From Actinomycetes bacterium (GTDB lineage Bacteria > Actinomycetota > Actinomycetes > Mycobacteriales > Mycobacteriaceae): a stretch of DNA of 64,000 bases. The stretch lies in NCBI GenBank assembly GCA_022601135.1, contig JAHZJB010000043.1, positions 20,075-84,074 of the forward strand, in the 5' to 3' direction. Numbering within the stretch: position 1 is the stretch's first letter; every line of letters starts with the position of its first letter. The notes under the pieces are model-generated. The model was given only the letters and a program-made list of their open reading frames with translations. It was not told the DNA's origin and did not search any database. Positions 1 through 64,000 of the stretch are shown here, piece by piece. The translations under genes were made by a program, and so were the position numbers.

Positions 1-200
1 ACGAACCGACCAACAATCTCGATCCCGCTTCGCGGGAACAGGTCCTCGATGCGCTACGCAGCTACGTGGGCGCCGTGGTGCTGGTGACCCACGATCCGGG
101 GGCGGCGGAGGCGCTGGATCCGCAGCGGGTCGTGCTGTTGCCCGACGGCACCGAGGACTTCTGGTCTGACGACTACCGTGACCTCATCGAGCTTGCCTGA
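1..200 (+). CDS. 3' end of ABC-F family ATP-binding protein (Rv1473 orthologue), truncated by the window edge
   Basis: Reading from nt 3 gives EPTNNLDPASREQVLDALRSYVGAVVLVTHD...DLIELA*, i.e. the end of Walker B/D-loop and the H-switch of an ABC-F second domain. Syntenic with acnR-acn. Confidence 0.88.
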   Translation, partial: EPTNNLDPASREQVLDALRSYVGAVVLVTHDPGAAEALDPQRVVLLPDGTEDFWSDDYRDLIELA

Positions 201-203
201 CGT

Positions 204-767
204 CTACGGTTGCCGCACGGACGCCTCCACGAGGTCCAGCACCGCACTGAGCCGTCGTGGGTCGTCTCCGGATGCCAGCCGCGCCAGCAGGCCGTCCAAT
301 ACCAACTCGAGGTAGGTGCGGAGCACATCGGCGGGCACATCGTCACGCAGTCGCCCGGCCCGCTTCTGGCGTCGCAGGCGTTCGGTGGTGGCTGCCGATA
401 ACTCCGCCGAGCGCTCTGCCCAGCCCCGGCTGAAGGCGGGATCGTTGCGCAGTTTGCGCGCGATCTCCAAGCGAGTGGCCAGCCAGTCGAACTGATCTGG
501 GGCGGCCAGCATCTCACGCATCACCTGGATCAGGCCGTCCCGCGTCGCCACGCCGGCCATGCGTTCGGCGTCCTCCCGAGCCAGCTCGAAGAACAACGTG
601 TCCTTGTCCCGAAAGTGATGGAAGATGGCTCCGCGCGAAAGCCCAATGGTGTGTTCGAGGCGGCGAACGGTCGCCCTGTCGTAGCCGTGCTCGGCGAAAC
701 ACCGGCGGGCGCCGTCGAGGATCTGGCGACGACGCGCCGCCAGATGATCGTCGGTTACCCGCGGCAT
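204..767 (-). CDS. acnR: TetR-family repressor of aconitase (AcnR / Rv1474c orthologue)
   Basis: 187 aa with TetR HTH (RRQILDGARRCFAEHGYDRATVRRLE...GAIFHHF); lies 9 nt downstream of acn. Confidence 0.88.
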   Translation of the reverse strand: MPRVTDDHLAARRRQILDGARRCFAEHGYDRATVRRLEHTIGLSRGAIFHHFRDKDTLFFELAREDAERMAGVATRDGLIQVMREMLAAPDQFDWLATRLEIARKLRNDPAFSRGWAERSAELSAATTERLRRQKRAGRLRDDVPADVLRTYLELVLDGLLARLASGDDPRRLSAVLDLVEASVRQP

Positions 768-776
768 CTCACGCTG

Positions 777-4367
<3,591 letters not shown>

Positions 4368-4422
4368 CTCTTAGCACTTTTTGAGCAAATTGCAACATCA
4401 CCATTTGGTAACGCTGACAGCC

Positions 4423-4519
4423 AATTACATCTGTGTAATTTGTGACTGAAGTTTCCTTAGCGTCAGATGTGACGTACGGTACAAACAGTGCCTGTTGTTG
4501 CAGATGTTCTTAATGTGAC
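4423..4519 (+). promoter_or_regulatory. AT-rich ripA upstream control region (inverted repeat plus three TGTGAC copies, MtrA-box-like)
   Basis: AATTACA-tctg-TGTAATT at 4423-4440; TGTGAC (reverse complement of GTCACA) at 4441, 4468 and 4514. ripA is an established MtrA target. Confidence 0.5.
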
Positions 4520-4577
4520 TTCTGAGCTTGGGCGCCCGAGAATACGCCCACACGCTTTCGTGGAGCCTTAGGAGACT

Positions 4578-5996
4578 TTGAGTCCGATGAGACGCATCCC
4601 TGGCGGCGCCTCCGCTTCGCGGCTGTGCGCGGTATCCCTGACGTTCGGCATGGTGCTGACGACGCCCGGACTGGCGCAGGCCCAGCCCGCCAACCCAGAC
4701 GACCTGGCGACGCTGGTGACTGCGGTTGCCGACGTCAACCAGCAGTTGCAAGACCTCGGTGCCGCGATCCAGATCAAACAGGAGAGTGTGAACAAGGCGA
4801 TCCTCGACGTGAAGACCGCGCGGGACAACGCCGCAGCCGCCCAAGTGGAGGTCGAGGCCAGCGCCCAGCGGGTCAAGGACGCCAACACCGCGATCGCCGC
4901 CGCGCAACAACGCTTCGACACATTCGCCGCCGCGATGTACGTCAGCGGCCCGTCGAGTTCCTATCTCACTGCTGCGGATCCCGCGGACATCCTCAACACC
5001 GCAGCCACAGCTGAGACCCTGTCGGTCAGTGCTCAGCGTGTGATGGCCAACCTTCGGCGCGCCCGCACGGAGCAGATCAACAAGGAGTCCGCGGCCAGGC
5101 TGGCCAAGCAGCTCGCCGACGAGGCTGTCGAGGCCGCCGAGACCAGCCAGCAGAACGCGGTTTCGGCGCTGGCCGACGCCCAGGAAACCTTCCAGCGGCA
5201 GCAGGTCGAGCTCGATCGGCTCGCCGACGAGCGTAAGACGGCCCAGGCGAAGCTGGCAGCGGCGCGCCAGGTGGCCGTCGCTCCGCCCAGCGCCCCGGTG
5301 CAGACTCAGGCCGCAGTCGTGCCCGGCGGTGAGGCGGGTTCCCGCGACCCCAGCGCCGACTGGGACATCGACCCCACCACCGGCAACCGGGACACCGCCT
5401 GGGACATGACGCTGCCCCAGATTCCGAGCGCGTTCGTCAGTGGCGACCCGATTCAGATCATCAACGCGGTCATCAAGATCATCACGACGTCGCTGGAGAT
5501 CACCCAGAACCTGGGGCGCAAATTCCTGCAAAGCCTCGGGTTGCTGCCCACGGAGACCGGCATCACCAACGGCGCGATCCCGGCGGTGGTCGGGCCGCAG
5601 GCCACCGAGTTCGTGATCAAGCGCGGCATGTCGCAGTTGGGCGTGCCCTACTCCTGGGGCGGTGGCAATGCCGCCGGGCCCAGCCGCGGTATCGATTCCG
5701 GCGCGGGGACGGTCGGATTCGACTGCTCGGGGCTGATGCTCTACATGTTCGCCGGCATCGGCATCAAGCTCGACCACTATTCCGGATCGCAATACAACGC
5801 CGGTCGCAAGGTGCCGACGGCGCAGATGCGCCGAGGCGACATGCTTTTCTGGGGCCCCAACGGCAGCCAGCACGTCGCGATGTACCTGGGCAACGGGCAG
5901 ATGCTCGAGGCGCCCTACACCGGTTCGGTGGTCAAGATCTCGCCGGTGCGCACCAGCGGTATGACGCCGTATGCCGTCCGAATGGTCGAATGGTGA
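4578..5996 (+). CDS. ripA: NlpC/P60 peptidoglycan endopeptidase RipA
   Basis: Signal peptide, long coiled coil, C-terminal PYSWGGG...GFDCSGL...HVAMY...EAP. Alternative start ATG 4587. Confidence 0.95.
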   Translation: MSPMRRIPGGASASRLCAVSLTFGMVLTTPGLAQAQPANPDDLATLVTAVADVNQQLQDLGAAIQIKQESVNKAILDVKTARDNAAAAQVEVEASAQRVKDANTAIAAAQQRFDTFAAAMYVSGPSSSYLTAADPADILNTAATAETLSVSAQRVMANLRRARTEQINKESAARLAKQLADEAVEAAETSQQNAVSALADAQETFQRQQVELDRLADERKTAQAKLAAARQVAVAPPSAPVQTQAAVVPGGEAGSRDPSADWDIDPTTGNRDTAWDMTLPQIPSAFVSGDPIQIINAVIKIITTSLEITQNLGRKFLQSLGLLPTETGITNGAIPAVVGPQATEFVIKRGMSQLGVPYSWGGGNAAGPSRGIDSGAGTVGFDCSGLMLYMFAGIGIKLDHYSGSQYNAGRKVPTAQMRRGDMLFWGPNGSQHVAMYLGNGQMLEAPYTGSVVKISPVRTSGMTPYAVRMVEW

Positions 5997-6676
5997 CGGG
6001 TCTGCGTCGAACGTTTTTCTCGCTGATCGCAGCAGGATCGCTGTCGCTGGGCTTGGCGGCGCCGGTGTCCGCGGAGCCGGCCAACGGTCTGTGGGATCCG
6101 ACTCTGCCCAAGATTCTCAGCGCCGGGGCGCCGGGCGATCCGTTGTCCATGGCCAACGCATCACTGGCCGCGACGGCCCAGGCCACCAAGATCACCATGG
6201 ATCTCGGCCGAAAGTTCCTCAGCAGCCTGGGGTTCGGCCCACCGCTGGGCGTGGCTCCGGGGGTGGTGCGCGGCCCGGCGGCGATCGAGCATGTGATCCG
6301 CCGTGGCGGCTCGCAGATCGGTACGCCGTACTCGTGGGGTGGCGGGAAGCCCAACGGCCCCAGCCGCGGAATCGACTCCGGCGCCAATATCGTCGGGTAC
6401 GACTGCTCCGGCTTCACCCAATTCGCCTTCGCCGGCGTCGGCGTACTGATCCCGAAGTACTCCGGAGACCAGTACGACACCGGGCGTAAGGTTCCGACGA
6501 ATCAGGCCAAGCGTGGCGATCTGCTGTTCTGGGGCCCCGGGGGTAGCCAGCACGTGGCCATTTACCTCGGCGGGGGGAAGATGCTGGAGGCTTCCGGCAG
6601 CGCGGGCAAGGTTACCGTCAGCCCCGTGCGTTCTGCGGGTCTGCAGCCGTACGTGGCCCGCATCATCGAATCCTGA
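5990..6676 (+). CDS. ripB: NlpC/P60 peptidoglycan endopeptidase RipB
   Basis: Signal peptide, WDPTLPK, PYSWGGG, GYDCSGF, HVAIY; overlaps the ripA stop. Confidence 0.95.
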   Translation: MVTGLRRTFFSLIAAGSLSLGLAAPVSAEPANGLWDPTLPKILSAGAPGDPLSMANASLAATAQATKITMDLGRKFLSSLGFGPPLGVAPGVVRGPAAIEHVIRRGGSQIGTPYSWGGGKPNGPSRGIDSGANIVGYDCSGFTQFAFAGVGVLIPKYSGDQYDTGRKVPTNQAKRGDLLFWGPGGSQHVAIYLGGGKMLEASGSAGKVTVSPVRSAGLQPYVARIIES

Positions 6677-6852
6677 GTGTCCCCTGAGGCGGCCCCGGGT
6701 AGGACCGGTGAAATACCGGCACGCGACGCGGCGCACCTCGGGGCAACGTCGACGGATTTCCAAGCAACTGGAATAGTTGACGGCGAGCGCGCGGCCAGAA
6801 CGGGTCCGCGCCGTATTGACCAGCATGGCTTGCGCATGTGGAAGGAACGTTG

Positions 6853-8010
6853 ATGACCTCACCGAGTGGGCCGCCGCAAGGCGCTGGAGGATATTCCGGG
6901 ACCGCGCCGGGTTATGCCGCCGGTGCTCATGCCGCGCAGAGCGCCGCGCAATCGGGTTCTGCACTGTCCAACGGCAACCTGCAGCAGCAGGTGCATACCC
7001 TCGAGCGCGCGATCTTCGAGGTCAAACGGATCATCGTCGGCCAGGATCTGCTGGTCGAGCGGATGCTGGTCGGCCTGCTGGCCAGGGGCCACGTGCTGCT
7101 CGAGGGTGTGCCCGGGGTAGCCAAGACGCTGGCGGTGGAGACCCTTGCCAAAGTGGTCGGTGGAACGTTCGCCCGCATCCAGTTCACCCCCGACCTGGTG
7201 CCCACCGACATCGTCGGTACCCGCATCTACCGCGCAGGCAAGGAGGAGTTCGACATCGAACTCGGCCCGGTGGTCGTCAACTTCTTGCTCGCCGACGAGA
7301 TCAACCGCGCCCCCGCGAAGGTGCAGTCCGCCCTTCTTGAGGTGATGGCCGAGCGCAAGATCTCCATCGGCGGCAAGACTTTCCCGCTGCCCCGCCCGTT
7401 CCTGGTGATGGCCACCCAGAACCCCATCGAGCAGGAGGGCGTCTATCAGCTTCCGGAAGCACAGCGGGACCGCTTTTTGTTCAAGCTCAACGTCGACTAC
7501 CCCTCGCCCGAGGAGGAGCGCGAGATCATCTACCGGATGGGTGTGAAACCCCCGGAGGCCAAAGCGATCCTGACCACCCAGGACCTGCTGCACCTGCAGG
7601 ACGTCGCCGCGAACACCTTCGTCCACCATGCGCTGGTCGACTACGTCGTACGCATCGTGACCGCTACCCGTGAGCCCGAGAAGTTCGGGATGCCCGACGC
7701 GAGGCCCTGGATCGCGTATGGCGCGTCTCCGCGTGCGTCGCTGGGCATCATCGCCGCCGCCCGGGCGCTGGCTTTGGTGCGTGGCCGCGACTATGTGATC
7801 CCGCAGGATGTCGTCGAGGTCATTCCCGACGTGCTGCGCCATCGTCTGGTGCTGACCTACGATGCGCTCGCCGACGAGATCTCCAGTGAGACGGTGGTAA
7901 ACCGTATCCTGCAGACCGTCGCGTTGCCTCAAGTGAATGCGATTCCGCAGCAAGGCCATTCGGTTGCGCCCGCGGTCCCGGCCGCTGCGGCCGCGGCCGG
8001 TGGTCGCTGA
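6853..8010 (+). CDS. moxR1: MoxR-family AAA+ ATPase MoxR1
   Basis: Walker A GVPGVAKT, RIQFTPDLVPTD, LLADEINRAPAKVQSALLE, MATQNPIEQEG. Confidence 0.95.
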   Translation: MTSPSGPPQGAGGYSGTAPGYAAGAHAAQSAAQSGSALSNGNLQQQVHTLERAIFEVKRIIVGQDLLVERMLVGLLARGHVLLEGVPGVAKTLAVETLAKVVGGTFARIQFTPDLVPTDIVGTRIYRAGKEEFDIELGPVVVNFLLADEINRAPAKVQSALLEVMAERKISIGGKTFPLPRPFLVMATQNPIEQEGVYQLPEAQRDRFLFKLNVDYPSPEEEREIIYRMGVKPPEAKAILTTQDLLHLQDVAANTFVHHALVDYVVRIVTATREPEKFGMPDARPWIAYGASPRASLGIIAAARALALVRGRDYVIPQDVVEVIPDVLRHRLVLTYDALADEISSETVVNRILQTVALPQVNAIPQQGHSVAPAVPAAAAAAGGR

Positions 8011-8032
8011 CCAGACCAACTGGCTCATCGAA

Positions 8033-9004
8033 GTGACTTCATCCTCAGGCTCACCAGGCGCGCAACGGTCCGGCCGCACAGCCGATCTGCCCTCGATGAA
8101 GCGCGGGGAGATCCGTGACCCGGCGCTGACGGCCGCGCTGCGCAAGCTCGAATTGACGGTCCGGCGCAAGCTCGACGGGGTGCTGCACGGTGACCACCTC
8201 GGGCTGCTGCCCGGGCCGGGTTCCGAACCGGGGGAGTCGCGGATCTACCAGCCCGGTGACGACGTGCGTCGGATGGACTGGTCGGTCACCGCTCGTACCA
8301 CCCATCCCCACGTCCGGCAGATGATCGCCGACCGGGAGTTGGAGACCTGGCTGGTGGTCGACATATCGGCCAGCCTCGACTTCGGCACCGCCGGCTGCGA
8401 GAAACGTGATCTCGCGGTGGCCGCCGCGGCGTCGATCGCCTTCCTCAACAGCGGTGGTGGCAACCGGATCGGCGCGATCATCTCCAACGGGGACACCACG
8501 CGCCGGGTGCCGGCGTTGTCGGGCCGGCTGCACGAACAGGAGCTGCTCCGTGCCATCGCCACCACCCCGCGGGCGCCGGTGGGGGTCCGCGGCGACCTCG
8601 CCGCGGCGATCGATGGGCTGCGCAGGCCCGAGCGGCGCCGCGGCATGGCGGTGATCATCAGCGACTTTCTGGGGCCGATCAATTGGATGCGCCCGCTGCG
8701 GGCCATCGCCGGGCGGCACGAGGTGCTCGGCATCGAGATCCTCGATCCCCGGGATGTCGAGTTGCCCGCCGTCGGCGACGTCGTCCTACAGGACACCGAG
8801 ACGGGTCGTACCCGCGAGTTCACCATCGACGAGCAACTTCGCACCGACTTCGAGAAGGCGGCCGCCGCACACCGGGCCGAGGTGGCGCGCACGCTGCGTC
8901 GCTGCGATGCGCCGCTGCTGAGTCTGCGTACCGATCGTGACTGGATCGCCGACGTTGTCCGGTTCGTCGCGAGCCGGCGTCGTAGCGCCCTGGCCGGACG
9001 GTGA
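8033..9004 (+). CDS. DUF58 domain protein (Rv1480 orthologue)
   Basis: [39 protein letters not shown]; member of the moxR operon. Confidence 0.9.
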
Positions 9005-9011
9005 TGAGCAC

Positions 9012-10019
9012 ATGAACGTACCCCTGCTCGGGCCGATGTCACTGACGGGCTTCAAATACCCGTGGTTCTTCCTCTTCCTGGTGGTTGTCCTCGGCCTGAT
9101 CGGGCTCTACATCGTCGTGCAGTTGGCCCGCCATAAGCGGATTCTGCGCTTTGCGAACATGGAGCTGCTGGAAAGCGTGGCCCCGGCCCGGCCCAGCCGG
9201 TGGCGTCACCTTCCCGCCACCCTGCTGGTCCTGTCGATGGTGCTGTTCACCATCGCCATGGCGGGTCCGACGAACGACGTCCGGATCCCCCGTAACCGCG
9301 CCGTGGTGATGCTGGTGATGGATGTGTCGCAGTCCATGCGCGCGACCGACGTCGCCCCGAACCGGCTGGCGGCCGCCCAGGAAGCCGCCAAGCAGTTCGC
9401 CGATCAGCTCACGCCCGGCATCAATCTGGGTCTGATCGCGTATGCCGGAACCGCCACCGTGCTGGTCTCACCGACCACGAACCGGGAGGCGACCAAGAAT
9501 GCGATCGGCAAGCTGCAGCTCGCCGATCGAACGGCCACCGGCGAGGGCATCTTCACCGCCCTGCAGGCCGTTGCGACGGTCGGAGCGGTGATCGGTGGTG
9601 GCGACGAGCCGCCGCCGGCGCGCATCGTGTTGATGTCAGACGGCAAGGAGACCGTCCCGTCCAATCCGGACAACCCCAAGGGCGCTTTCACCGCCGCGCG
9701 GACGGCCAAAGACCAGGGTGTGCCCATCTCGACGGTGTCGTTCGGAACGCCTTACGGATACGTCGAGATCAACGACCAGAGGCAACCGGTCCCGGTCGAC
9801 GACGAGATGCTCAAGCAGATCGCCGATCTATCCGGCGGCAACGCGTTCACCGCCTCCAGCCTCGAGCAGCTCAAGCAGGTTTTCACCAACCTGCAGGAAC
9901 AGATCGGCTACGAGACCATCAAGGGTGACGCCAGCGTGGGCTGGCTACGGCTGGGCGCGCTGGTGCTCGCCGTCGCCGCGCTCGGAGCCCTGTTGATCAA
10001 CCGACGCCTGCCCAACTGA
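9012..10019 (+). CDS. VWA domain membrane protein (Rv1481 orthologue, BatA-like)
   Basis: N-terminal [21 protein letters not shown]-terminal TM. Confidence 0.92.
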
Positions 10020-10054
10020 ACACGCACGAGGGCGACTGCGGACCCGAATGGGTG

Positions 10055-10841
<787 letters not shown>

Positions 10842-10865
10842 ATGAAGAGATAAGGACGTTTCACT

Positions 10866-11672
10866 GTGACATTTCTCGAAGGAAAGCGCATCCTCGTCAC
10901 GGGGATCATCACCGATTCGTCGATTGCGTTCCACATCGCCAGGGTCGCCCAGGAGGCCGGCGCCGAGCTGGTGCTCACCGGTTACGACCGGATGAAGTTG
11001 ATCCAGCGCATTGCCGACCGGTTGCCCCACCCGGCTCCGCTGCTGGAACTCGACGTGCAGAACGACGAGCACCTGGCGAGCCTTGCCGGCCGGGTCGGCG
11101 AGGTGATCGGTGCCGGCAACAAGCTCGATGGTGTAGTGCACTCAATCGGCTTCATGCCACAGACCGGCATGGGTATCAACCCGTTCTTCGAGGCGCCCTA
11201 CGAGGACGTCGCCAAGGGCATCCACATCTCGGCGTTCTCGTATGCTTCGCTGGCCAAAGCGGTGCTGCCCATCATGAATCCCGGTGGTGGCATCGTGGGC
11301 ATGGACTTCGATCCGACGCGCGCCATGCCGGCCTACAACTGGATGACGGTAGCCAAGAGCGCATTGGAATCGGTCAACCGGTTCGTCGCGCGCGAGGCTG
11401 GGAAGGTCGGGGTGCGGTCCAATCTGGTTGCGGCAGGACCTATTCGCACGCTCGCGATGAGCGCGATCGTCGGGGGCGCGCTGGGTGATGAGGCCGGCGC
11501 GCAGATGCAGTTGCTCGAGGAGGGCTGGGATCAACGTGCGCCACTCGGCTGGGACATGAAGGACCCGACCCCGGTGGCGAAGACGGTCTGCGCGCTGCTG
11601 TCCGACTGGCTTCCGGCGACGACGGGCACCATCATCTACGCCGATGGCGGGGCGAGCACACAGCTCCTCTGA
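10866..11672 (+). CDS. inhA: NADH-dependent enoyl-ACP reductase InhA
   Basis: [55 protein letters not shown]. Confidence 0.98.
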
Positions 11673-12703
11673 TGACCCAACCACACATCGACGCACTGAT
11701 GGTGTTGTCGTTCGGTGGCCCGGAGGGCGCCGAACAGGTAATGCCCTTTCTCGAGAACGTCACTCGCGGCCGGGGAATCCCCCCTGAGCGCCTGGCGGCC
11801 GTCGCGGAGCACTACCTGCACTTCGGTGGGGTGTCTCCCATCAACGGCATCAACCGCGACCTGATCGGCGCGATTGAGGCCGAACTGGCGCGCCGGGGAA
11901 TGCAACTGCCCGTCTACTTCGGGAACCGTAACTGGGAACCCTACGTCGAGGATGCGGTGGCGCAGATGCGGGACAACGGGGTCCGACGCGCTGCCGTTTT
12001 CTCGACATCGGCCTGGGGTGGCTACTCCGGCTGTACCCAGTATCAGGAAGACATCAAACGTGGCCGGGCGGCCGCCGGCCCCCACGCGCCGGAGCTGACC
12101 AAACTGAGGCAGTACTTCGATCACCCGCTGCTGGTGGAAATGTTCGCCGACGCCATCAATGCGGCGGGCGCGACGCTACCCGAATCGGTGCGCGACAACG
12201 CCCGGTTGGTGTTCACAGCGCATTCCATCCCGATACGTGCCACCGCACGATGCGGCCCGGACCTCTATCAACGCCAGGTCGCACGCACCTCCGCGCTGGT
12301 AGCTGCCGCTGCGGGCTACGGCGCATACGATCAGGTGTGGCAGTCGCGTTCGGGCCCGCCGCACGTGCCGTGGCTGGAGCCCGACGTCGGCGATCATCTG
12401 GCAGCGCTGTCTCGGGAGGGCACCGAGGCGGTGATCGTCTGCCCGGTGGGATTCGTTGCCGACCACATTGAGGTGGTCTGGGATCTCGACACCGAATTGG
12501 CGGAGCAGGCCGCCGACGCGGGGATCGCGTTCGCGCGGGCGTCGACTCCCAACGCGCAGCCCCGCTTCGCCCAACTGGTCGTCGGCCTGCTCGACGAGCT
12601 GCGCCTCGGCCTTCCGGCGGCCCGGGCGCAGGGAGACGGTACGGTGCCGGGGTATGGCTGTACGGTCAACGGCGAACTGTGCACTCCGGCTTGCTCCAGC
12701 TAA
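11672..12703 (+). CDS. hemH: Ferrochelatase (coproporphyrin ferrochelatase HemH/HemZ)
   Basis: [54 protein letters not shown]-terminal Cys cluster; TGATG-coupled to inhA. Confidence 0.96.
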
Positions 12704-12706
12704 AAG

Positions 12707-13570
12707 CTAACCGCGCCAAGCAGATTGCAGAATCGATCCCACCGCGGCGAGTCGCGCCGAACGAACCACCGAGGTGAGCGGGCGCAGCGCGTCACTGGCG
12801 AGTTGAACCTGCGAAGAGCTCTGCAAGCCACTCGGGATGAGCCCGGAACTGACGGTGATGATGGCGTCGACGTGTGCGGCGTTCTCAAGGACTCGCACCG
12901 CTCGCGACGGCGCATGGTCGGGGATTCGATGCGCCTGGGTGGATTCGAGCACCTGCTCGACCACCCTGCGCGGATCGGCGAACTCAGCTCCGGAGCCACT
13001 TGCGCGCAGTGCTCCGAGGGCATCGGCGGCGGCCCGTACCGCGTCGCGGAGCGCGTACTCGGCCTCGCCGAGATCGAGATGCACCGGCACCGGTCCGGTG
13101 GGCAGCGAATACACCGTCCACGACAATGCACACAGGTCAGGCTCGAACTCGAACTCGGCATCGCCGTTGCCGGCGGGGGAGTCCGGGTACTCGAGGTCGG
13201 GGACCAGCCCGATCGCATTCTCGGGTTGCCCCACCACGATCGCCTCGCCCGAGGCCACGGCGTCTCTGGCGAATTGCGTACCCGGGGGCAACCCCCGCAC
13301 GTCTCCGGGAACCGGGAGCGCCAGCATGATTGCGGGTGGGGCTGCGGCCGGCCGGGCTGCGGCACGCATGGTCTGCAGCAGCGAAACCGCGCCGACGTCA
13401 TCGAGATCAGGCCAGGGCAACCCGGTGCGTTCGGCCGCGACCGAATCATACGCGGCGACGGAATGTCTTGGAGTCCATTGGGTTAACGCATCCAGGACGT
13501 CATCGGGCGCGGCGGCGCCGGCGAGCCAGGCATTGGCCCAAATCGACAGCGAGACACTGGGGCACCACAT
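12707..13570 (-). CDS. Conserved hypothetical protein (Rv1486c orthologue)
   Basis: [30 protein letters not shown]-terminus; TACACT -10 shortly upstream (leaderless); syntenic position. Confidence 0.85.
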
Positions 13571-13642
13571 GATGCTGGCAGTGTAGTTGTTGACTCTGGT
13601 TCTCACCTGCTGGCGCGGCCGGTTGCACGCTAGGCTCGGGTC

Positions 13643-14077
13643 ATGCCCGTTCCCTTGATCTGGCTGATCGCCGCATTGGCGCTGGCCGGTGCCGAGGCCC
13701 TCACCGGTGACCTGTTCCTGCTGATGCTCAGCGGCGGGGCATTGGCCGCGGCCGGCTCGAGCTGGCTTCTCGATTGGCCGATCTGGGCCGACGGCTTGGT
13801 GTTCCTGCTGGTTTCGATCCTGCTGCTGGTGGGTGTGCGCCCCGCGCTGCGGCGGCGGATGCAATCGGGCAAGGGTCTGCTCGAGCCGGCCAAGGCGCTG
13901 GAAGGCAAGAGCGCACTGGTTCTGGATCGGGTTGCGCGCCATGAAGGTCAGGTCAAGCTCGACGGCGAAGTGTGGTCGGCGCGGCCGTACAACGAGAACG
14001 ATGTCTACCAAGCCGGCGATCAGGTGACCGTTGTTCACATCGACGGAGCCACCGCGGTCGTCGCCAAGGTCATCTAG
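13643..14077 (+). CDS. NfeD-family membrane protein (Rv1487 orthologue)
   Basis: Hydrophobic N-terminus plus OB-fold ([24 protein letters not shown]); partner of the downstream SPFH gene. Confidence 0.92.
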
Positions 14078-14091
14078 GAAAGGAGTTCGTC

Positions 14092-15315
14092 GTGGATGGT
14101 GCTGTTGCAGGGTTGGTCCTACTGGTCGCATTGGTGCTGTTCGCCGTCATCGTGGTGGCCAAGTCGGTGGCTTTGGTGCCACAGGCCGAGGCGGCGGTGA
14201 TCGAGCGGCTGGGCCGCTACAGCAAGACGGTGTCCGGCCAGCTCACGTTGCTCCTGCCGTTCATTGACAAGATCAGGGCGCGGGTCGATCTCCGTGAGCG
14301 CGTGGTGTCGTTCCCGCCCCAGCCGGTGATCACCGAGGACAACCTCACGGTGAACATCGATACCGTCGTCTATTTCCAGGTCACCAACCCACAAGCGGCG
14401 GTGTACCAGATCAGCAACTACATCGTCGGCGTCGAGCAGTTGACCACCACCACGCTGCGCAACGTGGTGGGCGGTATGACGCTCGAGGAGACGCTGACGT
14501 CGCGCGACTCCATCAACGGCCAGCTGCGCGGTGTGCTCGATGAGGCCACCAATCGCTGGGGCCTTCGGGTGGCGCGGGTGGAGCTGCGCAGCATCGACCC
14601 GCCGCCCTCGATCCAGGACTCGATGGAGAAACAGATGCGCGCCGACCGGGAGAAACGGGCGATGATCCTGACCGCCGAGGGTCACCGGGAAGCGTCGATC
14701 AAGCAGGCGGAAGGTCAGAAGCAGTCCCAGATTCTGGCCGCCGAAGGCGCCAAGCAGGCGGCCATCCTCAGCGCCGAAGCCGACCGCCAGTCCCGGATGC
14801 TGCGCGCCCAGGGCGAGCGCGCGGCCTCCTACCTGCAGGCCCAGGGTGAGGCCAAGGCGATCGAGAAGACGTTCGCTGCGATCAAGGCCGGCCGCCCGAC
14901 CCCGGAGATGCTGGCCTACCAGTATCTGCAGACGCTGCCGCAGATGGCCAAGGGGGAGGCGAACAAGGTCTGGCTGGTACCCAGCGATTTCGGTGGAGCC
15001 CTGCAGGGCTTTGCCAAGATGCTGGGGGCGCCGGGTGAGGACGGGGTGTTCCGCTACACGCCCACGCCGGTGGACGAGAACCTGCCGAAGCCCGAGGATG
15101 ACTCGGCCGAGGTCGCCGAGTGGTTCAACACCCAGACCGATCCGGAGATCGCCCAGGCCGTTGCTCAGGCGGTGGCTGAGGCACGCGCCCCTGTTGCGGG
15201 GTCACTTGACAGCAGGCCGGAGTATCCGCCGTTGTCCCAGCAATCCAAGCCGGCTGCGAAGGATTACCCACAGCCGCAGCCTTCGACACCGCGCCACGGC
15301 GCCACCGAGAAATGA
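14092..15315 (+). CDS. SPFH/stomatin (band 7) protein (Rv1488 orthologue)
   Basis: N-terminal [40 protein letters not shown]; AGGAG RBS before GTG 14092. Confidence 0.94.
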
Positions 15316-15674
15316 CCGCGCTCACGTCGCCGAAGACGTACGCCCTACTGGCCGCGTTCCAGGCCGGGGATGCAGTCGCCTGCGCGATCCCGGTGGAACC
15401 GATCTCGCAGTCGCTCGATGCTGTGGGCCTTGATCCGCGGCTGCGGCCGGTGCTTCCGATCGTCAAGGCCGCTTCCGCGGTCGGCCTGGCGTCGGCGTAC
15501 CGCTTCCCGGCGCTGGCCCGGCTGACGACGTTCATGCTGACTGTGTATTTCGTTTTGGCCGTAGGGTTTCACGTCCGGGCCAAGGACTGGAGCCCGGGTC
15601 TGCTGGCCGCGTCGTCGTTGTTGGTGCTCTTCGGGACGATGACCGCGAAAGGGCCTGCGGTCAGCCGGCGGTGA
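15312..15674 (+). CDS. DoxX-like membrane protein (Rv1489 orthologue)
   Basis: LAAFQAGDAVACAIP...VKAASAVGL...YFVLAVGFHVRAKD; ATGA overlap with the SPFH gene. Confidence 0.85.
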   Translation: MTALTSPKTYALLAAFQAGDAVACAIPVEPISQSLDAVGLDPRLRPVLPIVKAASAVGLASAYRFPALARLTTFMLTVYFVLAVGFHVRAKDWSPGLLAASSLLVLFGTMTAKGPAVSRR

Positions 15675-16458
15675 TCGCCGATCCGGCGGGTCGGGTGGGC
15701 TCGGCGGTCGGATGGGCGGACGTGCCGCCTTCGTGTCGGTGTCGATGTTGGCGTCGATGTTGGCGTTGACGTTGGTGCTGCCCCCGGATCTCGTAGACCA
15801 GGCCGGCTATCCCGACGCTGGCCGTGCAGAGTGACATTACGAACAGCAGGGGGCTGATATTGCCGGTGAGTGCGTCGCCGAGGATGACGACCGCCGCGGT
15901 TCCGGGGAGAAGTCCGACGAAGGTGGCCAGCGTGTAGGGCAGCACCCGGACCGCAGATGAGCCTGCCGCATAGTTCAGCACCGAGAATGGGACCGCCGGA
16001 ATCAGTCGCATCGACAGCACGGTGGGCCAGCCCCGCGCGGCGAGTCGTGCATTCACCGCATCCAGGCGCGGATGATTCACGAGTCGGTCCAGCTGCCAGC
16101 CTGCCGCGCGCACCAGCAGCACCGCGATGACCGCGCTGACGGTACTGGCGAGCACAGCCAGCGGCACCCCCAGATACGGACCGAACAAAAGGCCCGCGGC
16201 CAGCGTGAAGACGGTACGCGGGAACGGGAACACCGTGGCCACGATGTGCGCGGCCAAGAAGGCCAGCGGGAACCACGGGCCGACCGATGTTGCCCAGTCC
16301 CGAAGCTGTACCGCGGTCGGCAGCGGGACGAGGACCGCAACTGCGATGAGAATCACAATCACCGATGAGATGGCCACCAACCGGCGGGTGGGAACACTCT
16401 TGACCGTCGCGACGACCGCAGCACGGACTGTCCGCAGCGTATTGACGACGGTATTCAC
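15661..16458 (-). CDS. TVP38/TMEM64 (DedA/SNARE-associated) membrane protein (Rv1491c orthologue)
   Basis: PFPRTVFTLAAGLLFG, SMRLIPAVPFSVLNYAAG, VGLLPGT. Confidence 0.9.
   Translation of the reverse strand: MNTVVNTLRTVRAAVVATVKSVPTRRLVAISSVIVILIAVAVLVPLPTAVQLRDWATSVGPWFPLAFLAAHIVATVFPFPRTVFTLAAGLLFGPYLGVPLAVLASTVSAVIAVLLVRAAGWQLDRLVNHPRLDAVNARLAARGWPTVLSMRLIPAVPFSVLNYAAGSSAVRVLPYTLATFVGLLPGTAAVVILGDALTGNISPLLFVMSLCTASVGIAGLVYEIRGQHQRQRQHRRQHRHRHEGGTSAHPTAEPTRPAGSAITAG
15741..15776. repeat. 12-bp tandem repeat (GTCGATGTTGGC x2 plus one degenerate copy)
   Basis: Seen directly; encodes the Q/H/R-rich C-terminal tail of the TVP38 protein. Confidence 0.7.
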
Positions 16459-16563
16459 GGCTACCCACAGTACGGGGTGCGGGCCGAGCGCTCCGGTGAT
16501 CGTCGCGGCACGTCACCTGACCGGCGCACGCCGGCCCGGCCGTCATCAATTAGCCTGAGGGTT

Positions 16564-18452
16564 GTGCAGAAACCCGGTGCCGGTGCCGTCGCTGGTGTGC
16601 TTGATTCCGATCTCGACCGATGGCGCTCGGCCGTGGCAGGTGTTCTCGCCAGGACCACCGGGCGAGATCCCGCCGATCTGCCCGACCACCCGGAGCGATT
16701 GCTCGATTCGCCGACCTACGAGGGTTTCCCGATTCGGCCGCTGTACACCGGTGCGGACGAACGTAGTGAGCCGGGCTTGCCGGGCCACTGGCCGTTTGTG
16801 CGTGGTGGCGATGCCCTGCGCGATGTGAAGTCGGGCTGGAAGGTCGCCGAGATGTTTCCCGCCGGCGGTTCGGCGGAGGAGGACGCCAACGGCCAGATCC
16901 TGCTCGGGCTGGCAGAGGGCGTCAGCGCGCTGGTGCTGAAGGTTGGTGGCAGTACCGGTGGGACCGGCGACGCGGTCGCGGGTTGTGTGACGCCTGCGCA
17001 GCTGGGCGGTTTGCTCGACGGGGTGTTTCTCGATCTCGTACCCGTTGCGCTGGAAATCGCCGCTGGCGGTTCGACGTATGTCGACGCCACGGATGCTCTG
17101 CTGGGACTGCTCACCGGACTCGACGCCGATCAGCGGTCCCGCTTGTCGGTGGATCTGGGCGCCGATCCGCTGAGCGCGGCGCTGGTCGGCCGGCCCGCTC
17201 CCGGCGTCAGCGAGGTGGCGGCGACTGCGGAGAAGGTCGCCGTGTTCGGCGGGCACGTGCGGGCGATCACGGTGGACGGTCCGGTCTTCCACAATTTGGG
17301 TTCCAATGCGTCGTGGGAACTGGGTGCCACGCTGGCCGCGGGGGTGGCCTATCTGCGCCTGTTGGTCGCCGCCGGGCTGCCCACCGCCGTGGCGCTCCAG
17401 CAGATCAGTTTCCGGTTCGCGGCCGACGATGACCAGTTCATGACGATTGCCAAACTCCGTGCTGCGCGGCAAATCTGGGGCCGGGTGGCCGACGTCGTCG
17501 GAGAGCCCGAGGCGGGCGGGGCGACCGTGCACGCGAGCACCTCGCTGGCCATGATGGCGCAGCGCGATCCCTGGGTGAACATGTTGCGCACCACGGTCGC
17601 CGCGTTCTCGGCGGGTATCGGGGGTGCCGACACCGTCCTGGTGCACCCGTTCGACATCGCCATTCCCGGTGGATTTCCCGGTACCGCGCGCAGTTTCGCG
17701 CGCCGCATCGCACGAAATACCCAGCTGCTGCTGCTCGAGGAGTCCCACATCGGGCGGGTGCTGGACCCTGCGGCCGGCTCCTGGTTTGTCGAGGACCTCA
17801 CCGGCCAGCTGGCCGAGCAGGCGTGGGGGCACCTTCAGGAGATCGAAGCCGAGGGCGGTTTCGAGGCCGCCCGAGATTACGTCGGTGAGCGCATCGGGGA
17901 GGTCGCCAAGCGGCGCGCCGAGGATGTCGCGCACCGGCGCACCGTGTTGACCGGGGTGAACGAGTACCCCAACCTGGCAGAAATACCTCTTCCGCACGGG
18001 GATGCACTCCCCGGGGTGTTGCGCTATCCGGCGGACTTCGAAACGCTGCGGAGCCGCTCGGATGTCCGCCTGCAGGAGGAAGGCGCCAGGCCCACGGTGC
18101 TGCTGCTGCCGCTGGGTCCGCTCGCTGAGCACAATGTCCGCACCACGTTCGCGTCGAACCTCCTGGCGTCGGGCGGCATCGCCGCAGTCAATCCGGGGCC
18201 GCTGGAGGCCGCCGGGGTCGACAAGGCGGTGGCTGATGCCGGTGGCGCCGAGGTCGCCGTGATCTGCGGGACCGACGCCCGCTACGCGACCGAAGCCGCC
18301 GGGGTTCTCGAGGCCGCACGTCAGGCCGGAGTGCACCACATTCTGCTGGCCGGATCCCAGCAGGCGGCCGACGGTGCGAAGCCGGATGGCTATCTGAACG
18401 CCGACATCGACGCGGTCACCGCATTGTCGGACCTGCTGACCCGATTGGGGGC

Positions 18453-18456
<4 letters not shown>
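16564..18456 (+). CDS. mutA: Methylmalonyl-CoA mutase small subunit MutA
   Basis: [60 protein letters not shown] -10 lies 7 nt before GTG 16564. Confidence 0.95.
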
Positions 18457-20750
<2,294 letters not shown>

Positions 20751-21746
20751 ATGAGTCAACCGGTCGGTGAGCTGGCGGCCGCGGTCCGTCAGGGTGACCG
20801 CTCGGCGCTGGCAAGGGCGATCACGCTGATCGAATCAACCCGCGCCGACCATCGGCAGCAGGCCCAGGAGCTGCTGCTGGAGCTGTCCTGCCAATCCGGG
20901 CCGGCGGTGCGGGTCGGCATCACCGGGGTTCCGGGCGTGGGCAAGTCGACCGCCATCGAGTCGCTCGGCATGTACCTCATCGAGCGGGGCCACCGGGTTG
21001 CGGTGCTGGCCGTCGATCCCTCATCCACCCGCACCGGGGGGTCGATTCTCGGGGACAAGACCCGCATGGCGCGGTTAGCGGTTCAGGCGGACGCCTACAT
21101 CCGGCCCTCTCCCACGTCCGGGGCGCTGGGTGGCGTCGCGAAGACGACACGCGAGACGATCGTCTTGCTGGAAGCAGCGGGCTATGACGTCATCCTGGTG
21201 GAGACGGTCGGGGTGGGTCAGTCCGAGGTGGCTGTCGCCAACATGGTGGATACCTTCGTGTTCCTCACCCTGGCCCGAACCGGTGATCAGCTGCAAGGCA
21301 TCAAGAAAGGCGTCCTCGAACTCGCCGACATCGTTGTCGTCAACAAGGCCGATGGTAAACATGCCACCGAGGCCAAGGCTGCGGCGCGCGAGCTGGCCGG
21401 TGCCATCCGGCTGATCTACCCGCGTGAGACGCTCTGGCGTCCACCAGTTGTCACGATGAGCGCGCTGGATGGAACCGGCTTGGCAGAGCTCTGGGAAACG
21501 GTTCTGCGGCATCGCGACGTGCTCATCGAGGCTGGAGAATTCGACGCCCGCCGACGTACTCAGCAGGTCGAATGGACCTGGTCGATGGTCCGCGACACGG
21601 TAGTGGACCGGGTGCTGACCAGTCCCGGCGTGCGGCGCATCCGAAGCGATGTCGAGCGCCGGGTCCGTGACGGTGAACTGACCCCGGCGCTTGCTGCCCG
21701 GCTGCTCCTCGAGGCTGCCGACCGGCCGCCGAAGAACTTCGATTAA
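20751..21746 (+). CDS. meaB: Methylmalonyl-CoA mutase-associated GTPase MeaB
   Basis: GVPGVGKST, AVDPSS..TGGSILGDKTRM, VETVGVGQSE, NKAD. Confidence 0.96.
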   Translation: MSQPVGELAAAVRQGDRSALARAITLIESTRADHRQQAQELLLELSCQSGPAVRVGITGVPGVGKSTAIESLGMYLIERGHRVAVLAVDPSSTRTGGSILGDKTRMARLAVQADAYIRPSPTSGALGGVAKTTRETIVLLEAAGYDVILVETVGVGQSEVAVANMVDTFVFLTLARTGDQLQGIKKGVLELADIVVVNKADGKHATEAKAAARELAGAIRLIYPRETLWRPPVVTMSALDGTGLAELWETVLRHRDVLIEAGEFDARRRTQQVEWTWSMVRDTVVDRVLTSPGVRRIRSDVERRVRDGELTPALAARLLLEAADRPPKNFD

Positions 21747-21800
21747 CAAATCGATAACTCCGCTTATCTTTGCCGTAGTCCGGAGTAAATTTAAAGAATC

Positions 21801-23096
21801 ATGACGGGCGTCAAGAACCGGGAGCGCAGCGCGGCACTCTCAGCCGGGGCTGCTGGTTATCCCCTGCCGCGCGGTGTCCAGGGCGCTGCCGATGAGAACT
21901 TTGCCTGCGCGGTGCGCCTGTTCGCACAAATGTTCCCGCACCGCCGCCTGGGCGGCGGTGCGCTGGCCGTCTACCTCGATGGCGAGCCCGTCGTTGACGT
22001 CTGGACCGGTTGGTCTGACCGGCGTGGAAATCGGCACTGGAACGCCGACACCGGCACCATGGTGTTCTCCGCGACCAAAGGGGTGGCCGCGACCGTCATC
22101 CACCGGCTGGCCGACCGCGGGCTGATCGATTACGACGCTCCGGTGGCCGAGTACTGGCCGGCGTTCGGCGCGAAAGGTAAGTCGGGCATCACCGTGCGCG
22201 ACATACTGAGACACCGGGCAGGCCTGGCTCATCTCAACGGCGCCGCGAAGCATGAGCTGTTGGACCACGTCCGGATGGAGGCGCGTCTGGCGGCGGAACC
22301 GGTCAGCTGGCTGGTTGGGAAGCCGGCCTACCACGCGCTGACCTTCGGCTGGCTGTTGTCCGGGCTGGCGCGCGCGGTCACCGGCAAAGGGATGCGCGAG
22401 TTGGTGCGCACTGAGGTGGCCGCGCCGTTGAACACCGATGGGCTGCACCTGGGACGGCCGCCCGAGGAGGCGCCGACGCAGGCCGCGCGTATCCTCGGCC
22501 CGCAGAGTCCGCTGCAGAACCCGATATTCAACATGGTGGCGCCGCGGGTCGCCGCCCTGCCATTCTCGGGCGCATTCGGAACGATGTATTCCCCTGGCAT
22601 CAAGGCGCTCTTGCAGGGTGATATGCCGTTGCTTGACAGTGAGATGCCTGCGGCCAACGGCGTGGCCACGGCTCGTGCCCTCGCCCGTATGTACGGTGCC
22701 CTCGCCAACGGCGGACGTATCGACGGTACCCAGTTTCTCTCCAGCGAGACCACCGCTGCACTGGTGGGGCGGCCGAGCCTGCGGCCCGATCACAACATGG
22801 TCATGCCGATGGCCTTCCACCTCGGTTATCACGGGCTGCCACTCGGTGGGATCATGCCCGGGTTCGGGCACGTCGGAATGGGCGGCTCTCTGGGCTGGGC
22901 GGATCCGCAGTCCGGGCTGGCGTTCGGTTTCGTGCACAACCGACTGCTCACCCCCTTGGTCGTTCCGGATCAGGCAGGTTTCATCGCTACTGCCGCCCTG
23001 ATCCGCCGGGGCGTGGCGCTGGCTCGCAAGAAGGGCTATCAGCCGGTACGGGAGTTCGGCGCGCCGTTCGCCGACCGCGTCCGGAAAGCGATCTGA
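21801..23096 (+). CDS. lipL: Beta-lactamase-family serine hydrolase/esterase LipL (Rv1497 orthologue)
   Basis: FSATKG (SxxK), YHALTFGW, GFGHVGMGGSLGWADP; syntenic after meaB. Confidence 0.88.
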   Translation: MTGVKNRERSAALSAGAAGYPLPRGVQGAADENFACAVRLFAQMFPHRRLGGGALAVYLDGEPVVDVWTGWSDRRGNRHWNADTGTMVFSATKGVAATVIHRLADRGLIDYDAPVAEYWPAFGAKGKSGITVRDILRHRAGLAHLNGAAKHELLDHVRMEARLAAEPVSWLVGKPAYHALTFGWLLSGLARAVTGKGMRELVRTEVAAPLNTDGLHLGRPPEEAPTQAARILGPQSPLQNPIFNMVAPRVAALPFSGAFGTMYSPGIKALLQGDMPLLDSEMPAANGVATARALARMYGALANGGRIDGTQFLSSETTAALVGRPSLRPDHNMVMPMAFHLGYHGLPLGGIMPGFGHVGMGGSLGWADPQSGLAFGFVHNRLLTPLVVPDQAGFIATAALIRRGVALARKKGYQPVREFGAPFADRVRKAI

Positions 23097-23187
23097 TTCC
23101 GGATTTCCCCCGTGCGTTGATCCAGATCACCGCGGATACTGCGGCGCCGCGACAGCCCCCGGCGCAGGCCCGCTAGACTCTGGGCCA

Positions 23188-23400
23188 CCAGCGTCGATCC
23201 GGCCATCACCGGGGAGCTTTCGGAAGAACAGCGTTGCGCCCGGTCATTCCGGCCCGCAACGTCCAGTAGAGCCGAACGGGTGGGCCCGTCATCGCCCTGC
23301 ATTGAGCGGCGCACCGCGGGTGCGCAAGCGGGGTGGTACCGCGGCGCTCGCGCACCGGCGCGGCGTCGTCCCCGTGCCTGACGAGACTGGCACAGGAGAC
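23188..23400 (+). ncRNA. Actinobacterial ileS T-box riboswitch (translational, short stem I)
   Basis: GTCGATCCGGCCATCACCGGGGAGC with Ile specifier ATC at 23205-23207; CCAGTAGAGCCGAACGGG stem II; T-box AAGCGGGGTGGTACCGCGG at 23326-23344; GTGCC...GGCAC hairpin next to the AGGAG RBS; TAGACT -10 at 23174. Confidence 0.92.
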
Positions 23401-23408
23401 GTACGCAC

Positions 23409-26400
23409 GTGACCGCCTACCCGAGGCCGGGGTCCGGGGCGCCCGAGTTCCCGGCGCTCGAAGCCGATGTCTTGGCCTACTGGGCCGGCGACGACACCTT
23501 CCGCGCAAGCATCGATCGCCGCCACGGTGCGCCGGAGTATGTGTTCTACGACGGGCCGCCGTTCGCGAATGGACTCCCGCACTACGGGCACCTGCTGACC
23601 GGATACGTCAAGGACATCGTGCCCCGCTATCGGACGATGCGCGGCTACAAGGTCGAGCGCCGATTCGGCTGGGACACCCATGGCCTACCCGCCGAACTCG
23701 AGGTGCAGCGTCAGCTCGGCATCACCGACAAGAGCCAGATCGAACAAATGGGCATCCAGAAGTTCAACGACGCCTGCCGAGCCTCGGTACTCAAATACAC
23801 CGACGAGTGGCGCTCCTACGTAACCCGTCAAGCGCGTTGGGTCGACTTCGAAAATGACTACAAAACATTGGATCTCGGCTTCATGGAGTCGGTGATCTGG
23901 GCCTTCAAGCAGCTGTGGGACAAGGATCTGGCCTATGAAGGCAACCGGGTGCTGCCGTACTGCTGGAATGACGAGACGCCCCTGTCGAGCCACGAGCTGC
24001 GTATGGACGAGGACGTCTATCAGGCCCGGCAGGATCCGGCAGTTACCGTGGGCTACCGGGTCGACGCAGGAGGGGCCGACGATCTCGTTGGGGCCTACCT
24101 GCTGATTTGGACGACGACGCCGTGGACTCTGCCGTCCAATCAGGCCGTCGCGGTCAACCCCGACGTCGACTATGTGCTCGCCGAGGCTCCCGATGGGCGG
24201 CGCTACGTGTTGGCGGCGGCCCGGGTGAGTGCTTACGCGCGTGAGCTCGGTGAAGACCCGCGGATCGTGACCACCTACTCAGGCCGGGATCTCCTCGGTG
24301 TGCACTACGCGCCACCGTTTCCGTACTTCCATGACAGCCAGGCGTTCTCGCCCAACGCTTTTCGCGTACTGGCCGGCGAATTCGTCAGCACCGAGGATGG
24401 CACCGGGCTGGTCCACCTGGCGCCGGCATACGGCGAGGACGACATGGACATCGCGCATGCCGCCGGTATCGAGGCGGTCACCCCGGTCGACGCCAAGGGT
24501 CGGTTCGACGCCACGGTGCCCGACTATGCGGGCCAGCACGTGTTCGACGCCAATCCGCAGATCATCCGTGATCTCAAGAGTCAACGTGGCTCCGCGCGAG
24601 TCAACGGTGCGGTGCTGCTGCGTCACGACACCTACGAACACTCGTATCCGCATTGCTGGCGGTGTCGCAATCCGCTGATCTACCGGGCGGTGTCGTCGTG
24701 GTTCATCAGGGTCACCGAATTCCGCGACCGTATGGTCGAACTCAATTCGCAGATAACCTGGTACCCCGGCCACGTCAAGGACGGGCAGTTCGGCAAGTGG
24801 CTGCAGGGCGCGCGCGACTGGTCCATCTCGCGAAACCGATACTGGGGCACTCCCATTCCGGTGTGGAGGTCCGATGATCCCGCGTACCCGCGGATCGACG
24901 TGTACGGCAGCCTCGATGAGCTGGAACGGGACTTCGGGGTGCGTCCGACGAATCTGCATCGTCCCTTCATCGACGAATTGACCCGGCCCAACCCGGACGA
25001 CCCGACCGGCCGGTCGACGATGCGCCGGATCCCCGATGTGCTCGATGTGTGGTTCGACTCGGGGTCGATGCCCTTCGCGCAGGTGCACTATCCGTTCGAG
25101 AATCAGCAATGGTTCGCCGGTGGCGCGGCGGAGGACCCCGGCAGCGAGGAGGCGGACACCGAGAAGTCGGGCGCGGAGGCACACTTCCCCGGCGACTTCA
25201 TCGTCGAGTACATCGGACAGACCCGCGGCTGGTTCTACACGCTGCACATCCTGGCGACGGCGTTGTTCGACAAACCGGCATTCCGGACCTGTGTCTCGCA
25301 CGGGATCGTGCTGGGCAACGACGGCCAGAAGATGAGCAAGTCGCTGCGGAACTATCCCGCCGTCAGCGAGGTGTTCGACCGGGACGGTTCCGACGCCATG
25401 CGCTGGTTTCTGATGGCTTCGCCGATCCTGCGCGGTGGCAACCTGGTGGTGACCGAGCAGGGCATCCGCGAGGGAGTCCGACAGGTGCTGCTGCCGCTGT
25501 GGAACGCCTACACTTTCCTGGCGCTGTATGCGCCGGCGAAGGGCGTCTGGCGCACCGACTCGCCCCACGTGCTGGACCGTTACATCCTGGCCAAACTCGC
25601 TGCGTTGCGGGACAGTCTGACCGCGTCGCTGGACGTCTGCGACATCTCCGCCGCGTGTGACCAATTGCGCCAGTTCACCGAGGCCCTGACGAACTGGTAC
25701 GTGCGCCGCTCGCGTTCCCGGTTCTGGGAAGAAGACGCCGACGCGATCGACACGTTGCATACCGTCCTCGAGGTGACCAGTCGGTTGGCCGCCCCGCTGC
25801 TCCCGTTGATCACCGAGGTGATCTGGCGGGGGATCACCGGGGAGCGCTCAGTACATCTGACCGACTGGCCGGACGCCGAATTGCTGCCCGCCGATCGGCA
25901 GTTGGTCGCCGATATGGACCTGGTGCGCGAAGTCGCCTCGACAGGATCCTCACTGCGCAAGGCCAAGAAGCTGCGGGTCCGCCTGCCACTACCGAAGTTG
26001 ACTGTCGCCTTGGACAAGTCGGTTGATCCGTCCGCGCTGGCCCCCTTCCGGGATCTGATCGCCGACGAACTGAACGTCAAGTCCGTCGAGTTGACCGACG
26101 ACATCGCCGTGCACGGCCGATTCGAGCTCGCGGTGAACGCCCGCGCCGCCGGTCCGCGCATCGGCAAGGACGTGCAGCACGCGATCAAGGCGGTCAAAGC
26201 GGGGCAGGGGGAGTTGAACGCGGACGGCACTCTGACCGCGGGGCCGGCGATCCTGTTGCCCGGGGAGTTCACCTCCAGGTTGGTCGCTGCCGACCCGGAA
26301 TGGACCGCAGCCCTGCCGGACGGGGCGGGTCTGGTGGTGCTGGACGGCACCCTCACTCCTGAGTTGGAAGCCGAGGGCTGGGCTAAGGACCGCATCCGGG

Positions 26401-26609
26401 AGCTGCAGGAGTTGCGCAAGTCAACCGGGCTGGACGTCTCCGACCGCATCGCGGTGGTGATCTCGGTGCCCGCTGAGCACGAGCCGTGGGCGCGCGCGCA
26501 CCGAGACCTGATTGCCAGCGAAATACTGGCGACCAGTTTCGAATTCGGCGTGCCCGTCGATGCCACCGAGATCGGCGACGGCGTGCGGGTCGCGCTCGCG
26601 AAGGCCTGA
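23409..26609 (+). CDS. ileS: Isoleucyl-tRNA synthetase (type 2)
   Basis: [52 protein letters not shown]. Confidence 0.98.
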
Positions 26610-26618
26610 GCCCAGGAT

Positions 26619-26831
26619 TCAGGCTTGCGCGACGCGTGCGCTGCGGTCTGCGATGAGAACGGTGTCGCCCGGCCGCAGCTGTCGCCCCCGGCGGGTGTCG
26701 ACTTCGCCGTTGACGCTGACCAGACCGTCGGCGATGACCGACTTCGCGTCTGCACCGCTGTCGATGAGATTCGCCAGCTTGAGGAACTGCCCCAGGCGGA
26801 TGGACTCGTCGCGGATCGGTACGTCGTACAC
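26619..26831 (-). CDS. S4-domain RNA-binding protein (YaaA-like)
   Basis: IRLGQFLKLANLIDSGADAKSVIADGLVSVNGEVDTRRGRQLRPGD; TAACGT -10 just upstream. Confidence 0.92.
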   Translation of the reverse strand: MYDVPIRDESIRLGQFLKLANLIDSGADAKSVIADGLVSVNGEVDTRRGRQLRPGDTVLIADRSARVAQA

Positions 26832-26863
26832 GCCTGCAACGTTAGACGCATACCATTCGCCGT

Positions 26864-28231
26864 GTGGGCGCGCGTTGGGTCCTGCACCTGGACATGGATG
26901 CGTTCTTCGCGTCCGTCGAGCAGCTGACCCGGCCCACTCTGCAGGGTCGGGCGGTGCTCGTCGGCGGTCTCGGCGGCCGCGGTGTGGTGGCGGGAGCCAG
27001 CTACCAGGCGCGGGTCTTCGGTGCCCGGTCGGCGATGCCGATGCATCAGGCGCGTCGGCTGGTCGGTCCGTCGGCGGTTGTGCTGCCGCCGCGCGGTGTG
27101 GTGTACGGGCTGGCCAGCCGCCGCGTCTTCGAGACGGTGCGCACGGTGGTGCCGGTTGTCGAACAGTTGTCCTTCGACGAGGCGTTCGGAGAGCCCGCTG
27201 AGCTCGCCGGTGCCCCGCTAGCCGAGGTGGAGGCGTACTGCGAGACGCTGCGCGCCGAGGTTGCGTCCGCTACCGGACTGGTCGCCTCCGTCGGTGCGGG
27301 TTCGGGCAAGCAGATCGCCAAGATCGCCTCGGGTCTGGCCAAACCGAACGGAATCACCGTGGTGCCGCCCGAACAGGAACAGGTGCTGCTCGATGGGCTA
27401 CCGGTGCGCAGGCTCTGGGGTATCGGACCTGTTGCCGAGGAGAAGTTGCACCGGCTTGGGGTGGACACCGTCGGTGGCTTCGCGGCGCTGTCAGACTCCG
27501 AGGTCGTGAACATTCTCGGGCCTACGGTCGGTCCCGCGCTGCACCGGCTGGCACAAGGAATCGATGATCGGCCCGTCGCCGAGAACGCGCCGGCCAAGCA
27601 GATCAGTGCGGAATCGACGTTCCCGGCGGACTTGACTACCCTCGACCAGCTCCGCGAGGCGGCGGGCCCGATAGGCGAGAGTGCCCATCGGCGTCTGCTC
27701 AGAGACGGTCGGGGGGTTCGCACCGTGACCGTCAAGTTGAAGAAATCCGACATGAGCATTCTCACCAGGTCTGCCACGCTGCCGTATGCGACCAAGGACG
27801 CTGCGATGCTGAACGCGACCGCGCGCAGACTCCTCCTCGACCCGGTAGAGATCGGTCCGATTCGCCTGGTCGGAATAGGCTTCTCCGGTTTGTCGGAAGT
27901 TCAGCAGGAGCCGCTGTTTCCCGATCTGGAGTTGATGGTGGCCGAAGAGGTATCCAGCATCGGTTCGCCGCAGCCCTCCGCTGACGCCGATCCTGCGGCG
28001 GCGGCATGGCGTGTCGGCGATGACGTCGTGCATGCCGCCCACGGGCACGGGTGGATCCAGGGCGCCGGGCACGGTGTCATGACGGTGCGCTTCGAAACTC
28101 GCAGTACCGGTCCCGGGCAGTCGCGGACGTTTCGGGTCGACGACGCCGCGGTGACCCGCGCCGATCCGGTGGACAGCCTGGACTGGCCGGACTTCGTCAA
28201 CGAGCTGGCCCGTCGCCACAGCGCGCCGTAG
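26864..28231 (+). CDS. dinB1: DNA polymerase IV DinB1 (DinX)
   Basis: [40 protein letters not shown]; clamp-binding-like QEPLF; C-terminal Tudor-like extension. Confidence 0.95.
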
Positions 28232-28247
28232 CCGCTGCGTCGTCTGG

Positions 28248-29150
28248 TCAACCCCAGCGCTCGAAGACGCTCGGCACGTGGCTGCCGCTGGCCAAAGCGG
28301 CCATCAGCAGCACGCGCGCCTGCGACGGCCGAAGCCGCCCCACCACGAACGCGCCCGCATCCACCAGGGCGTGTCCAGGCCCATAGCTTGGGCTGACGCA
28401 TGCACCCGGCACCCGCGTCGACACAGCGACCGCAACGCCGTCGCGGCAGTGTCGGCGTACCCCGTCGACCAGCGCGGTACCGGCGTTTCCCGAGCCCAGC
28501 GCTTCCAGCACGATGCCCCGGGCGCCGGCGGCGACACAGGCGTCGAGCGCGGCGGTATCGGCGCCGGGGTAAGCGACGACGATGTCCACCCGCGGCGCGG
28601 CGGCTGCCGCCAGGTCACCGAGAAATGGCCGGTCCTTTCCCCGGCCCAGCGTGCGGCCCGCGAACCCCTGTCGATCACCGGTGGCCACCTTGTAGAGACC
28701 CAGCGGTTCAAACACCCGGCCGGCGAAGCTCACGGCGACGCCAAGGCCGCGGGCGGCGGGGCTGGCCGCGTAGCCAAGCGCCTCATGAAGGTTCGCCGGC
28801 CCATCGGCATCGGGTGCGTCAGCGCTGCGCAGGGCGCCGGTCAACACGACGGGCACCTCACCGTCGTAGGTGAGTTCCAGCCACAGCGCCGTCTCCTCCA
28901 TCGTGTCGGTGCCATGGGTGACGACGATCCCTCCAGTGCCCTGGTCGGCCGACGCCGACCGGATCGCCGCGGCGATCCGGTCCCAATCCGCGGGGGTCAG
29001 CTGGGAGCTGTCCAGCGCCATCGTGTCGATCGCGTCGACATCCAGACCCTCGGTCAGGTCCGCTCCGGACAGGGTGGGGCGCAACACGGCGTCACTACCC
29101 GCGTTGGTCGAGATTGTTCCACCGGTGGCTATGACGACGAGTCGGCCCAT
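28248..29150 (-). CDS. ansA: L-asparaginase AnsA
   Basis: [34 protein letters not shown]; start set at ATG 29150. Confidence 0.93.
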
Positions 29151-29193
29151 GGGTGGAATTGTTCCGCACTGGTTCTTTGCGATGATGGTGGGC

Positions 29194-29844
29194 GTGAATG
29201 ATGAATCATCGAGCCCGGTCGAGCCGGTGGCCGGCAACGGGGCCGTGGGGCCACCGCAGGGTGGGCAACGGCGTCGCCTGCGCCTTCTGCTCACCGTGGC
29301 GGGAGTGGTGCTGGCCTTGGACATCGTCACCAAGGTGATGGCGGTGAGGTTGCTGACGCCCGGTCAGCCAGTATCGATAGTCGGCGATACCGTGACGTGG
29401 ACTCTGGTGCGCAACTCGGGCGCGGCGTTCTCGATGGCGACCGGGTACACGTGGGTACTCACCGTGGTTGCCACGGGCGTCGTCGTCGGCATCATCTGGA
29501 TGGGCCGTCGCCTGGTGTCTCCGTGGTGGGCGATCGGTCTCGGCATGATTCTCGGCGGTGCCATGGGTAACCTCGTCGACCGGTTCTTCCGATCACCGGG
29601 GCCGTTGCGCGGTCATGTCGTGGACTTTCTGTCCATCGGGTGGTGGCCGGTGTTCAACGTGGCAGACCCCTCCGTGGTGGGCGGTGCGATCCTGTTGGTG
29701 GGGTTGTCGTTGTTCGGCTTTGATTTTGACACCGTCGGGAGGCGCCAGCCGGACGACGCCGAGGACACCGTCGGGAGGCGCCAGCCGGACGACGCCGAGG
29801 ACACCGTCGGGAGGCGCCAGCCGGACGACGAGTCCGGGGATTGA
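29194..29844 (+). CDS. lspA: Lipoprotein signal peptidase LspA with tandemly repeated C-terminal tail
   Basis: [39 protein letters not shown]. Confidence 0.96.
29728..29830. repeat. 36-bp tandem repeat, ~2.8 perfect copies ([12 protein letters not shown])
   Basis: GACACCGTCGGGAGGCGCCAGCCGGACGACGCCGAG at 29728 and 29764, partial copy at 29800. Confidence 0.97.
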
Positions 29845-30773
29845 TGGCGACACGTTCGATGCCGGTCCCGGAAGGACTGGCCGGAATGCGGGTGGATGCC
29901 GGCCTGGCCCGCCTGCTCGGGCTGTCACGCACCGCGGCGGCAGCACTGGCCGAGCAGGGCGGCGTCGAACTCGACGGGACCCGTGCGGGCAAGTCCGACA
30001 AGCTGATCGCGGGCGGCTGGCTGGAGGTGCAGCTGCCCGAGGCGCCCCCTCCGGTGGAGAACACGCCGGTGGAGATCGAGGGCATGTCGATCCTGTATGC
30101 CGACGATGACATTGTCGCGGTCGACAAGCCGCCCGGGGTGGCGGCGCACGCCACCGTCGGCTGGCATGGTCCGACGGTATTGGGCGGGTTGGCGGCCGCC
30201 GGTTTTCGGATCAGCACCTCGGGAATCCACGAGCGCCAGGGCATCGTGCACCGGTTGGATGTCGGCACCTCCGGCGTCATGGTGGTGGCGCTGTCGGAGC
30301 GGGCGTACACCCTGCTCAAGAGGGCATTCAAGCAACGCACCGTGCAGAAGCGCTACCACGCGCTGGTCCAGGGCCACCCCGACCCGTCCAGCGGAACGAT
30401 CGATGCGCCGATCGGCCGCCACCGGGGTAACGACTGGAAGTTCGCCGTCGTCGCGGGCGGCAGGCACAGCGTGACCCACTACGACACCCTGGAGGCGCAC
30501 CAGGCCGCAAGTCTTCTCGACATTGAGCTCGAGACCGGTCGCACCCACCAGATCCGGGTTCACTTCGCCGCGTTGCATCATCCGTGCTGCGGGGACCTGA
30601 CCTACGGCGCGGATCCGGCCTTGGCGCGCAGGCTTGGGCTGGAACGCCAGTGGTTGCACGCCAGCTTCTTGGCATTCGCGCATCCGGCTGACGGGAGGCG
30701 TGTCGAGATCACCAGTCCTTACCCCGCCGACCTGCAACGAGCGTTGGACGGCCTGCGCCGCACCGATGTGTGA
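29844..30773 (+). CDS. RluA-family pseudouridine synthase (RluD-like, Rv1540 orthologue)
   Basis: S4-like N-terminus, [44 protein letters not shown]. Confidence 0.95.
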
Positions 30774-30784
30774 GGAACGAACCG

Positions 30785-32008
30785 ATGCCAGTCGACCCTG
30801 AAGAGAAGTTCGTGGCCGTTGTCGGAACCTGCGACACCAAAGCCGAAGCGTTGCAGTACGTCACGGATCTCATCGTTGCCGCCGGGGTGCCCGCGAAGTT
30901 GATCGACGTCAGCCCGGGGGGCTCGAACGCACCGGCCGATGTTGGCTCGGCCCAGCTCAAGGCCGAATACTCGGGAGCTCCGGAAAAGCTGTCCAGGGTC
31001 TCTGATCGAGGAACGGCAATTGCCCAGATGTCCGACGTTTTTTCGGATTGGGTGCGGCGGCACCGGCATCTCATTTCCGGCATGATTGGGCTGGGCGGAT
31101 CGGGAAACACCGCGCTCATCACGCCGGGCATGGGGATGCTTCGGGTTGGAGTACCCAAGATCATGGTCTCGACGGTGGCTTCCGGCAACGTGGCCGCCTA
31201 CGTGGGCCCGAACGACATCGCCATGCTGTACTCGGTGGTCGACATCGCAGGATTGAATTCGATTTCGAGAGTGGTCCTGGGGAACGCCGCCCATATGATG
31301 GCGGGCGCGGCGGCCGGTGTAGTGCCGGCTGCCGACCAGCAAGACCGGCCGGAGATCGGTCTGACCATGTTCGGCGTGACCACGCCCTGCGTCGACCGCG
31401 TCGTGTCCGAACTGACCGAACGCTTCGAATGTCTGGTGTTCCATGCCACGGGAACCGGTGGACAGACGATGGAGAAACTCGCCGACGAGGGGCGCCTCGC
31501 CGGAATGATCGATGCCACCACCACCGAGATCGCCGATCTGTTGGCCGGGGGTGTCATGAGCGCGGGCGAAGACCGTCTGGGCGCTGCGATTCGCACGGGT
31601 CTGCCCTATGTTGGTTCATGCGGAGCGCTGGACATCGTCAACTTCGGAGAGATGGAGACGGTCCCGCAGAAGTACCGGGACCGTCAGCTTTTGGTACATA
31701 ACCAGCAAGTGACCCTCATGCGGACGACCGCCGAGGAGAACCATCGGATGGGCTTGTGGATCGCGGCGAAGCTGAACCAGATGGAGGGGGAGGTCCGCTT
31801 TCTGATTCCGGAGCGAGGCGTATCGAGCCTCGACGTGGCTGGCGGTCCCTTTCATGACGACACGGCTGACGATGCCCTGTTCTCCGCACTGGAAGCCACC
31901 GTCAACGAGACCGCAAGCCGCCGGCTGATTCGAATCCCGCACGCGATCAACGAGGTCGAATTTGCCGATGCGCTGGTCGAGAACTTTCGCGAGATAGTGC
32001 GGATCTGA
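30785..32008 (+). CDS. UPF0261 / Tm-1-like ATP-binding domain protein
   Basis: [83 protein letters not shown]; GAGGA RBS directly after the rluA stop. Confidence 0.9.
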
Positions 32009-32010
32009 TC

Positions 32011-32844
32011 GTGACCGAACTCTCCCGGGAAACGACGCTGACGCGTCTCCATGCGATGGCGGCCGAGGGCATCCCGATCGTGGGAGGTGGGGCGGGTACC
32101 GGCCTGTCGGCCAAGTGTGAACAGGCCGGCGGGATCGATTTGATCGTTATCTACAACTCGGGCCGGTACCGGATGGCCGGACGCGGATCGCTGTCGGGAC
32201 TGTTGGCCTACGGCAACGCCAACGAGATCGTTGTCGATATGGCCAAGGAGGTGCTTCCCGTTGCCCGTGATACGCCTGTTCTGGCAGGGGTCAACGGGAC
32301 GGATCCATTCTGTGTTTTCGATGTCTTTCTGGATGACCTAATACGGCTCGGCTTCGTAGGGATTCAGAATTTTCCGACCGTCGGCCTGATCGACGGTGTC
32401 TTTCGCCAGAACCTGGAGGAATCGGGCATCTCTTATGCCCAAGAGGTTGACCTGATCCGCCTGGCACACGGTAAGGGCATGCTGACGACCCCATACGTCT
32501 TCGATAGTCAGGACGCCGTCGCGATGGCGCGAGCCGGGGCAGACCTCGTCGTCTGCCATATGGGTCTCACCGCCGGCGGCGCGATTGGCGCGGACACGAC
32601 CCGCGGGCTCGATGAGTGCGTGGCCCTGGTTGACGAATGGGGCGCCGCTGCACGCGCCGAGAAGGAGGACGTGCTCATCTTGGTCCACGGCGGACCGGTC
32701 GCCACGCCCCAGGATGTCGAGTACGTCCTGAACCGTGCGAAGACCTGTCATGGTTTCTACGGCGCGAGTTCACTGGAGCGCCTGCCCACCGAGGTCGCGC
32801 TCACCGAACAGTGCAGGAAGTTCAAGGCGATCAGGCGCGGTTGA
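32011..32844 (+). CDS. PEP-hydrolase-like TIM-barrel protein (Tm-1 C-terminal domain homologue)
   Basis: [74 protein letters not shown]. Confidence 0.9.
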
Positions 32845-32945
32845 CTGCGGGATGAACTGCGCTGTCGAGGCCCGGGCACAGCCGGCGAGACACGCAGCGC
32901 GACACGCCGCGCGCCGTCGGCGGCCGGTCATAGACTGGCCACCCT

Positions 32946-35900
32946 ATGAGTGGTTCAGATTGGCGGTCCTCGGGGTCGTTCGTTCACCTGCATAACCACA
33001 CCGAGTACTCGATGCTCGACGGTGCTGCGAAGATCAGTCCGATGCTCGCCGAGGCGCAGCGGCTGGAGATGCCCGCGGTGGGCATGACCGATCACGGAAA
33101 CATGTTCGGCGCCAGCGAGTTCTACAATACGGCGACCGAGATGGGCATCAAGCCGATCATCGGCGTGGAGGCCTATATCGCTCCGGCCTCGCGTTTCGAT
33201 ACCAAACGAGTCCTGTGGGGAGACCCGGGCCAAAAGGGTGATGATGTCTCGGGCAGCGGCGCCTATACCCACATGACGATGGTCGCGGAGAACGCGACCG
33301 GGTTGCGCAACCTGTTCAAGCTGTCATCTTTGGCGTCTTTCGAGGGCCAGCTGGGTAAGTGGTCGCGGATGGACGCCGAGCTGATCGCCGAGCACGCCGA
33401 GGGCGTCATCGCCACCACCGGCTGTCCTTCGGGCGAGGTCCAGACTCGACTGCGCCTCGGTCATGACCGCGAGGCCCTGGAAGCGGCCGGGAAGTGGCGG
33501 GAAATCTTCGGTCCGGACAACTTCTTCCTGGAGCTGATGGACCATGGGCTGGACATCGAACGGCGGGTTCGCGAGGGGCTACTCGAACTCGGCAAGAAGT
33601 TGTCGATCCCGCCGCTGGCCACCAACGACTGCCACTACGTCACCCGCGACCACGCGCACAACCACGAGGCGCTGTTGTGCGTGCAGACCGGGAAGACCCT
33701 GTCGGACCCCACCCGGTTCAAGTTCGACGGCGACGGGTACTTCCTCAAGTCCGCGGCCGACATGCGTGCGCTGTGGGATGACACTGTGCCCGGCGCCTGC
33801 GACTCGACCTTGCTGATCGCCGAGCGGGTGCAGTCCTACGCCGAGCTGTGGAAGCCGCACGACCGGATGCCGGTCTTCCCGGTGCCCGACGGGCACACGC
33901 AGGAGACCTGGTTGCGCCACGAGGTCACCGACGGATTGCAACGGCGGTTCCCGTCCGGCGTCGGCCAAAACTACACCGAACGGGCAGATTACGAGATCAA
34001 GGTCATCTGCGACAAGGGTTTTCCCTCGTACTTTCTCATCGTCGCGGACCTGATCAACTACGCCCGCTCGGTCGACATTCGGGTGGGGCCCGGCCGTGGT
34101 TCGGCAGCTGGCTCGTTGGTGGCCTACGCGCTGGGCATCACCAACATCGATCCGATTCCGCACGGTCTTCTTTTCGAGCGATTCCTCAACCCGGAACGGC
34201 CGTCGGCGCCCGATATCGACATCGACTTCGACGACCGTCGCCGCGGGGAGATGCTCCGCTACGCTGCCAACAGGTGGGGCAGCGACCGGGTTGCCCAGGT
34301 CATCACCTTTGGCACCATTAAAACCAAAGCGGCGCTGAAGGATTCGGCGCGGGTACATTACGGTCAGCCAGGGTTCGCCATCGCCGACCGAATCACCAAA
34401 GCGCTGCCCCCGCCGATCATGGCCAAGGACATCCCGCTGTCGGGCATCACCGACCCCAACCACGAGCGGTTCAAGGAAGCCGCAGAGGTTCGCGGGCTGA
34501 TCGACACCGATCCCGACGTGCGGACGATCTACCAGACCGCTCGCGGCCTGGAGGGGCTGGTCCGCAATGCCGGGGTGCATGCCTGCGCGGTGATCATGAG
34601 TTCCGAGCCGCTCATCGATGCCATCCCGTTGTGGCGGCGCCCGCAGGATGGTGCGGTCATCACCGGGTGGGACTACCCGGCGTGCGAGGACATCGGCCTG
34701 TTGAAGATGGACTTCCTCGGGCTGCGGAACTTGACGATCATCGGGGACTGCATCGAGAACATCAAGGCCAACCGGGGCATCGACCTCGATCTGGAGGGAC
34801 TGTCTCTCGACGACCCGGCAGCCTACGAACTTCTCGGCCGCGGCGACACTCTCGGCGTATTCCAGCTCGACGGCGGCCCAATGCGGGACTTGTTGCGCCG
34901 CATGCAGCCCACGGAGTTCAACGACATCGTGGCGGTGCTGGCACTCTACCGGCCGGGCCCGATGGGTATGAACGCGCACAACGACTATGCCGACCGCAAG
35001 AACGGTCGTCAGGCGGTCAAGCCGATCCATCCAGAGCTCGAGGAGCCGTTGCGCGACATCCTCGCCGAGACCCACGGCCTGATCGTCTACCAAGAGCAGA
35101 TCATGTTCATCGCGCAGAAAGTCGCGTCCTACACCATGGGTAGAGCCGATGCGTTGCGCAAGGCCATGGGTAAGAAGAAACTCGAGGTACTCGAGGCCGA
35201 GTACCAGGGCTTCAAGGAGGGGATGACCACAAACGGCTTCTCCGAGGCCGCGGTGAAGGCGTTGTGGGACACGATTCTTCCGTTCGCCGGTTATGCGTTC
35301 AACAAGTCGCACGCCGCTGGTTACGGCCTGGTGTCCTACTGGACGGCCTACCTGAAGGCGAACTACCCGGCTGAGTACATGGCGGGGTTACTCACCTCGG
35401 TCGGCGACGACAAGGACAAGGCAGCGGTGTACCTGGCGGACTGTCGTCGGCTGGGCATCACGGTGCTGCCGCCGGACGTCAACGAATCGGTGCAGAACTT
35501 CGCCTCCGTTGGCAACGACATCCGGTTCGGACTCGGGGCGGTGCGCAACGTGGGGGCGAATGTCGTTGCCTCGCTGATCAGCACGCGCACTGGGAAGGGC
35601 AAGTTCACCGACTTCTCGGACTATCTCGACAAGATCGACATCGGGCCGTGCAACAAGAAGGTCACCGAGTCGTTGATCAAGGCCGGTGCGTATGACTCGC
35701 TGGGGCATCCCCGCAAGGGGCTGTTCCTGGTGCATACCGACGCGGTGGATTCGGTGCTCGGCACGAAGAAGGCCGAGGCGATGGGTCAGTTCGACCTGTT
35801 CGGAGGTGCTGACGGCGCCGACTCCGGAGAGTCCGTGTTCACGATCAAGGTGCCTGACCAGGAGTGGGAGGACAAGCACAAGCTCGCCCTCGAACGTGAG

Positions 35901-36503
35901 ATGCTGGGACTCTACGTGTCGGGGCATCCGCTCAACGGTATCGCCCACCTGCTGTCCACTCAGGTGGACACCGCTATCCCGGCGATCCTGGATGGTGACG
36001 TAGCCAACGACACTCAGGTTCGGGTCGGTGGCATCCTGGCGTCGGTGAATCGCCGGGTCAACAAGAACGGATTGCCTTGGGCCTCAGCGCAACTGGAGGA
36101 CCTCACCGGTGGCATCGAAGTGCTCTTCTTTCCGCAGACGTACGCGATGTTCGGCGCCGAGATCGCCGACGATGCCGTCGTGCTGCTGGGCGCCAAGGTA
36201 GCCATCCGGGATGACCGGATCTCGCTGATCGCCAACCAGCTTGTCGTGCCTGATTTCTCGAGTGCCCAGGTGAACCGGCCCGTTGCGCTGAGCCTGCCGA
36301 CGCGGCAATGCACCGTAGATAAGGTCAACGCGCTCAAGCAGGTGCTGACACGTCATCCGGGTACTGCCCAGGTGCATCTGCGGCTGATCAGCGGGGAGCG
36401 CATCACCACCCTCGAGTTGGATCAGTCGCTCCGGGTGACACCGTCTTCGGCGCTGATGGGTGATCTCAAGGAGTTGTTGGGTCCCGGCTGTCTCGGCGGA
36501 TGA
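32946..36503 (+). CDS. dnaE1: DNA polymerase III alpha subunit DnaE1
   Basis: PHP domain [44 protein letters not shown] fold; no intein; TAGACT -10 at 32931. Confidence 0.98.
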
Positions 36504-37708
36504 ACTCACCGCCGCCGGCGGGGCTGAGTGCGTGGCGGTTCGTCACCACCTTCGGCGTGATCAGCCTGCTGGCCGACATTGTCTACGAAGGTGCCCGGTC
36601 CATCACCGGGCCGTTGCTCGCCTCGTTGGGCGCCACCGCCGTCGTGGTGGGAATCGTCACCGGGGTGGGGGAGGCCGCGGCTCTCCTGCTGCGGATCGTC
36701 TCGGGCCCGCTGACCGACCGCACCGGCAGGTTCTGGACGTGGGCCATCGCCGGCTACTTCCTGACGGTGATTACCGTGCCGTTCCTGGGCGTCGTCGGCG
36801 TGTTGTGGGCGGCGGCCGCGCTGGTGATCGCCGAACGGGTCGGCAAGGCGGTGCGCAGTCCGGCCAAGGACACGCTGCTCTCGCACGCGGCCGCCGTCAC
36901 GGGTCGCGGCCGGGGTTTTGCCGTGCATGAGGCGATGGACCAGGTCGGGGCCGTTGCCGGACCTTTGGCGGTGGCGGCCATGCTGTTCGCCTTCGACGGC
37001 GATTTTGGGCCGCCCCTGGTGTTGTTGGCCATCCCGGGCGCGGGTGTCCTGATGCTGTTGCTGTGGTTGCGTGCCCGGGTACCCGAGCCGGCCCGTTACG
37101 AAGTGGAAGCCACGGCGTCGAGTGAACCTGCCGTCCCGCAAAGCTTCTTGCGGTCGCTACCCAGTTCGTTTTGGAAGTACGCCGGCTTCTCGGCGGCAAC
37201 CATGCTGGGATTCACCACATTCGGAGTGCTGTCCTTCCATCAGGTTCAGCAGGGAATCGTCCCGGTGGCGGTGGTGCCGGTGATCTATGCCGGTGCCATG
37301 GTTGCCGACGCCGGCGCGGCACTCATCAGCGGTTGGACCTATGACCGCATCGGTGCGCGAGTCCTCGGCGCGCTACCGGTGCTGGCCGGACTGGTGCCGG
37401 TATTGGCCTTCGCCGACCACATCGCACCAGTGGTTGTGGGGGCCCTGGTGTGGGGGGCGGCCGTCGGCATCCAGGAGTCGACGCTGCGCGCCGTCGTCGC
37501 CGATCTGGTTGGACCGGCTCGCCGGGCTACGGCCTATGGCGTCTACGCCGCGGTGATCGGGACCGCCGCCGCGGCCGGCGGAGCGCTGACCGGGTTGCTG
37601 TACTCGCATTCGGTGACACTGTTGATCGTGGTGGTACTCGTGGTCCAGGTCGCGGCGCTGGCTGGTCTGCAGTTGGTGCGTCTTCACGCCCGTCCGCCGG
37701 GCGGATGA
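36500..37708 (+). CDS. MFS transporter, substrate unknown
   Basis: ~12 hydrophobic segments, [10 protein letters not shown] and GWTYDRIG loop motifs, RSPAKDTLL; ATGA overlap with dnaE1. Confidence 0.88.
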
Positions 37709-37739
37709 TCCGGGAACCTCGCGTGCTGACTTCGGGAGC

Positions 37740-40700
37740 TCAATATCCGATCGAAATTCGCAGCTGGTCCGCCGGTTCGGTGTTGTTGAGGATCAGCACC
37801 GAACTTTGGTCATTGACGTCGTCGTAGGGAAACCCGTAGGCGAGTTGTTCGATGCCGATGTCGTGAAACAGCTTGGCCCAGGGGTTCCATCGCTGGCCGT
37901 CCGGATAGTAGGCGGCGACGTTGTTCCACTGCCCGGGAGTGTCCGCCACACCCCGGTTGAACGCCGCGTCGAGCTCGGCGAGGAACAGCACCTGTAGCCC
38001 GGCACCGGCGAACGGGCCGTCGGCGGCGAAGGTTTCCGCTGTCGTGGGTTTGGCCATGGTGTACGCGGTGGGCGCGCCGCCCGGTGGGGTCACGGTGTAT
38101 TCGAACAGTTGGGTGTCGGCGTTGACGCCGCCGCTGACCAGGTAGCCGGGGCCGTTGTGGGTGAATGTTTCGTTGGTGTACTTGTCCCAGAAGTCCCGGA
38201 TTGGTTCGTCGAGCCAACTGGCCACCGCGCCAGGCTGGGCCGTGCGCGGTGACAGCATCCGCAGCGGGTTGCCCGAGGCATCTCTGATGACCAGTGGCTG
38301 GAATGCCGCCGGAAGCGCTTGGGCGAAGGTGTTGAACACTTCGCTGCGCGCTGCCTCCAGGCCCCGGGTGGCCGAGAAGCCGCTGGCCGACTGCTCCAGG
38401 GTGAACGTGATCGGCACTGCGAACATGTCGACCTGGGTGGTGTTGGCGCCGAAAGCGACCCGGCCGTGGTCGTAGGTCAGCTCGAAGTAGTCGTACACCG
38501 TGTGATAGTTGGGATCGCGTTGATACGCCGGGTCGGGCCCGGCCCAGCTGGCGTTATCGGCGCCGATTCCGATGAACAAGGGCTGGCCCATCGAGACGTA
38601 CATTCGGGTGCCCTGTATCTCCGGTGGAACCCGCAGACCATCCGCGTCGGCGAGGCTGAATGACATGTTGGCGTAGTTGACCGAGTCCTTTGTCAGGTGG
38701 CCCGGGGCGTCGGCGGCGGTGTGGTCGAGTGGGTGAGCCACACCGGCGGCGTCGACCCACGACCAGGTCCCCGGCGGCGCCTGGCCGAGAATGGTCAGGA
38801 AGATTTCGTCGTCGCCGAAGGCGCCGCCGGTGTTGTTGACCAGAGTCACCGGGAAGGAGCCGGTCGGCGCATCTGGTGCCGGGGGAGGGGGCGGCGGGGG
38901 TTCTGGCACCGGACTTGAACCATCGCCATAGCCATAATCGCCGTAGACGTAGCGGGTACCGGCACCGAAAGTGTCCAGGAAGAAGGTCTCCACCGCGGGG
39001 TTTACTTCGACCCGTGAATCGCCCCATTCGGGACCCCATCCGTGCGCGGGCCAGTCGGAGTTGATGTAGGCCAGGGCCGCCACGTCGTACTGCTCGACCA
39101 CCTCATCCAGGCGGTCCAGGTACTCGATGAACAGGTTTGGATCGCCTGCAGCCGGATTCTGTGCCGTCGACTCGGCAATGACGATTTGGTGGCCCTGCGC
39201 TCGCGCAAAATCCATGGCCAAGGCAAGGTTTGGATCGATTCGCTGGCCCGGCGCATTGACGATTCCGTAGGCTTCCATGCCGACATCGTGGTTGAAGACC
39301 GAGAACCCGACCCAGTCGACGTTCTCCGGTCCGGGATAGAGCCACTGGGTGTCGTTCAGCCCCCGAACCGGGTGGAAGCCGAACTCTACGTTGTCGGCCT
39401 GGGATTCGATGCGATCGACGATGTGGTTGTAGGCGTCGATGAAGGCATAACGATCGAGTTCGGGATAGGCGTCAGGGTTGTCGAACACATTGATCCCCGA
39501 ATTCGCTTTCTCGGTGAGCCAGTCATTGATGTACTGCTCGCCGGTGTAGGCGAAAAGCGGCAGGCCGACCTCGTATCCGACGCGGAGCAGAAATTGAGTG
39601 TCGGGACGGCTTGCGATGATGTCGGCGAAACTGTCGATCTGATTGTCCCACATGCCGTTTCGGATGTCGTTGAGCGCTTCCCAGACCGCGTTGGAATTGT
39701 AGTCGGCCGCATTCGGATTGACCATCTGGCCGTATCCCCCGGCCGGGGTGTTGTCCTTGAGGCTCAGTGCGACCATGGCGTAGTCGCCGAGATCGTTGTC
39801 GCGGATGTAGTCCAAGAATTCGGCGTTCGGGCCGTCGTCACCCTGCTCGATCGTTCCCCAGTAGAAGGTCGAGTAGTGCGAGGATCCGGCCGGGGTCAGC
39901 CCGGTTCCCTCGATGAAGTCGGTGTATTCCTGCTGGAAGGTCTGCCCGACGAGCATCAACGTCGTGCCCCCAGCCAGGGCGCCGAGGGGAGCGGGCGCCG
40001 CACCGGGCTCCTGGGGGTCGTTGACCGGCGTGACGATGATGGTAACCGTGGCGGGGTCGCTGCTGGCCGTGCCGTCGGAGGCGGTGTAGGTGAATACGTC
40101 GGTACCGGCGAAGTTGGAGGTGGGGGTGTAGCTGAACACGCCGTCGGGGTTCAGGTTCACGCTGCCGTGGGCCGCGCCGGCGCCCAATGCGGCACTGAGC
40201 TTGTCGGCGTCGGCATCGGTGTCGTTGGCAAGCACGTTGCCCAATACCGGGGTGCCTTGGGCGGTGACGAAAGTGTCGTCGCGGGCGACCGGTGGGGTGC
40301 CGGCGGGGGGTGGCACCGTGGGGGGTGGCACCGTGGGGGGTGGTGTGTAGGTCCTGCCCTCGGCCCCGTCTGGTGCTGGACCGGAGACGACGACACCGTC
40401 AACACCGTCGGTGCCGCCGGTGCCCGCCGTGCCGCCCGGGCCCGCGTTACCTGAAGCGCCGCCGGCGCCTCCCCGTCCGCCCATCGGATTCGCGGCGTCG
40501 CCATCGGCGCCGTCACCGCCGCGGCCGCCCGCACCGCCATCACCTCCGGACCCTCCGTTGCCACCGCGGCCGAACCAGCCACCCGAACCGCCGTCCCCGC
40601 CGGCCCCACCGGAACCGCCGCGGGTGCCGTCAGCACCCGCTGCACCTGGAATGGCGGCAGCTGTGCCGTCGATGCCGTCCGCCCCGTTGCCACCAGCGCC

Positions 40701-41675
40701 GCCGTCACCGCCGTTGCCCGCGAAAAAGCCTGCATCGCCGCCGGTTCCGCCATGTCCACCGTTGCCACCAGGGGCCATCGCAGCGCCGCCGGCCCCGCCC
40801 TTCCCGCCGTTGCCGAAGAACAGCCCGCCGTTGCCGCCCCGGCCGCCGTTGAAGCCATCACCACCATTGCCGAACCAGCCGGCGGAGCCGCCGTGACAGA
40901 CCCTGCCACCGGTGCAGGTGGTCGCGTCCCAACTGAATCCGTTGCCCCACAACAACCCTGCATCGGGATGCTCGGCGGTCCCATGGCCAAACAGCCAGAC
41001 GCTGGTGTCAGCGCCAAGGCCGACCTCACGGCGCACATACGCCGCGGCCGCCCAGTTGAGCGGGTCTGCGACCGGAGCGGCCGGAACGTCATCGGAAGTC
41101 TGGCTTGCGGACCCGCCGGCCGAACGCGCCGCGCGGACCGGGGCGGCGGCCTGCGTCGGTTCGGCTGACGGCACGTCCGGCTCGGCGGTGCTCGAAGCGC
41201 CCGGGTCAACAACTTCCGCCGGCGCGACATCGGCGGCAAGAAGCCTGTCATTATCGCTGCCAACCGAAGCCGAAGGGCTCACGTGCTCCTCTGGACTCCC
41301 ATCGGCCTCCTCTGAAAGATCGGAGAGTTCGTCGATCGCCTCGACCGCTGGATCGGGGTCTTGTTCCGAATCCAGTTCATCCGAGGCCGGCGCTGGCGAG
41401 TCCTCCAGTTCTGACGTTGCGGCTGCGGTCTTCTCGATCGTGTGGCCGGTACTCGACGGCCCCGGCCGCGACGTCGGTTCTGACTTGGTCTCCACTGCCG
41501 GCGAATTCGAACTACCCGAGTCGGTGGCGTCGGCAAACGCCACTGCCGGCAGGCAGGCGATCGCCATGCCGACGCCCAGGGCGACCGCGAGCCCGCCAAT
41601 CCGGCCCACATAGCGCGAACAACCCGATGCCGGCCGCGTGGCTACCGGCGATGACACCTCGACTGGGCGAAACAT
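37740..41675 (-). CDS. Secreted modular glycanase: signal peptide - acidic linker - PGRS-like Gly repeats - Ig/cadherin-like - GH26 (beta-1,3-xylanase-like) - GH64 (beta-1,3-glucanase)
   Basis: YVGRIGGLAVALGVG...AVAFA signal; GGxGGxGG repeats; PVARDDT...VLANDTD...GVFSYTP..F.GTDVFTY (Ig-like); LRVGYEV, YPG..VDWVGFS, IAEST, YINSDW, WGDSRV (GH26); VTLVNNT, DYFELT, NTTQVDMF, AYGFPYDDV (GH64). Confidence 0.85.
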   Translation of the reverse strand: MFRPVEVSSPVATRPASGCSRYVGRIGGLAVALGVGMAIACLPAVAFADATDSGSSNSPAVETKSEPTSRPGPSSTGHTIEKTAAATSELEDSPAPASDELDSEQDPDPAVEAIDELSDLSEEADGSPEEHVSPSASVGSDNDRLLAADVAPAEVVDPGASSTAEPDVPSAEPTQAAAPVRAARSAGGSASQTSDDVPAAPVADPLNWAAAAYVRREVGLGADTSVWLFGHGTAEHPDAGLLWGNGFSWDATTCTGGRVCHGGSAGWFGNGGDGFNGGRGGNGGLFFGNGGKGGAGGAAMAPGGNGGHGGTGGDAGFFAGNGGDGGAGGNGADGIDGTAAAIPGAAGADGTRGGSGGAGGDGGSGGWFGRGGNGGSGGDGGAGGRGGDGADGDAANPMGGRGGAGGASGNAGPGGTAGTGGTDGVDGVVVSGPAPDGAEGRTYTPPPTVPPPTVPPPAGTPPVARDDTFVTAQGTPVLGNVLANDTDADADKLSAALGAGAAHGSVNLNPDGVFSYTPTSNFAGTDVFTYTASDGTASSDPATVTIIVTPVNDPQEPGAAPAPLGALAGGTTLMLVGQTFQQEYTDFIEGTGLTPAGSSHYSTFYWGTIEQGDDGPNAEFLDYIRDNDLGDYAMVALSLKDNTPAGGYGQMVNPNAADYNSNAVWEALNDIRNGMWDNQIDSFADIIASRPDTQFLLRVGYEVGLPLFAYTGEQYINDWLTEKANSGINVFDNPDAYPELDRYAFIDAYNHIVDRIESQADNVEFGFHPVRGLNDTQWLYPGPENVDWVGFSVFNHDVGMEAYGIVNAPGQRIDPNLALAMDFARAQGHQIVIAESTAQNPAAGDPNLFIEYLDRLDEVVEQYDVAALAYINSDWPAHGWGPEWGDSRVEVNPAVETFFLDTFGAGTRYVYGDYGYGDGSSPVPEPPPPPPPAPDAPTGSFPVTLVNNTGGAFGDDEIFLTILGQAPPGTWSWVDAAGVAHPLDHTAADAPGHLTKDSVNYANMSFSLADADGLRVPPEIQGTRMYVSMGQPLFIGIGADNASWAGPDPAYQRDPNYHTVYDYFELTYDHGRVAFGANTTQVDMFAVPITFTLEQSASGFSATRGLEAARSEVFNTFAQALPAAFQPLVIRDASGNPLRMLSPRTAQPGAVASWLDEPIRDFWDKYTNETFTHNGPGYLVSGGVNADTQLFEYTVTPPGGAPTAYTMAKPTTAETFAADGPFAGAGLQVLFLAELDAAFNRGVADTPGQWNNVAAYYPDGQRWNPWAKLFHDIGIEQLAYGFPYDDVNDQSSVLILNNTEPADQLRISIGY
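40305..40346. repeat. 15-bp tandem repeat encoding a Pro-rich linker (TPPPTVPPPTVPPP)
   Basis: GGGGGGTGGCACCGT x2 plus a partial copy, between the Gly-rich and Ig-like parts. Confidence 0.85.
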
Positions 41676-41732
41676 TCGACCATCACAGCAACCCTCAGTG
41701 ATTCAGTCCAGCGATTAATTATGATCGTTTTC

Positions 41733-41747
41733 ATCTGATTTTTTGAT
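41733..41747. promoter_or_regulatory. LysR-type recognition box (ATC-N9-GAT)
   Basis: ATCTGATTTTTTGAT in the AT-rich 85-bp divergent intergenic region; fits the T-N11-A LTTR consensus. Confidence 0.55.
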
Positions 41748-41760
41748 AACGTACCCGAGG

Positions 41761-42702
41761 ATGGAACTTCGTCAGCTTGAGTACTTCATCGCTGCGGCCA
41801 GTGAGTTGAACTTCTCCCGGGCGGCACAACAGGTCCATGTTGTCCAGTCTGCGCTATCCGCTTCAGTGGCCAAGCTGGAAAAAGAACTCGGAGTCGAACT
41901 GTTCGATCGATCCCGACAGCAGATCCAGATCACTCCGGCCGGTGAATTGTTCCGCGACCATGCACGCCGCGTGATCCATGCGGCGCGACTGGCGAAGGAC
42001 TCGATCAGCGACTACCGCGGTGAGCTGTCCGGCATCGTCGAATTCGGATCACTTGCCTCGTTCAGCACCCTGGATGTGCCCGGAATCCTCGGAGAATTTC
42101 ACCGCGACTATCCACTCGTCCGGATCAGGCTGCGCAACAGCCTGGCCGGACGGGGGGCGCACCTGGCCGCGGTCGCCGATGGTTCACTGGACCTGGCGTT
42201 GGTATCGGCGCCGGATCGCTTCCCCGCCAACCTCGAGATGCGCCTGCTGACAGAGGAACCGATGCTCTTCGTCTGTCGGCACGACCACCACCTTGCTCAG
42301 CGGGACCAGATAGAACTCAGCGAACTCGCCGAGGAAGACCTCCTCGGTTTTCCCTCCGACGTCGGACTGCGGCGCGTGGTCGAGAATGCCTTCAGCGCAT
42401 CAGGTATCACGCCCCGCAATCCCTACGAAGTGCCCGTCGACTTCTCGGTTGCGGCCCGCTTGGTGCGGCATGGGCTTGGAAGTATCTTCATGCCCGCCAG
42501 CGAAACCAGCCGTTTCCCCGATCTGCGGGCGGTACCCGTAGCTCCGGCAGTGCGTTGGACGATCTTCCTTGCCTGGCCCAAGCATGAGCACATGGGACCC
42601 GCCGGCGCGAAGTTCGCCGAGTTGTTACTCGCGGCCGCCGCCGGGGCTGGAAACGGTCATGAAGAGTCGTCGCAGAATCTTCGGCCAAGAGCTGACCGAT
42701 AA
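41761..42702 (+). CDS. LysR-family transcriptional regulator
   Basis: MELRQLEYFIAAASELNFSRAA...VVQSALS...LEKELGVELFDRS...ITPAG, followed by a substrate-binding domain. Confidence 0.96.
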   Translation: MELRQLEYFIAAASELNFSRAAQQVHVVQSALSASVAKLEKELGVELFDRSRQQIQITPAGELFRDHARRVIHAARLAKDSISDYRGELSGIVEFGSLASFSTLDVPGILGEFHRDYPLVRIRLRNSLAGRGAHLAAVADGSLDLALVSAPDRFPANLEMRLLTEEPMLFVCRHDHHLAQRDQIELSELAEEDLLGFPSDVGLRRVVENAFSASGITPRNPYEVPVDFSVAARLVRHGLGSIFMPASETSRFPDLRAVPVAPAVRWTIFLAWPKHEHMGPAGAKFAELLLAAAAGAGNGHEESSQNLRPRADR

Positions 42703-42718
42703 CACAAGTACCGCCCGC

Positions 42719-42736
42719 CCAACACCCCCGTGTTGG
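42719..42736 (+). terminator. Possible hairpin downstream of the LysR gene
   Basis: CCAACAC-cccc-GTGTTGG, 16 nt after the stop; no U-tract, which is common in mycobacteria. Confidence 0.35.
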
Positions 42737-42902
42737 TGAAACCAGCCCGAAAGACGCGGGAACCGACGTTCACACCGCACCCGCGGCCGGACCCGACGAC
42801 GCCCGAGAAGGGCGGTGCCGAACACTCAACCACGTTGTTCGACACGCTTTAGATAGACTTCGGCCGTTCCCGGCCCGTAACGCGTCGGCTCCAGGAGGCC
42901 TC

Positions 42903-44030
42903 CTGATCACGCTATGCTCCGCCGACCGCGGACCCGATCCCGCCGTGCTGCACGCTCCGGGCGGATTCACCTGGTTCTATGTCGACCTGGTCGATGACCG
43001 GGGCCGCGGCGCCACCCTGATCTGGTCGTGGGGGCTGCCCTTCCTTCCGGGCTACGCGCGCTCATCCCGTATCGGCCGCCCGCAGTTGCCGATCAACCGT
43101 CCCAGCGTCAATCTGGTCGTCTACGAGGGTGGGCGCGAGCGGTTCTACCTGTTGTCCGAGTTCGCCCCCGATCAATGCTCCTGGAGCCCGGACAGCCGAT
43201 CCTGGCAGCTCGGCGACTGCAGGTTTACCTGCACCGACACCCCGTCCCCCGCGGGTGACGCTCCGACTCGTGCGTTAAGGGCCGATCTCGACCTTGCGCT
43301 GCCCACCGGCGGCCGGGCCACCGGTCAGCTACGGCTCTCCGGCCCGCTGCGCCGTGACCCGCCCAGGGCCGCCGGGCCCGCCGGTCCGACCGGGGCGCAC
43401 GTGTGGACGCCGATGATCGCCGCCAGCCGGGGTGGTCTTCACCTGCAGATCCCCGGTGGCGACTTTCGGGTCGAGGGCCGCGTCTATCACGACCGCAACA
43501 GCGCCACCCGGCCGCTACATGACCTCGGCGTGCAGAGTTGGTTGTGGGGCCGACTCGCGCTGCCGGGCCGAGACCTTGTTTTTTATCGACTTGTCCCGTC
43601 GGCACCCGGGGAGCTGCCACGGGATCTTGTCGTCGAGATCGCCGCCGACGGCAGCTCCCGGCTGTGTGATGATCCCGGTCTTGAGGTGGGCGGCCTGCGC
43701 CGCAGCCTCTGGGGACTGCCGTGGCCGGTTAGCGTCACTTTCGCCGACCCAGACGGCCGCCCGGTGTCGGCGGAAGTCAGTGCCGTGCTCGACAACGGAC
43801 CGTTCTATCAGCGCTATCTGCTGCGCGGTCGGTGCGGCGCGCAACAGGGGTACGGCGTGGGGGAGAACCTGGTGCCGGACCGGGTCGACTCCGACCTGCT
43901 GCGGCCCCTGGTACGGATGCGGGTCCACCGTGCCGGCGGGCCGAACTCGATGTGGCTGCCGCTGTTCTCCGGTGATAGCGACGGCCGGTGGGCCAGACTG
44001 ATCGGCCGTTCGGGCCCCGTGCGGGTATGA
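42903..44030 (+). CDS. crtC: Carotenoid 1,2-hydratase (CrtC-like); probable CTG start at 42903, first canonical start GTG 42945
   Basis: PGGFTWFYVDLVDDRGRGATLI...SVNLVVYE, YHDRNSATRPL...WLWGR and LDNGPFY parallel CrtC motifs (GGY.WWY.D, YHD.N.G..PL, .EDTPFY). AGGAGG RBS at 42893-42898. Confidence 0.72.
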   Translation: MITLCSADRGPDPAVLHAPGGFTWFYVDLVDDRGRGATLIWSWGLPFLPGYARSSRIGRPQLPINRPSVNLVVYEGGRERFYLLSEFAPDQCSWSPDSRSWQLGDCRFTCTDTPSPAGDAPTRALRADLDLALPTGGRATGQLRLSGPLRRDPPRAAGPAGPTGAHVWTPMIAASRGGLHLQIPGGDFRVEGRVYHDRNSATRPLHDLGVQSWLWGRLALPGRDLVFYRLVPSAPGELPRDLVVEIAADGSSRLCDDPGLEVGGLRRSLWGLPWPVSVTFADPDGRPVSAEVSAVLDNGPFYQRYLLRGRCGAQQGYGVGENLVPDRVDSDLLRPLVRMRVHRAGGPNSMWLPLFSGDSDGRWARLIGRSGPVRV

Positions 44031-45253
44031 GCCACGAGCTGTCGGTTGGCGCCCTGGTCGACGGATCCGCTCCGCTGTGGGCCCAGGTGGCGGCCGCCCT
44101 GTTGGCCCTGCCCGCCTTGCCTGGGCTTGGCCTGGTGGCGTTCAACGCGCTGTATTGGACCCGCGGCCGGCCGCTGCCGGCGGCCGCCCTGGCCGCACCC
44201 GGAGGGGTCAGTGTCCTGATACCGGCCCGCGACGAAGTGCACAACATCGAGGCCTGCGTACGGGCGGCCGACGGTGCCCGCGGTCCGATCACCGAGATCA
44301 TCGTCTACGACGACTGCTCCACCGATGGTACCGGCGAGTTGCTCGCGAGGTTGCAGGCTGAACTGCCCCGACTCCGGGTGATCGGCGGGGACGGCCTGCC
44401 GCCGGGCTGGGTCGGCAAACCGCACGCCCTGCACCGGCTCACCGCCGCGTCGGGCGGCGAACTGCTACTCAACATCGATGCCGATGTCATCTTGCGTCCC
44501 GACGGTGTGCTGCGCATGCTCTCGCTGCTCGGCCCGGCCGACCAGGTGCCCGGCGGACTCGGTGCCGCGTTGGTCACCGCGGTACCCCGCCAGCGAACCG
44601 GTAGTTTCGCCGAACGGTTGATGATCCCGCTGCTGCACCTGTCCTATGTGGCCTGGTTGCCGATGCCGCTGATCCACCGCACCCGCGACCCGCGGGTGCT
44701 GGCGGCGAACGGCCAGCTGCTTCTGATCCGGCGGTCGGCGCTGGCCGCGGCGGGCGGCTGGGCGCGGGTGCGTACCGCGCTGGTGGACGATATGGCCGTG
44801 TGCCGCGCGGTGAAACAGAGCGGCGGGCGGGTCGTTTTCGCCGACGGCGACCAGGTGGCTGACTGCCGGATGTACGGCGACGGGGCATCTCTGTGGCGGG
44901 GGTTTTCGAAGAACTTCTACGAGGGTATCGGCGGTCACCCGCTGGCGCTGATCCTCGTGCTGATGCTGCACCTGCTGGTGTTCGTCCTACCATTCGTCGC
45001 CCTTCCGATCGCTGCGCTGTCGGGCGCCGGGGGGCTGGCGGCGGCCGCTGCGGTCGGCGTGGGCGCCAACCTGGCACTGCGTCTGATCATGGCGCTGCGC
45101 TACGGCCACAGTCCGGTTAGTGTGCTCCTGCACCCGCTGGCCGTGGCGCTGATGATGGGTGTCCTGCTGAACAGCTTCCGGTGCAGCCGGCGCGGTGATA
45201 TTCGTTGGCGCGGTCGCACCTATGCCGCCCGCGCCCAGCGGGAGGCGGTGTGA
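44027..45253 (+). CDS. GT2 glycosyltransferase, carotenoid glucosyltransferase type (CruC/CrtQ-like)
   Basis: VSVLIPARDE, YDDCSTDGT, PPGWVGKPHAL, IDADV, ANGQLLL, LVDDMA, CRMY...WRGFSKN; C-terminal TMs; ATGA-coupled to crtC. Confidence 0.85.
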   Translation: MSHELSVGALVDGSAPLWAQVAAALLALPALPGLGLVAFNALYWTRGRPLPAAALAAPGGVSVLIPARDEVHNIEACVRAADGARGPITEIIVYDDCSTDGTGELLARLQAELPRLRVIGGDGLPPGWVGKPHALHRLTAASGGELLLNIDADVILRPDGVLRMLSLLGPADQVPGGLGAALVTAVPRQRTGSFAERLMIPLLHLSYVAWLPMPLIHRTRDPRVLAANGQLLLIRRSALAAAGGWARVRTALVDDMAVCRAVKQSGGRVVFADGDQVADCRMYGDGASLWRGFSKNFYEGIGGHPLALILVLMLHLLVFVLPFVALPIAALSGAGGLAAAAAVGVGANLALRLIMALRYGHSPVSVLLHPLAVALMMGVLLNSFRCSRRGDIRWRGRTYAARAQREAV

Positions 45254-46063
45254 ACCCCGCCCCGGACCCCGGATCACCCGCGGACCGCGGGGCTGACCGG
45301 CAGGCGCTGGACCGGGCCGGGGACACCAGACACCCGGCCTTTCTTCGTGTGGCGCGCCCCTACGCCCGCCACCGGGTGGCCCGCGGGCTGGACGGTTTGT
45401 GGGTGGCTGGACTTGACCGCGCGCGTGCCACGCTGGCCGACCGGCCGGTGCTGTTCGCCTCCAATCATGTCGCTTGGTGGGACGCCCTGCTTCTGGCGCT
45501 ACTCGATGAGGCCCTCGGCGGTACGGGGTGGGCGGTGATGGACGCGGTGAACCTGGGCAAACTGCCCTTCCTCGGCTGGGTTGGGGCGCTGCCGCTGGAC
45601 CGCAGCAGCCCCGAACGCAGCCGGGAATGCCTGCGGAACTCGGCGGCTCTGCTTGACCGGCCCGGCCGCGGTGTGTGGATCTTCCCGCAAGGGCCGCCAA
45701 CGTCCGCCCCACCTGCGGCCGCTGGATCTCAAGGGCGGTATCGCGGTCATGCACGGACACAGCCCGGTGGACGTCATCGTCGCATGCATCGACTACGTGT
45801 TTCTGGAGCGGGACCGCCCGGCGGCGCTCGTCCGCTTCGGTCCGCCGCTGCCCGGGGCGGCGGTCGCCGGGCAGGCCCTGCTGCCGGCTGTCGAGACGGC
45901 GCTGCTGGAGGGTCTGGCTGCGATTGATATCGCCGCGGTGGCGGCGACCGACGGGCGCCGGGCCCGCACCCACCCCCAGGACCCGCTGCCCGGGTTCGTC
46001 CCGCTGGTGCGGCCCGGGGGGATCCTCCGGACCATCCGCCGCCGGAGATCGCATGCCTACTGA
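45250..46063 (+). pseudogene. Lysophospholipid-type acyltransferase (CruD-like), interrupted by a +1 frameshift at ~45691-45693
   Basis: First frame: ASNHVAWWD (HxxxxD) ... WIFPQG. The +1 frame continues RQRPPHLRPLDLKGGI...DYVFLERDRPAALVRFG and ends at 46063, overlapping the next start. Confidence 0.8.
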
Positions 46064-47555
46064 GCGCGGTGCGGAGATCCTGGTGCTCGGTGCCGGCATC
46101 GGTGGTCTGGCCGCCGCCCTGGCGTTATCCGCCCGCGGATTGCCCGTGCGGGTGATCGAGGCCGGCGCAAGACCGGGTGGTAAGGCCGGCATCGTTGAGT
46201 TGGACGGGGTGGTGGTCGACACCGGCCCGAGCGTGCTGACACTGCCGGAGGTCTTCGCCGGGCTGTTCGCCCGTGCCGGGCTGCGGCTGGACGAGGTGAT
46301 CGGCCTGCGCCGTCTCGACCCGGGTTTTCGTTACCGCTGGTCTGATGGTTGCGTGCTGGACGTGGCCCACGACCCGGACCGCACGCTCGCCAACATCCGA
46401 TCGGTTCTCGGACCGAGTGCGGAGGCTGAACTGGCGGCCTTCCTGGCCTACAGCCGCCGGATCTGGGAGGCGGCGGCGCCGAACTTCGTCCTCGGTCCGG
46501 CCCCCACCTGGTCAGCGATGTTCGCCCTGGCCCTGCGCCGCCCGCGGGCTCTGGCCGCAGTCGACCCGCTGCACAGCATGGTCGGTGGTATCGACCGACA
46601 CGTTCGAGAGCCGCACCTGCGGATGTTGTTGCGTCGCTACGCGACCTATAACGGCAGCGACCCCCGGCAAGCGCCGGCCACGTTGAACTGTATTGCGCAC
46701 GTGGAGCTTTCCCTCGGCGGGTATGGCGTGCAGGGTGGAATGTACGCGCTGGTCACCGCGCTGGTCGCCGCCATCGAGGCCCGCGGCGGGGTGATCGAAT
46801 GCGGGATACCGGTCGAACGGGTTCTGGTGGAGGGGAATTCGGTCGTCGGGCTGGCCCTGACCGATGGGGGGCAGCGGCGCGGCCGGGCAGTTGTGGTGAA
46901 CGCCGATGTTGGATGGCTGCGCGACGCCGGGCTGCCGGCGGCCGGGCGTCACCTTCCGGCCGCGGCGGCGTCGATGTCCGGGTGGAATGGGGTACTGCGG
47001 GCTGCCCGGCGGCCGGGCCGGGTGGCTCATGAGGTGCTGTTTCCGGACGACTATGACGCTGAGTTCTCCGATATCTTCGACTATGACCGGCCACCGGCGA
47101 CGCCGACGGTCTACCTCTGCGCCCAGGAACTCTGCCATGGGCGGGCGGGTTGGACCGACGACGAGCCGGTCTTCGTGATGGCCAATGCACCGGCCGAACC
47201 GGCTGGCGCTCAGCGGGATTCGGAAATGTGGGACGCCGTCGAAGCTGCAGTGACACAGCGAATCCGCGCAGCCGGATTGTGGTCGGACGGCGATGCGCTG
47301 GTTTGGCGCCGTAGTCCGGCGGAGTTGGCCGCCGCCTTCCCTGGCAGCCGCGGGGCCATCTACGGCGCGGCCAGTAACGACCGGTTCGCCGCCTTCAAGC
47401 GTCCGCCCAATCGGCTGGCCGGTGTGCCCGGTCTGTACCTCGCCTCGGGAAGTGCCCACCCGGGCGGGGGACTGCCGATGGTGGCCCTGTCCGGGCTGGC
47501 TGCCGCGGACAGTCTGCTCACCGACCAGTCGGTCAGCCTCCCACAGACCCGGTGA
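46053..47555 (+). CDS. Phytoene-desaturase-family carotenoid oxidoreductase (CrtD / CrtP-like)
   Basis: VLGAGIGGLAAA, DTGPSVLTLP, RYATYNGSDP.QAPATL..IAHVE, GGMYAL, GAIYG, GLYLASGSAHPGGGLPMVALSG; start ATG 46053. Confidence 0.88.
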   Translation: MPTERGAEILVLGAGIGGLAAALALSARGLPVRVIEAGARPGGKAGIVELDGVVVDTGPSVLTLPEVFAGLFARAGLRLDEVIGLRRLDPGFRYRWSDGCVLDVAHDPDRTLANIRSVLGPSAEAELAAFLAYSRRIWEAAAPNFVLGPAPTWSAMFALALRRPRALAAVDPLHSMVGGIDRHVREPHLRMLLRRYATYNGSDPRQAPATLNCIAHVELSLGGYGVQGGMYALVTALVAAIEARGGVIECGIPVERVLVEGNSVVGLALTDGGQRRGRAVVVNADVGWLRDAGLPAAGRHLPAAAASMSGWNGVLRAARRPGRVAHEVLFPDDYDAEFSDIFDYDRPPATPTVYLCAQELCHGRAGWTDDEPVFVMANAPAEPAGAQRDSEMWDAVEAAVTQRIRAAGLWSDGDALVWRRSPAELAAAFPGSRGAIYGAASNDRFAAFKRPPNRLAGVPGLYLASGSAHPGGGLPMVALSGLAAADSLLTDQSVSLPQTR

Positions 47556-47716
47556 GACCGCGGCCCGCAGCGGCGGACAAAGGCGCGGTGCTCGCCGAGG
47601 CTGCCGCCGAGGTCGTCGCCGTCCGGACTCTGGAACCTCAAAACCCACAACAAATTACGGGTCAAGTCTTAGCCGAAGTGCTGATTGAGGAAAGCCGACT
47701 TCGCTAGTCTGGTTAC

Positions 47717-48154
47717 ATGCCGCTTACCGGAGATTATGAACCCAGCACCTTGGATTGGGCCCGCGAGAACGCCGAGGAGTACATGGCATCCGGCGGGACC
47801 AGGGGTACCGAGCTCAAGGGCAGGCCGGTCATCCTCCTGACGACGATCGGTGCGAAGACCGGAAAAATCCGCAAGATTCCGCTGATGCGGGTGGAGCACA
47901 ATGGCGAGTACGCCGTCGTCGCGTCGCTCGGGGGTGCCCCGAAGCACCCTGTCTGGTACTACAACATCAAGGCCAACCCGCGGGTCGAACTGCAGGACGC
48001 GACCGAGGTCGCCGACTACGACGCCCGCGAGGTCTTCGGCGACGAGAAAGCGGCATGGTGGGAGCGCGCCGTGGCGGCCTGGCCCGACTATGCCGACTAC
48101 CAGACGAAGACGGATCGCCAGATCCCCGTGTTCGTGTTGACGCCGGTCCGCTGA
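47717..48154 (+). CDS. F420-dependent (deazaflavin) nitroreductase/oxidoreductase, Ddn-like (Rv1558 orthologue)
   Basis: [53 protein letters not shown]; TAGTCT -10, leaderless. Confidence 0.93.
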
Positions 48155-48197
48155 ATCCCGTTTTTGCTGAGGTGGGCAGCGGTGGCACCATTGTGCG

Positions 48198-49487
48198 GTG
48201 TCCACCGAGCTGAGCCATCGTCAATGCCGCGATCCCGTGGCACCCTTGTGTGCCGCGGACGTCGATGAGGCTGCTCGGCGAATAGCTCCAGTGGTGGCGA
48301 AGTCGCCGCTGCAGCTCAGTGATCGGTTGTCGGCGCTCACCGGCGCGCAGATCTACCTGAAAAGGGAGGATCTGCAGGCCGTGCGCTCGTACAAGCTGCG
48401 CGGCGCCTACAACCTGCTGATGCAGCTGATCCCAGAAGAGAAGGCTGCCGGGGTGGTGTGCTCGTCGGCCGGTAACCACGCCCAGGGCTTCGCGCTGGCG
48501 TGCCGCTCGATGGGCGTGCACGGACGTGTCTACGTTCCGGCCAAGACCCCGAAGCAGAAGCGAAACCGGATCCGGTACCACGGTGGCGACTTCATCGAAC
48601 TGATCGTCGGGGGCAAAACCTATGACATGGCAGCCGAGGCCGCCCTGCGCGACGTCGCTCGCACCGGCGCCACTCTGGTACCGCCGTACGACGATGTTCG
48701 CACGATGGCCGGGCAGGGCACGATAGCGGTGGAGATCCTCGAGCAGCTCGGCGCCGAACCCGATCTGGTGATCGTCCCGGTCGGCGGCGGTGGGTGCGTC
48801 AGCGGGATCACGACCTATTTGGCGGAGCGGGCGAACGCGACCTCGGTGCTCGGCGTGGAGCCCGCCGGGGCTGCGGCTTTGGTAGCCGCGCTGGCCAACG
48901 GTGCACCCGTGACGCTTGAGGACGTCGACCAGTTCGTCGACGGCGCCGCGGTCGCCCGGGTGGGCAAACTGCCGTTCGCAGCGCTGTCGGCCGCCGGGGA
49001 CATGGTGTCGATCACCACGGTCGACGAGGGTGCGGTATGCACCGCCATGCTCGACCTGTATCAAAATGAGGGCATCATCGCTGAGCCGGCGGGAGCGTTG
49101 TCGGTGGCTGCGCTGGCCGATGCCGACATCGAGCCCGGATCGACTGTCGTCTGCCTGATCTCCGGTGGCAACAACGACGTGTCCCGCTACGGTGAGGTGT
49201 TGGAACGCTCATTGGTGCATCTGGGGCTCAAGCACTACTTCCTGGTCGATTTCCCGCAGGAGCCGGGCGCGTTGCGCCGATTTCTGGATGAAGTCCTGGG
49301 CCCCAACGACGACATCACCCTGTTCGAGTACGTCAAGCGCAATAACCGTGAGACAGGTGAAGCGCTCGTCGGCATCGAGATGGGTTCGGCATCGGATCTA
49401 GAAGGGTTGATCGCCCGGATGCAGAGTTCGGAATGCCACGTCGAGGTGCTTGAACCGGGCTCGCCAACCTACCGCTACCTGACCTGA
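48198..49487 (+). CDS. ilvA: Threonine ammonia-lyase IlvA
   Basis: KREDLQAVRSYKLRGA, SSAGNHAQG, VPVGGGG, AEPAGA; C-terminal regulatory domain (FPQEPGALRRF). Confidence 0.97.
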   Translation: MSTELSHRQCRDPVAPLCAADVDEAARRIAPVVAKSPLQLSDRLSALTGAQIYLKREDLQAVRSYKLRGAYNLLMQLIPEEKAAGVVCSSAGNHAQGFALACRSMGVHGRVYVPAKTPKQKRNRIRYHGGDFIELIVGGKTYDMAAEAALRDVARTGATLVPPYDDVRTMAGQGTIAVEILEQLGAEPDLVIVPVGGGGCVSGITTYLAERANATSVLGVEPAGAAALVAALANGAPVTLEDVDQFVDGAAVARVGKLPFAALSAAGDMVSITTVDEGAVCTAMLDLYQNEGIIAEPAGALSVAALADADIEPGSTVVCLISGGNNDVSRYGEVLERSLVHLGLKHYFLVDFPQEPGALRRFLDEVLGPNDDITLFEYVKRNNRETGEALVGIEMGSASDLEGLIARMQSSECHVEVLEPGSPTYRYLT

Positions 49488-49533
49488 GGTTGCCGAAACT
49501 GAAGTTATCGACGAGATTCGGCGAATTCTTCGC

Positions 49534-51273
49534 TCACATGCTCAGTTTCGACCGGAGAATCGCGACAGAATGGCCTGCCAGACGCGTTACGGCAGTGCCC
49601 ACCTCGGCTTCACCCCACGTCAGCACCACCTCACCGGTGCCCATGATGTCGACTGGCTCTTGGCCGAGGTTGCACAATATCGACAGCGATCCGCGGTACA
49701 TGACGAACCATCGACGATCCTCGTCGTAATCGATCCGCAGGTGATCCAGCCACGGATCGCCGAGCTCAGGCTCGTTGCGGCGCAGGGCGATGAGGTCTCG
49801 GTAGAAGTCCCGCAGCCGTGCATGCTCCCCATCGCCGACCTCTGCCCAGTTCAGCTTCGACCGCTCGAACGTCGCAGGGTCCTGCGGGTCGGGTATGTCG
49901 TCGGCGTTCCAGCCGTGTTCGGCGAATTCCCGCTTGCGACCCTCGGCGGTTGCACGGGCCAATTCCGGCTCGGGGTGGGAACTGAAGAACTGAAACGGTG
50001 ACGACGATCCCCACTCCTCACCCATGAAAAGCATGGCTGAATAGGGGGATCCCAATACGAGCGCGGCTTTGATCGCGAGCTGGCCGGTGGTGAGGTTCTG
50101 CGACGGCCGGTCGCCGATCGCCCGGTTTCCGACCTGATCATGGGTCAGCGTGTACGCCAGCAGCCTGGTCGCCGGTATCGTGGCGGTATCGAGAGGCCGT
50201 CCGTGCCGCCGGTGCCGGAAAGACGAGTAGGTCCCGGCGTGGAAGTAGCCGTGCCGCAATGTTTGGGCAAGTGCCGCCAGAGTGCCGAAATCGCAGTAGT
50301 AGCCCTGACGTTCGCCGGACACAGCGGAGTGGATCGCGTGGTGGATGTCATCGTCCCATTGCGCGGTCATGCCCAGGCCGCCGCGGTCCCGTGCAGTGAT
50401 CAGCCTGGGATCATTCAGGTCGCTCTCGGCGACTAGGGCGAGCGGCCGCCCGAGTTCTGCTGCCAGAGAATCGGTTTCGGCACTAAGCTCCTCGAGGATA
50501 TGGTAGGCGGTGGTGTCGACGAGGGCGTGGACCGCATCCAGCCGCAGGCCGTCCGCGTGGAATTCACGCATCCAGCGAAGCGCACAGTCCACGATATGGC
50601 GTCGCACCGAGTCGGCGCCCGCACCGCAGATGTTGATCGACTCGCCCCACGGGTTACTCCCGGACGACAGGTAGGGCCCGAACCTCGGCAAGTAGTTGCC
50701 GGACGGGCCGAGATGGTTGAACACCGCGTCGATCAACACGCCGAGCCCGTGAGCATGGCAGGCGTCGATGAACCGGACGAGACCGTCCGGGCCGCCATAG
50801 GGCTCGTGCACCGCGTACCAGAGCACGCCGTCATAGCCCCAACCGTGCGTGCCGCTGAACGCGTTGATCGGCATCAGTTCGACGAAGTCGATACCCAGGT
50901 CGACCAGATAGTCGAGTCTTTCGATCGCGGCCGGCAATGTTCCTTCGGCGGTGAAGGTTCCGACGTGCAACTCATAGATCACCGAGCCGTGGATGGATCG
51001 ACCCTGCCAGTCATCGTCGGTCCAGCAGCCTGGCTGCGGCCGCCACAGTTGGGACCGTTCGTGAACACCGCCGGGTTGGCGCGGGGAGCGGGGGTCCGGC
51101 AGCACCTGGGGGTCATTGTCCAGGACGAAGCCGTAACGGGTGTCGGATGCGACGTCGACCACGGTGTGCCACCACGCGTCATCGCCGCGTGTCATCGAGT
51201 GCTGTGTTCCGTCGATGTCCAGGCGGACGCGGTTGGGGCGTGGCGCCCAGACGGCGAACTCGTGCTCAGGCAT
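49534..51273 (-). CDS. treZ: Malto-oligosyltrehalose trehalohydrolase TreZ
   Basis: FAVWAP, IYELHVGTFT, WGYDGV, DGLRLDAVHAL, VAESDLND, HDQVGNR, LFMGEEW. Confidence 0.97.
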   Translation of the reverse strand: MPEHEFAVWAPRPNRVRLDIDGTQHSMTRGDDAWWHTVVDVASDTRYGFVLDNDPQVLPDPRSPRQPGGVHERSQLWRPQPGCWTDDDWQGRSIHGSVIYELHVGTFTAEGTLPAAIERLDYLVDLGIDFVELMPINAFSGTHGWGYDGVLWYAVHEPYGGPDGLVRFIDACHAHGLGVLIDAVFNHLGPSGNYLPRFGPYLSSGSNPWGESINICGAGADSVRRHIVDCALRWMREFHADGLRLDAVHALVDTTAYHILEELSAETDSLAAELGRPLALVAESDLNDPRLITARDRGGLGMTAQWDDDIHHAIHSAVSGERQGYYCDFGTLAALAQTLRHGYFHAGTYSSFRHRRHGRPLDTATIPATRLLAYTLTHDQVGNRAIGDRPSQNLTTGQLAIKAALVLGSPYSAMLFMGEEWGSSSPFQFFSSHPEPELARATAEGRKREFAEHGWNADDIPDPQDPATFERSKLNWAEVGDGEHARLRDFYRDLIALRRNEPELGDPWLDHLRIDYDEDRRWFVMYRGSLSILCNLGQEPVDIMGTGEVVLTWGEAEVGTAVTRLAGHSVAILRSKLSM

Positions 51274-53578
51274 CGGCACGCGCCAGCAATGCGACGGGCA
51301 GCGCATCGAACAAGTCGCCGGCTGGCACCCGGCCGCTGTAGGTGGTGCCGGTCAGCACGTCAGTCCAGGCTCCGTCCGGAACTGTGAGTGTGGTGTCGCC
51401 CCAGCCGCTTTCGGCCAGCCGGACCGTCCAGCGGCTGACCGCAGCCAGGACGGCGTCGCCTCGCAGAAAGGACACGATGTGCGTGTCGGCCACACCGTCG
51501 GCCAGGACCGGCCGGTATTCGCCGGTCAGGAAAGCAGCGGGTCGCTCGCGTCGTAGTCGAAGCGCCGCCTGCACAACCCGGAACTTGGGGTGCGCAGTTG
51601 TCGCCGGGCGAGTGAGCGCCAACAGCTCGTCGCGCCGCGCGGAGTAGTCGACCGGACGCCGATTGTCCGGATCGACCAGGCTGTCCTCCCAGAGTTCGGT
51701 GCCCTGATAGACATCCGGAACCCCCGGAGCGGTCAGCGCAATGAGCTTCTGGCCCAGTGCGTCGGACTGCGCGTGCTGGTCCAGTCGCGCGACGGCAGCG
51801 GTCAACTCGGCTGCGACGGGACCGTCGATCACCGCGTCCAGCCACCGGTGGACCGCGGTCTCGAACTCTGCGACCGGATCGTTCCACGTGGTGTGCACCG
51901 CGGCCTCCCGGATGGCCTTCTCAGCGTAGCTGTGTAAACGCTCCCGAAGTCCGGTGTTCACCGTGCCTTGCCTCGGCCACACTCCGAAGATGTTCTGCCA
52001 CAGAAACAACCCGGTGAGCGGATCGGGAGACGGGGTAATGCGCTCCCAGCCGCGTACGAGTCCGGCCCACACTGTCGGGACCTGCGACAGCACCCCTATT
52101 CGTGCCCGGACGTCCTCTCCGCGCTTGGTGTCGTGGGTGGTCAAGGTCGTCATGGAATAGGGCCACCGGGCCGCGCGGTCGGCCGCGCGGCGGTGAAATT
52201 CCGCGGCGCTGACACCGAAATATTCAGGCGCGCCACCCACTTCGTTCAGTGACACCAGCCGGGCATCACGGTAGAACAGGCAGTCCTCTATTGCCTTGGC
52301 GCTGGCGGCTCCGCACAACTGTTGCAGCCGCACGCCCACCTCGGCCCGCGACGCCATCGCTGTCGTGAGAAGGGCGAGTGGTTCGGCGAGCTCTGCGTCC
52401 CGGGCCGTGGTTTCCGCGATGGCGACGGGCTGCACAGCAGTCAGTGTCAGGTAGTCCGATCGGTAGACACCGATATGGCTCAATAGTGCGGCCACCGCTT
52501 CGGGAAGTCGTTCGTGGTCGCGACCGGTCGCCGCGACCACGGCCCGGCACAGCCGCCGCAGCTCACTGGCCAGAGTGTCGGTGACGGCCCGGACCTTCAG
52601 TCCCCGCGCGATCTCCGGCGTCGCGTTATGGTTCGCACCCGCCGCGTCGACCAGCTCGGTCAGTGCGTCGACACCGGTGGGGTCGATGAAGAGCCCACCG
52701 ATCTCGCGCAGGGCGTCGTACCCGGTGGTGCCCGCCACCGGCAGGCTCGGGTCCAGTGGCTCGTCGACGGCGAGGATCTTCTCGATCACGATCCACGCCT
52801 CCGGGCCGGTGAGTTCGCGCAGCCGCGCCAGATACCCTGCGGGATCGGATAAACCGTCCGGGTGGTCGATACGGATTCCGTCGACCAGGTTCTCGGCGAA
52901 CCAACGACCAACTTCGGTATGGGTGGCGTCGAACACGGTGCGGTCCTCCTGGCGCAGGCCTGCCAGTGAGGTGATCGAGAAAAACCGCCGGTAGCCGCAG
53001 CTGCCAGTGCGCCAGCCGACGAGCTTGTAGTGCTGCCGACTGTGAACTTCGGCTCCGGTCCCCTCGCCGGTCCCCGGACAGATCGGGTATTCCAGGGCGC
53101 CGAGCCGCAGCAGGTCGCCATCGACTGCCAGATCGGCCGCATCGTCGTCAGAACCCAGTACGGGCAGGATGATTCGGCCTTCGGGGTCGGCATTCCAGTC
53201 GATGTCAAAGTACTCGGCGTAGGCTGACTTCCGGCCGTGAGTCAGCACGTCCCACCACCACGGGTTCTGGCGGGGGGCGTCGACACCGACGTGGTTGGGC
53301 ACGATATCGACAATGAGGCCGATGTCACGACTTCGCGCCGCGTCCGCCAGGCTCTGGAAGCCCTCGGCCCCACCGAGTTCGGCGGACACCGTGGTGGGGT
53401 CGGTGACGTCGTAGCCGTGGCTGGAGCCTTTGGCGGCGGTGAGGATGGGGGACAGGTAGAGGTGTGAGACGCCGAGTCCGGCGAAGTAGTCGATCAGCTT
53501 CTCGGCGTCGGCAAAGGTGAACGCCTCGCCGCTGGACGGACCACGCATCTGCAGCCGGTAGGTGGAAAGAATGCGCAT
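51266..53578 (-). CDS. treY: Malto-oligosyltrehalose synthase TreY
   Basis: STYRLQ, GSSHGYDV, DIVPNH, YRRFF, GIRIDHPDGL, IEKIL, THDTKRGEDVRAR, SLVDPDNRRPVD. Confidence 0.97.
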   Translation of the reverse strand: MRILSTYRLQMRGPSSGEAFTFADAEKLIDYFAGLGVSHLYLSPILTAAKGSSHGYDVTDPTTVSAELGGAEGFQSLADAARSRDIGLIVDIVPNHVGVDAPRQNPWWWDVLTHGRKSAYAEYFDIDWNADPEGRIILPVLGSDDDAADLAVDGDLLRLGALEYPICPGTGEGTGAEVHSRQHYKLVGWRTGSCGYRRFFSITSLAGLRQEDRTVFDATHTEVGRWFAENLVDGIRIDHPDGLSDPAGYLARLRELTGPEAWIVIEKILAVDEPLDPSLPVAGTTGYDALREIGGLFIDPTGVDALTELVDAAGANHNATPEIARGLKVRAVTDTLASELRRLCRAVVAATGRDHERLPEAVAALLSHIGVYRSDYLTLTAVQPVAIAETTARDAELAEPLALLTTAMASRAEVGVRLQQLCGAASAKAIEDCLFYRDARLVSLNEVGGAPEYFGVSAAEFHRRAADRAARWPYSMTTLTTHDTKRGEDVRARIGVLSQVPTVWAGLVRGWERITPSPDPLTGLFLWQNIFGVWPRQGTVNTGLRERLHSYAEKAIREAAVHTTWNDPVAEFETAVHRWLDAVIDGPVAAELTAAVARLDQHAQSDALGQKLIALTAPGVPDVYQGTELWEDSLVDPDNRRPVDYSARRDELLALTRPATTAHPKFRVVQAALRLRRERPAAFLTGEYRPVLADGVADTHIVSFLRGDAVLAAVSRWTVRLAESGWGDTTLTVPDGAWTDVLTGTTYSGRVPAGDLFDALPVALLARADA

Positions 53579-53581
53579 GTC

Positions 53582-55732
53582 TCAGGCGGTCTTACGCAGA
53601 ACGAGCACCGACCGCGGCTGCACCGGTATTTTCTCGCCGGCGGCCACCACCAGGTCGGTGCTGCCCGTCGGCTCGGCGGTGTCCAGGTCGGCAGTCCACT
53701 GCTGTGCGTAGTCGCCCTGCGGCGCAACGAAATCCTGAAGCTCGTCGTGGGCGTTGAAACACAGCAGGAAGGAATCGTCAACAACCTTTTCCCCGCGCGC
53801 GTTGGGGGCAGCGATAGCTTGACCGTTGAGGAAGACCGCCACACTCTGCCCGAAGGGAGCTTCCCAGTCGTGGTAGTCCATTTGGGCGCCGGCCGTCGTC
53901 AGCCAGGTGATGTCGGGGACCCGGTCACCCTGGCCCATCGGATGGCCATCGAAGAACCGCCTGCGCCGAAAGACCGGGTGGAGTTTGCGAAACTGTGCCA
54001 CTTTGCGGGTGAACTCCAGCAGATCGCTGTTGGTCTCGCACAGTGACCAGTCCATCCAGGACAGCTCGTTGTCCTGGCAGTAGACATTGTTGTTGCCCTG
54101 CTGCGTTCGGCCGATCTCGTCGCCGTGTGAGAGCATCGGGGTGCCCTGGGACAACATCAGGGTGGCGATGATGTTGCGCATCTGCTTGCCACGCAGATCG
54201 AGGATCGACTGATCTTCCGTGGGTCCCTCTACCCCGCAATTCCAGGATCGGTTGTGGCTCTCGCCGTCGCGGCCGTCCTCCCCGTTTGCCTCATTGTGCT
54301 TCTGGTTGTAGCTGACCAGATCGGCAAGGGTGAATCCGTCGTGGCAGGTGACGAAATTGATGCTGGCACTAGGCCGTCGACCCGTCGCCTCGTAGAGGTC
54401 CGACGACCCGGTCAGCCGCGAGGCGAACTCGCCCAGCGTCGCGGGTTCACCCCGCCAGTAGTCGCGCACAGTGTCGCGATACTTCCCGTTCCATTCGGTC
54501 CACAGTCCGGGGAAGTTGCCGACCTGGTAACCGCCCTCACCGACGTCCCACGGTTCGGCGATCAGCTTCACCTGGCTGATCACCGGGTCTTGCTGGACGA
54601 GGTCGAAGAACGCCGACAGCCTATCCACGTCATAGAATTCCCGGGCCAGCGTTGCTGCCAGGTCGAACCGGAACCCGTCGACGTGCATCTCGAGCACCCA
54701 ATACCGCAGTGAATCCATGATCAGCTGCAGGGTGTGGGGGTGGCGGACGTTGAGGCTGTTCCCAGTGCCGGTGAAGTCCTTGTAGTACCGGTTGTCGCCG
54801 TCGAGTAGCCGGTAATAGGCGGCATTGTCGATCCCGCGAAAGTTGATCGTCGGCCCGAGATGGTTACCTTCGGCGGTGTGGTTGTAGACCACATCGAGGA
54901 TGACCTCGATACCGGCTTCATGAAAGGCGCGCACCATTGTCTTGAACTCGGCTACCGCACCACCGGCGGTTCTGGTCGCCGCATACTGGTAGTGGGGTGC
55001 CAAGAATCCGAATGTGTTGTAACCCCAATAATTTCGTAGGTCCAGATTCACCAATCGATGATCGTGGAGAAATTGATGTACCGGCATCAGCTCGATCGCG
55101 GTGACGTTGAGCGACTTCAGGTGGTCGATGATCACGGGGTGAGCCAGGCCGGCGTAGGTACCCCGAAGTCCCTCGGGCACATGGGGGTGCTTCTGTGTCA
55201 TGCCCTTGACATGAGCCTCGTAGATGACCGTCTCGTGGTACGGGGTGCGGGGTGCGCGATCCGAACCCCACTGAAAGAAAGGGTTTATCACGACGCTGGT
55301 CATGGTGTAACCGAGGGAGTCGATCAGGGGCGGCTCGCCGCCGCTGGCCAGGTCGTCGCTCGCCAGATCGTAGGAGTAGAGCGCCTGGGAGAAGTCGAAG
55401 TCTCCGTGAAACGATTTGCCGTAGGGATCGAGCAGCAACTTGCTCGGGTCGCAGCGATGTCCCGCTGAAGGATTCCAGGGTCCGTGTATCCGAAAGCCGT
55501 ACCGTTGACCTGGGGCCACCGTGGGCAGGTAACAATGCCACACGTAGCCGTCGACTTCCTCCAGTTCGATGCGTTGCTCGTCGCCATCCGTACCGATCAG
55601 GCAGAGTTCGACGCGTTCGGCGACCTCGGAGAAGATCGAGAAATTGGTTCCTGCGCCGTCGTAGGTGGCGCCCAGTGGGTAGGCGGTCCCCGGCCATACG
55701 GCAGGTGCCGGCGCCGGACCGGGGGCTGACAT
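53582..55732 (-). CDS. treX: Glycogen debranching enzyme GlgX/TreX
   Basis: YPLGATYDG, IYEAHVKG, NYWGYNT, DVVYNHTAEG, DGFRFDLA, IAEPWD, CHDGFTL; start ATG 55732 overlaps the upstream stop (TAATG). Confidence 0.97.
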   Translation of the reverse strand: MSAPGPAPAPAVWPGTAYPLGATYDGAGTNFSIFSEVAERVELCLIGTDGDEQRIELEEVDGYVWHCYLPTVAPGQRYGFRIHGPWNPSAGHRCDPSKLLLDPYGKSFHGDFDFSQALYSYDLASDDLASGGEPPLIDSLGYTMTSVVINPFFQWGSDRAPRTPYHETVIYEAHVKGMTQKHPHVPEGLRGTYAGLAHPVIIDHLKSLNVTAIELMPVHQFLHDHRLVNLDLRNYWGYNTFGFLAPHYQYAATRTAGGAVAEFKTMVRAFHEAGIEVILDVVYNHTAEGNHLGPTINFRGIDNAAYYRLLDGDNRYYKDFTGTGNSLNVRHPHTLQLIMDSLRYWVLEMHVDGFRFDLAATLAREFYDVDRLSAFFDLVQQDPVISQVKLIAEPWDVGEGGYQVGNFPGLWTEWNGKYRDTVRDYWRGEPATLGEFASRLTGSSDLYEATGRRPSASINFVTCHDGFTLADLVSYNQKHNEANGEDGRDGESHNRSWNCGVEGPTEDQSILDLRGKQMRNIIATLMLSQGTPMLSHGDEIGRTQQGNNNVYCQDNELSWMDWSLCETNSDLLEFTRKVAQFRKLHPVFRRRRFFDGHPMGQGDRVPDITWLTTAGAQMDYHDWEAPFGQSVAVFLNGQAIAAPNARGEKVVDDSFLLCFNAHDELQDFVAPQGDYAQQWTADLDTAEPTGSTDLVVAAGEKIPVQPRSVLVLRKTA

Positions 55733-57930
55733 TAGTTCGGCCACCAACCGGTGATGGCGGCGATCTGACGGCCCAGTTCATCGGTCATGGTCCGCATATA
55801 CGTCCTCGAGATGTGGTGAGAGTCGTGGTACAGCAACACGTTTCCCTCTACGACTCGACACAGATCGGCACGGCACACGGCATCGCTCATATCGAGTGGA
55901 TGCAGCTGCGGGAACTTTTCCAGGTAGTCCAGCGTCGGGTTGCGATCTGACAGTAATTCGGATCGTTTGATCCCGCATGATTTGCCGTCCCCGCCCCGGG
56001 CCAGGCAGTCGGCGGGGAAGTGAGGTTTCCCGTCGCGCACCAGCCAGGGCGTGTCACGCATCGCCAAGACGGGAATGTCGTTGTCAGACAATTCCTGCCA
56101 GATGCCCAGGTAGTAGGACGGCATCACGTCGCCGGGCTTGATGTTCCACGGGCGGGTCGAGGTGGTGAAAACATAATCCGGGTGGTCGGCGATGATCCTG
56201 GGCATGACCCGCTTGTTCCATTCCCGGCACTCGGAGTATTTGCTGTTGTTGCCCATCACCCGGGGGGCCTCCTGGGTCGTCAATGGGCAGCCCATCTTGA
56301 GATAGGTCACGACCTTGAAGTTGTGCAGCCGGCCCAGCAGGTCCAGGGCGGTGATCCAATGCTCGGCGTGCGAGCCGCCGGCCAGCGCGATGGTGCGGTC
56401 GGCCGATGTGTCGCCGTAGGTGCAGTTGATCACGTTCACGGTTTTGAAATCGGCGATGCAGCGGTCAATGGTGGATTGCGGGATGTCGTTCTTGGCCTCG
56501 AGCACCGTCGGGCGCATGGGCAGTTTGGGCACCCGGGCATTCTCGGTCAGCGCCCGTGCGCCGGGATAGTCGCGTGACGACAATCCGGCGAGCTCTTCGC
56601 CGCTTGCGCGCAGGACGGTCACGTGCTCGCGCCAGGTGAACGACGTCGCCGTGAGGGCTACGCCGAGCAGTGCGACGGTGGACCCCAGCACGATTGTGGG
56701 ACGGCGCAACCGGCTCCGCATCGACACGGCCGACGAGGCGGAGATGGCGGTAACGGCGGCGGACGCCGAACTGCGCGCGCGCAGCGGCTCCTCGATGTAG
56801 CGCGTGGTCAGCCACGCCAGCAGCCCCGAAAGTAGCAGCACACCCGCGCCCTCGACGACGTTGACGCCGCTGCGGCCGGTGTAGGCAAGGTAGAAGATCA
56901 GCAACGGCCAGTGCCACAGGTACAGCGAGTACGCCATTGCGCCCAGTGCCACGAATGGGGCGGAGGCGAGCAAACGGTTCGGTGCGGGGATGCGGCCCCG
57001 CGCGTGCGGATCGGCCTGTCGGTTAGCCGCCGACAGAATGAACAGCAGGGTGGCACCTACCGGTACCAGTGCCCACGGGCCGGGAAATTCGTTGGCGCCG
57101 TCGATCAGGGCGCCGCAGGACAGGATCGCGGCCAGGGCCACCACGGCCAGGCTGGTGCGCAGCCACATGGGGCAGCGCAGGTAGGGCACCAGCGCGCCCA
57201 CCAATGCGCCCAGGAGGAGTTCCCATGCCCGCGCGAAGCTGTTGAAGTAGGCGGTGGCCTGGTCGGCGTTGTGCGCGATGATCGCGTACACGAACGAGGC
57301 GATCGTGAGCGCCCCGAGAAGCACCACGAACGCCACCCGCACGTGCCGTCGCAGCACCCTGCGGAATCCGAACGCGGAAAGCAGGATGAGGACCAGGAAG
57401 GCGAGGTAGAACTGCCCCTGTACGGACATCGACCAGATGTGCTGGAGCGGGCTGACGCCCTCGCCGGCGCGCAGGTAGTCGGAGGCGGTACGGGCCAGTT
57501 CCCAGTTCTGGTAGTACCCCAGACTGGCCAGGCTTTGATCGGCGAAGGTCTCCCAGCGGGTCTCGGGTTGGATCAGGATGGTCAACACCGCTGACACGGC
57601 CAGCACAACGACCAGGGCAGGCAGCAACCTGCGGATGAGCCGGGTGATTTCGGGAAGCGGCCGTAGCGCCGCCCCCGGCGTCAGCGCGCCGCGCAGCAGG
57701 CGTCCACCGAAGAAGAAGCCGGATAACACCAGGAAGACGTCGACGCCGCCGGACACTCGCCCGAACCACACGTGAAAAACCGCGACCAGGGCGATCGCGA
57801 TCCCGCGCAGTCCGTCCAGGTCATGGCGGTAGGCGCCAGACGAGCGCGCGCTCACGCGAGGCGTCGCGGCGCGCGGGGGCGGACCCGGGTCCGTGCGGTA
57901 TGCCGGCCGGGGAGGGGCGAGGGTCATCAT
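55732..57930 (-). CDS. Membrane acyltransferase-3 / SGNH protein (Rv1565c orthologue)
   Basis: [44 protein letters not shown]; C-terminal GGSHAEHW and DSHH (SGNH). Confidence 0.93.
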
Positions 57931-57953
57931 GGTCGACGGCTAATCTACCGAAG

Positions 57954-59255
57954 GTGCCTGCGTTGACGCCTGCCGAGATCATCGCTGTCGATACCGCCCA
58001 CATCTGGCATCCGTACAGTCCCATCGGGGTCGGCGCGTTGACGCCGGTCGCGGCGGTGGGTGCGCGCGGCGCCTGGCTGACCCTGATTCACCGGGGCCGT
58101 ACGGTGGAGGTGCTGGACGCGATGTCGTCCTGGTGGACCGCCGTCCACGGGCATGCGCACCCGGTCCTCGACGCCGCGATCACCGAGCAGTTGGCGACGA
58201 TGAACCACGTCATGTTCGGCGGGCTCACCCACGAGCCGGCCGCGCGGTTGGCGAAGTTGCTGGTCGAGGTGACGCCGCCGGGTCTGGAAACGGTGTTCTT
58301 CAGCGATTCCGGATCGGTCTCGGTCGAGGTGGCGGTCAAGATGGCGCTGCAGTACTGGCGCAGCACCGGCCGCGGCGGCAAACACCGGTTGATGACGTGG
58401 CGGGGCGGTTATCACGGTGACACGTTCACCCCGATGAGCGTGTGCGACCCGCAGGGCGGTATGCACGAACTGTGGGCGGGGCCGAACTCGCTGCTTGCCG
58501 ACCAGGTGTTCGCACCGCTTGTCCCGTCGGCGTATGACCCCGGCTACAGCGCGGCCTTCAGACGGCAGCTTGCCGAGCATGCCGGCGAACTCGCGGCCGT
58601 GATTGTCGAGCCCGTGGTGCAGGGGGCAGGGGGGATGCGCTTTCACGACCCGCGCTACCTGGTGGATCTGCGGGAGGCGTGCGACGAGCACGACGTGCTG
58701 CTGATACTCGATGAGATCGCGACCGGGTTCGGTCGAACCGGAGCCATGTTCGCCTCCGACCATGCCGGGATCAGCCCCGACATAATGTGTGTCGGAAAAG
58801 CGCTTACCGGCGGGTATCTCACGCTGGCGGCGACGCTGTGCACGCGTGACATCGCAGGCACCATCAGCGCGAATACCCCTGGTGCACTGATGCACGGTCC
58901 CACGTTCATGGCCAACGCGCTGGCCTGCGCGGTAGGCGCGGCATCGGTGGAGTTGCTCATATCGGGTGACTGGCATTCGCAGGTGCGCGCCATCGAGGCG
59001 GGCTTGGCCGAGGGTCTGGCGCCGGCCCGAACGCTGGCCAATGTCGTGGATGTGCGGGTGCTGGGCGCGATTGGCGTGATCGAACTGGACCGCCCGGTCG
59101 ACCTGCGGATCGCCACCCCGGCGGCGATCGAGCGCGGAGTATGGCTGCGGCCGTTCCGCAATCTGATCTATGCGATGCCCCCGTACATCTGTTCGGGCGT
59201 CGAGGTCGAACAGATCGCCGGGGCGATGGTCGGCGTCGCGGGTGCATTAACCTGA
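57954..59255 (+). CDS. bioA: Adenosylmethionine-8-amino-7-oxononanoate transaminase BioA
   Basis: [55 protein letters not shown]; TAATCT -10 lies 7 nt before GTG 57954. Confidence 0.97.
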
Positions 59256-59265
59256 ACGGTGTTCA
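59253..59265. promoter_or_regulatory. BioQ operator upstream of bioF
   Basis: TGAAC-ggt-GTTCA palindrome; the 19-mer TAACCTGAACGGTGTTCAA (59248-59266) is identical to the one at 62251-62269. Confidence 0.88.
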
Positions 59266-59304
59266 AGACGTATCTGGTGCAATTGGGTGCAGTGGAGGAG
59301 CAGC

Positions 59305-60447
59305 GTGACGGGCGTCGAAGTGTCCCCGCTGGCCTGGCTCGAGGAAGTTGAAACGCGGCGACGGGCAGCCGGGTTGCGACGGTCGTTGCGCACCCGCCCT
59401 GCGGTGGGCACCGAACTGGACCTGGCTTCCAACGACTATCTGGGACTGTCGCAGCACCCCGCGGTACTCGAGGGCGGGGTGGCCGCGCTTCGCACCTGGG
59501 GTGCAGGATCGACCGGTTCCCGGCTGGTCACGGGCAACACCGAGCTGCACGAAGCATTCGAACACGAATTGGCCGCCTTCGTCGGCGCCGCTTCGGCCCT
59601 GGTGTTCTCGTCGGGCTATACCGCCAACCTCGGCGCCGTGGTGGCATTGTCCGGGCCCGGATCGCTGCTGGTTTCGGATGCGCGCACCCATGCCTCACTG
59701 GTCGACGCGTGCCGCTTGTCGCGGGCGAAGGTCGTGGTGACGCCGCATGCCGATGTGTCCGCGGTTGAGGCGGCATTGTCCGGGCGTGCCGAAGAACGCG
59801 CGGTGGTGGTGACGGACTCGGTGTTCTCCACCGACGGGATGCTCGCGCCGCTGCGGGCACTGCACGACGTCTGCCGACGACACCGAGCCCTGCTCATCGT
59901 TGACGAGGCGCACGGGCTGGGGGTACGGGGGGACGGGGGCCGCGGGCTGCTCCACGAAGTGGGCCTGGCCGGCGCTCAAGACGTGGTCATGACGACTACC
60001 TTGTCCAAGGCGCTCGGCAGCCAGGGCGGCGCGGTATTGGGCGCGGCGGCGGTACGCAGCCATCTGATCGATGCGGCTCGGCCCTTCATTTTCGATACCG
60101 GCCTGGCGCCGGCGGCAGTCGGTGCCGCACAAGCTGCGCTGCAGGTGCTCGTCGAGGAGCCATGGCGCACCCGACAGGTGCTGGAGAACGCCGCGACGTT
60201 GGCGTCGATGTGTGACGTCGCGGAGGTCCCGGGATCGGCGGTCGTGTCGGTGATCCTCGGCGCGCCGGAAGTTGCCCTGGCCGCCGCCGCGGCGTGCCGG
60301 GAGGGCGGTGTCCGGGTCGGGTGTTTCCGGCCGCCAACGGTGCCCGCGGGCACCTCGCGGCTGCGGTTGACCGCACGTGCGTCGCTGACCGACGACGAGA
60401 TGACACTGGCGCGCGACGTGATCCGCGAAGTGTTGTCGCCGGTATGA
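59305..60447 (+). CDS. bioF: 8-amino-7-oxononanoate synthase BioF
   Basis: [46 protein letters not shown]. Confidence 0.96.
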
Positions 60448-61124
60448 GCGTTCTCGTCGTCACTGGAACCGGAACCGGCGTCGGCAAGACCGTCGCTACC
60501 GCGGCGCTGGCATGTCACGCGCGGATGGCAGGCATCGACGTCGCGATATGCAAGCCCGTGCAAACCGGAGCTCGGGATGGTGACGACGACCTGGCCGAGG
60601 CGGCCCGACTGTCTGGTGTCGGCGAATTACATTCCCTGGCAAGATTTCCCGAACCGTTGGCACCACTGGCGGCCGCCCAACGGGTGGGTGCGGTGTTGCC
60701 CGCCAGGGCGGCGCTGGTGGATATGGTGACCGCGGTGGACCGGCCAGGCCGGCTGACCCTCGTCGAGGGGGCCGGCGGACTGTTGGTGGAGATCGGAGCC
60801 GACGGGCTGACGCTGCGCGACCTGGCCGGAGACCTCGGCGCTCCGGTGCTCACCGTGGTCGCGCCGGGTCTGGGCACGCTCAACCACACCGCCCTGACCC
60901 TGGAGGCCCTGGCTGTGCCCGAGATCGTCAGTGCCGGGCTGGTGATCGGTGCGTGGCCGGCCGAGCCGGGAATAGCCGAGGTGGACAATGCCGAGGCCCT
61001 GGCCCGGATGGCCCCACTGCGCGCGAGATTGCCCGCGGGCCTCGGTGCGGTGACGGTGCCCGAATTCGAATCGATCAGCGCGGCGGCCTTCGAACGGGCC
61101 TGGGTCGAGAGCCTCGGCGGCTGA
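60444..61124 (+). CDS. bioD: Dethiobiotin synthetase BioD
   Basis: [32 protein letters not shown]; ATGA overlap with bioF. Confidence 0.96.
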
Positions 61125-61645
61125 TGGTCCACTCTGTCGAGTTGTTGTTCGACGACCAGACCGACCTGGTGGTGCGACGTATCTGGGACGACCTGGCGGC
61201 CGCCGGGGTGCGTAGTCAGGCCGCGCACACATCCGCAACCAACCGCCCGCACGTCACTCTCACCGTGGCCGGACGGATGGACGATGCGGTATCCGCCGCG
61301 TTGCGCCCAGCGCTGATGCGGCTGCCGCTGGACTGCCTGATCGGGGCGCCCATGGTGTTCGGCGGCCGCTCGGCCACGCTGGTGCGGTTGGTGGTTCCGT
61401 CTGCGGAGCTACTCGGCCTGCATGCGGAGGTGCACCGGATCTGTTTGCCGCACATGGGGGACGGACCGCTGGCGCACGCGGAGCCCGGCACATGGACGCC
61501 GCACGTCACCCTCGCGCGACGAATACCGCCGGAGCAGCTGTCGAAGGCGCTGGCGGTGCCAACGCTGGGCCGGGATATCCGCGGCCGCCTCACGGGGTTA
61601 CGGCACTGGGACGGGGATGCGAAAGTCGTGCATCCGATCAGCTGA
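61124..61645 (+). CDS. 2H-phosphoesterase / 2'-5' RNA ligase-family protein (Rv1571 orthologue)
   Basis: Two HxT motifs (RPHVTL, WTPHVTLAR); TGATG-coupled to bioD. Confidence 0.88.
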   Translation: MVHSVELLFDDQTDLVVRRIWDDLAAAGVRSQAAHTSATNRPHVTLTVAGRMDDAVSAALRPALMRLPLDCLIGAPMVFGGRSATLVRLVVPSAELLGLHAEVHRICLPHMGDGPLAHAEPGTWTPHVTLARRIPPEQLSKALAVPTLGRDIRGRLTGLRHWDGDAKVVHPIS

Positions 61646-62240
61646 GCGCGTCGGCTTCGGTGTGACTGTGGGCGGCGATCCCGTCGACAAGCAGACGCAG
61701 GCCGAACGCGAACCGGGCGCCGGTGTCCTCGGCCCAGAGGGTGTGCGTGACGTCGGCGCCTGCGGCGTCCCATTGCATCCGCGACTGCTCGTCGGCGGTA
61801 AAGCCGAGCGCGTAGTAGATGACGGTGCGGGCGGCCAGTTCGGCGTGCGGCGGTTCCACACCGGCGTCGGCGGCTGCGGCACTCAGCTGTGCGAGTACGG
61901 TGCTCATGGCCGCTGACTGGCCGGCGGCGAAGCTGGCTGACACCAGTTCGGCGCCGTCGGTGTGCGACAGCAGGGCTTCGCGAAGCCGCTCGCAGGTGCC
62001 GACGATGCGATCGCGCCAGGTGCTGGTTTCGGCGCTGGGGGTGGCAGGGTTGTTGAGGGGGTTCAGGATTCGGTCGGCCACCGCCCCCAGGAGCTGCTGC
62101 TTGTTGGCGAAATGCCAGTACAGGGCACCGGGGGAGACTGCCAGTTCGCGGGCCAGGCGCCGCATCGACAGGTCGGCGATCCCGTATTCGTCCAGCAGTG
62201 CCGTCGCGGCATCGACCACGTCGCGTTTGTGGAGCTGCAC
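61638..62240 (-). CDS. bioQ: TetR-family biotin repressor BioQ
   Basis: TetR HTH ([21 protein letters not shown]); divergent from bioB across a TGAAC-N3-GTTCA site. Confidence 0.88.
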
Positions 62241-62255
62241 ACCAGTACCCTAACC

Positions 62256-62268
62256 TGAACGGTGTTCA
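62256..62268. promoter_or_regulatory. BioQ operator between bioQ and bioB
   Basis: TGAAC-ggt-GTTCA, overlapping the TAACCT -10 toward bioB and next to the TAGGGT -10 toward bioQ. Confidence 0.9.
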
Positions 62269-62311
62269 ATTGTCGGCTCTGCCCGACGAGACATGCGAGG
62301 AGGCTCGACGG

Positions 62312-63307
62312 GTGAGCGACATTCTGGCGATGGCCCGGGAGCAGGTGCTGGACCGGGGCGTTGGCCTCGATCAGGACCAGACCCTGCAGGTGCTGCGGCT
62401 GCCCGATGACCGCCTGGATGACCTGCTGGCGTTGGCGCATGACGTTCGGATGGCATGGTGCGGTCCCGACGTCGAGGTCGAGGGGATCATCAGCCTCAAG
62501 ACCGGCGGCTGCCCGGAGGATTGTCACTTCTGTTCGCAGTCGGGACTTTTCGCCTCTCCGGTGCGAAGTGCGTGGCTGGACATCCCGAGCCTGGTGGAGG
62601 CGGCGAAGCAGACCGCCAAGACGGGCGCGACCGAGTTTTGCATCGTCGCGGCGGTACGCGGGCCGGATGAGCGCCTGCTTGCTCAGGTTGCGGCGGGGAT
62701 TGAGGCGATCCGCGACGAGGTCGATATCCAGATCGCCTGTTCGTTGGGCATGCTGACCCAGGATCAGGTCGACCGCCTAGCGGCGATGGGAGTGCACCGC
62801 TACAACCACAACCTCGAGACCGCCCGGTCGTTCTTCACCAATGTGGTTACCACGCATTCGTGGGAAGAGCGCTGGGGCACCCTGCAAATGGTTCGCGAGG
62901 CCGGTATGGAGGTGTGTTGCGGCGGCATTCTCGGCATGGGAGAGACGCTGGAGCAGCGCGCCGAGTTCGCAGCCGATCTCGCCGCGCTCGACCCACACGA
63001 GGTGCCGTTGAACTTTCTGAATCCACGGCCCGGGACCCCGTTCGCAGACCTGGACGTGCTGCCGGCGTCCGAGGCGCTCAAGGCGGTGGCAGCGTTTCGG
63101 CTGGCGCTGCCGCGCACGATGTTGCGCTTCGCCGGCGGCCGCGAGATCACCTTGGGTGACCTGGGTGCCAAGAAGGGCATTCTGGGCGGTATCAATGCTG
63201 TGATCGTTGGCAACTACCTGACCACGTTGGGGCGGCCCGCCGAGTCTGACCTAGAGCTGCTCGATGATCTGCAGATGCCGATCAAAGCGCTGAACGCCAG
63301 CCTGTAG
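62312..63307 (+). CDS. bioB: Biotin synthase BioB
   Basis: [11 protein letters not shown] (CxxxCxxC), [37 protein letters not shown]; GAGGAGG RBS before GTG 62312. Confidence 0.97.
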
Positions 63308-63313
63308 ACAAGT

Positions 63314-63574
63314 TTGGTGATGATCATCGACAACCCAGCCGTCTCGCGCGAAGGGGATCTACCCGCGCCTGTCGGCGCCGGCCGCTACAACGTGTACACG
63401 GGTGCCGCCGGGGACGGCACGGTTTCGACCGCCGCCCGGCTGGGCCTGGAGCCGCCCCGATTCTGCGCCGAGTGTGGGCGCCGGATGATCGTGCAGGTCC
63501 GACCGGATGGTTGGTGGGCGAAGTGCTCGAGGCATGGAATCGTGGACTCGAAGGATCTGGAGTGTCAGCGATGA
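63314..63574 (+). CDS. bsaP: Biotin synthase auxiliary protein BsaP (Rv1590 orthologue)
   Basis: YNVYTG...[30 protein letters not shown] (CxxC...C..H); directly after bioB. Confidence 0.85.
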
Positions 63575-64000
63575 GCCTCGCGGGCGATGAGCCGCGGGTT
63601 TCGCGCCGGCGAGCTGCGCTGACCGTCGTCGCCGGTCTGGCCGGAGCGGGTGCAGTGGTTGGGGTGCTGTGGGCGTGGCTGGCCCCGCCCATCCACGGGT
63701 TGGTGGCATTGAGCCGTCGCGGCGAGCGGATCACGGCATCCCTTGGCAGCGAGTCGGATCACTGGTTCACCGCGGCAGCGTTGCTCATCGGCATGCTCTC
63801 GGTGCTGGGTGTACTGGCGGCGGTTCTGCTGTGGCAGTGGCGCGCACACCGCGGGCCGGTGCTGGCGGCTGCTCTTACCGTCGGCGGTGTCGGAGCCGGA
63901 CTGGCGGCCGCGGGAGTGGGAGCCCTTGCCGCGCATTGGAGGTACGGGACCGTCGAGGTGGCCGCGGTGCCAGTGTCGGAAGAACATCGGGTCCACTACG
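63571..64000 (+). CDS. DUF2567 membrane protein (Rv1591 orthologue), truncated by the window edge
   Basis: ATG 63571 overlaps the bsaP stop; [22 protein letters not shown]...[11 protein letters not shown]...[10 protein letters not shown]. Not in the ORF track because it is open-ended. Confidence 0.85.

Follow-up and report, generated by a model that had tools for sequence, protein, structure and literature searches.

A split homologue of plant Tm-1 between rluA and dnaE1 in a sponge-associated Mycobacterium lineage: a candidate kinase and TIM-barrel pair

The interval between rluA and dnaE1 in a sponge-associated Mycobacterium lineage contains two genes, for a UPF0261 protein and a PEP-hydrolase-like TIM barrel, which correspond to the two modules of tomato Tm-1. 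Within the window (the whole 64,000-nt stretch of DNA analysed), they form part of a string of housekeeping genes, in which they are newly placed and lineage-specific. The paired UPF0261/TIM module is itself a known, annotated family, to which this pair adds a member; the lineage-specific part is its position in the rluA–dnaE1 slot. The pair is probably a self-contained combination of a kinase and a barrel enzyme, with a metabolic role, expressed by read-through, of proteobacterial origin, and a replacement for rarD(-tetR), a composite reading in which we place somewhat more belief than doubt.

A gene pair inserted between rluA and dnaE1

The features of the locus, with the basis for each, are as follows:

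29254–29844, + strand: lspA (signal peptidase II); Peptidase_A8 gene call, matching position in locus L019
29841–30773, + strand: rluA/RluD-type pseudouridine synthase; PF00849, E 2e-28
30759–32884 (approximate), + strand: lineage-specific 2.1-kb segment; blastn against relative loci L029, L030, L032, L034, L035, and L057
30772–30777, + strand: GAGGAA Shine-Dalgarno-like motif; sequence reading
30785–32008, + strand: UPF0261/Tm-1-like ATP-binding protein, 407 aa; PF06792 and PF23189, NCBIfam NF002673
32011–32844, + strand: PEP-hydrolase-like TIM barrel, 277 aa; PF09370, E 6e-122
32885–32945, + strand: dnaE1 leader, 61 nt; blastn homology resumes, 82–88%
32946–36503, + strand: dnaE1 (DNA polymerase III alpha), downstream flank; Pfam domains listed for locus L019

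A co-directional string of genes begins with lspA, the 3′ end of which contains a perfect tandem repeat (36 nt × 2.9, positions 29728–29830), and runs to dnaE1. The lspA stop is overlapped by the rluA start; the rluA stop codon (TGA, 30771–30773) is separated by 11 nt from the UPF0261 ATG at 30785, with the GAGGAA motif overlapping this stop codon and lying 7 nt 5′ of the ATG. The UPF0261 and barrel ORFs are two genes in different frames: the first ends with TGA at 32006–32008, and 2 nt beyond it is the GTG of the second, at 32011, a placement that makes translational coupling likely. The barrel gene stops at 32842–32844, and the dnaE1 ATG is at 32946. The first-pass annotation had described just such a pair with its own ribosome-binding site, and these coordinates and the motif agree with it. 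It had also seen no obvious promoter. From lspA to dnaE1, the sequence is no richer in sigma-70-like promoters or intrinsic terminators than shuffled sequence, and there is no Rfam match at the locus. Because the genes are co-directional, with gaps of 11 and 2 nt and no terminator, read-through from lspA–rluA into the pair is plausible on sequence grounds, and the pair is probably expressed in this way as part of a common transcript.

Base composition is modestly unusual. The pair region is 62.6% GC, compared to 66.3% for the window; a GC content below both flanks had been proposed, and this is clear with respect to rluA (68.6%) but not to dnaE1 (63.3%). Seven of the 33 60-nt lines in the pair region are at or below 57% GC (9.4% window-wide), so the lines of 52–57% GC reported earlier do exist. 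GC3 is more telling: it is 0.76 for one gene and 0.75 for the other, where the window averages 0.81 (sd 0.03), and they rank second and third lowest among 41 ORFs, although the deviation is a mild one of about 1.6–1.9 sd.

That the pair has been inserted here is clear from comparison with related genomes. In a sample of 80 Mycobacteriaceae/Nocardiaceae dnaE1 loci, rluA is upstream of dnaE1 in 53, spanning Mycobacteriaceae, Nocardia, and Rhodococcus; none of these 53 has the pair, and in the nearest relatives the slot is occupied by rarD (with or without tetR). The breakpoints are sharp: by blastn, DNA homology with six relative loci stops at 30758–30775 and restarts at 32884–32888. The right boundary of the replaced segment is the 61-nt dnaE1 leader, which is common to relatives without the pair. 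The flanking genes themselves are close to those of relatives, with rluA 90–92% identical to the nearest of them and dnaE1 91% identical to that of Mycolicibacterium sp. CR10 over its full length (92% for the N-terminal 350 aa). In this lineage, a 2.1-kb unit has replaced rarD(-tetR). No integrase, IS, tRNA, or flanking repeats were found as mobility hallmarks at the locus, and no direct or inverted repeats resembling an element boundary flank the pair. The length of the rluA–dnaE1 gap ranges from 393 to 6355 nt, and the interval can be viewed as a mycobacterial cargo slot, in which short cassettes are swapped with the housekeeping operon left undisturbed. The pair sequence of the window occurs in sponge-metagenome DNA runs only, and the identical protein is found in several sponge metagenome assemblies.

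Domains, folds, and conserved residues

The domain assignments made from the sequence alone are borne out by Pfam. The first protein matches both UPF0261 halves over its full length (PF06792, E 1.7e-54; PF23189, E 2.1e-89), with scores of 185 and 299 bits against a gathering cut-off of 27, and NF002673 with 567 bits (cut-off 520). Its AF2 model (pLDDT 81.5) has the two-subdomain fold seen in Tm-1 and MarK, and full-length Foldseek matches to this model are limited to these two (Tm-1, TM 0.82–0.84; MarK, TM 0.70). The barrel is covered in full by PF09370 (E 6.3e-122, 406 bits against a cut-off of 33.8); its AF2 model (pLDDT 84) has as its best Foldseek match the rhizobial protein Mll9387 (PDB 2P10), with a TM of 0.83.

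The description of the pair as a split Tm-1 homologue is likewise upheld, by PDB sequence searches in which the UPF0261 protein retrieves Tm-1 (E 2e-83) and the barrel Mll9387 (E 5e-120). Tomato Tm-1 (PDB 3WRV–3WRY) has the same two modules, UPF0261 at the N terminus and a PEP-hydrolase-like/TBST TIM barrel at the C terminus, fused in a single polypeptide in the plant and encoded by two genes here. Over the UPF0261 part, the window protein is 38–39% identical to it, and Tm-1 K20, which contacts ATP, corresponds to K19 via the equivalence with MarK. The antiviral activity of Tm-1 consists in binding to the tobamovirus helicase domain; there is no sign of that target in the window.

The first UPF0261 enzyme to be characterised is MarK, a multiple aromatic kinase encoded by Saro_1862 in Novosphingobium aromaticivorans (PDB 9MPY; PMC12624787); as reported in 2025, it is ATP-dependent, with ADP and phospho-aromatics as products (PMC12624787). 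Its fold is shared with the window protein (E 7e-48), at 29% identity in the Foldseek alignment. The D14-T15-K16 ATP motif of MarK aligns with D17-T18-K19, which along with G14 and T15 is invariant among 24 homologues. Also conserved in the window protein, and invariant among the 24, are the substrate-contacting MarK residues G195, H219, and H304 (here G197, H220, and H305), which in MarK contact the phenolic hydroxyl and ring. Examination of the acetovanillone pocket gave a different result, with four MarK residues (T196, F283, I285, and H348) replaced, by V198, I284, N286, and L349. MarK is furthermore a standalone homodimer with no TIM partner, encoded beside the acetovanillone carboxylase genes acvCDEF/hpeCBAD; the window protein is paired with a barrel, and the window has none of these carboxylase genes. 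By analogy with MarK, the UPF0261 protein is most likely an ATP-dependent kinase acting on a small-molecule hydroxyl. The first-pass annotation had held that the two-gene version has no established function: this no longer applies to UPF0261 on its own, given the MarK kinase activity (PMC12624787), but does to the paired version, for which the literature searched has no biochemistry.

For the barrel, fold comparison is less specific. The nearest folds from outside the family are 2-methylisocitrate lyase, KPHMT, Pdx1, TIM, and IGPS (TM 0.5–0.58, 12–15% identity), of which the first two, the ones that bear on membership of the PEP mutase/isocitrate lyase superfamily, match it no better than the other three. 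The name “PEP hydrolase” was taken from a structural-genomics title, where it is qualified as “putative”; no assay of PEP or phosphonopyruvate hydrolysis for the PF09370 family was found in the literature searched. On pNGR234a, the sigma-54 activator beside the pair has the same barrel as its N-terminal sensor domain (PF09370, E 2e-75), from which we infer that the barrel may bind a ligand. The gene adjoining the pair on pMLa carries the same sigma-54 activator label, by annotation alone.

Homologous loci and phylogeny

Each of the two proteins has at least 8000 homologues. The barrel gene is directly 3′ of the UPF0261 gene in 81 of 89 loci, the gap almost always falling between −7 and about +60 nt, and co-evolution (r = 0.77–0.89) and 97% co-occurrence of the two have been reported (PMC5028733). 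Their neighbors are those of small-molecule operons: a recurrent transporter component is present at 68 of 96 loci, 48 of the 96 encode UPF0261 as a fusion with an ABC ATPase, and AraC, IclR, or sigma-54 regulators recur, as do SRPBCC, Mo-hydroxylase, cupin, Gfo/Idh/MocA, amidohydrolase, and sulfatase/Rieske genes. A survey of this kind had been suggested as a way of distinguishing defense islands from catabolic contexts, and it yields transporter, regulator, and oxidoreductase operons. These contexts point to small-molecule metabolism rather than phage defense.

Two types of locus are useful for comparison. The rhizobial plasmid-borne pairs (Mll9387 and its partner, and y4oU/y4oV of pNGR234a) have the same two-gene order as the window, with identities of 63% for the barrel (Foldseek alignment) and 57% for the UPF0261 protein. 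Their operons also encode a cupin, an oxidoreductase of the Gfo/Idh/MocA type, and a sigma-54 activator, and on pNGR234a a sugar ABC transporter as well, whereas the window pair is an orphan in a housekeeping string. In the Bradyrhizobium/Bosea type, the barrel again directly follows an orthologous UPF0261 (52–55% identity); there, however, UPF0261 is fused to LivF, which powers an ABC importer of the Liv type as its ATPase, and flotillin, SRPBCC, and CoxMSL-like Mo-hydroxylase genes follow, all of which are absent from the window. As had been remarked from the sequence, the window pair has no transporter, cupin, or regulator beside it; nor was any transporter, regulator, or pathway partner seen beside it at any mycobacterial locus examined.

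In NJ trees (without support values), both proteins place the mycobacterial copies in a single clade, whose sister group is Nitratireductor, Zhengella, and locus L028, and not other Actinomycetota; the UPF0261 and barrel trees agree on this. The trees point to a proteobacterial source, resembling marine alphaproteobacteria. Mycobacterial copies are found in four different genomic contexts, and the closest homologues of the window pair are at loci other than rluA–dnaE1; mycobacteria as a whole probably gained the pair once, after which it moved between chromosomal sites. The first scan of relatives, by exact peptide words, was non-exhaustive and passed over one carrier, M. spongiae. Of the earlier suggestion of recent horizontal acquisition, the acquisition is supported by phylogeny and synteny; “recent” is not, because the mycobacterial clade is deep (70–88% identity). 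Conjugative plasmids are a possible route of mobility: 248 plasmid records have homologues of the pair, and 122 of these are conjugative. Comparison with four mycobacterial homologues gives dN/dS values of 0.09–0.21 for both genes, which are therefore under purifying selection.

Possible functions of the pair

In the kinase-and-barrel reading favored here, the UPF0261 protein would bind ATP and phosphorylate the hydroxyl of a small molecule, as MarK does. The barrel may bind or convert either that molecule or what results from its phosphorylation, with lyase, isomerase, or hydrolase chemistry at an enolate or phosphate intermediate as examples. Both proteins would act as one unit, presumably as a physical complex.

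The pair could instead be a ligand-sensing or signaling module, the barrel binding a metabolite and the UPF0261 protein ATP, so that some other protein or process is regulated through binding instead of catalysis, in the manner of Tm-1 and the viral helicase. The barrel sensor domain of the pNGR234a activator would fit this, as would the lack of pathway partners for the mycobacterial copies and the ATP-bridged binding by which Tm-1 works, according to one report (PMC12624787). The MarK ATP and substrate-hydroxyl residues are invariant, however; the very high conservation of both proteins across phyla is typical of enzymes; fusions to ABC importer ATPases and catabolic-type operons suit an enzymatic step better; and there is no conserved output domain or partner. 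Signaling is thus rather unlikely. The first-pass annotation had also speculated about anti-phage defense aimed at replication proteins. In such a reading, the pair would, with ATP, bind a replication protein of the phage as tomato Tm-1 binds its viral target, and might be located by dnaE1 for that reason. Tm-1 homology could be taken to suggest this, as could patchy distribution and relocation among mycobacteria, and, anecdotally, a list of SNPs from phage-resistant C. acnes strains, one of which is intergenic and lies 5′ of a Tm-1-like gene, where it is given without a causal test (PMC12733950). Against it, neither protein has a match at E ≤ 1 in PADLOC-DB v2, and there is none among the 10 window neighbors or the 10 immediate neighbors in related loci. 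Among 112 neighbor representatives, 15 PADLOC families were matched, 13 of them by one protein and one by two, and none recurs across operon types. No phage-borne homologues were detected by tblastn in 50,697 phage records. The homologues are in operons of transport and catabolism, not in defense islands, which comes close to the outcome that the first-pass annotation had named as refuting defense. The barrel is 70–74% identical across phyla, unlike arms-race genes, and dN/dS is low. The antiviral role of Tm-1 itself is presented in one study (PMC5028733) as derived, belonging to a single positively selected allele in Solanum. A defense system was accordingly rejected as a candidate, and an overlooked ATP-dependent inhibitor of foreign replication proteins in the DnaE1 operon is very improbable, a negative outcome that is useful in itself.

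Two further readings concern the origin and state of the DNA, and both are, if anything, slightly less credible than defense. Were these ancestral core genes of the rluA–dnaE1 interval, lost from other mycobacteria, losses would be needed, and the range of gap lengths indicates that these do happen in the slot; but the pair is missing from every syntenic locus sampled, its closest homologues occupy other sites, the mycobacterial clade lies beside alphaproteobacteria and apart from other actinobacterial copies, and GC3 is under the host norm. Decaying, non-functional passenger DNA would be consistent with the lack of a transporter or regulator and with chance placement in a housekeeping operon. 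It is difficult to reconcile with intact frames, the retention of every family-invariant residue in both proteins, purifying selection, and the recurrence of the identical protein in separate sponge assemblies.

The paired module is a widespread one and the ancestor of plant Tm-1. The mycobacterial pair is its minimal form, two genes under purifying selection with no partners, and therefore a clean construct for finding the function of the module.

Layout and identity of the pair

The UPF0261 and TIM barrel genes are an orphan, relocated copy of a family pair already named at NCBI ("Tm-1-like ATP-binding domain-containing protein" and "phosphoenolpyruvate hydrolase family protein"). The order on the + strand is ileS, dinX, (ansA, - strand), lspA, rluA, UPF0261, TIM barrel, dnaE1, and an MFS gene, with these features around the pair:

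30771-30773, +, rluA stop codon (TGA), separated by an 11-nt gap from the UPF0261 ATG at 30785
30772-30777, +, GAGGAA, overlapping the rluA stop
30785-32008, +, UPF0261 ORF (ATG start), 407 aa
32011-32844, +, TIM barrel ORF (GTG start), 277 aa
32946, +, dnaE1 start

The first-pass annotation had called this a split homologue of Tm-1, the tomato antiviral protein in which both domains are fused, and was right on identity, coordinates, gaps, domains and local GC dips. The domains it proposed to check in Pfam are all matched: PF06792 (E 1.7e-54) and PF23189 (E 2.1e-89) in the UPF0261 protein, which also exceeds the cut-off of NCBIfam NF002673, and PF09370 (E 6.3e-122) in the barrel. Among solved structures, the former matches Tm-1 (E 2e-83) and MarK, a UPF0261 kinase of Novosphingobium aromaticivorans (9MPY, E 7e-48), and the latter rhizobial Mll9387 (2P10, E 5e-120); these three are the only full-length structural matches to the AF2 models (pLDDT 81.5 for UPF0261, 84.2 for the barrel). 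Both ORFs keep every family-invariant residue (relative to 24 and 26 diverse homologues), and the pair is under purifying selection, with dN/dS of 0.09-0.21 against four mycobacterial homologues (0.07-0.09 for rluA and dnaE1). The sequence is also present as metagenome contig JAHZIS010028579.1 (GCA_022599615.1) and in related ENA assemblies, and three sponge-metagenome runs contain the region nearly whole (0.94-0.97 of sampled words).

All genes from lspA to the MFS gene run in the same direction, and neighbors either overlap or are separated by no more than 101 nt. Terminator-like or promoter-like sites do not exceed shuffle expectation, and Rfam has no element here; read-through from lspA-rluA would be the simplest model for how the pair is expressed. 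The 3' end of lspA (29728-29830) is a perfect 36-nt tandem repeat in 2.9 copies, so that signal peptidase II carries a 12-residue unit three times at its C-terminus. The equivalent tail in L030, one of the loci compared, has an apparently different repeat (observed in a frame overlapping that of lspA), and may, like this one, be a variable-number repeat.

Insertion between rluA and dnaE1

The comparison covered 80 dnaE1 loci in Mycobacteriaceae, Nocardia and Rhodococcus, taken from species-level genomes; 53 have rluA within 7 kb upstream, and none of these 53 encodes either protein of the pair. The distance between rluA and dnaE1 ranges from 393 to 6355 nt in the loci compared, so a variable cargo slot lies between these genes. 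The nearest relatives are Mycolicibacterium sp. CR10 and allied MAGs, whose dnaE1 and rluA are 90-92% identical to those of the window; there the slot is filled by a RarD/EamA permease, usually with a TetR regulator next; in L030 at least, the rarD start overlaps the rluA stop. DNA homology with these relatives breaks off at 30758-30775 and returns at 32884-32888, leaving 61 nt up to the dnaE1 ATG, and the window contains no rarD or tetR homologue. A 2.1-kb segment with just the two genes of the pair therefore replaces rarD(-tetR), the operon layout being kept, and the insertion proposed in the first-pass annotation is sound. The 61 nt, conserved with the relatives, may include signals that belong to dnaE1 itself. 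The segment is accompanied by no integrase, IS, tRNA or flanking repeat. GC3 deviates mildly (0.76 and 0.75, versus 0.81 +/- 0.03), the second and third lowest values among 41 ORFs; the lowest (0.70) belongs to ORF 41743-42702, which may be a further acquired gene.

Slot contents differ across Mycobacteriaceae (L029-L108 compared with window 30773-32946), including rarD, rarD with tetR, and others; lying beside the replicase gene, the slot may be a general gene-turnover site in the family. Just downstream of the MFS gene (37740-41675, - strand) is a protein of 1311 aa that combines cadherin-like, Big_9 and Glyco_hydro_64 domains, unusual for a mycobacterium, which may be relevant to life in the sponge host.

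Origin and gene neighborhoods

The closest homologues, 88-70% identical, are from mycobacterial MAGs and M. spongiae, followed directly, at 69%, by marine and soil alphaproteobacteria. In neighbor-joining trees of both proteins, which lack support values and limit inference of origin to that extent, all mycobacterial copies group in a single clade, with Nitratireductor, Zhengella and metagenomic locus L028 as its sister group; those of Saccharopolyspora and Solirubrobacterales fall elsewhere. The pair is intact and adjacent throughout the mycobacterial clade, yet in four contexts:

rluA-dnaE1: window lineage only
adjoining a divergent fadD: L001, L023
adjoining mmpL, a carotenoid cluster and a phosphotriesterase: L024, L025
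adjoining an enoyl-CoA hydratase and GNAT near secY: L002, L026

This suggests that mycobacteria acquired the pair once, long ago, from a proteobacterial source, with later relocation or intra-genus transfer, and that the rluA-dnaE1 position would be a recent event specific to the window lineage. Homologues occur in 248 plasmid records, mostly rhizobial megaplasmids, 122 of them predicted to be conjugative. The L025 copy (contig JAHZIS010022537.1), 77% identical, is from the window's own sponge metagenome assembly; it is either a paralogue in the same genome or from a second Mycobacterium in the sponge.

In 96 non-redundant loci, annotated by Pfam and record annotation, four operon types recur, all of them uptake and catabolism settings:

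Type A (Bradyrhizobium, Bosea, others): LivK-AraC-LivH-LivM-LivG-[LivF::UPF0261]-TIM-flotillin-SRPBCC-CoxMSL-like Mo-hydroxylase
Type B (Rokubacteria, Dongia, Marinibaculum): amidohydrolase and Liv transporter, then UPF0261-TIM-flotillin-SRPBCC(-quinone oxidoreductase)
Type C (Rhodobacterales, rhizobial symbiosis plasmids): sugar-type ABC transporter, UPF0261-TIM, cupin, Gfo/Idh/MocA or M24; plasmid loci also encode a sigma-54 activator
Type D (sister group of the mycobacterial clade): IclR, UPF0261-TIM, then TctC/TctA or ABC transporter, sulfatase, Rieske oxygenase

UPF0261 has the barrel gene immediately after it in 81 of 89 loci, and a recurrent transporter component is present in 68 of 96. 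A single ORF joins UPF0261 to a LivF-type ABC ATPase in 48 of the 96, which suggests a physical link between import and the ATP-dependent step; this fusion ORF is about 740 aa (Pfam ABC_tran, UPF0261 and UPF0261_C; L120, L121, L123 and L140 among others, e.g., L140 7020-9236). No second enzyme is common to all four types, which suggests that the pair performs a self-contained step. In 43 of the 96 loci, many of them alpha- and other proteobacterial, the pair is followed by genes for a flotillin/SPFH membrane-scaffold protein of ~970 aa, which contains a long coiled-coil repeat (L140 10085-13006), and for an SRPBCC protein of 145 aa.

Defense or metabolism

The first-pass annotation speculated that the pair could be an anti-phage system, and proposed surveying neighborhoods for defense-island versus catabolic context. 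On computational evidence the survey went against defense: the settings come close to the pattern named beforehand as refuting the idea, homologues almost only in catabolic operons. PADLOC matched neither protein of the pair, none of 10 window neighbors, and none of 10 immediate neighbors at mycobacterial and sister loci. Among 112 neighbor representatives 15 PADLOC families were matched, one by two proteins and the others by a single protein. No family is seen again from one operon type to another, and some at least are generic folds, the SspA/DndA models, for example, being cysteine-desulfurase-like. No phage record searched encodes a homologue. Mycobacterium and Proteobacteria barrels share 70-74% identity, which is not what an arms-race gene would show. 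The pair is very probably metabolic, not defensive.

In bacteria, UPF0261 and "TBST" are separate genes, co-occurring at 97% and co-evolving (r 0.72-0.89; PMC5028733, 2016). The standalone UPF0261 protein MarK works as a kinase, converting ATP to ADP as it phosphorylates acetovanillone and related aromatics at the phenolic hydroxyl (PMC12624787, 2025).

MarK residues and window equivalents (HMMER alignment)
D14-T15-K16 (ATP motif): D17-T18-K19, conserved
G195, H219 (substrate hydroxyl contacts): G197, H220, conserved
H304 (stacks on substrate ring): H305, conserved
T196, F283, I285, H348 (substrate pocket): V198, I284, N286, L349, not conserved

The ATP motif and the hydroxyl and ring contacts are alike, and invariant in the window's subfamily, whereas four substrate-pocket residues differ; MarK chemistry is thus probably retained, on a different substrate. 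The best-supported mechanism makes the UPF0261 protein a putative ATP-dependent small-molecule kinase, with the barrel a putative partner that binds or transforms the ligand. A more specific scheme, in which the barrel acts on the kinase's phosphorylated product, is conceivable but rather doubtful.

The barrel's nearest structures outside the family are generic (2-methylisocitrate lyase, KPHMT, Pdx1, TIM, IGPS; TM 0.50-0.58). An anionic ligand would fit the Arg-rich, low-confidence loop in the AF2 model (residues about 52-58) and the many Gly-rich loops that are invariant. On pNGR234a, the N-terminal sensor domain of the sigma-54 activator next to the pair (L189 12853-14679) is a complete PEP-hydrolase-like barrel (PF09370, E 2e-75), and the gene at the same position on pMLa (L190 8508-10337) carries the same annotation; both plasmids also have, upstream of the pair and in divergent orientation, a truncated barrel paralogue of 196 aa.

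Follow-up and report, generated by a model that had tools for sequence, protein, structure and literature searches.

Xyl4 from Vibrio sp. AX-4 (PDB 2ddx/3vpl; EC 3.2.1.32) and the mixed-linkage xylanase (MLXase) AlXyn26A from Algibacter (PDB 7xjr/7xs3) are GH26 xylanases of solved structure. Their catalytic glutamates have been located (PMC11611983, PMC10470212), and AlXyn26A contacts its substrate through Gln43, Tyr146, Phe215, Trp285 and Trp299 (PMC10470212). The experimentally validated criterion for assigning a β-1,3-xylanase is an identity >35%, and only one of 47 known β-1,3-xylan loci is actinobacterial (PMC12125979). In GH64, the catalytic pair of LPHase is Glu154/Asp170, and GH64 was predicted in mycobacterial PE proteins in 2016 (PMC4758615).

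Here we analyze a gene within a 64-kb window (i.e., the whole stretch of DNA under study, 64,000 nucleotides) from an uncultured mycobacterium associated with a marine sponge. Our overall reading, which we hold to be on balance probable, is that this is a selectively maintained gene of a sponge mycobacterium for an exported two-module β-1,3-glycanase, the GH26 part of which was transferred.

Architecture of the protein and its locus

The open reading frame begins with ATG and encodes 1311 amino acids with two glycoside-hydrolase domains. The limits given for these in the initial annotation (~39970-38945 and ~38856-37743) correspond to residues ~569-911 and ~940-1311, in agreement with the modeled barrel and the Pfam envelope. 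The sequence strings it quoted were all recovered where it had placed them, namely LRVGYEV (residues 697-703; 39567-39587), YPGPENVDWVGFSVF (780-794), FARAQGHQIVIAEST (823-837), YINSDW (870-875) and WGDSRV (884-889) in the first module, and DYFELT (1062-1067), NTTQVDMF (1078-1085) and YGFPYDDV (1280-1287) in the second. These motif matches are far beyond chance. The features of the locus are as follows.

37740..41675, minus strand: whole open reading frame, with signal peptide, acidic region, Gly-rich PGRS-like region, Big_9, GH26-like and GH64 modules
41532..41675, minus strand: putative Sec-type signal peptide (residues 1-48, ending in RYVGRIGGLAVALGVGMAIACLPAVAFA and followed by DATDS), read by eye
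41061..41531, minus strand: acidic Ser/Thr/Pro/Ala-rich low-complexity region (residues 49-205; 22% D+E)
40356..41060, minus strand: Gly-rich PGRS-like repeat region (residues 206-440; 40% Gly)
40302..40355, minus strand: Pro/Thr linker (residues 441-458)
40029..40301, minus strand: Big_9/bacterial cadherin-like Ig domain (residues 459-549; Pfam PF17963, E 2.1e-22, also PF17892 and PF17803)
38931..39980, minus strand: divergent GH26-family (β/α)8 catalytic module (residues ~566-915)
39570..39572, minus strand: Glu702, predicted acid/base (GYEV, end of strand β4)
39171..39173, minus strand: Glu835, predicted nucleophile (IAEST, strand β7)
38871..38930, minus strand: Pro-rich linker between the two catalytic modules (residues 916-935)
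37743..38870, minus strand: GH64 endo-β-1,3-glucanase module (residues 936-1311)
38481..38483, minus strand: Glu1065, predicted general acid (DYFELT)
38427..38429, minus strand: Asp1083, predicted general base (NTTQVD)
41676..41742, no strand: 67-bp divergent intergenic region, presumed to hold the promoters and a LysR operator
41743..42702, plus strand: divergently transcribed LysR-family regulator (Pfam HTH_1 and LysR_substrate)

The N-terminus, as judged by eye, comprises a basic n-region, a hydrophobic h-region and an A-x-A site, with no twin-Arg. This is in line with the export proposed in the initial annotation, and the protein would leave the cell via Sec, with cleavage of the signal peptide. 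A lipobox is unlikely, because the signal-peptide Cys is replaced by Ser in two orthologs (L003 and L004). A domain search of the protein found no PE domain. The Gly-rich region matches Pfam PGRS (PF21526) only below threshold (17-18 bits against a cutoff of 27), and is 41% identical to the PGRS part of a PE-PGRS-GH64 protein from M. spongiae (P0055). A match of the Big_9 domain to the NCBIfam tandem-95 repeat is likewise below cutoff. The long acidic and Gly-rich stalk, together with Big_9, is probably a spacer or a surface tether.

In four other loci (L002, L003, L004 and L008), the glycanase gene likewise has an ortholog of the LysR gene (~82% identity) upstream in divergent orientation, while the other flank differs. 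The LysR protein is thus likely to regulate the glycanase, whose expression would be under its control. No gene for a xylosidase, xylose isomerase or xylulokinase occurs within the 64-kb window. The signal peptide, the PGRS-like region, the Big_9/cadherin-like domain, the LysR partner and the sponge origin had all been overlooked initially.

Fold and predicted catalysis of the two modules

The sequence of the C-terminal module identifies it unambiguously as a GH64 β-1,3-glucanase (Pfam PF16483, envelope 940-1298, E 3.1e-61, 208 bits against a cutoff of 27). Its PDB matches are 5h4e (1.7e-45), 5h9x, 9vp9 and LPHase, 3gd0 (1.9e-13). Glu1065, the equivalent of LPHase Glu154 (PMC4758615), aligns with the Glu that is replaced by Ala in 5h9y, the inactive-mutant counterpart of 5h9x. 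Asp1083 aligns with the Asp of NTTRVD in 5h4e, 9vp9 and 5h9x, and the spacing between the two residues is 16 once a two-residue insertion is allowed for, as in LPHase. The Glu/Asp pair is therefore kept, as originally noted, and the module is predicted to be an inverting endo-β-1,3-glucanase acting on laminarin, callose-type or fungal-wall β-1,3-glucan.

The first module is not detected by Pfam GH26. Structure prediction, which had been suggested as a check, yielded an AF2 model of high confidence (pLDDT 94.2, pTM 0.92), for which all top Foldseek matches are GH26 enzymes. Xyl4 ranks first (2ddx, 3e-15), followed by AlXyn26A (7xjr, 5.9e-15), lichenase (~5e-13) and mannanases (1e-10 to 1e-8). 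A homolog-profile search against the PDB gives the same order, i.e., Xyl4 (3e-14), AlXyn26A (3.5e-13), lichenase (~3e-7) and mannanases (at least 2e-4); the mannanases align over the β5-β7 part alone. Glu702, which comes after strand 135-140 of the model, aligns with Glu138 of Xyl4 (E116 in 2ddx) and Glu147 of AlXyn26A; Glu835, within strand 271-277, aligns with Glu234 of Xyl4 (E212 in 2ddx) and with Glu243 of AlXyn26A, the residue mutated in 7xs3. Both are invariant across 30 homologs, so that the catalytic glutamates are retained as first described. The module is thus predicted to be a retaining endo-glycanase, in which Glu702 would be the acid/base and Glu835 the nucleophile. It would be a catalytic module independent of GH64, to which the Pro-rich linker joins it; the two may act in synergy on β-1,3-linked glycans.

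The substrate site is conserved in part. Gln578, Tyr701, Phe794, Trp875 and Trp884 align, in that order, with the five contact residues of AlXyn26A named above, and Gln839 corresponds to the Gln of Xyl4, not to Arg247 of the MLXase. At ~30 residues, the loop after β3 far exceeds its counterparts in both solved xylanases, and no residue aligns with Trp296 of AlXyn26A; the shape of the active site may therefore differ.

Identity to Xyl4 and AlXyn26A is 16-18%, with TM-scores of 0.63-0.73. Judged by sequence, the module is far under the >35% criterion, is not a close relative of the characterized β-1,3-xylanases, and belongs to a separate, uncharacterized and divergent GH26 clade. The initial description of the module as GH26 β-1,3-xylanase-like therefore stands insofar as it is closer to these enzymes than to mannanases, but the close kinship does not. 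The xylanase motifs on which that description drew (LRWAYEV, WWPG..YVDWVG, LFLNESTPQ and YINADW..WGDSRV) are all present in Xyl4, as its alignment to 2ddx confirms.

Substrate of the GH26-like module

Because the clade is uncharacterized, we infer the substrate from its relatives and contexts. The most likely candidate is β-1,3-xylan, or a glucose-containing β-1,3-(gluco)xylan, of green or red algae; specificity for β-1,3-xylan itself is plausible, at even chances or slightly better. The clade comprises 130 representatives at E<=1e-30, and Pfam GH26 matches 45 of 70 of its members. CBM31 is its commonest carbohydrate-binding module, found in 8 of the 70 best clade members and in 13 of the 181 proteins with a GH26-like domain matching the profile, a set made up of the window and ortholog proteins, homolog-search matches and cluster representatives. 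CBM31 is absent from the window protein, and CBM56 occurs in three clade proteins.

The foremost alternative, which we consider rather unlikely, is that the module acts on β-1,3-glucan or, as the lichenase CtLic26A does, on β-1,3/1,4 mixed-linkage glucan. In that case the whole protein would be glucan-directed, pairing a retaining with an inverting β-1,3-glucanase of different product profiles. Clade modules are repeatedly fused to, or adjoin, β-1,3-glucanases (GH64, GH81, GH17, GH16) or CBM56. GH81 is fused to the clade module in a Pirellulales protein and is encoded next to a clade member in L016; the neighbors are CBM56 proteins in L015 and GH16 and GH43 in L017; in the L004 ortholog, a GH17-like module of ~310 residues is inserted in the Pro-rich linker between GH26-like and GH64. 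These mainly glucan-directed partners fit a glucan substrate as well as xylan. The GH26 lichenases are, moreover, the next-best structural matches, but both xylanase groups outrank them by sequence and by structure. The module also has the Tyr-Glu acid/base motif and the C-terminal WGDSRV of Xyl4; mannanases and lichenases generally have His-Glu at the acid/base position. Caulerpa β-1,3-xylan contains glucose, and a GH26 β-1,3-xylanase cuts Glc-β1,3-Xyl, i.e., glucose is already tolerated at the cleavage site (PMC13351767), but the characterized GH26 β-1,3-xylanases do not hydrolyze laminarin (PMC11611983). The prevalence of CBM31 in the clade also argues for xylan, since characterized members bind insoluble β-1,3-xylan, according to a passage of PMC9638140 citing Okazaki 2002.

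It is quite improbable that the module is a β-1,4-mannanase, degrading algal mannans (e.g., of Codium or Porphyra walls) alongside glucan. Mannanase is the majority activity of GH26, and one clade member (P0006, 54% identical) lies among genes for a GH5 mannosidase, phosphomannose isomerase, a ROK kinase and an epimerase. However, mannanases are the weakest GH26 matches by profile and fold, no mannan-binding CBM was seen with clade members, and the remaining contexts indicate β-1,3-glycans.

Integrity and conservation of the gene

The region 36500-42800 is tiled at uniform depth by contigs from three independent sponge-metagenome runs (~660x, ~210-310x and ~15x). A single unitig (37462-39290) spans the GH26/GH64 junction, and another (39414-42018) reaches from the GH26 module past the start codon into upstream sequence. 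The architecture is also present in four other mycobacterial MAGs. Because of this tiling, these unitigs and this recurrence, the open reading frame is not an assembly chimera.

Purifying selection acts on the gene, which is real, conserved and selectively maintained: dN/dS is 0.065 for the GH26-like module and 0.13-0.20 for GH64, compared with 0.35-0.45 for the acidic region, the least conserved part among orthologs (45-58% identity). That one or both modules are non-catalytic remnants, with a binding or structural role only, is very improbable. There is a precedent in Rv0315, an inactive GH16-like glucanase of M. tuberculosis (PMC4606783), and RNA or protein evidence of expression of the glycanase gene was sought and none found; all four catalytic residues are nevertheless present, with the GH26-like pair invariant in the clade, and dN/dS of both modules is below that of the non-catalytic parts. 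The chance that the fusion is a mis-assembly, or a frameshift masking two genes, is negligible: the sequence is metagenomic and its repetitive Gly-rich region gives many alternative contig joints, which cluster there and stem from Gly-rich paralogs, but besides the uniform depth and spanning unitigs, the reading frame and domain order recur in L001-L004 and two further cluster representatives.

Origin of the fusion and comparison with known systems

The host's DnaE1 shares ~92% identity with its counterparts in Mycolicibacterium poriferae, chubuense and litorale. Within Mycobacterium and Mycolicibacterium, GH64 is common (M. marinum, ulcerans, spongiae, paragordonae, psychrotolerans and others) and belongs mainly to PE-PGRS-GH64 or Big_9-GH64 proteins; the closest relatives of the window's GH64 (59-62% identity) are Big_9-GH64 proteins without a GH26 module. 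The GH64 module and the PGRS-like and Big_9 scaffold are native to mycobacteria. In an NJ tree without support values, the mycobacterial GH26-like domains fused to GH64 form a single group, which lies within marine Planctomycetota and Bacteroidota-type sequences. One horizontal transfer from marine bacteria of either phylum most likely brought the GH26-like module into this mycobacterial lineage, where it would have been placed between Big_9 and GH64; one relative appears to have gained the GH17-like module too. At 0.80, the GC3 of the module resembles that of the host, and base composition thus shows no trace of recent transfer. The initial statement that no such enzyme was known from mycobacteria thus needs dividing: GH64 itself is not new there, with PE-PGRS-GH64 widespread, but the GH26-like module and its fusion to GH64 appear undescribed.

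Relative to Xyl4, its best match by profile and fold (TM-score ~0.63-0.69), the module shares the (β/α)8 barrel with Glu on β4 and β7, the ESTxQ nucleophile motif and the YINxDW...WGDSRV signature, and its clade relatives, like Xyl4, carry CBM31. The window module differs in its longer loop after β3 and a shorter one after β8, and the protein lacks CBM31 and CBM6, is fused to GH64 and has a predicted activity. No xylosidase or xylose-catabolism locus is adjacent, and the host is an actinobacterium. AlXyn26A ranks second by profile and fold but has the top TM-score (0.73; identity 16-17%). The counterparts of its two catalytic and five contact residues are conserved (PMC10470212), whereas Arg247 is Gln, as in Xyl4, and the lid loops that make up the MLX tunnel differ in length.

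The mycobacterial PE-PGRS-GH64 and Big_9-GH64 proteins (M. marinum, M. ulcerans, M. spongiae and Mycolicibacterium spp.) have GH64 domains 57-63% identical to that of the window, likewise preceded by a Gly-rich PGRS-type region and/or Big_9. They are, however, ~430-660 residues long with a single catalytic module, many with an N-terminal PE domain, a feature associated in mycobacteria with type VII (ESX) secretion; the window protein has instead a putative Sec signal peptide, no PE, and an extra 350-residue GH26-like module. Known GH64 enzymes share the catalytic pair and the expected inverting endo-β-1,3-glucanase mechanism, but are ~40% identical or less, and GH64 is here the C-terminal module of a 1311-residue protein. 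Finally, the Pirellulales MAG protein in L006 (DUF1996, GH26-like, PL14 and GH81), with a GH26-like module 73% identical, also joins this module to an endo-β-1,3-glucanase in a giant secreted protein. It differs in having GH81 in place of GH64, in its additional PL14 and DUF1996, and in its phylum; its GH26-like/GH81 fusion arose independently of the GH64 fusion.

Integrity and architecture of the fused reading frame

The glycanase is encoded by one open reading frame of 1311 amino acids (37740..41675, minus strand), in which every motif quoted in the initial annotation was found at its assigned place. The dual glycoside-hydrolase architecture proposed there also holds, with the GH64 module identified by Pfam and the GH26-like module by a homolog profile and by its fold. 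From the N-terminus, the chain is organized as follows.

Residues 1-48: putative Sec signal peptide
Residues 49-205: acidic Ser/Thr/Pro-rich stretch
Residues 206-440: PGRS-like region (40% Gly), followed by a Pro/Thr linker
Residues 459-549: Big_9/cadherin-like domain (Pfam, E 2e-22), followed by the GH26-like middle module
Residues 940-1298: GH64 module

The window DNA is present near-verbatim in three sponge-metagenome runs, which contain 93-99% of the sampled 31-mers, and contigs from these runs cover the glycanase reading frame at uniform depth. The junction between the GH26-like and GH64 modules is spanned by one unitig, and the Big_9 domain, the Gly-rich region and the N-terminal part are likewise spanned by one. 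Within the frame, the assembly is ambiguous only at the Gly-rich repeats, where alternative joints arise from paralogous sequences. Because the tiling is even and unitigs cross the junctions, we conclude that the fused reading frame is not an assembly artefact.

In the sponge metagenomes, the contigs over window 40243-40850, which encodes the Gly-rich PGRS-like region, show dozens of loose ends and alternative joints. Presumably, many paralogous Gly-rich genes are present in the same genome, and the number of repeats at this site could vary or be mis-assembled. As fixed differences from the window, 3/3 sponge runs carry three substitutions in the acidic N-terminal region (41150 C>T, 41152 T>A and 41161 T>A), which indicate that the sampled populations differ from the window at the strain level. 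In one of these runs, X1, the k-mer depth is ~660x over window 36500-42800, which suggests that the glycanase-bearing mycobacterium is abundant in that sample. None of the RNA runs searched contains the glycanase sequence, and the exact window protein, looked up in public assemblies, is not on record.

The putative signal peptide, recognized by eye, consists of a basic n-region, a hydrophobic segment, GLAVALGVGMAIACLPAVAFA, and a cleavage site between AFA and D, with the cut before DATDS. The n, h and c regions and the cleavage site are also found in the orthologs from two other mycobacterial MAG loci, L003 and L004. Tat export was rejected for lack of a twin-Arg motif, and a lipoprotein was rejected because the Cys is replaced by Ser in the orthologs. 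The PGRS family PF21526 matches residues 230-284 with 17-18 bits, against a cutoff of 27, and the region shares 41% identity with the PGRS portion of P0055, the PE-PGRS-GH64 protein of M. spongiae. No PE domain (PF00934) was detected in residues 1-462, even at E<=10. PE domains are tied to type VII secretion in mycobacteria. With a Sec-type signal peptide and no PE domain, the glycanase is therefore expected to take the Sec route rather than the PE-dependent route expected for PE-PGRS-GH64 proteins. We infer that the N-terminal half acts as a spacer or surface tether. Its first ~250 residues (signal peptide, acidic stretch and start of the Gly-rich region) have homologs or paralogs, 34-59% identical, on other proteins, carried by L008 and L010-L013, i.e., loci from MAGs of Mycobacterium and Mycolicibacterium, in part recovered from activated sludge; one such protein, in L010, is a 579-aa ORF without a Pfam domain. 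This segment may serve as a non-PE leader and stalk that is reused among secreted mycobacterial proteins.

Family placement and predicted catalytic residues of the two modules

Direct assignment of the middle module through Pfam or NCBIfam was dropped, as neither database gave a match; against the Pfam GH26 family, PF02156, the isolated module gave none even at E<=10. Homolog profiles and a structural model were therefore used instead. By itself, the module had as its best PDB match (phmmer) the Algibacter mixed-linkage xylanase AlXyn26A (7xjr), with an E-value of 0.15. The search for homologs returned 35 proteins, many with a Pfam GH26 match and 4 with CBM31, and 45 of the top 70 clade members (27-64% identity) match PF02156 at E<=1e-5. 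Compared with PDB chains, a profile of 30 homologs (A1) ranked the Vibrio beta-1,3-xylanase Xyl4 (2ddx; 3.1e-14) and AlXyn26A (3.5e-13) before the lichenase CtLic26A (2.6e-7) and the mannanases (2e-4 or worse). The AlphaFold (AF2) model calculated from the A1 alignment is a (beta/alpha)8 barrel (pLDDT 94.2, pTM 0.92). Foldseek searches with this model placed 2ddx first (3e-15) and 7xjr second (5.9e-15), followed by lichenases (~5e-13) and mannanases (1e-10 to 1e-8); ranks 1-27 consist entirely of GH26 structures and of fusion constructs with CtLic26A (Endoglucanase H). The GH26 placement rests on these PDB-chain rankings and on a neighbor-joining tree of clade members, constructed without support values.

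In the model, strand 135-140 (segment numbering) is followed by Glu143, i.e., Glu702 of the full protein, just after beta4, and strand 271-277 contains Glu276, i.e., Glu835, in beta7; the two are the predicted acid/base and nucleophile, respectively. Glu702 (GYEV) and Glu835 (AEST) are invariant in the clade, as judged from the 30-homolog alignment, and they align with Glu138 and Glu234 of Xyl4 and with Glu147 and Glu243 of AlXyn26A (PMC11611983; PMC10470212); both catalytic glutamates are thus kept, as had been proposed. Three signature motifs of characterized beta-1,3-xylanases (RxxYEV, ESTPQ and YINxDW...WGDSRV) are recognizable: in the alignment with 2ddx, LRVGYEV pairs with LRWAYEV, IAESTAQ with LNESTPQ, and YINSDW..WGDSRV with YINADW..WGDSRV. 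Conserved counterparts also exist for the AlXyn26A substrate-contact residues Gln43, Tyr146, Phe215, Trp285 and Trp299, and the position of Arg247 is occupied by Gln, as in Xyl4.

By structural alignment, the module is 16-18% identical to Xyl4 and AlXyn26A (TM-scores 0.63-0.73), and its loop after beta3, of ~30 residues, is much longer than in either solved xylanase. These identities fall short of the >35% threshold at which beta-1,3-xylanase assignments have been validated by experiment (PMC12125979). Given the remote identity, the long loop and this threshold, we regard the module as a broad-sense GH26 member of an uncharacterized clade, with a substrate that can be deduced only indirectly. 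The initial reading, that the module is nearer to beta-1,3-xylanases than to mannanases, stands in both the profile and the Foldseek rankings, but the module is not close kin of the characterized enzymes.

The C-terminal module matches PF16483 (GH64) over profile positions 2-362/370, with 208 bits against a cutoff of 27 (E 3.1e-61). Among GH64 structures in the PDB, residues 936-1311 match 5h4e (1.7e-45), PbBgl64A (5h9x), 9vp9 and the laminaripentaose-producing enzyme LPHase (3gd0; 1.9e-13). Glu1065 (DYFELT) aligns with the position mutated from Glu to Ala in the inactive-mutant structure 5h9y, and Asp1083 (NTTQVD) with the Asp of NTTRVD in solved GH64 enzymes; this, together with the full-length family match, confirms the original GH64 call and its Glu/Asp pair. 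In LPHase, Glu154 is the general acid and Asp170 the general base of an inverting mechanism, according to PMC4758615, which cites Wu et al. 2009. By alignment, Glu1065 and Asp1083 correspond to these residues and are the predicted catalytic pair.

The closest GH64 relatives (57-63% identity) are mycobacterial Big_9-GH64 and PE-(PGRS)-GH64 proteins, from M. marinum, M. ulcerans, M. spongiae, M. paragordonae, M. intermedium, Mycolicibacterium psychrotolerans and others, and LPHase domains in PE proteins had already been reported in a 2016 in-silico survey (PMC4758615). The statement that no such enzyme had been described in mycobacteria is therefore wrong for the GH64 half. It appears to stand for the GH26-like module and its fusion to GH64, as no publication was found that describes such a fusion or a GH26 enzyme in sponge mycobacteria.

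Origin, selection and chromosomal setting

In the neighbor-joining tree of 110 GH26-like domains (without support values), the GH64-fused mycobacterial copies, namely those of the window, the orthologs L001-L004, P0170 and P0171, form one group. Sister to this group is a stand-alone copy of 414 aa found in a Mycolicibacterium MAG (L005; 80% identity), followed by the Planctomycetota copies P0007, L006 and L007 (73-79%), and the whole set lies inside a marine, largely Bacteroidota-type radiation in which several members carry CBM31. In the nearest GH64 relatives, GH64 directly follows Big_9. Taken together, the nested tree position and these Big_9-GH64 relatives suggest a single acquisition from marine bacteria, with insertion between Big_9 and GH64. 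The L005 protein (L005:77-1321, MAG CSMAG_925), which is without GH64 and has no obvious signal peptide, could be the module in its unfused state or a fragment of the ancestrally acquired sequence. Two clade members are annotated from unexpected hosts, namely Synechococcus sp. UW179A (P0003; 63% identity, partial) and the fungus Xylaria sp. FL1777 (P0032; 37%), owing to either assembly contamination or further transfers.

The GC content dips to 0.61 at 39000-39999, where GC2 is 0.39 and GC3 0.80. This dip was rejected as a sign of recent transfer, since it derives from amino-acid composition and GC3 is host-like. The host-like codon composition implies that the transfer is not recent or that the sequence has been ameliorated. 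Relative to L001, L003 and L004, dN/dS is 0.064-0.067 in the GH26-like module, the most constrained part (89-94% amino-acid identity), 0.13-0.20 in GH64, ~0.33 in Big_9 and 0.35-0.45 in the signal peptide and acidic region. The low values indicate that both catalytic modules are kept by selection.

The gene content of the window is that of a core mycobacterial chromosome: aconitase (acn), a RipA-like NlpC/P60 protein, ferrochelatase, mutAB-meaB, ileS, dinX, ansA, a pseudouridine synthase and dnaE1, then ilvA, treZ-treY-treX and bioA/F/B. The DnaE1 sequence shares 92% identity with those of Mycolicibacterium poriferae, M. chubuense and M. litorale, and 95% with a metagenomic protein. These identities and the sponge runs point to an uncultured mycobacterium of the fast-grower type, from a sponge, as the host. 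Beyond the glycanase, the following genes are encountered.

41743-42702, plus strand: LysR gene, divergent from the glycanase gene
42945-47555, plus strand, downstream of LysR: a 361-aa ORF without a Pfam match, a GT2 glycosyltransferase and a 626-aa flavin amine-oxidase-type protein (GC 0.70-0.73 vs a window mean of 0.66)
49534-55747, minus strand: three consecutive alpha-amylase-family genes, ordered as in the mycobacterial treZ-treY-treX (glgX) trehalose pathway; ordinary core metabolism

On its other side, the glycanase gene is flanked by an MFS transporter gene coupled to dnaE1, a flank common only to the window and its closest relative, L001. Orthologs of the LysR gene (~82% identity) occupy the same divergent position relative to the glycanase, upstream of it, in L002, L003, L004 and L008, where the other flanks differ; with the window, the pairing is conserved in five MAGs. 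Because LysR is kept while the other flank varies, LysR and glycanase look like a conserved unit, and LysR is likely a dedicated glycanase regulator. The 64-kb window contains no xylan-utilization locus around the glycanase, and no beta-1,3-xylosidase (GH3 or GH43) or xylose-catabolism genes.

Partners and probable substrate of the GH26-like clade

An exhaustive profile search of the GH26-like clade, with 50% clustering, yielded 130 representatives at E<=1e-30, a number that rises to 836 at E<=1e-10. Besides GH26 itself (45), the Pfam domains counted among the top 70 members are type IX secretion tails (15), CBM31 (8), CBM56 (3), CBM6 (2) and GH64 (2), the last pair being mycobacterial proteins. 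We also scanned 181 proteins whose GH26-like domain matches the A1 profile, i.e., the window and ortholog proteins, the initial homologs and the exhaustive-search representatives; CBM31 is present in 13/181 and CBM56 in 3/181, and GH64 is confined to the mycobacterial group. CBM31 tethers classical beta-1,3-xylanases to beta-1,3-xylan (PMC9638140). By Pfam, neither xylan-binding CBM31 nor CBM6 is present in the window glycanase.

Other partners recur in the clade. In the Pirellulales MAG BS30m-G48, a protein of 2148 aa (L006:5577-12023) comprises DUF1996, a GH26-like module (73% identity to that of the window), PL14 and GH81; here, a clade member has independently been fused to a beta-1,3-glucanase of another family. 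The ortholog in the Actinomycetes MAG O_S4.2_bin.18 (L004:6537-11642; 1701 aa) has an extra GH17-like module, ~310 aa long, located between its GH26-like and GH64 modules (PDB 6fcg, E 5e-7; Pfam GH17 match below cutoff), and thus three beta-1,3-glycan-type modules in one chain. At one locus, a CBM31-bearing member directly follows a GH81 protein; another member follows CBM56 proteins, and another occurs with GH16 and GH43.

Caulerpa beta-1,3-xylan contains glucose, and a GH26 beta-1,3-xylanase cleaves Glc-beta1,3-Xyl bonds (PMC13351767). In the simplest interpretation, the substrates of the clade are beta-1,3-linked glycans of algal walls that are accompanied by, or contain, beta-1,3-glucose, which agrees with the glucose found in the Caulerpa polymer. 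The neighborhoods of clade members are mixed, with glucan-type partners at L015-L017, mannan-type partners at L018 and an uninformative context at L014, and were therefore abandoned as a clean substrate test; the one member in a mannan-type neighborhood argues against a beta-1,3-glycan substrate. For the window module itself, our working hypothesis is a beta-1,3-xylanase, which we consider somewhat more probable than not. More tentatively, the clade may represent a new specificity class in or beside GH26, i.e., an endo-glycanase adapted to beta-1,3-xylan that contains glucose, or to some other hybrid beta-1,3-glycan, and obligatorily associated with beta-1,3-glucanases. This possibility would explain the independent fusion or clustering with GH64, GH81, GH17, GH16, CBM56 and CBM31 across unrelated phyla. 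The main rival, in which the GH26-like module would be glucan-directed, as its glucan-type partners are, appears rather unlikely beside the xylanase-type motifs.

GH64 enzymes in mycobacteria are not new; what is new is the divergent GH26 clade, its occurrence in mycobacteria and its fusion to GH64, with GH17 added in one relative. The clade is sizeable and uncharacterized, and its domain partners provide a clear, testable substrate hypothesis. In sponge mycobacteria, a GH64 scaffold typical of the genus, elsewhere PE-PGRS-GH64, has been extended by a marine-type module, a niche adaptation by domain insertion. If the clade does have a new specificity, its capture by sponge mycobacteria would mark an ecological shift to algal cell-wall feeding inside the sponge. 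Fused glycanases are also of practical interest for the saccharification of green- and red-algal biomass. Basic concepts are unchanged, as multi-catalytic glycanases and horizontal CAZyme transfer are well known; the known beta-1,3-xylanases all belong to a single GH26 subgroup, with hardly any from Actinomycetota.

Follow-up and report, generated by a model that had tools for sequence, protein, structure and literature searches.

A four-gene cassette predicted to tailor carotenoids in environmental Mycobacteriaceae, with a probable Myxococcota-like origin

Results

The window, meaning the whole 64,000-nucleotide stretch of DNA that was analyzed, carries on its + strand a cassette at 42852–47577 composed of a putative promoter leader and four genes. 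The four co-directional ORFs extend over 42903/42945–44030, 44027–45253, 45250–46063, and 46053–47555 (genes 1–4). Genes 1 and 2 share an ATGA (44027–44030), genes 2 and 3 share a GTGA (45250–45253), and the ATG of gene 4 at 46053 overlaps the TGA of gene 3 at 46061–46063. An earlier note on this DNA had described an operon coupled by overlaps. The ATGA, GTGA, and ATG/TGA junctions were confirmed, but gene 3 occupies two frames in the window. An extra A splits this gene, so the 11-nt overlap of genes 3 and 4 is valid for the downstream gene 3 frame only, and the operon is not intact in the window record because the acyltransferase is frameshifted. Purifying selection was detected on all four genes (dN/dS 0.08–0.28 against eight relatives).

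In blastn comparisons, homology to the relatives begins sharply at 42852 and stops at 47510–47577, and the flanks are unrelated. The conserved 5′ leader (42852..42902, + strand) was delimited by these boundaries and by an upstream alignment that included two Myxococcota-like loci, L047 and L050; the relatives’ DNA homology opens exactly at its first position. It contains a −10-like TAGACT at 42854–42859, part of the relatives’ motif GGATAGACTT, and a Shine–Dalgarno AGGAGG at 42893–42898. A consensus sigma-70 scan gave no match in 42852..42902, so it is conservation that suggests a promoter function for the leader. At the other end lies a 3′ tail (47556..47577, + strand), where contiguous blastn homology to the closest relative stops at 47577. 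Positions 47605–47626 may be a 22-nt remnant of a fifth gene that is present in sister cassettes.

The very GC-rich lines pointed out in the earlier note are real, with 60-nt lines reaching 83% GC. Overall, the cassette has 70.8% GC vs. 65.9% in the rest of the window, where the next-highest 4.7-kb stretch has 68.9%. The GC3 of the cassette matches that of host genes, and Gemmatimonadota cassettes exceed their own flanks in GC by the same offset, so the raised GC is a weak sign of acquisition.

Gene 1 (42903..44030, + strand) encodes a CrtC-like carotenoid 1,2-hydratase of 375 aa if read from the noncanonical CTG at 42903 or of 361 aa from the first canonical in-frame start, a GTG at 42945. 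The homologues back the upstream start: across the Mycobacteriaceae loci, including the window, the aligned codon is CTG in 38, TTG in 12, GTG in 5, and ATG in 1, always 4 nt past a GGAGG. The scores of genes 1, 2, and 4 all lie under the curated equivalog cut-offs, and for gene 1 the NCBIfam CrtC model NF045922 matched the C-terminal half only (64 bits, E 1e-17; cut-off 400). Our local Pfam copy gave no match; precomputed annotation places PF27123:CrtC on the same-position gene of a near-identical contig and on all 120 homologues among the matches listed. With tblastn, 89–91% of gene 1 aligned at 26–30% identity with genes annotated as carotenoid 1,2-hydratases, which lie beside CrtD on Roseobacter-group plasmids. 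Its predicted structure (pLDDT 73, pTM 0.74) was matched by Foldseek to AttH (PDB ID code 2ICH; E 2e-11, TM 0.58/0.64) and to kievitone hydratase (PDB ID code 7A0T; E 5e-10), and the model thus has the AttH/CrtC-type double β-barrel, a cofactor-free hydratase fold. Full-length homology to annotated CrtC and the matching fold identify gene 1 as a CrtC homologue.

Gene 2 (44027..45253, + strand; 408 aa) encodes a membrane-bound GT2 glycosyltransferase, predicted to be a carotenoid 1′-O-glycosyltransferase. Pfam matches to PF00535 (51 bits), PF13641, and PF13506 and a DAD motif (DXD) at residues 151–153 define the catalytic domain, and membrane embedding is indicated by one N-terminal hydrophobic segment, one at 198–216, and a C-terminal block at 299–384 with approximately four overlapping or adjacent segments. 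The GT2 assignment made from the letters therefore stands. Curated models were matched below their cut-offs, and the top match was the hopanoid-associated HpnB (144 bits; cut-off 379), not a carotenoid enzyme; the CruG 2′-O-glycosyltransferase model scored 127.5 bits (cut-off 600).

Gene 3 (45250..46063, + strand) encodes a PlsC/LPLAT-type acyltransferase of 270 aa if read through. The read-through product matches PF01553 (37 bits) and contains the motifs NHVAWWD (HX4D) and FPQG, which bears out the PlsC-like family proposed earlier but not a single ORF. In the window, the frame from 45250 hits a stop at 45927, and the frame ending at 46063 opens only at ∼45695. Alignment to the relatives locates the cause at 45689..45689 (+ strand), where an extra A produces CAAGGG instead of CAGGG inside motif III (FPQG/R). 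As a result, no one ORF of the window unites the PF01553 domain with HX4D and FPXG-R, as it does in all relatives; every related locus lacks the extra A and has gene 3 in one uninterrupted frame.

This frameshift could mean that the cassette is a decaying remnant that lacks a backbone pathway and yields no pigment, which would agree with the extra A being present in the window sequence and with the lack of a backbone gene across its 64 kb. The extra A is, however, the sole indel relative to a 99.92%-identical public contig. Three metagenome runs of comparable sponge samples also yielded contigs without it, at word depths of 733, 17, and 138. These runs also lack all other window-specific substitutions within the 8-kb stretch compared. 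Two public assemblies that span the gene encode the intact 270-aa protein, and dN/dS against the closest relative is 0.08–0.27 at a dS of ∼0.10. We therefore consider decay unlikely; the most likely source of the frameshift is an error in the window record or a variant private to it.

Gene 4 (46053..47555, + strand; 500 aa) encodes a CrtD-like 1-hydroxycarotenoid 3,4-desaturase of the CrtI family. Against the proteobacterial CrtD model NF045637 it reaches 373 bits (E 1e-111), short of the cut-off of 580, and with crtI_fam it scores 239.7 bits, just above the cut-off of 238.1. The FAD-binding motif GAGIGG lies at residues 13–18. Gene 4 is only 25–29% identical to the separate, crtB-adjacent CrtI of outgroup clusters, which makes it a distinct paralogue and agrees with the CrtD-like identity first read from the sequence.

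The cassette stands apart from genes for a carotenoid backbone. Using proteins of a complete myxobacterial cluster as tblastn queries (E<1e-4), we found no CrtE, CrtB, CrtY, or CrtW homologue in the window, as the earlier note had said of crtE, crtB, and crtY. We found no crtE, crtB, crtI, or crtY in the window or in the 10 kb on either side of the cassette in any mycobacterial locus, and the Pfam context of the window consists of core housekeeping genes only. All mycobacterial loci that extend far enough (in L039 and L049 the match breaks off shortly past gene 1) share the order crtC-GT2-AT-crtD, which also occurs in many Myxococcota and Gemmatimonadota loci. Most of these outgroup cassettes adjoin some or all of crtY, crtE, crtI, and crtB, some together with a CrtW-like ketolase gene. 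This linkage and the Myxococcus xanthus carB operon (PMC8156234) back the proposed scheme in which a carotenoid is hydrated, desaturated, glycosylated, and acylated, and support the assignment of the four genes, as judged from sequence, to a carotenoid tailoring set.

The same enzymes might act on a noncarotenoid isoprenoid lipid, such as a squalene- or hopanoid-derived or long-chain polyprenyl compound. HpnB as the best curated match of the glycosyltransferase would fit such a substrate, as would the distance of every mycobacterial copy from crt backbone genes and a squalene-synthase-like gene that adjoins the cassette in L011/L013. This adjacency, however, is limited to one of ∼13 contexts, and the fit of gene 4 to the CrtD model, the homology of gene 1 to CrtC along its whole length, and the crt genes beside most of the nearest nonmycobacterial cassettes make a noncarotenoid substrate very unlikely.

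A homologue scan covered one genome per species, and we considered its best 80 loci. The carriers were almost only uncultured aquatic or sponge Mycobacteriaceae, and no named cultured Mycobacterium species occurred among these 80 loci. Only one protein cluster exceeded 50% identity, with the next relatives at 46–49%; no actinobacterial relative was found at 50% to 61% identity, and the nearest sampled Myxococcota outside L047/L050 were only 39–48% identical. In a distance-based neighbor-joining tree of genes 1, 2, and 4 (1179 columns), whose rooting relies on the Gemmatimonadota outgroup, L047/L050 were sister to all Mycobacteriaceae and the Myxococcota loci L055/L056 branched next, all of these nodes with 100/100 bootstrap support. 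The mycobacterial cassettes thus group in a single clade inside the Myxococcota diversity, with 100/100 bootstrap support, which points to a Myxococcota-like donor lineage. L047/L050 have 75% GC, and L047 has crtE and crtB beside the cassette and a CarH-like MerR-B12 regulator nearby.

Among the relatives, the flanks fell into 13 upstream and 11 downstream clusters, and the cassette occupies at least 11 flanking contexts. The annotated contexts are LysR/Fqr-ilvA (the window), sulfatase/crcB-pgm, mutT1/hupB, and mpg/tyrS. The pairs mpg-tyrS and mutT1-hupB are adjacent in the gene order of Mycobacterium tuberculosis H37Rv; therefore, the cassette moved and not the flanks. The cassette lacks the hallmarks of a classical mobile element (an insertion sequence or transposon, an integron cassette, or an integrase island), such as terminal inverted repeats, a target-site duplication, or an attC-like site: no repeats bracket 42852 and 47577, and the Pfam-annotated neighborhoods of the four contexts contain no mobility genes, transposases and integrases included. 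Likewise, we found no Actinomycetota plasmid or phage match to the cassette. Vertical descent of a cassette ancestral to Actinomycetota, with the varied contexts arising by ordinary genome rearrangement, would suit the mpg/tyrS context that 24–30 loci have in common, as expected of long descent in one clade, but is highly improbable given the empty identity range from 50% to 61% among actinobacteria, the lack of named cultured species among the best 80 loci, the fully supported nesting within Myxococcota, and flanks that are conserved core gene pairs. The phylogeny, the sharp homology boundaries, and the many insertion contexts strongly support the earlier proposal that the cassette is an acquired, self-contained add-on.

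Discussion

The best explanation, which we regard as probable, is that the locus is a compact unit for tailoring the ψ end of carotenoids that came from a Myxococcota-like donor, was later relocated, and bears a frameshift specific to this record. The target would be the open (ψ) end of a C40 carotenoid, made by a backbone pathway encoded elsewhere. The CrtC-like hydratase would hydrate the C-1,2 double bond, leaving a tertiary hydroxyl at C-1, and the CrtD-like flavoprotein would then bring in a 3,4 double bond. The membrane GT2 would move a hexose onto the 1-hydroxyl, and the PlsC-type acyltransferase would finally attach a fatty acid to this sugar through an ester bond. The predicted product, a carotenoid glycoside ester, would be amphipathic and of the same type as myxobacton ester, salinixanthin, or phleixanthophyll ester.

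The unit may have entered environmental Mycobacteriaceae once, from a donor that had the cassette inside a complete crt cluster, and later inheritance would have been mostly between mpg and tyrS. Relocation would have carried it to new chromosomal sites, including the one in this sponge-associated Mycobacterium, where it lies between a LysR regulator gene and Rv1558-like/ilvA genes. A bolder account, which is conceivable and which we hold tentatively, is that a unit of promoter and four genes, free of mobility genes, crossed from Myxococcota to aquatic and sponge Mycobacteriaceae and was re-inserted at 10 or more intergenic core-gene sites, perhaps by end-joining capture of linear DNA. The whole uncultured clade would then make membrane glyco-carotenoid esters, with crtC read from a conserved CTG start.

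The tailoring chemistry is already known; its portability and its presence in mycobacteria are new. The cassette is a candidate for the genes by which Mycobacteriaceae would make carotenoid glycoside esters; such pigments were described chemically from the wider order decades ago. As a naturally minimized, translationally coupled four-gene part, it could drop into any lycopene or γ-carotene producer. The apparently clean transfer between phyla, out of Myxococcota and into Mycobacteriaceae, and the repeated later moves, for which no mobility machinery was recognized, would also bear on how mycobacterial genomes acquire DNA.

Comparison with Known Systems

Phleixanthophyll is known from Mycobacterium phlei. 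It is also cited for Nocardia kirovani (PMC5822342). Rhodococcus sp. CIP contains OH-chlorobactene glucoside hexadecanoate, and CrtC-CruC-CruD is the route proposed for its synthesis (PMC7502451). These Mycobacteriales carotenoid glucosides and esters resemble the predicted product class of the cassette, and our literature search found no genes tied to them. The scan showed the cassette in no named cultured species, so it may not be the genetic basis of these known pigments.

Salinibacter ruber and Rhodothermus marinus make salinixanthin-type carotenoid acyl glycosides by pathways predicted to use the GT2 CruC and the acyltransferase CruD (PMC5822342). The product class is similar, a monocyclic, 3′,4′-didehydro, 1′-glycoside fatty-acid ester, but no four-gene cassette is known in these organisms. 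In R. marinus, moreover, cruC lies apart from the cluster, and the pathway also involves a ketolase and a 2′-hydroxylase. The CrtC/CrtD pair of purple bacteria (e.g., on Roseobacter litoralis and Sulfitobacter plasmids) likewise places CrtC beside CrtD, with gene 1 aligning over 90% of its length and gene 4 matching the proteobacterial CrtD model at 373 bits. The identity is only 26–30%, however, and that pair belongs to photosynthesis gene clusters in which O-methylation (CrtF), not glycosylation and acylation, follows.

Chlorobaculum tepidum, as reported by Maresca and Bryant in 2006, is said to produce OH-chlorobactene glucoside laurate by means of CrtC, CruC, and CruD. The three genes are mentioned in PMC6166724. 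The cassette shares the logic of this system, 1′,2′-hydration being followed by a GT2 glucosyltransferase and a PlsC-like acyltransferase; in contrast to the cassette, the genes of C. tepidum lie scattered over its genome, and the route has no CrtD step.

In the M. xanthus carB operon, crtD, crtC, orf6 (a putative glycosyltransferase), and orf9 (a putative acyltransferase) lead to a myxobacton ester (PMC8156234, PMC9304148). There, the four genes are interspersed with cyclase genes in one long operon, whereas the mycobacterial cassette has them side by side, with translational coupling, and separate from crtE/I/B/Y. The likeness is one of function, with the same four activities directed at the ψ end of a monocyclic carotenoid, and it is joined by ancestry: the mycobacterial cassette branches within Myxococcota, and its sister cluster L047 has an adjoining CarH-like regulator.

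Organization of the cassette

Four closely packed reading frames occupy 42903–47555 on the + strand: a CrtC-like gene (gene 1, 42903–44030), a GT2 glycosyltransferase gene (gene 2, 44027–45253), a PlsC-type acyltransferase gene (gene 3, 45250–46063), and a CrtD-like gene (gene 4, 46053–47555). The earlier note had described four genes coupled by overlaps, and both the layout and the overlaps are exact (ATGA at 44027–44030, GTGA at 45250–45253, and an ATG at 46053 over the stop at 46061–46063). It had missed a frameshift, however, and gene 3 is not a single ORF in the window. The GC content of 60-base lines in the cassette peaks at 83%.

When 56 related loci were aligned, the start position of the crtC-like gene (42903–42905 in the window) was CTG in 38 Mycobacteriaceae loci including the window, TTG in 12, GTG in 5, and ATG in 1, always with GGAGG ∼4 nt ahead. 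Conservation of this position suggests that CTG initiation is genuine, as does the fact that in many CTG-start loci (the window among them) reading upstream in frame reaches a stop before any canonical start codon. At the left boundary of the cassette lies a conserved GGATAGACTT motif (−10-like TAGACT, 42854–42859), followed by GGAGG. Because this motif is common even to L047 and L050, two Myxococcota-like loci, the cassette probably brings its own putative promoter. A σ70 consensus scan gave no promoter match at the cassette leader, and a terminator scan of the cassette stayed at chance level.

The gene 3 frame from 45250 stops at 45927, and the frame ending at 46063 is meaningful only from ∼45695. 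Where four aligned relatives read CAGGG, the window reads CAAGGG, with one extra A at 45689, directly 3′ of FPQG in acyltransferase motif III. This A is the sole indel relative to public contig JAHZIS010028579.1 (GCA_022599615.1), which is 99.92% identical to window 36052–57555 and whose third gene encodes an intact 270-aa acyltransferase. Three sponge metagenome runs contain the sequence; their contigs, from which a minor variant could escape, lack the extra A (word depths 733, 17, and 138). Both halves of gene 3 share one frame in all related loci, and the two public assemblies of the locus, other than the window record, that span gene 3 encode the intact protein. The frameshift is thus private to the window record, and we take it to be either an error or a variant of very recent origin. 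Over 21.5 kb, 17 substitutions and one insertion separate the window from the public contig; they lie between 36751 and 55309, and three of the substitutions are clustered within 12 nt (41150–41161). In the 8 kb examined, contigs of the three runs match the public contig’s base at every window-specific substitution.

Gene identities and relatives

Gene 1 matched the CrtC model weakly but significantly (64 bits, E = 1e-17), far under the equivalog cut-off. In the near-identical contig, the gene at its position carries a precomputed Pfam assignment to PF27123 (“CrtC”), and the gene 1 protein is 26–30% identical over ∼90% of its length to proteins annotated as carotenoid 1,2-hydratases, whose genes neighbor CrtD on plasmids of the Roseobacter group. 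A PDB sequence search with gene 1 returned no match. Its AlphaFold model (pLDDT 73, pTM 0.74) resembles the AttH protein 2ICH, fungal decalin-forming cyclases, and kievitone hydratase; the predicted fold is a cofactor-free double barrel. Gene 2 encodes a GT2 glycosyltransferase with a DAD motif and hydrophobic parts at an N-terminal segment, residues 198–216, and a C-terminal block (299–384); its top curated matches, HpnB and CruG, each fall under cut-off. Read through, gene 3 encodes a PlsC-type acyltransferase, and both the HX4D and the FPXG motif are present. Gene 4 scored 373 bits (E = 1e-111) against the proteobacterial CrtD model and barely clears the CrtI-family cut-off.

Gene 1 had 147 relatives in a scan restricted to one genome per species, and the analysis kept the best 80. 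Within these 80, a tier at 61–94% identity consists almost entirely of uncultured Mycobacterium/Mycobacteriaceae from lakes, rivers, sediments, and sponges, and a tier at 39–48% comprises Myxococcota, Bradymonadales-like bacteria, and Gemmatimonadota. When representatives of 50%-identity clusters were searched exhaustively, a single cluster lay above 50% identity, with the next at 46–49%. The crtC–GT2–acyltransferase–crtD order is found in every mycobacterial locus of sufficient length and in many outgroup loci. Against eight relatives, pairwise dN/dS is 0.08–0.28 for all four genes, a range that includes the closest relative (dS ∼0.10) and, with the extra A ignored, the acyltransferase. Such constraint implies that these hosts contain a substrate for the cassette enzymes.

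Origin of the cassette

In a neighbor-joining tree of genes 1, 2, and 4 (1179 columns), L047 and L050 are sister to all Mycobacteriaceae and the Myxococcota loci L055 and L056 form the next branch, each such node with 100/100 bootstrap. L047 and L050 are 75% GC throughout, and their cassette proteins are 66–75% identical to those of the window. The cassette in L047 has crtE, crtB, a CarH-like MerR/B12-binding regulator, and a MopE/FG-GAP protein as neighbors. The most parsimonious explanation is that the cassette passed once from a Myxococcota-like donor to an ancestor of this mycobacterial clade, and this tree placement puts the earlier proposal of an acquired module on a better footing. The GC content of the cassette (70.8% vs. 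65.9% in the rest of the window) fits acquisition as weak evidence; we rejected it as proof of foreign origin, since GC3 equals that of host genes and Gemmatimonadota cassettes exceed their own flanks by the same +4–5%.

The L047 regulator (6579–7520, − strand) is a CarH/LitR-like light sensor with MerR and B12-binding domains beside crtB–crtE and the sister cassette; no CarH/LitR-like regulator was found near any mycobacterial cassette copy. Within the window’s own cassette subclade, the flanks of locus L004 are 74% GC, so that hosts differ in base composition. The accession prefix of a second, different cassette carrier (L005, 78–87% protein identity) is JAHZJY, next to the JAHZIS of the public contig that matches the window, which points to a common submission. 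These two observations hint at cassette transfer between actinomycetes.

Insertion sites and boundaries

At the DNA level, homology of the window to its closest relatives begins exactly at 42852 and stops at 47510–47577; outside the cassette there is no match, even to L001, a locus whose cassette DNA is 96% identical. Flanks of ∼50 mycobacterial loci fell into 13 upstream and 11 downstream groups. The majority context is mpg/tyrS (24–30 loci), mutT1/hupB and sulfatase/crcB–pgm were also annotated, and that of the window, LysR/Rv1558-like nitroreductase–ilvA–treZYX, is unique. Gene order across the whole window, a sponge metagenome sequence, follows M. tuberculosis Rv1486c to Rv1565c (NfeD/band-7, mutAB, meaB, ileS, dinX, ansA, lspA, rluD, dnaE1, ilvA, treZ, treY, glgX, and an acyltransferase-3/SGNH protein). 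Because mpg–tyrS and mutT1–hupB are adjacent pairs in M. tuberculosis H37Rv and the window keeps the M. tuberculosis order, it is the cassette that moved and not the flanks.

Two other features stand out in this gene order. Between dnaE1 and the cassette, in a variable stretch, lies a gene for a 1311-aa protein (37740–41675, − strand) that combines cadherin-like and Big_9 repeats with a GH64 (β-1,3-glucanase) domain, unusual for a mycobacterium. Another assembly from this population has no lspA call and a different distance to the following gene (L083 15743–16668 vs. L082 15774–16364; window ∼29180–29770), which suggests a structural difference between strains.

At the cassette ends, a search for terminal or direct repeats found nothing beyond chance GC-rich matches, and no target duplication, integrase, or transposase was found at the cassette. 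There were no plasmid copies from Actinomycetota, the sole plasmid matches being Roseobacter-group photosynthesis plasmids, and no phage matches. Our guess is that the cassette moved by end-joining capture of linear DNA. In a search for the empty site, every contig encoding the window’s LysR also carried the cassette, and neither the exact Fqr protein nor two further proteins of the window were found in any record. Just left of the boundary, the intergenic stretch 42719–42850 looks like a repeated element, given its depth (3–9× local) in the three sponge metagenome runs and the breaking of their contigs into short pieces there; no second copy was found in the window or in the compared loci.

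On the 3′ side, the sister cassettes nearest the window include one or two additional conserved genes, for a DUF2237 protein and a 143-aa hydrophobic membrane protein (L084 12201–12632; L085 14709–15140; L004 14603–15001 and 16010–16438). The window lacks both, retaining at most a 22-nt trace (47605–47626).

Predicted function and comparison with known systems

The earlier note had reported no crtE, crtB, or crtY in the window, as is indeed the case; carotenoid backbone genes were found neither there nor in the flanks of any mycobacterial locus searched. An SQS_PSY gene beside the cassette in loci L011 and L013 was considered as a backbone gene and rejected, NCBIfam placing it as squalene-synthase-like, not CrtB. 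Sponge metagenome contigs searched against the L011 flank at 80% likeness gave none over this gene and are uninformative on the backbone.

Acting on γ-carotene, the predicted chemistry would give a 1′-glycosyloxy-3′,4′-didehydro-1′,2′-dihydro ψ end and thus phleixanthophyll-type glycosides or their esters, pigments for which the cassette had been put forward as a candidate genetic basis. No named cultured Mycobacterium species is among the best 80 of 147 gene 1 relatives. A literature search found no gene assignment for phleixanthophyll-type pigments and no link between crtC/cruC/cruD-type genes and mycobacterial pigments. On these grounds, uncultured lineages may have arrived at a parallel solution with this cassette, which would then not represent the M. 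phlei genes.

Most outgroup cassettes adjoin some or all of the genes for lycopene cyclase, GGPP synthase, CrtI, and phytoene synthase, and some of these loci also contain a CrtW-like desaturase/ketolase gene. The carB operon of M. xanthus includes crtD and crtC along with orf6 and orf9, which encode a putative glycosyltransferase and a putative acyltransferase, respectively; the end product in this organism is myxobacton ester, the fatty-acid ester of a monocyclic keto-carotenoid glycoside (PMC8156234, PMC9304148). The linkage of the cassette with crt genes in outgroups agrees with the gene content of carB. Homology, this conserved linkage, and the match to carB support the carotenoid-tailoring logic proposed earlier, still as a predicted function. 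The earlier interpretation was thus largely right, with function better founded by homology and linkage and acquisition by phylogeny. The kind of system is already known, and the interest of the cassette lies in its history of transfer and relocation.
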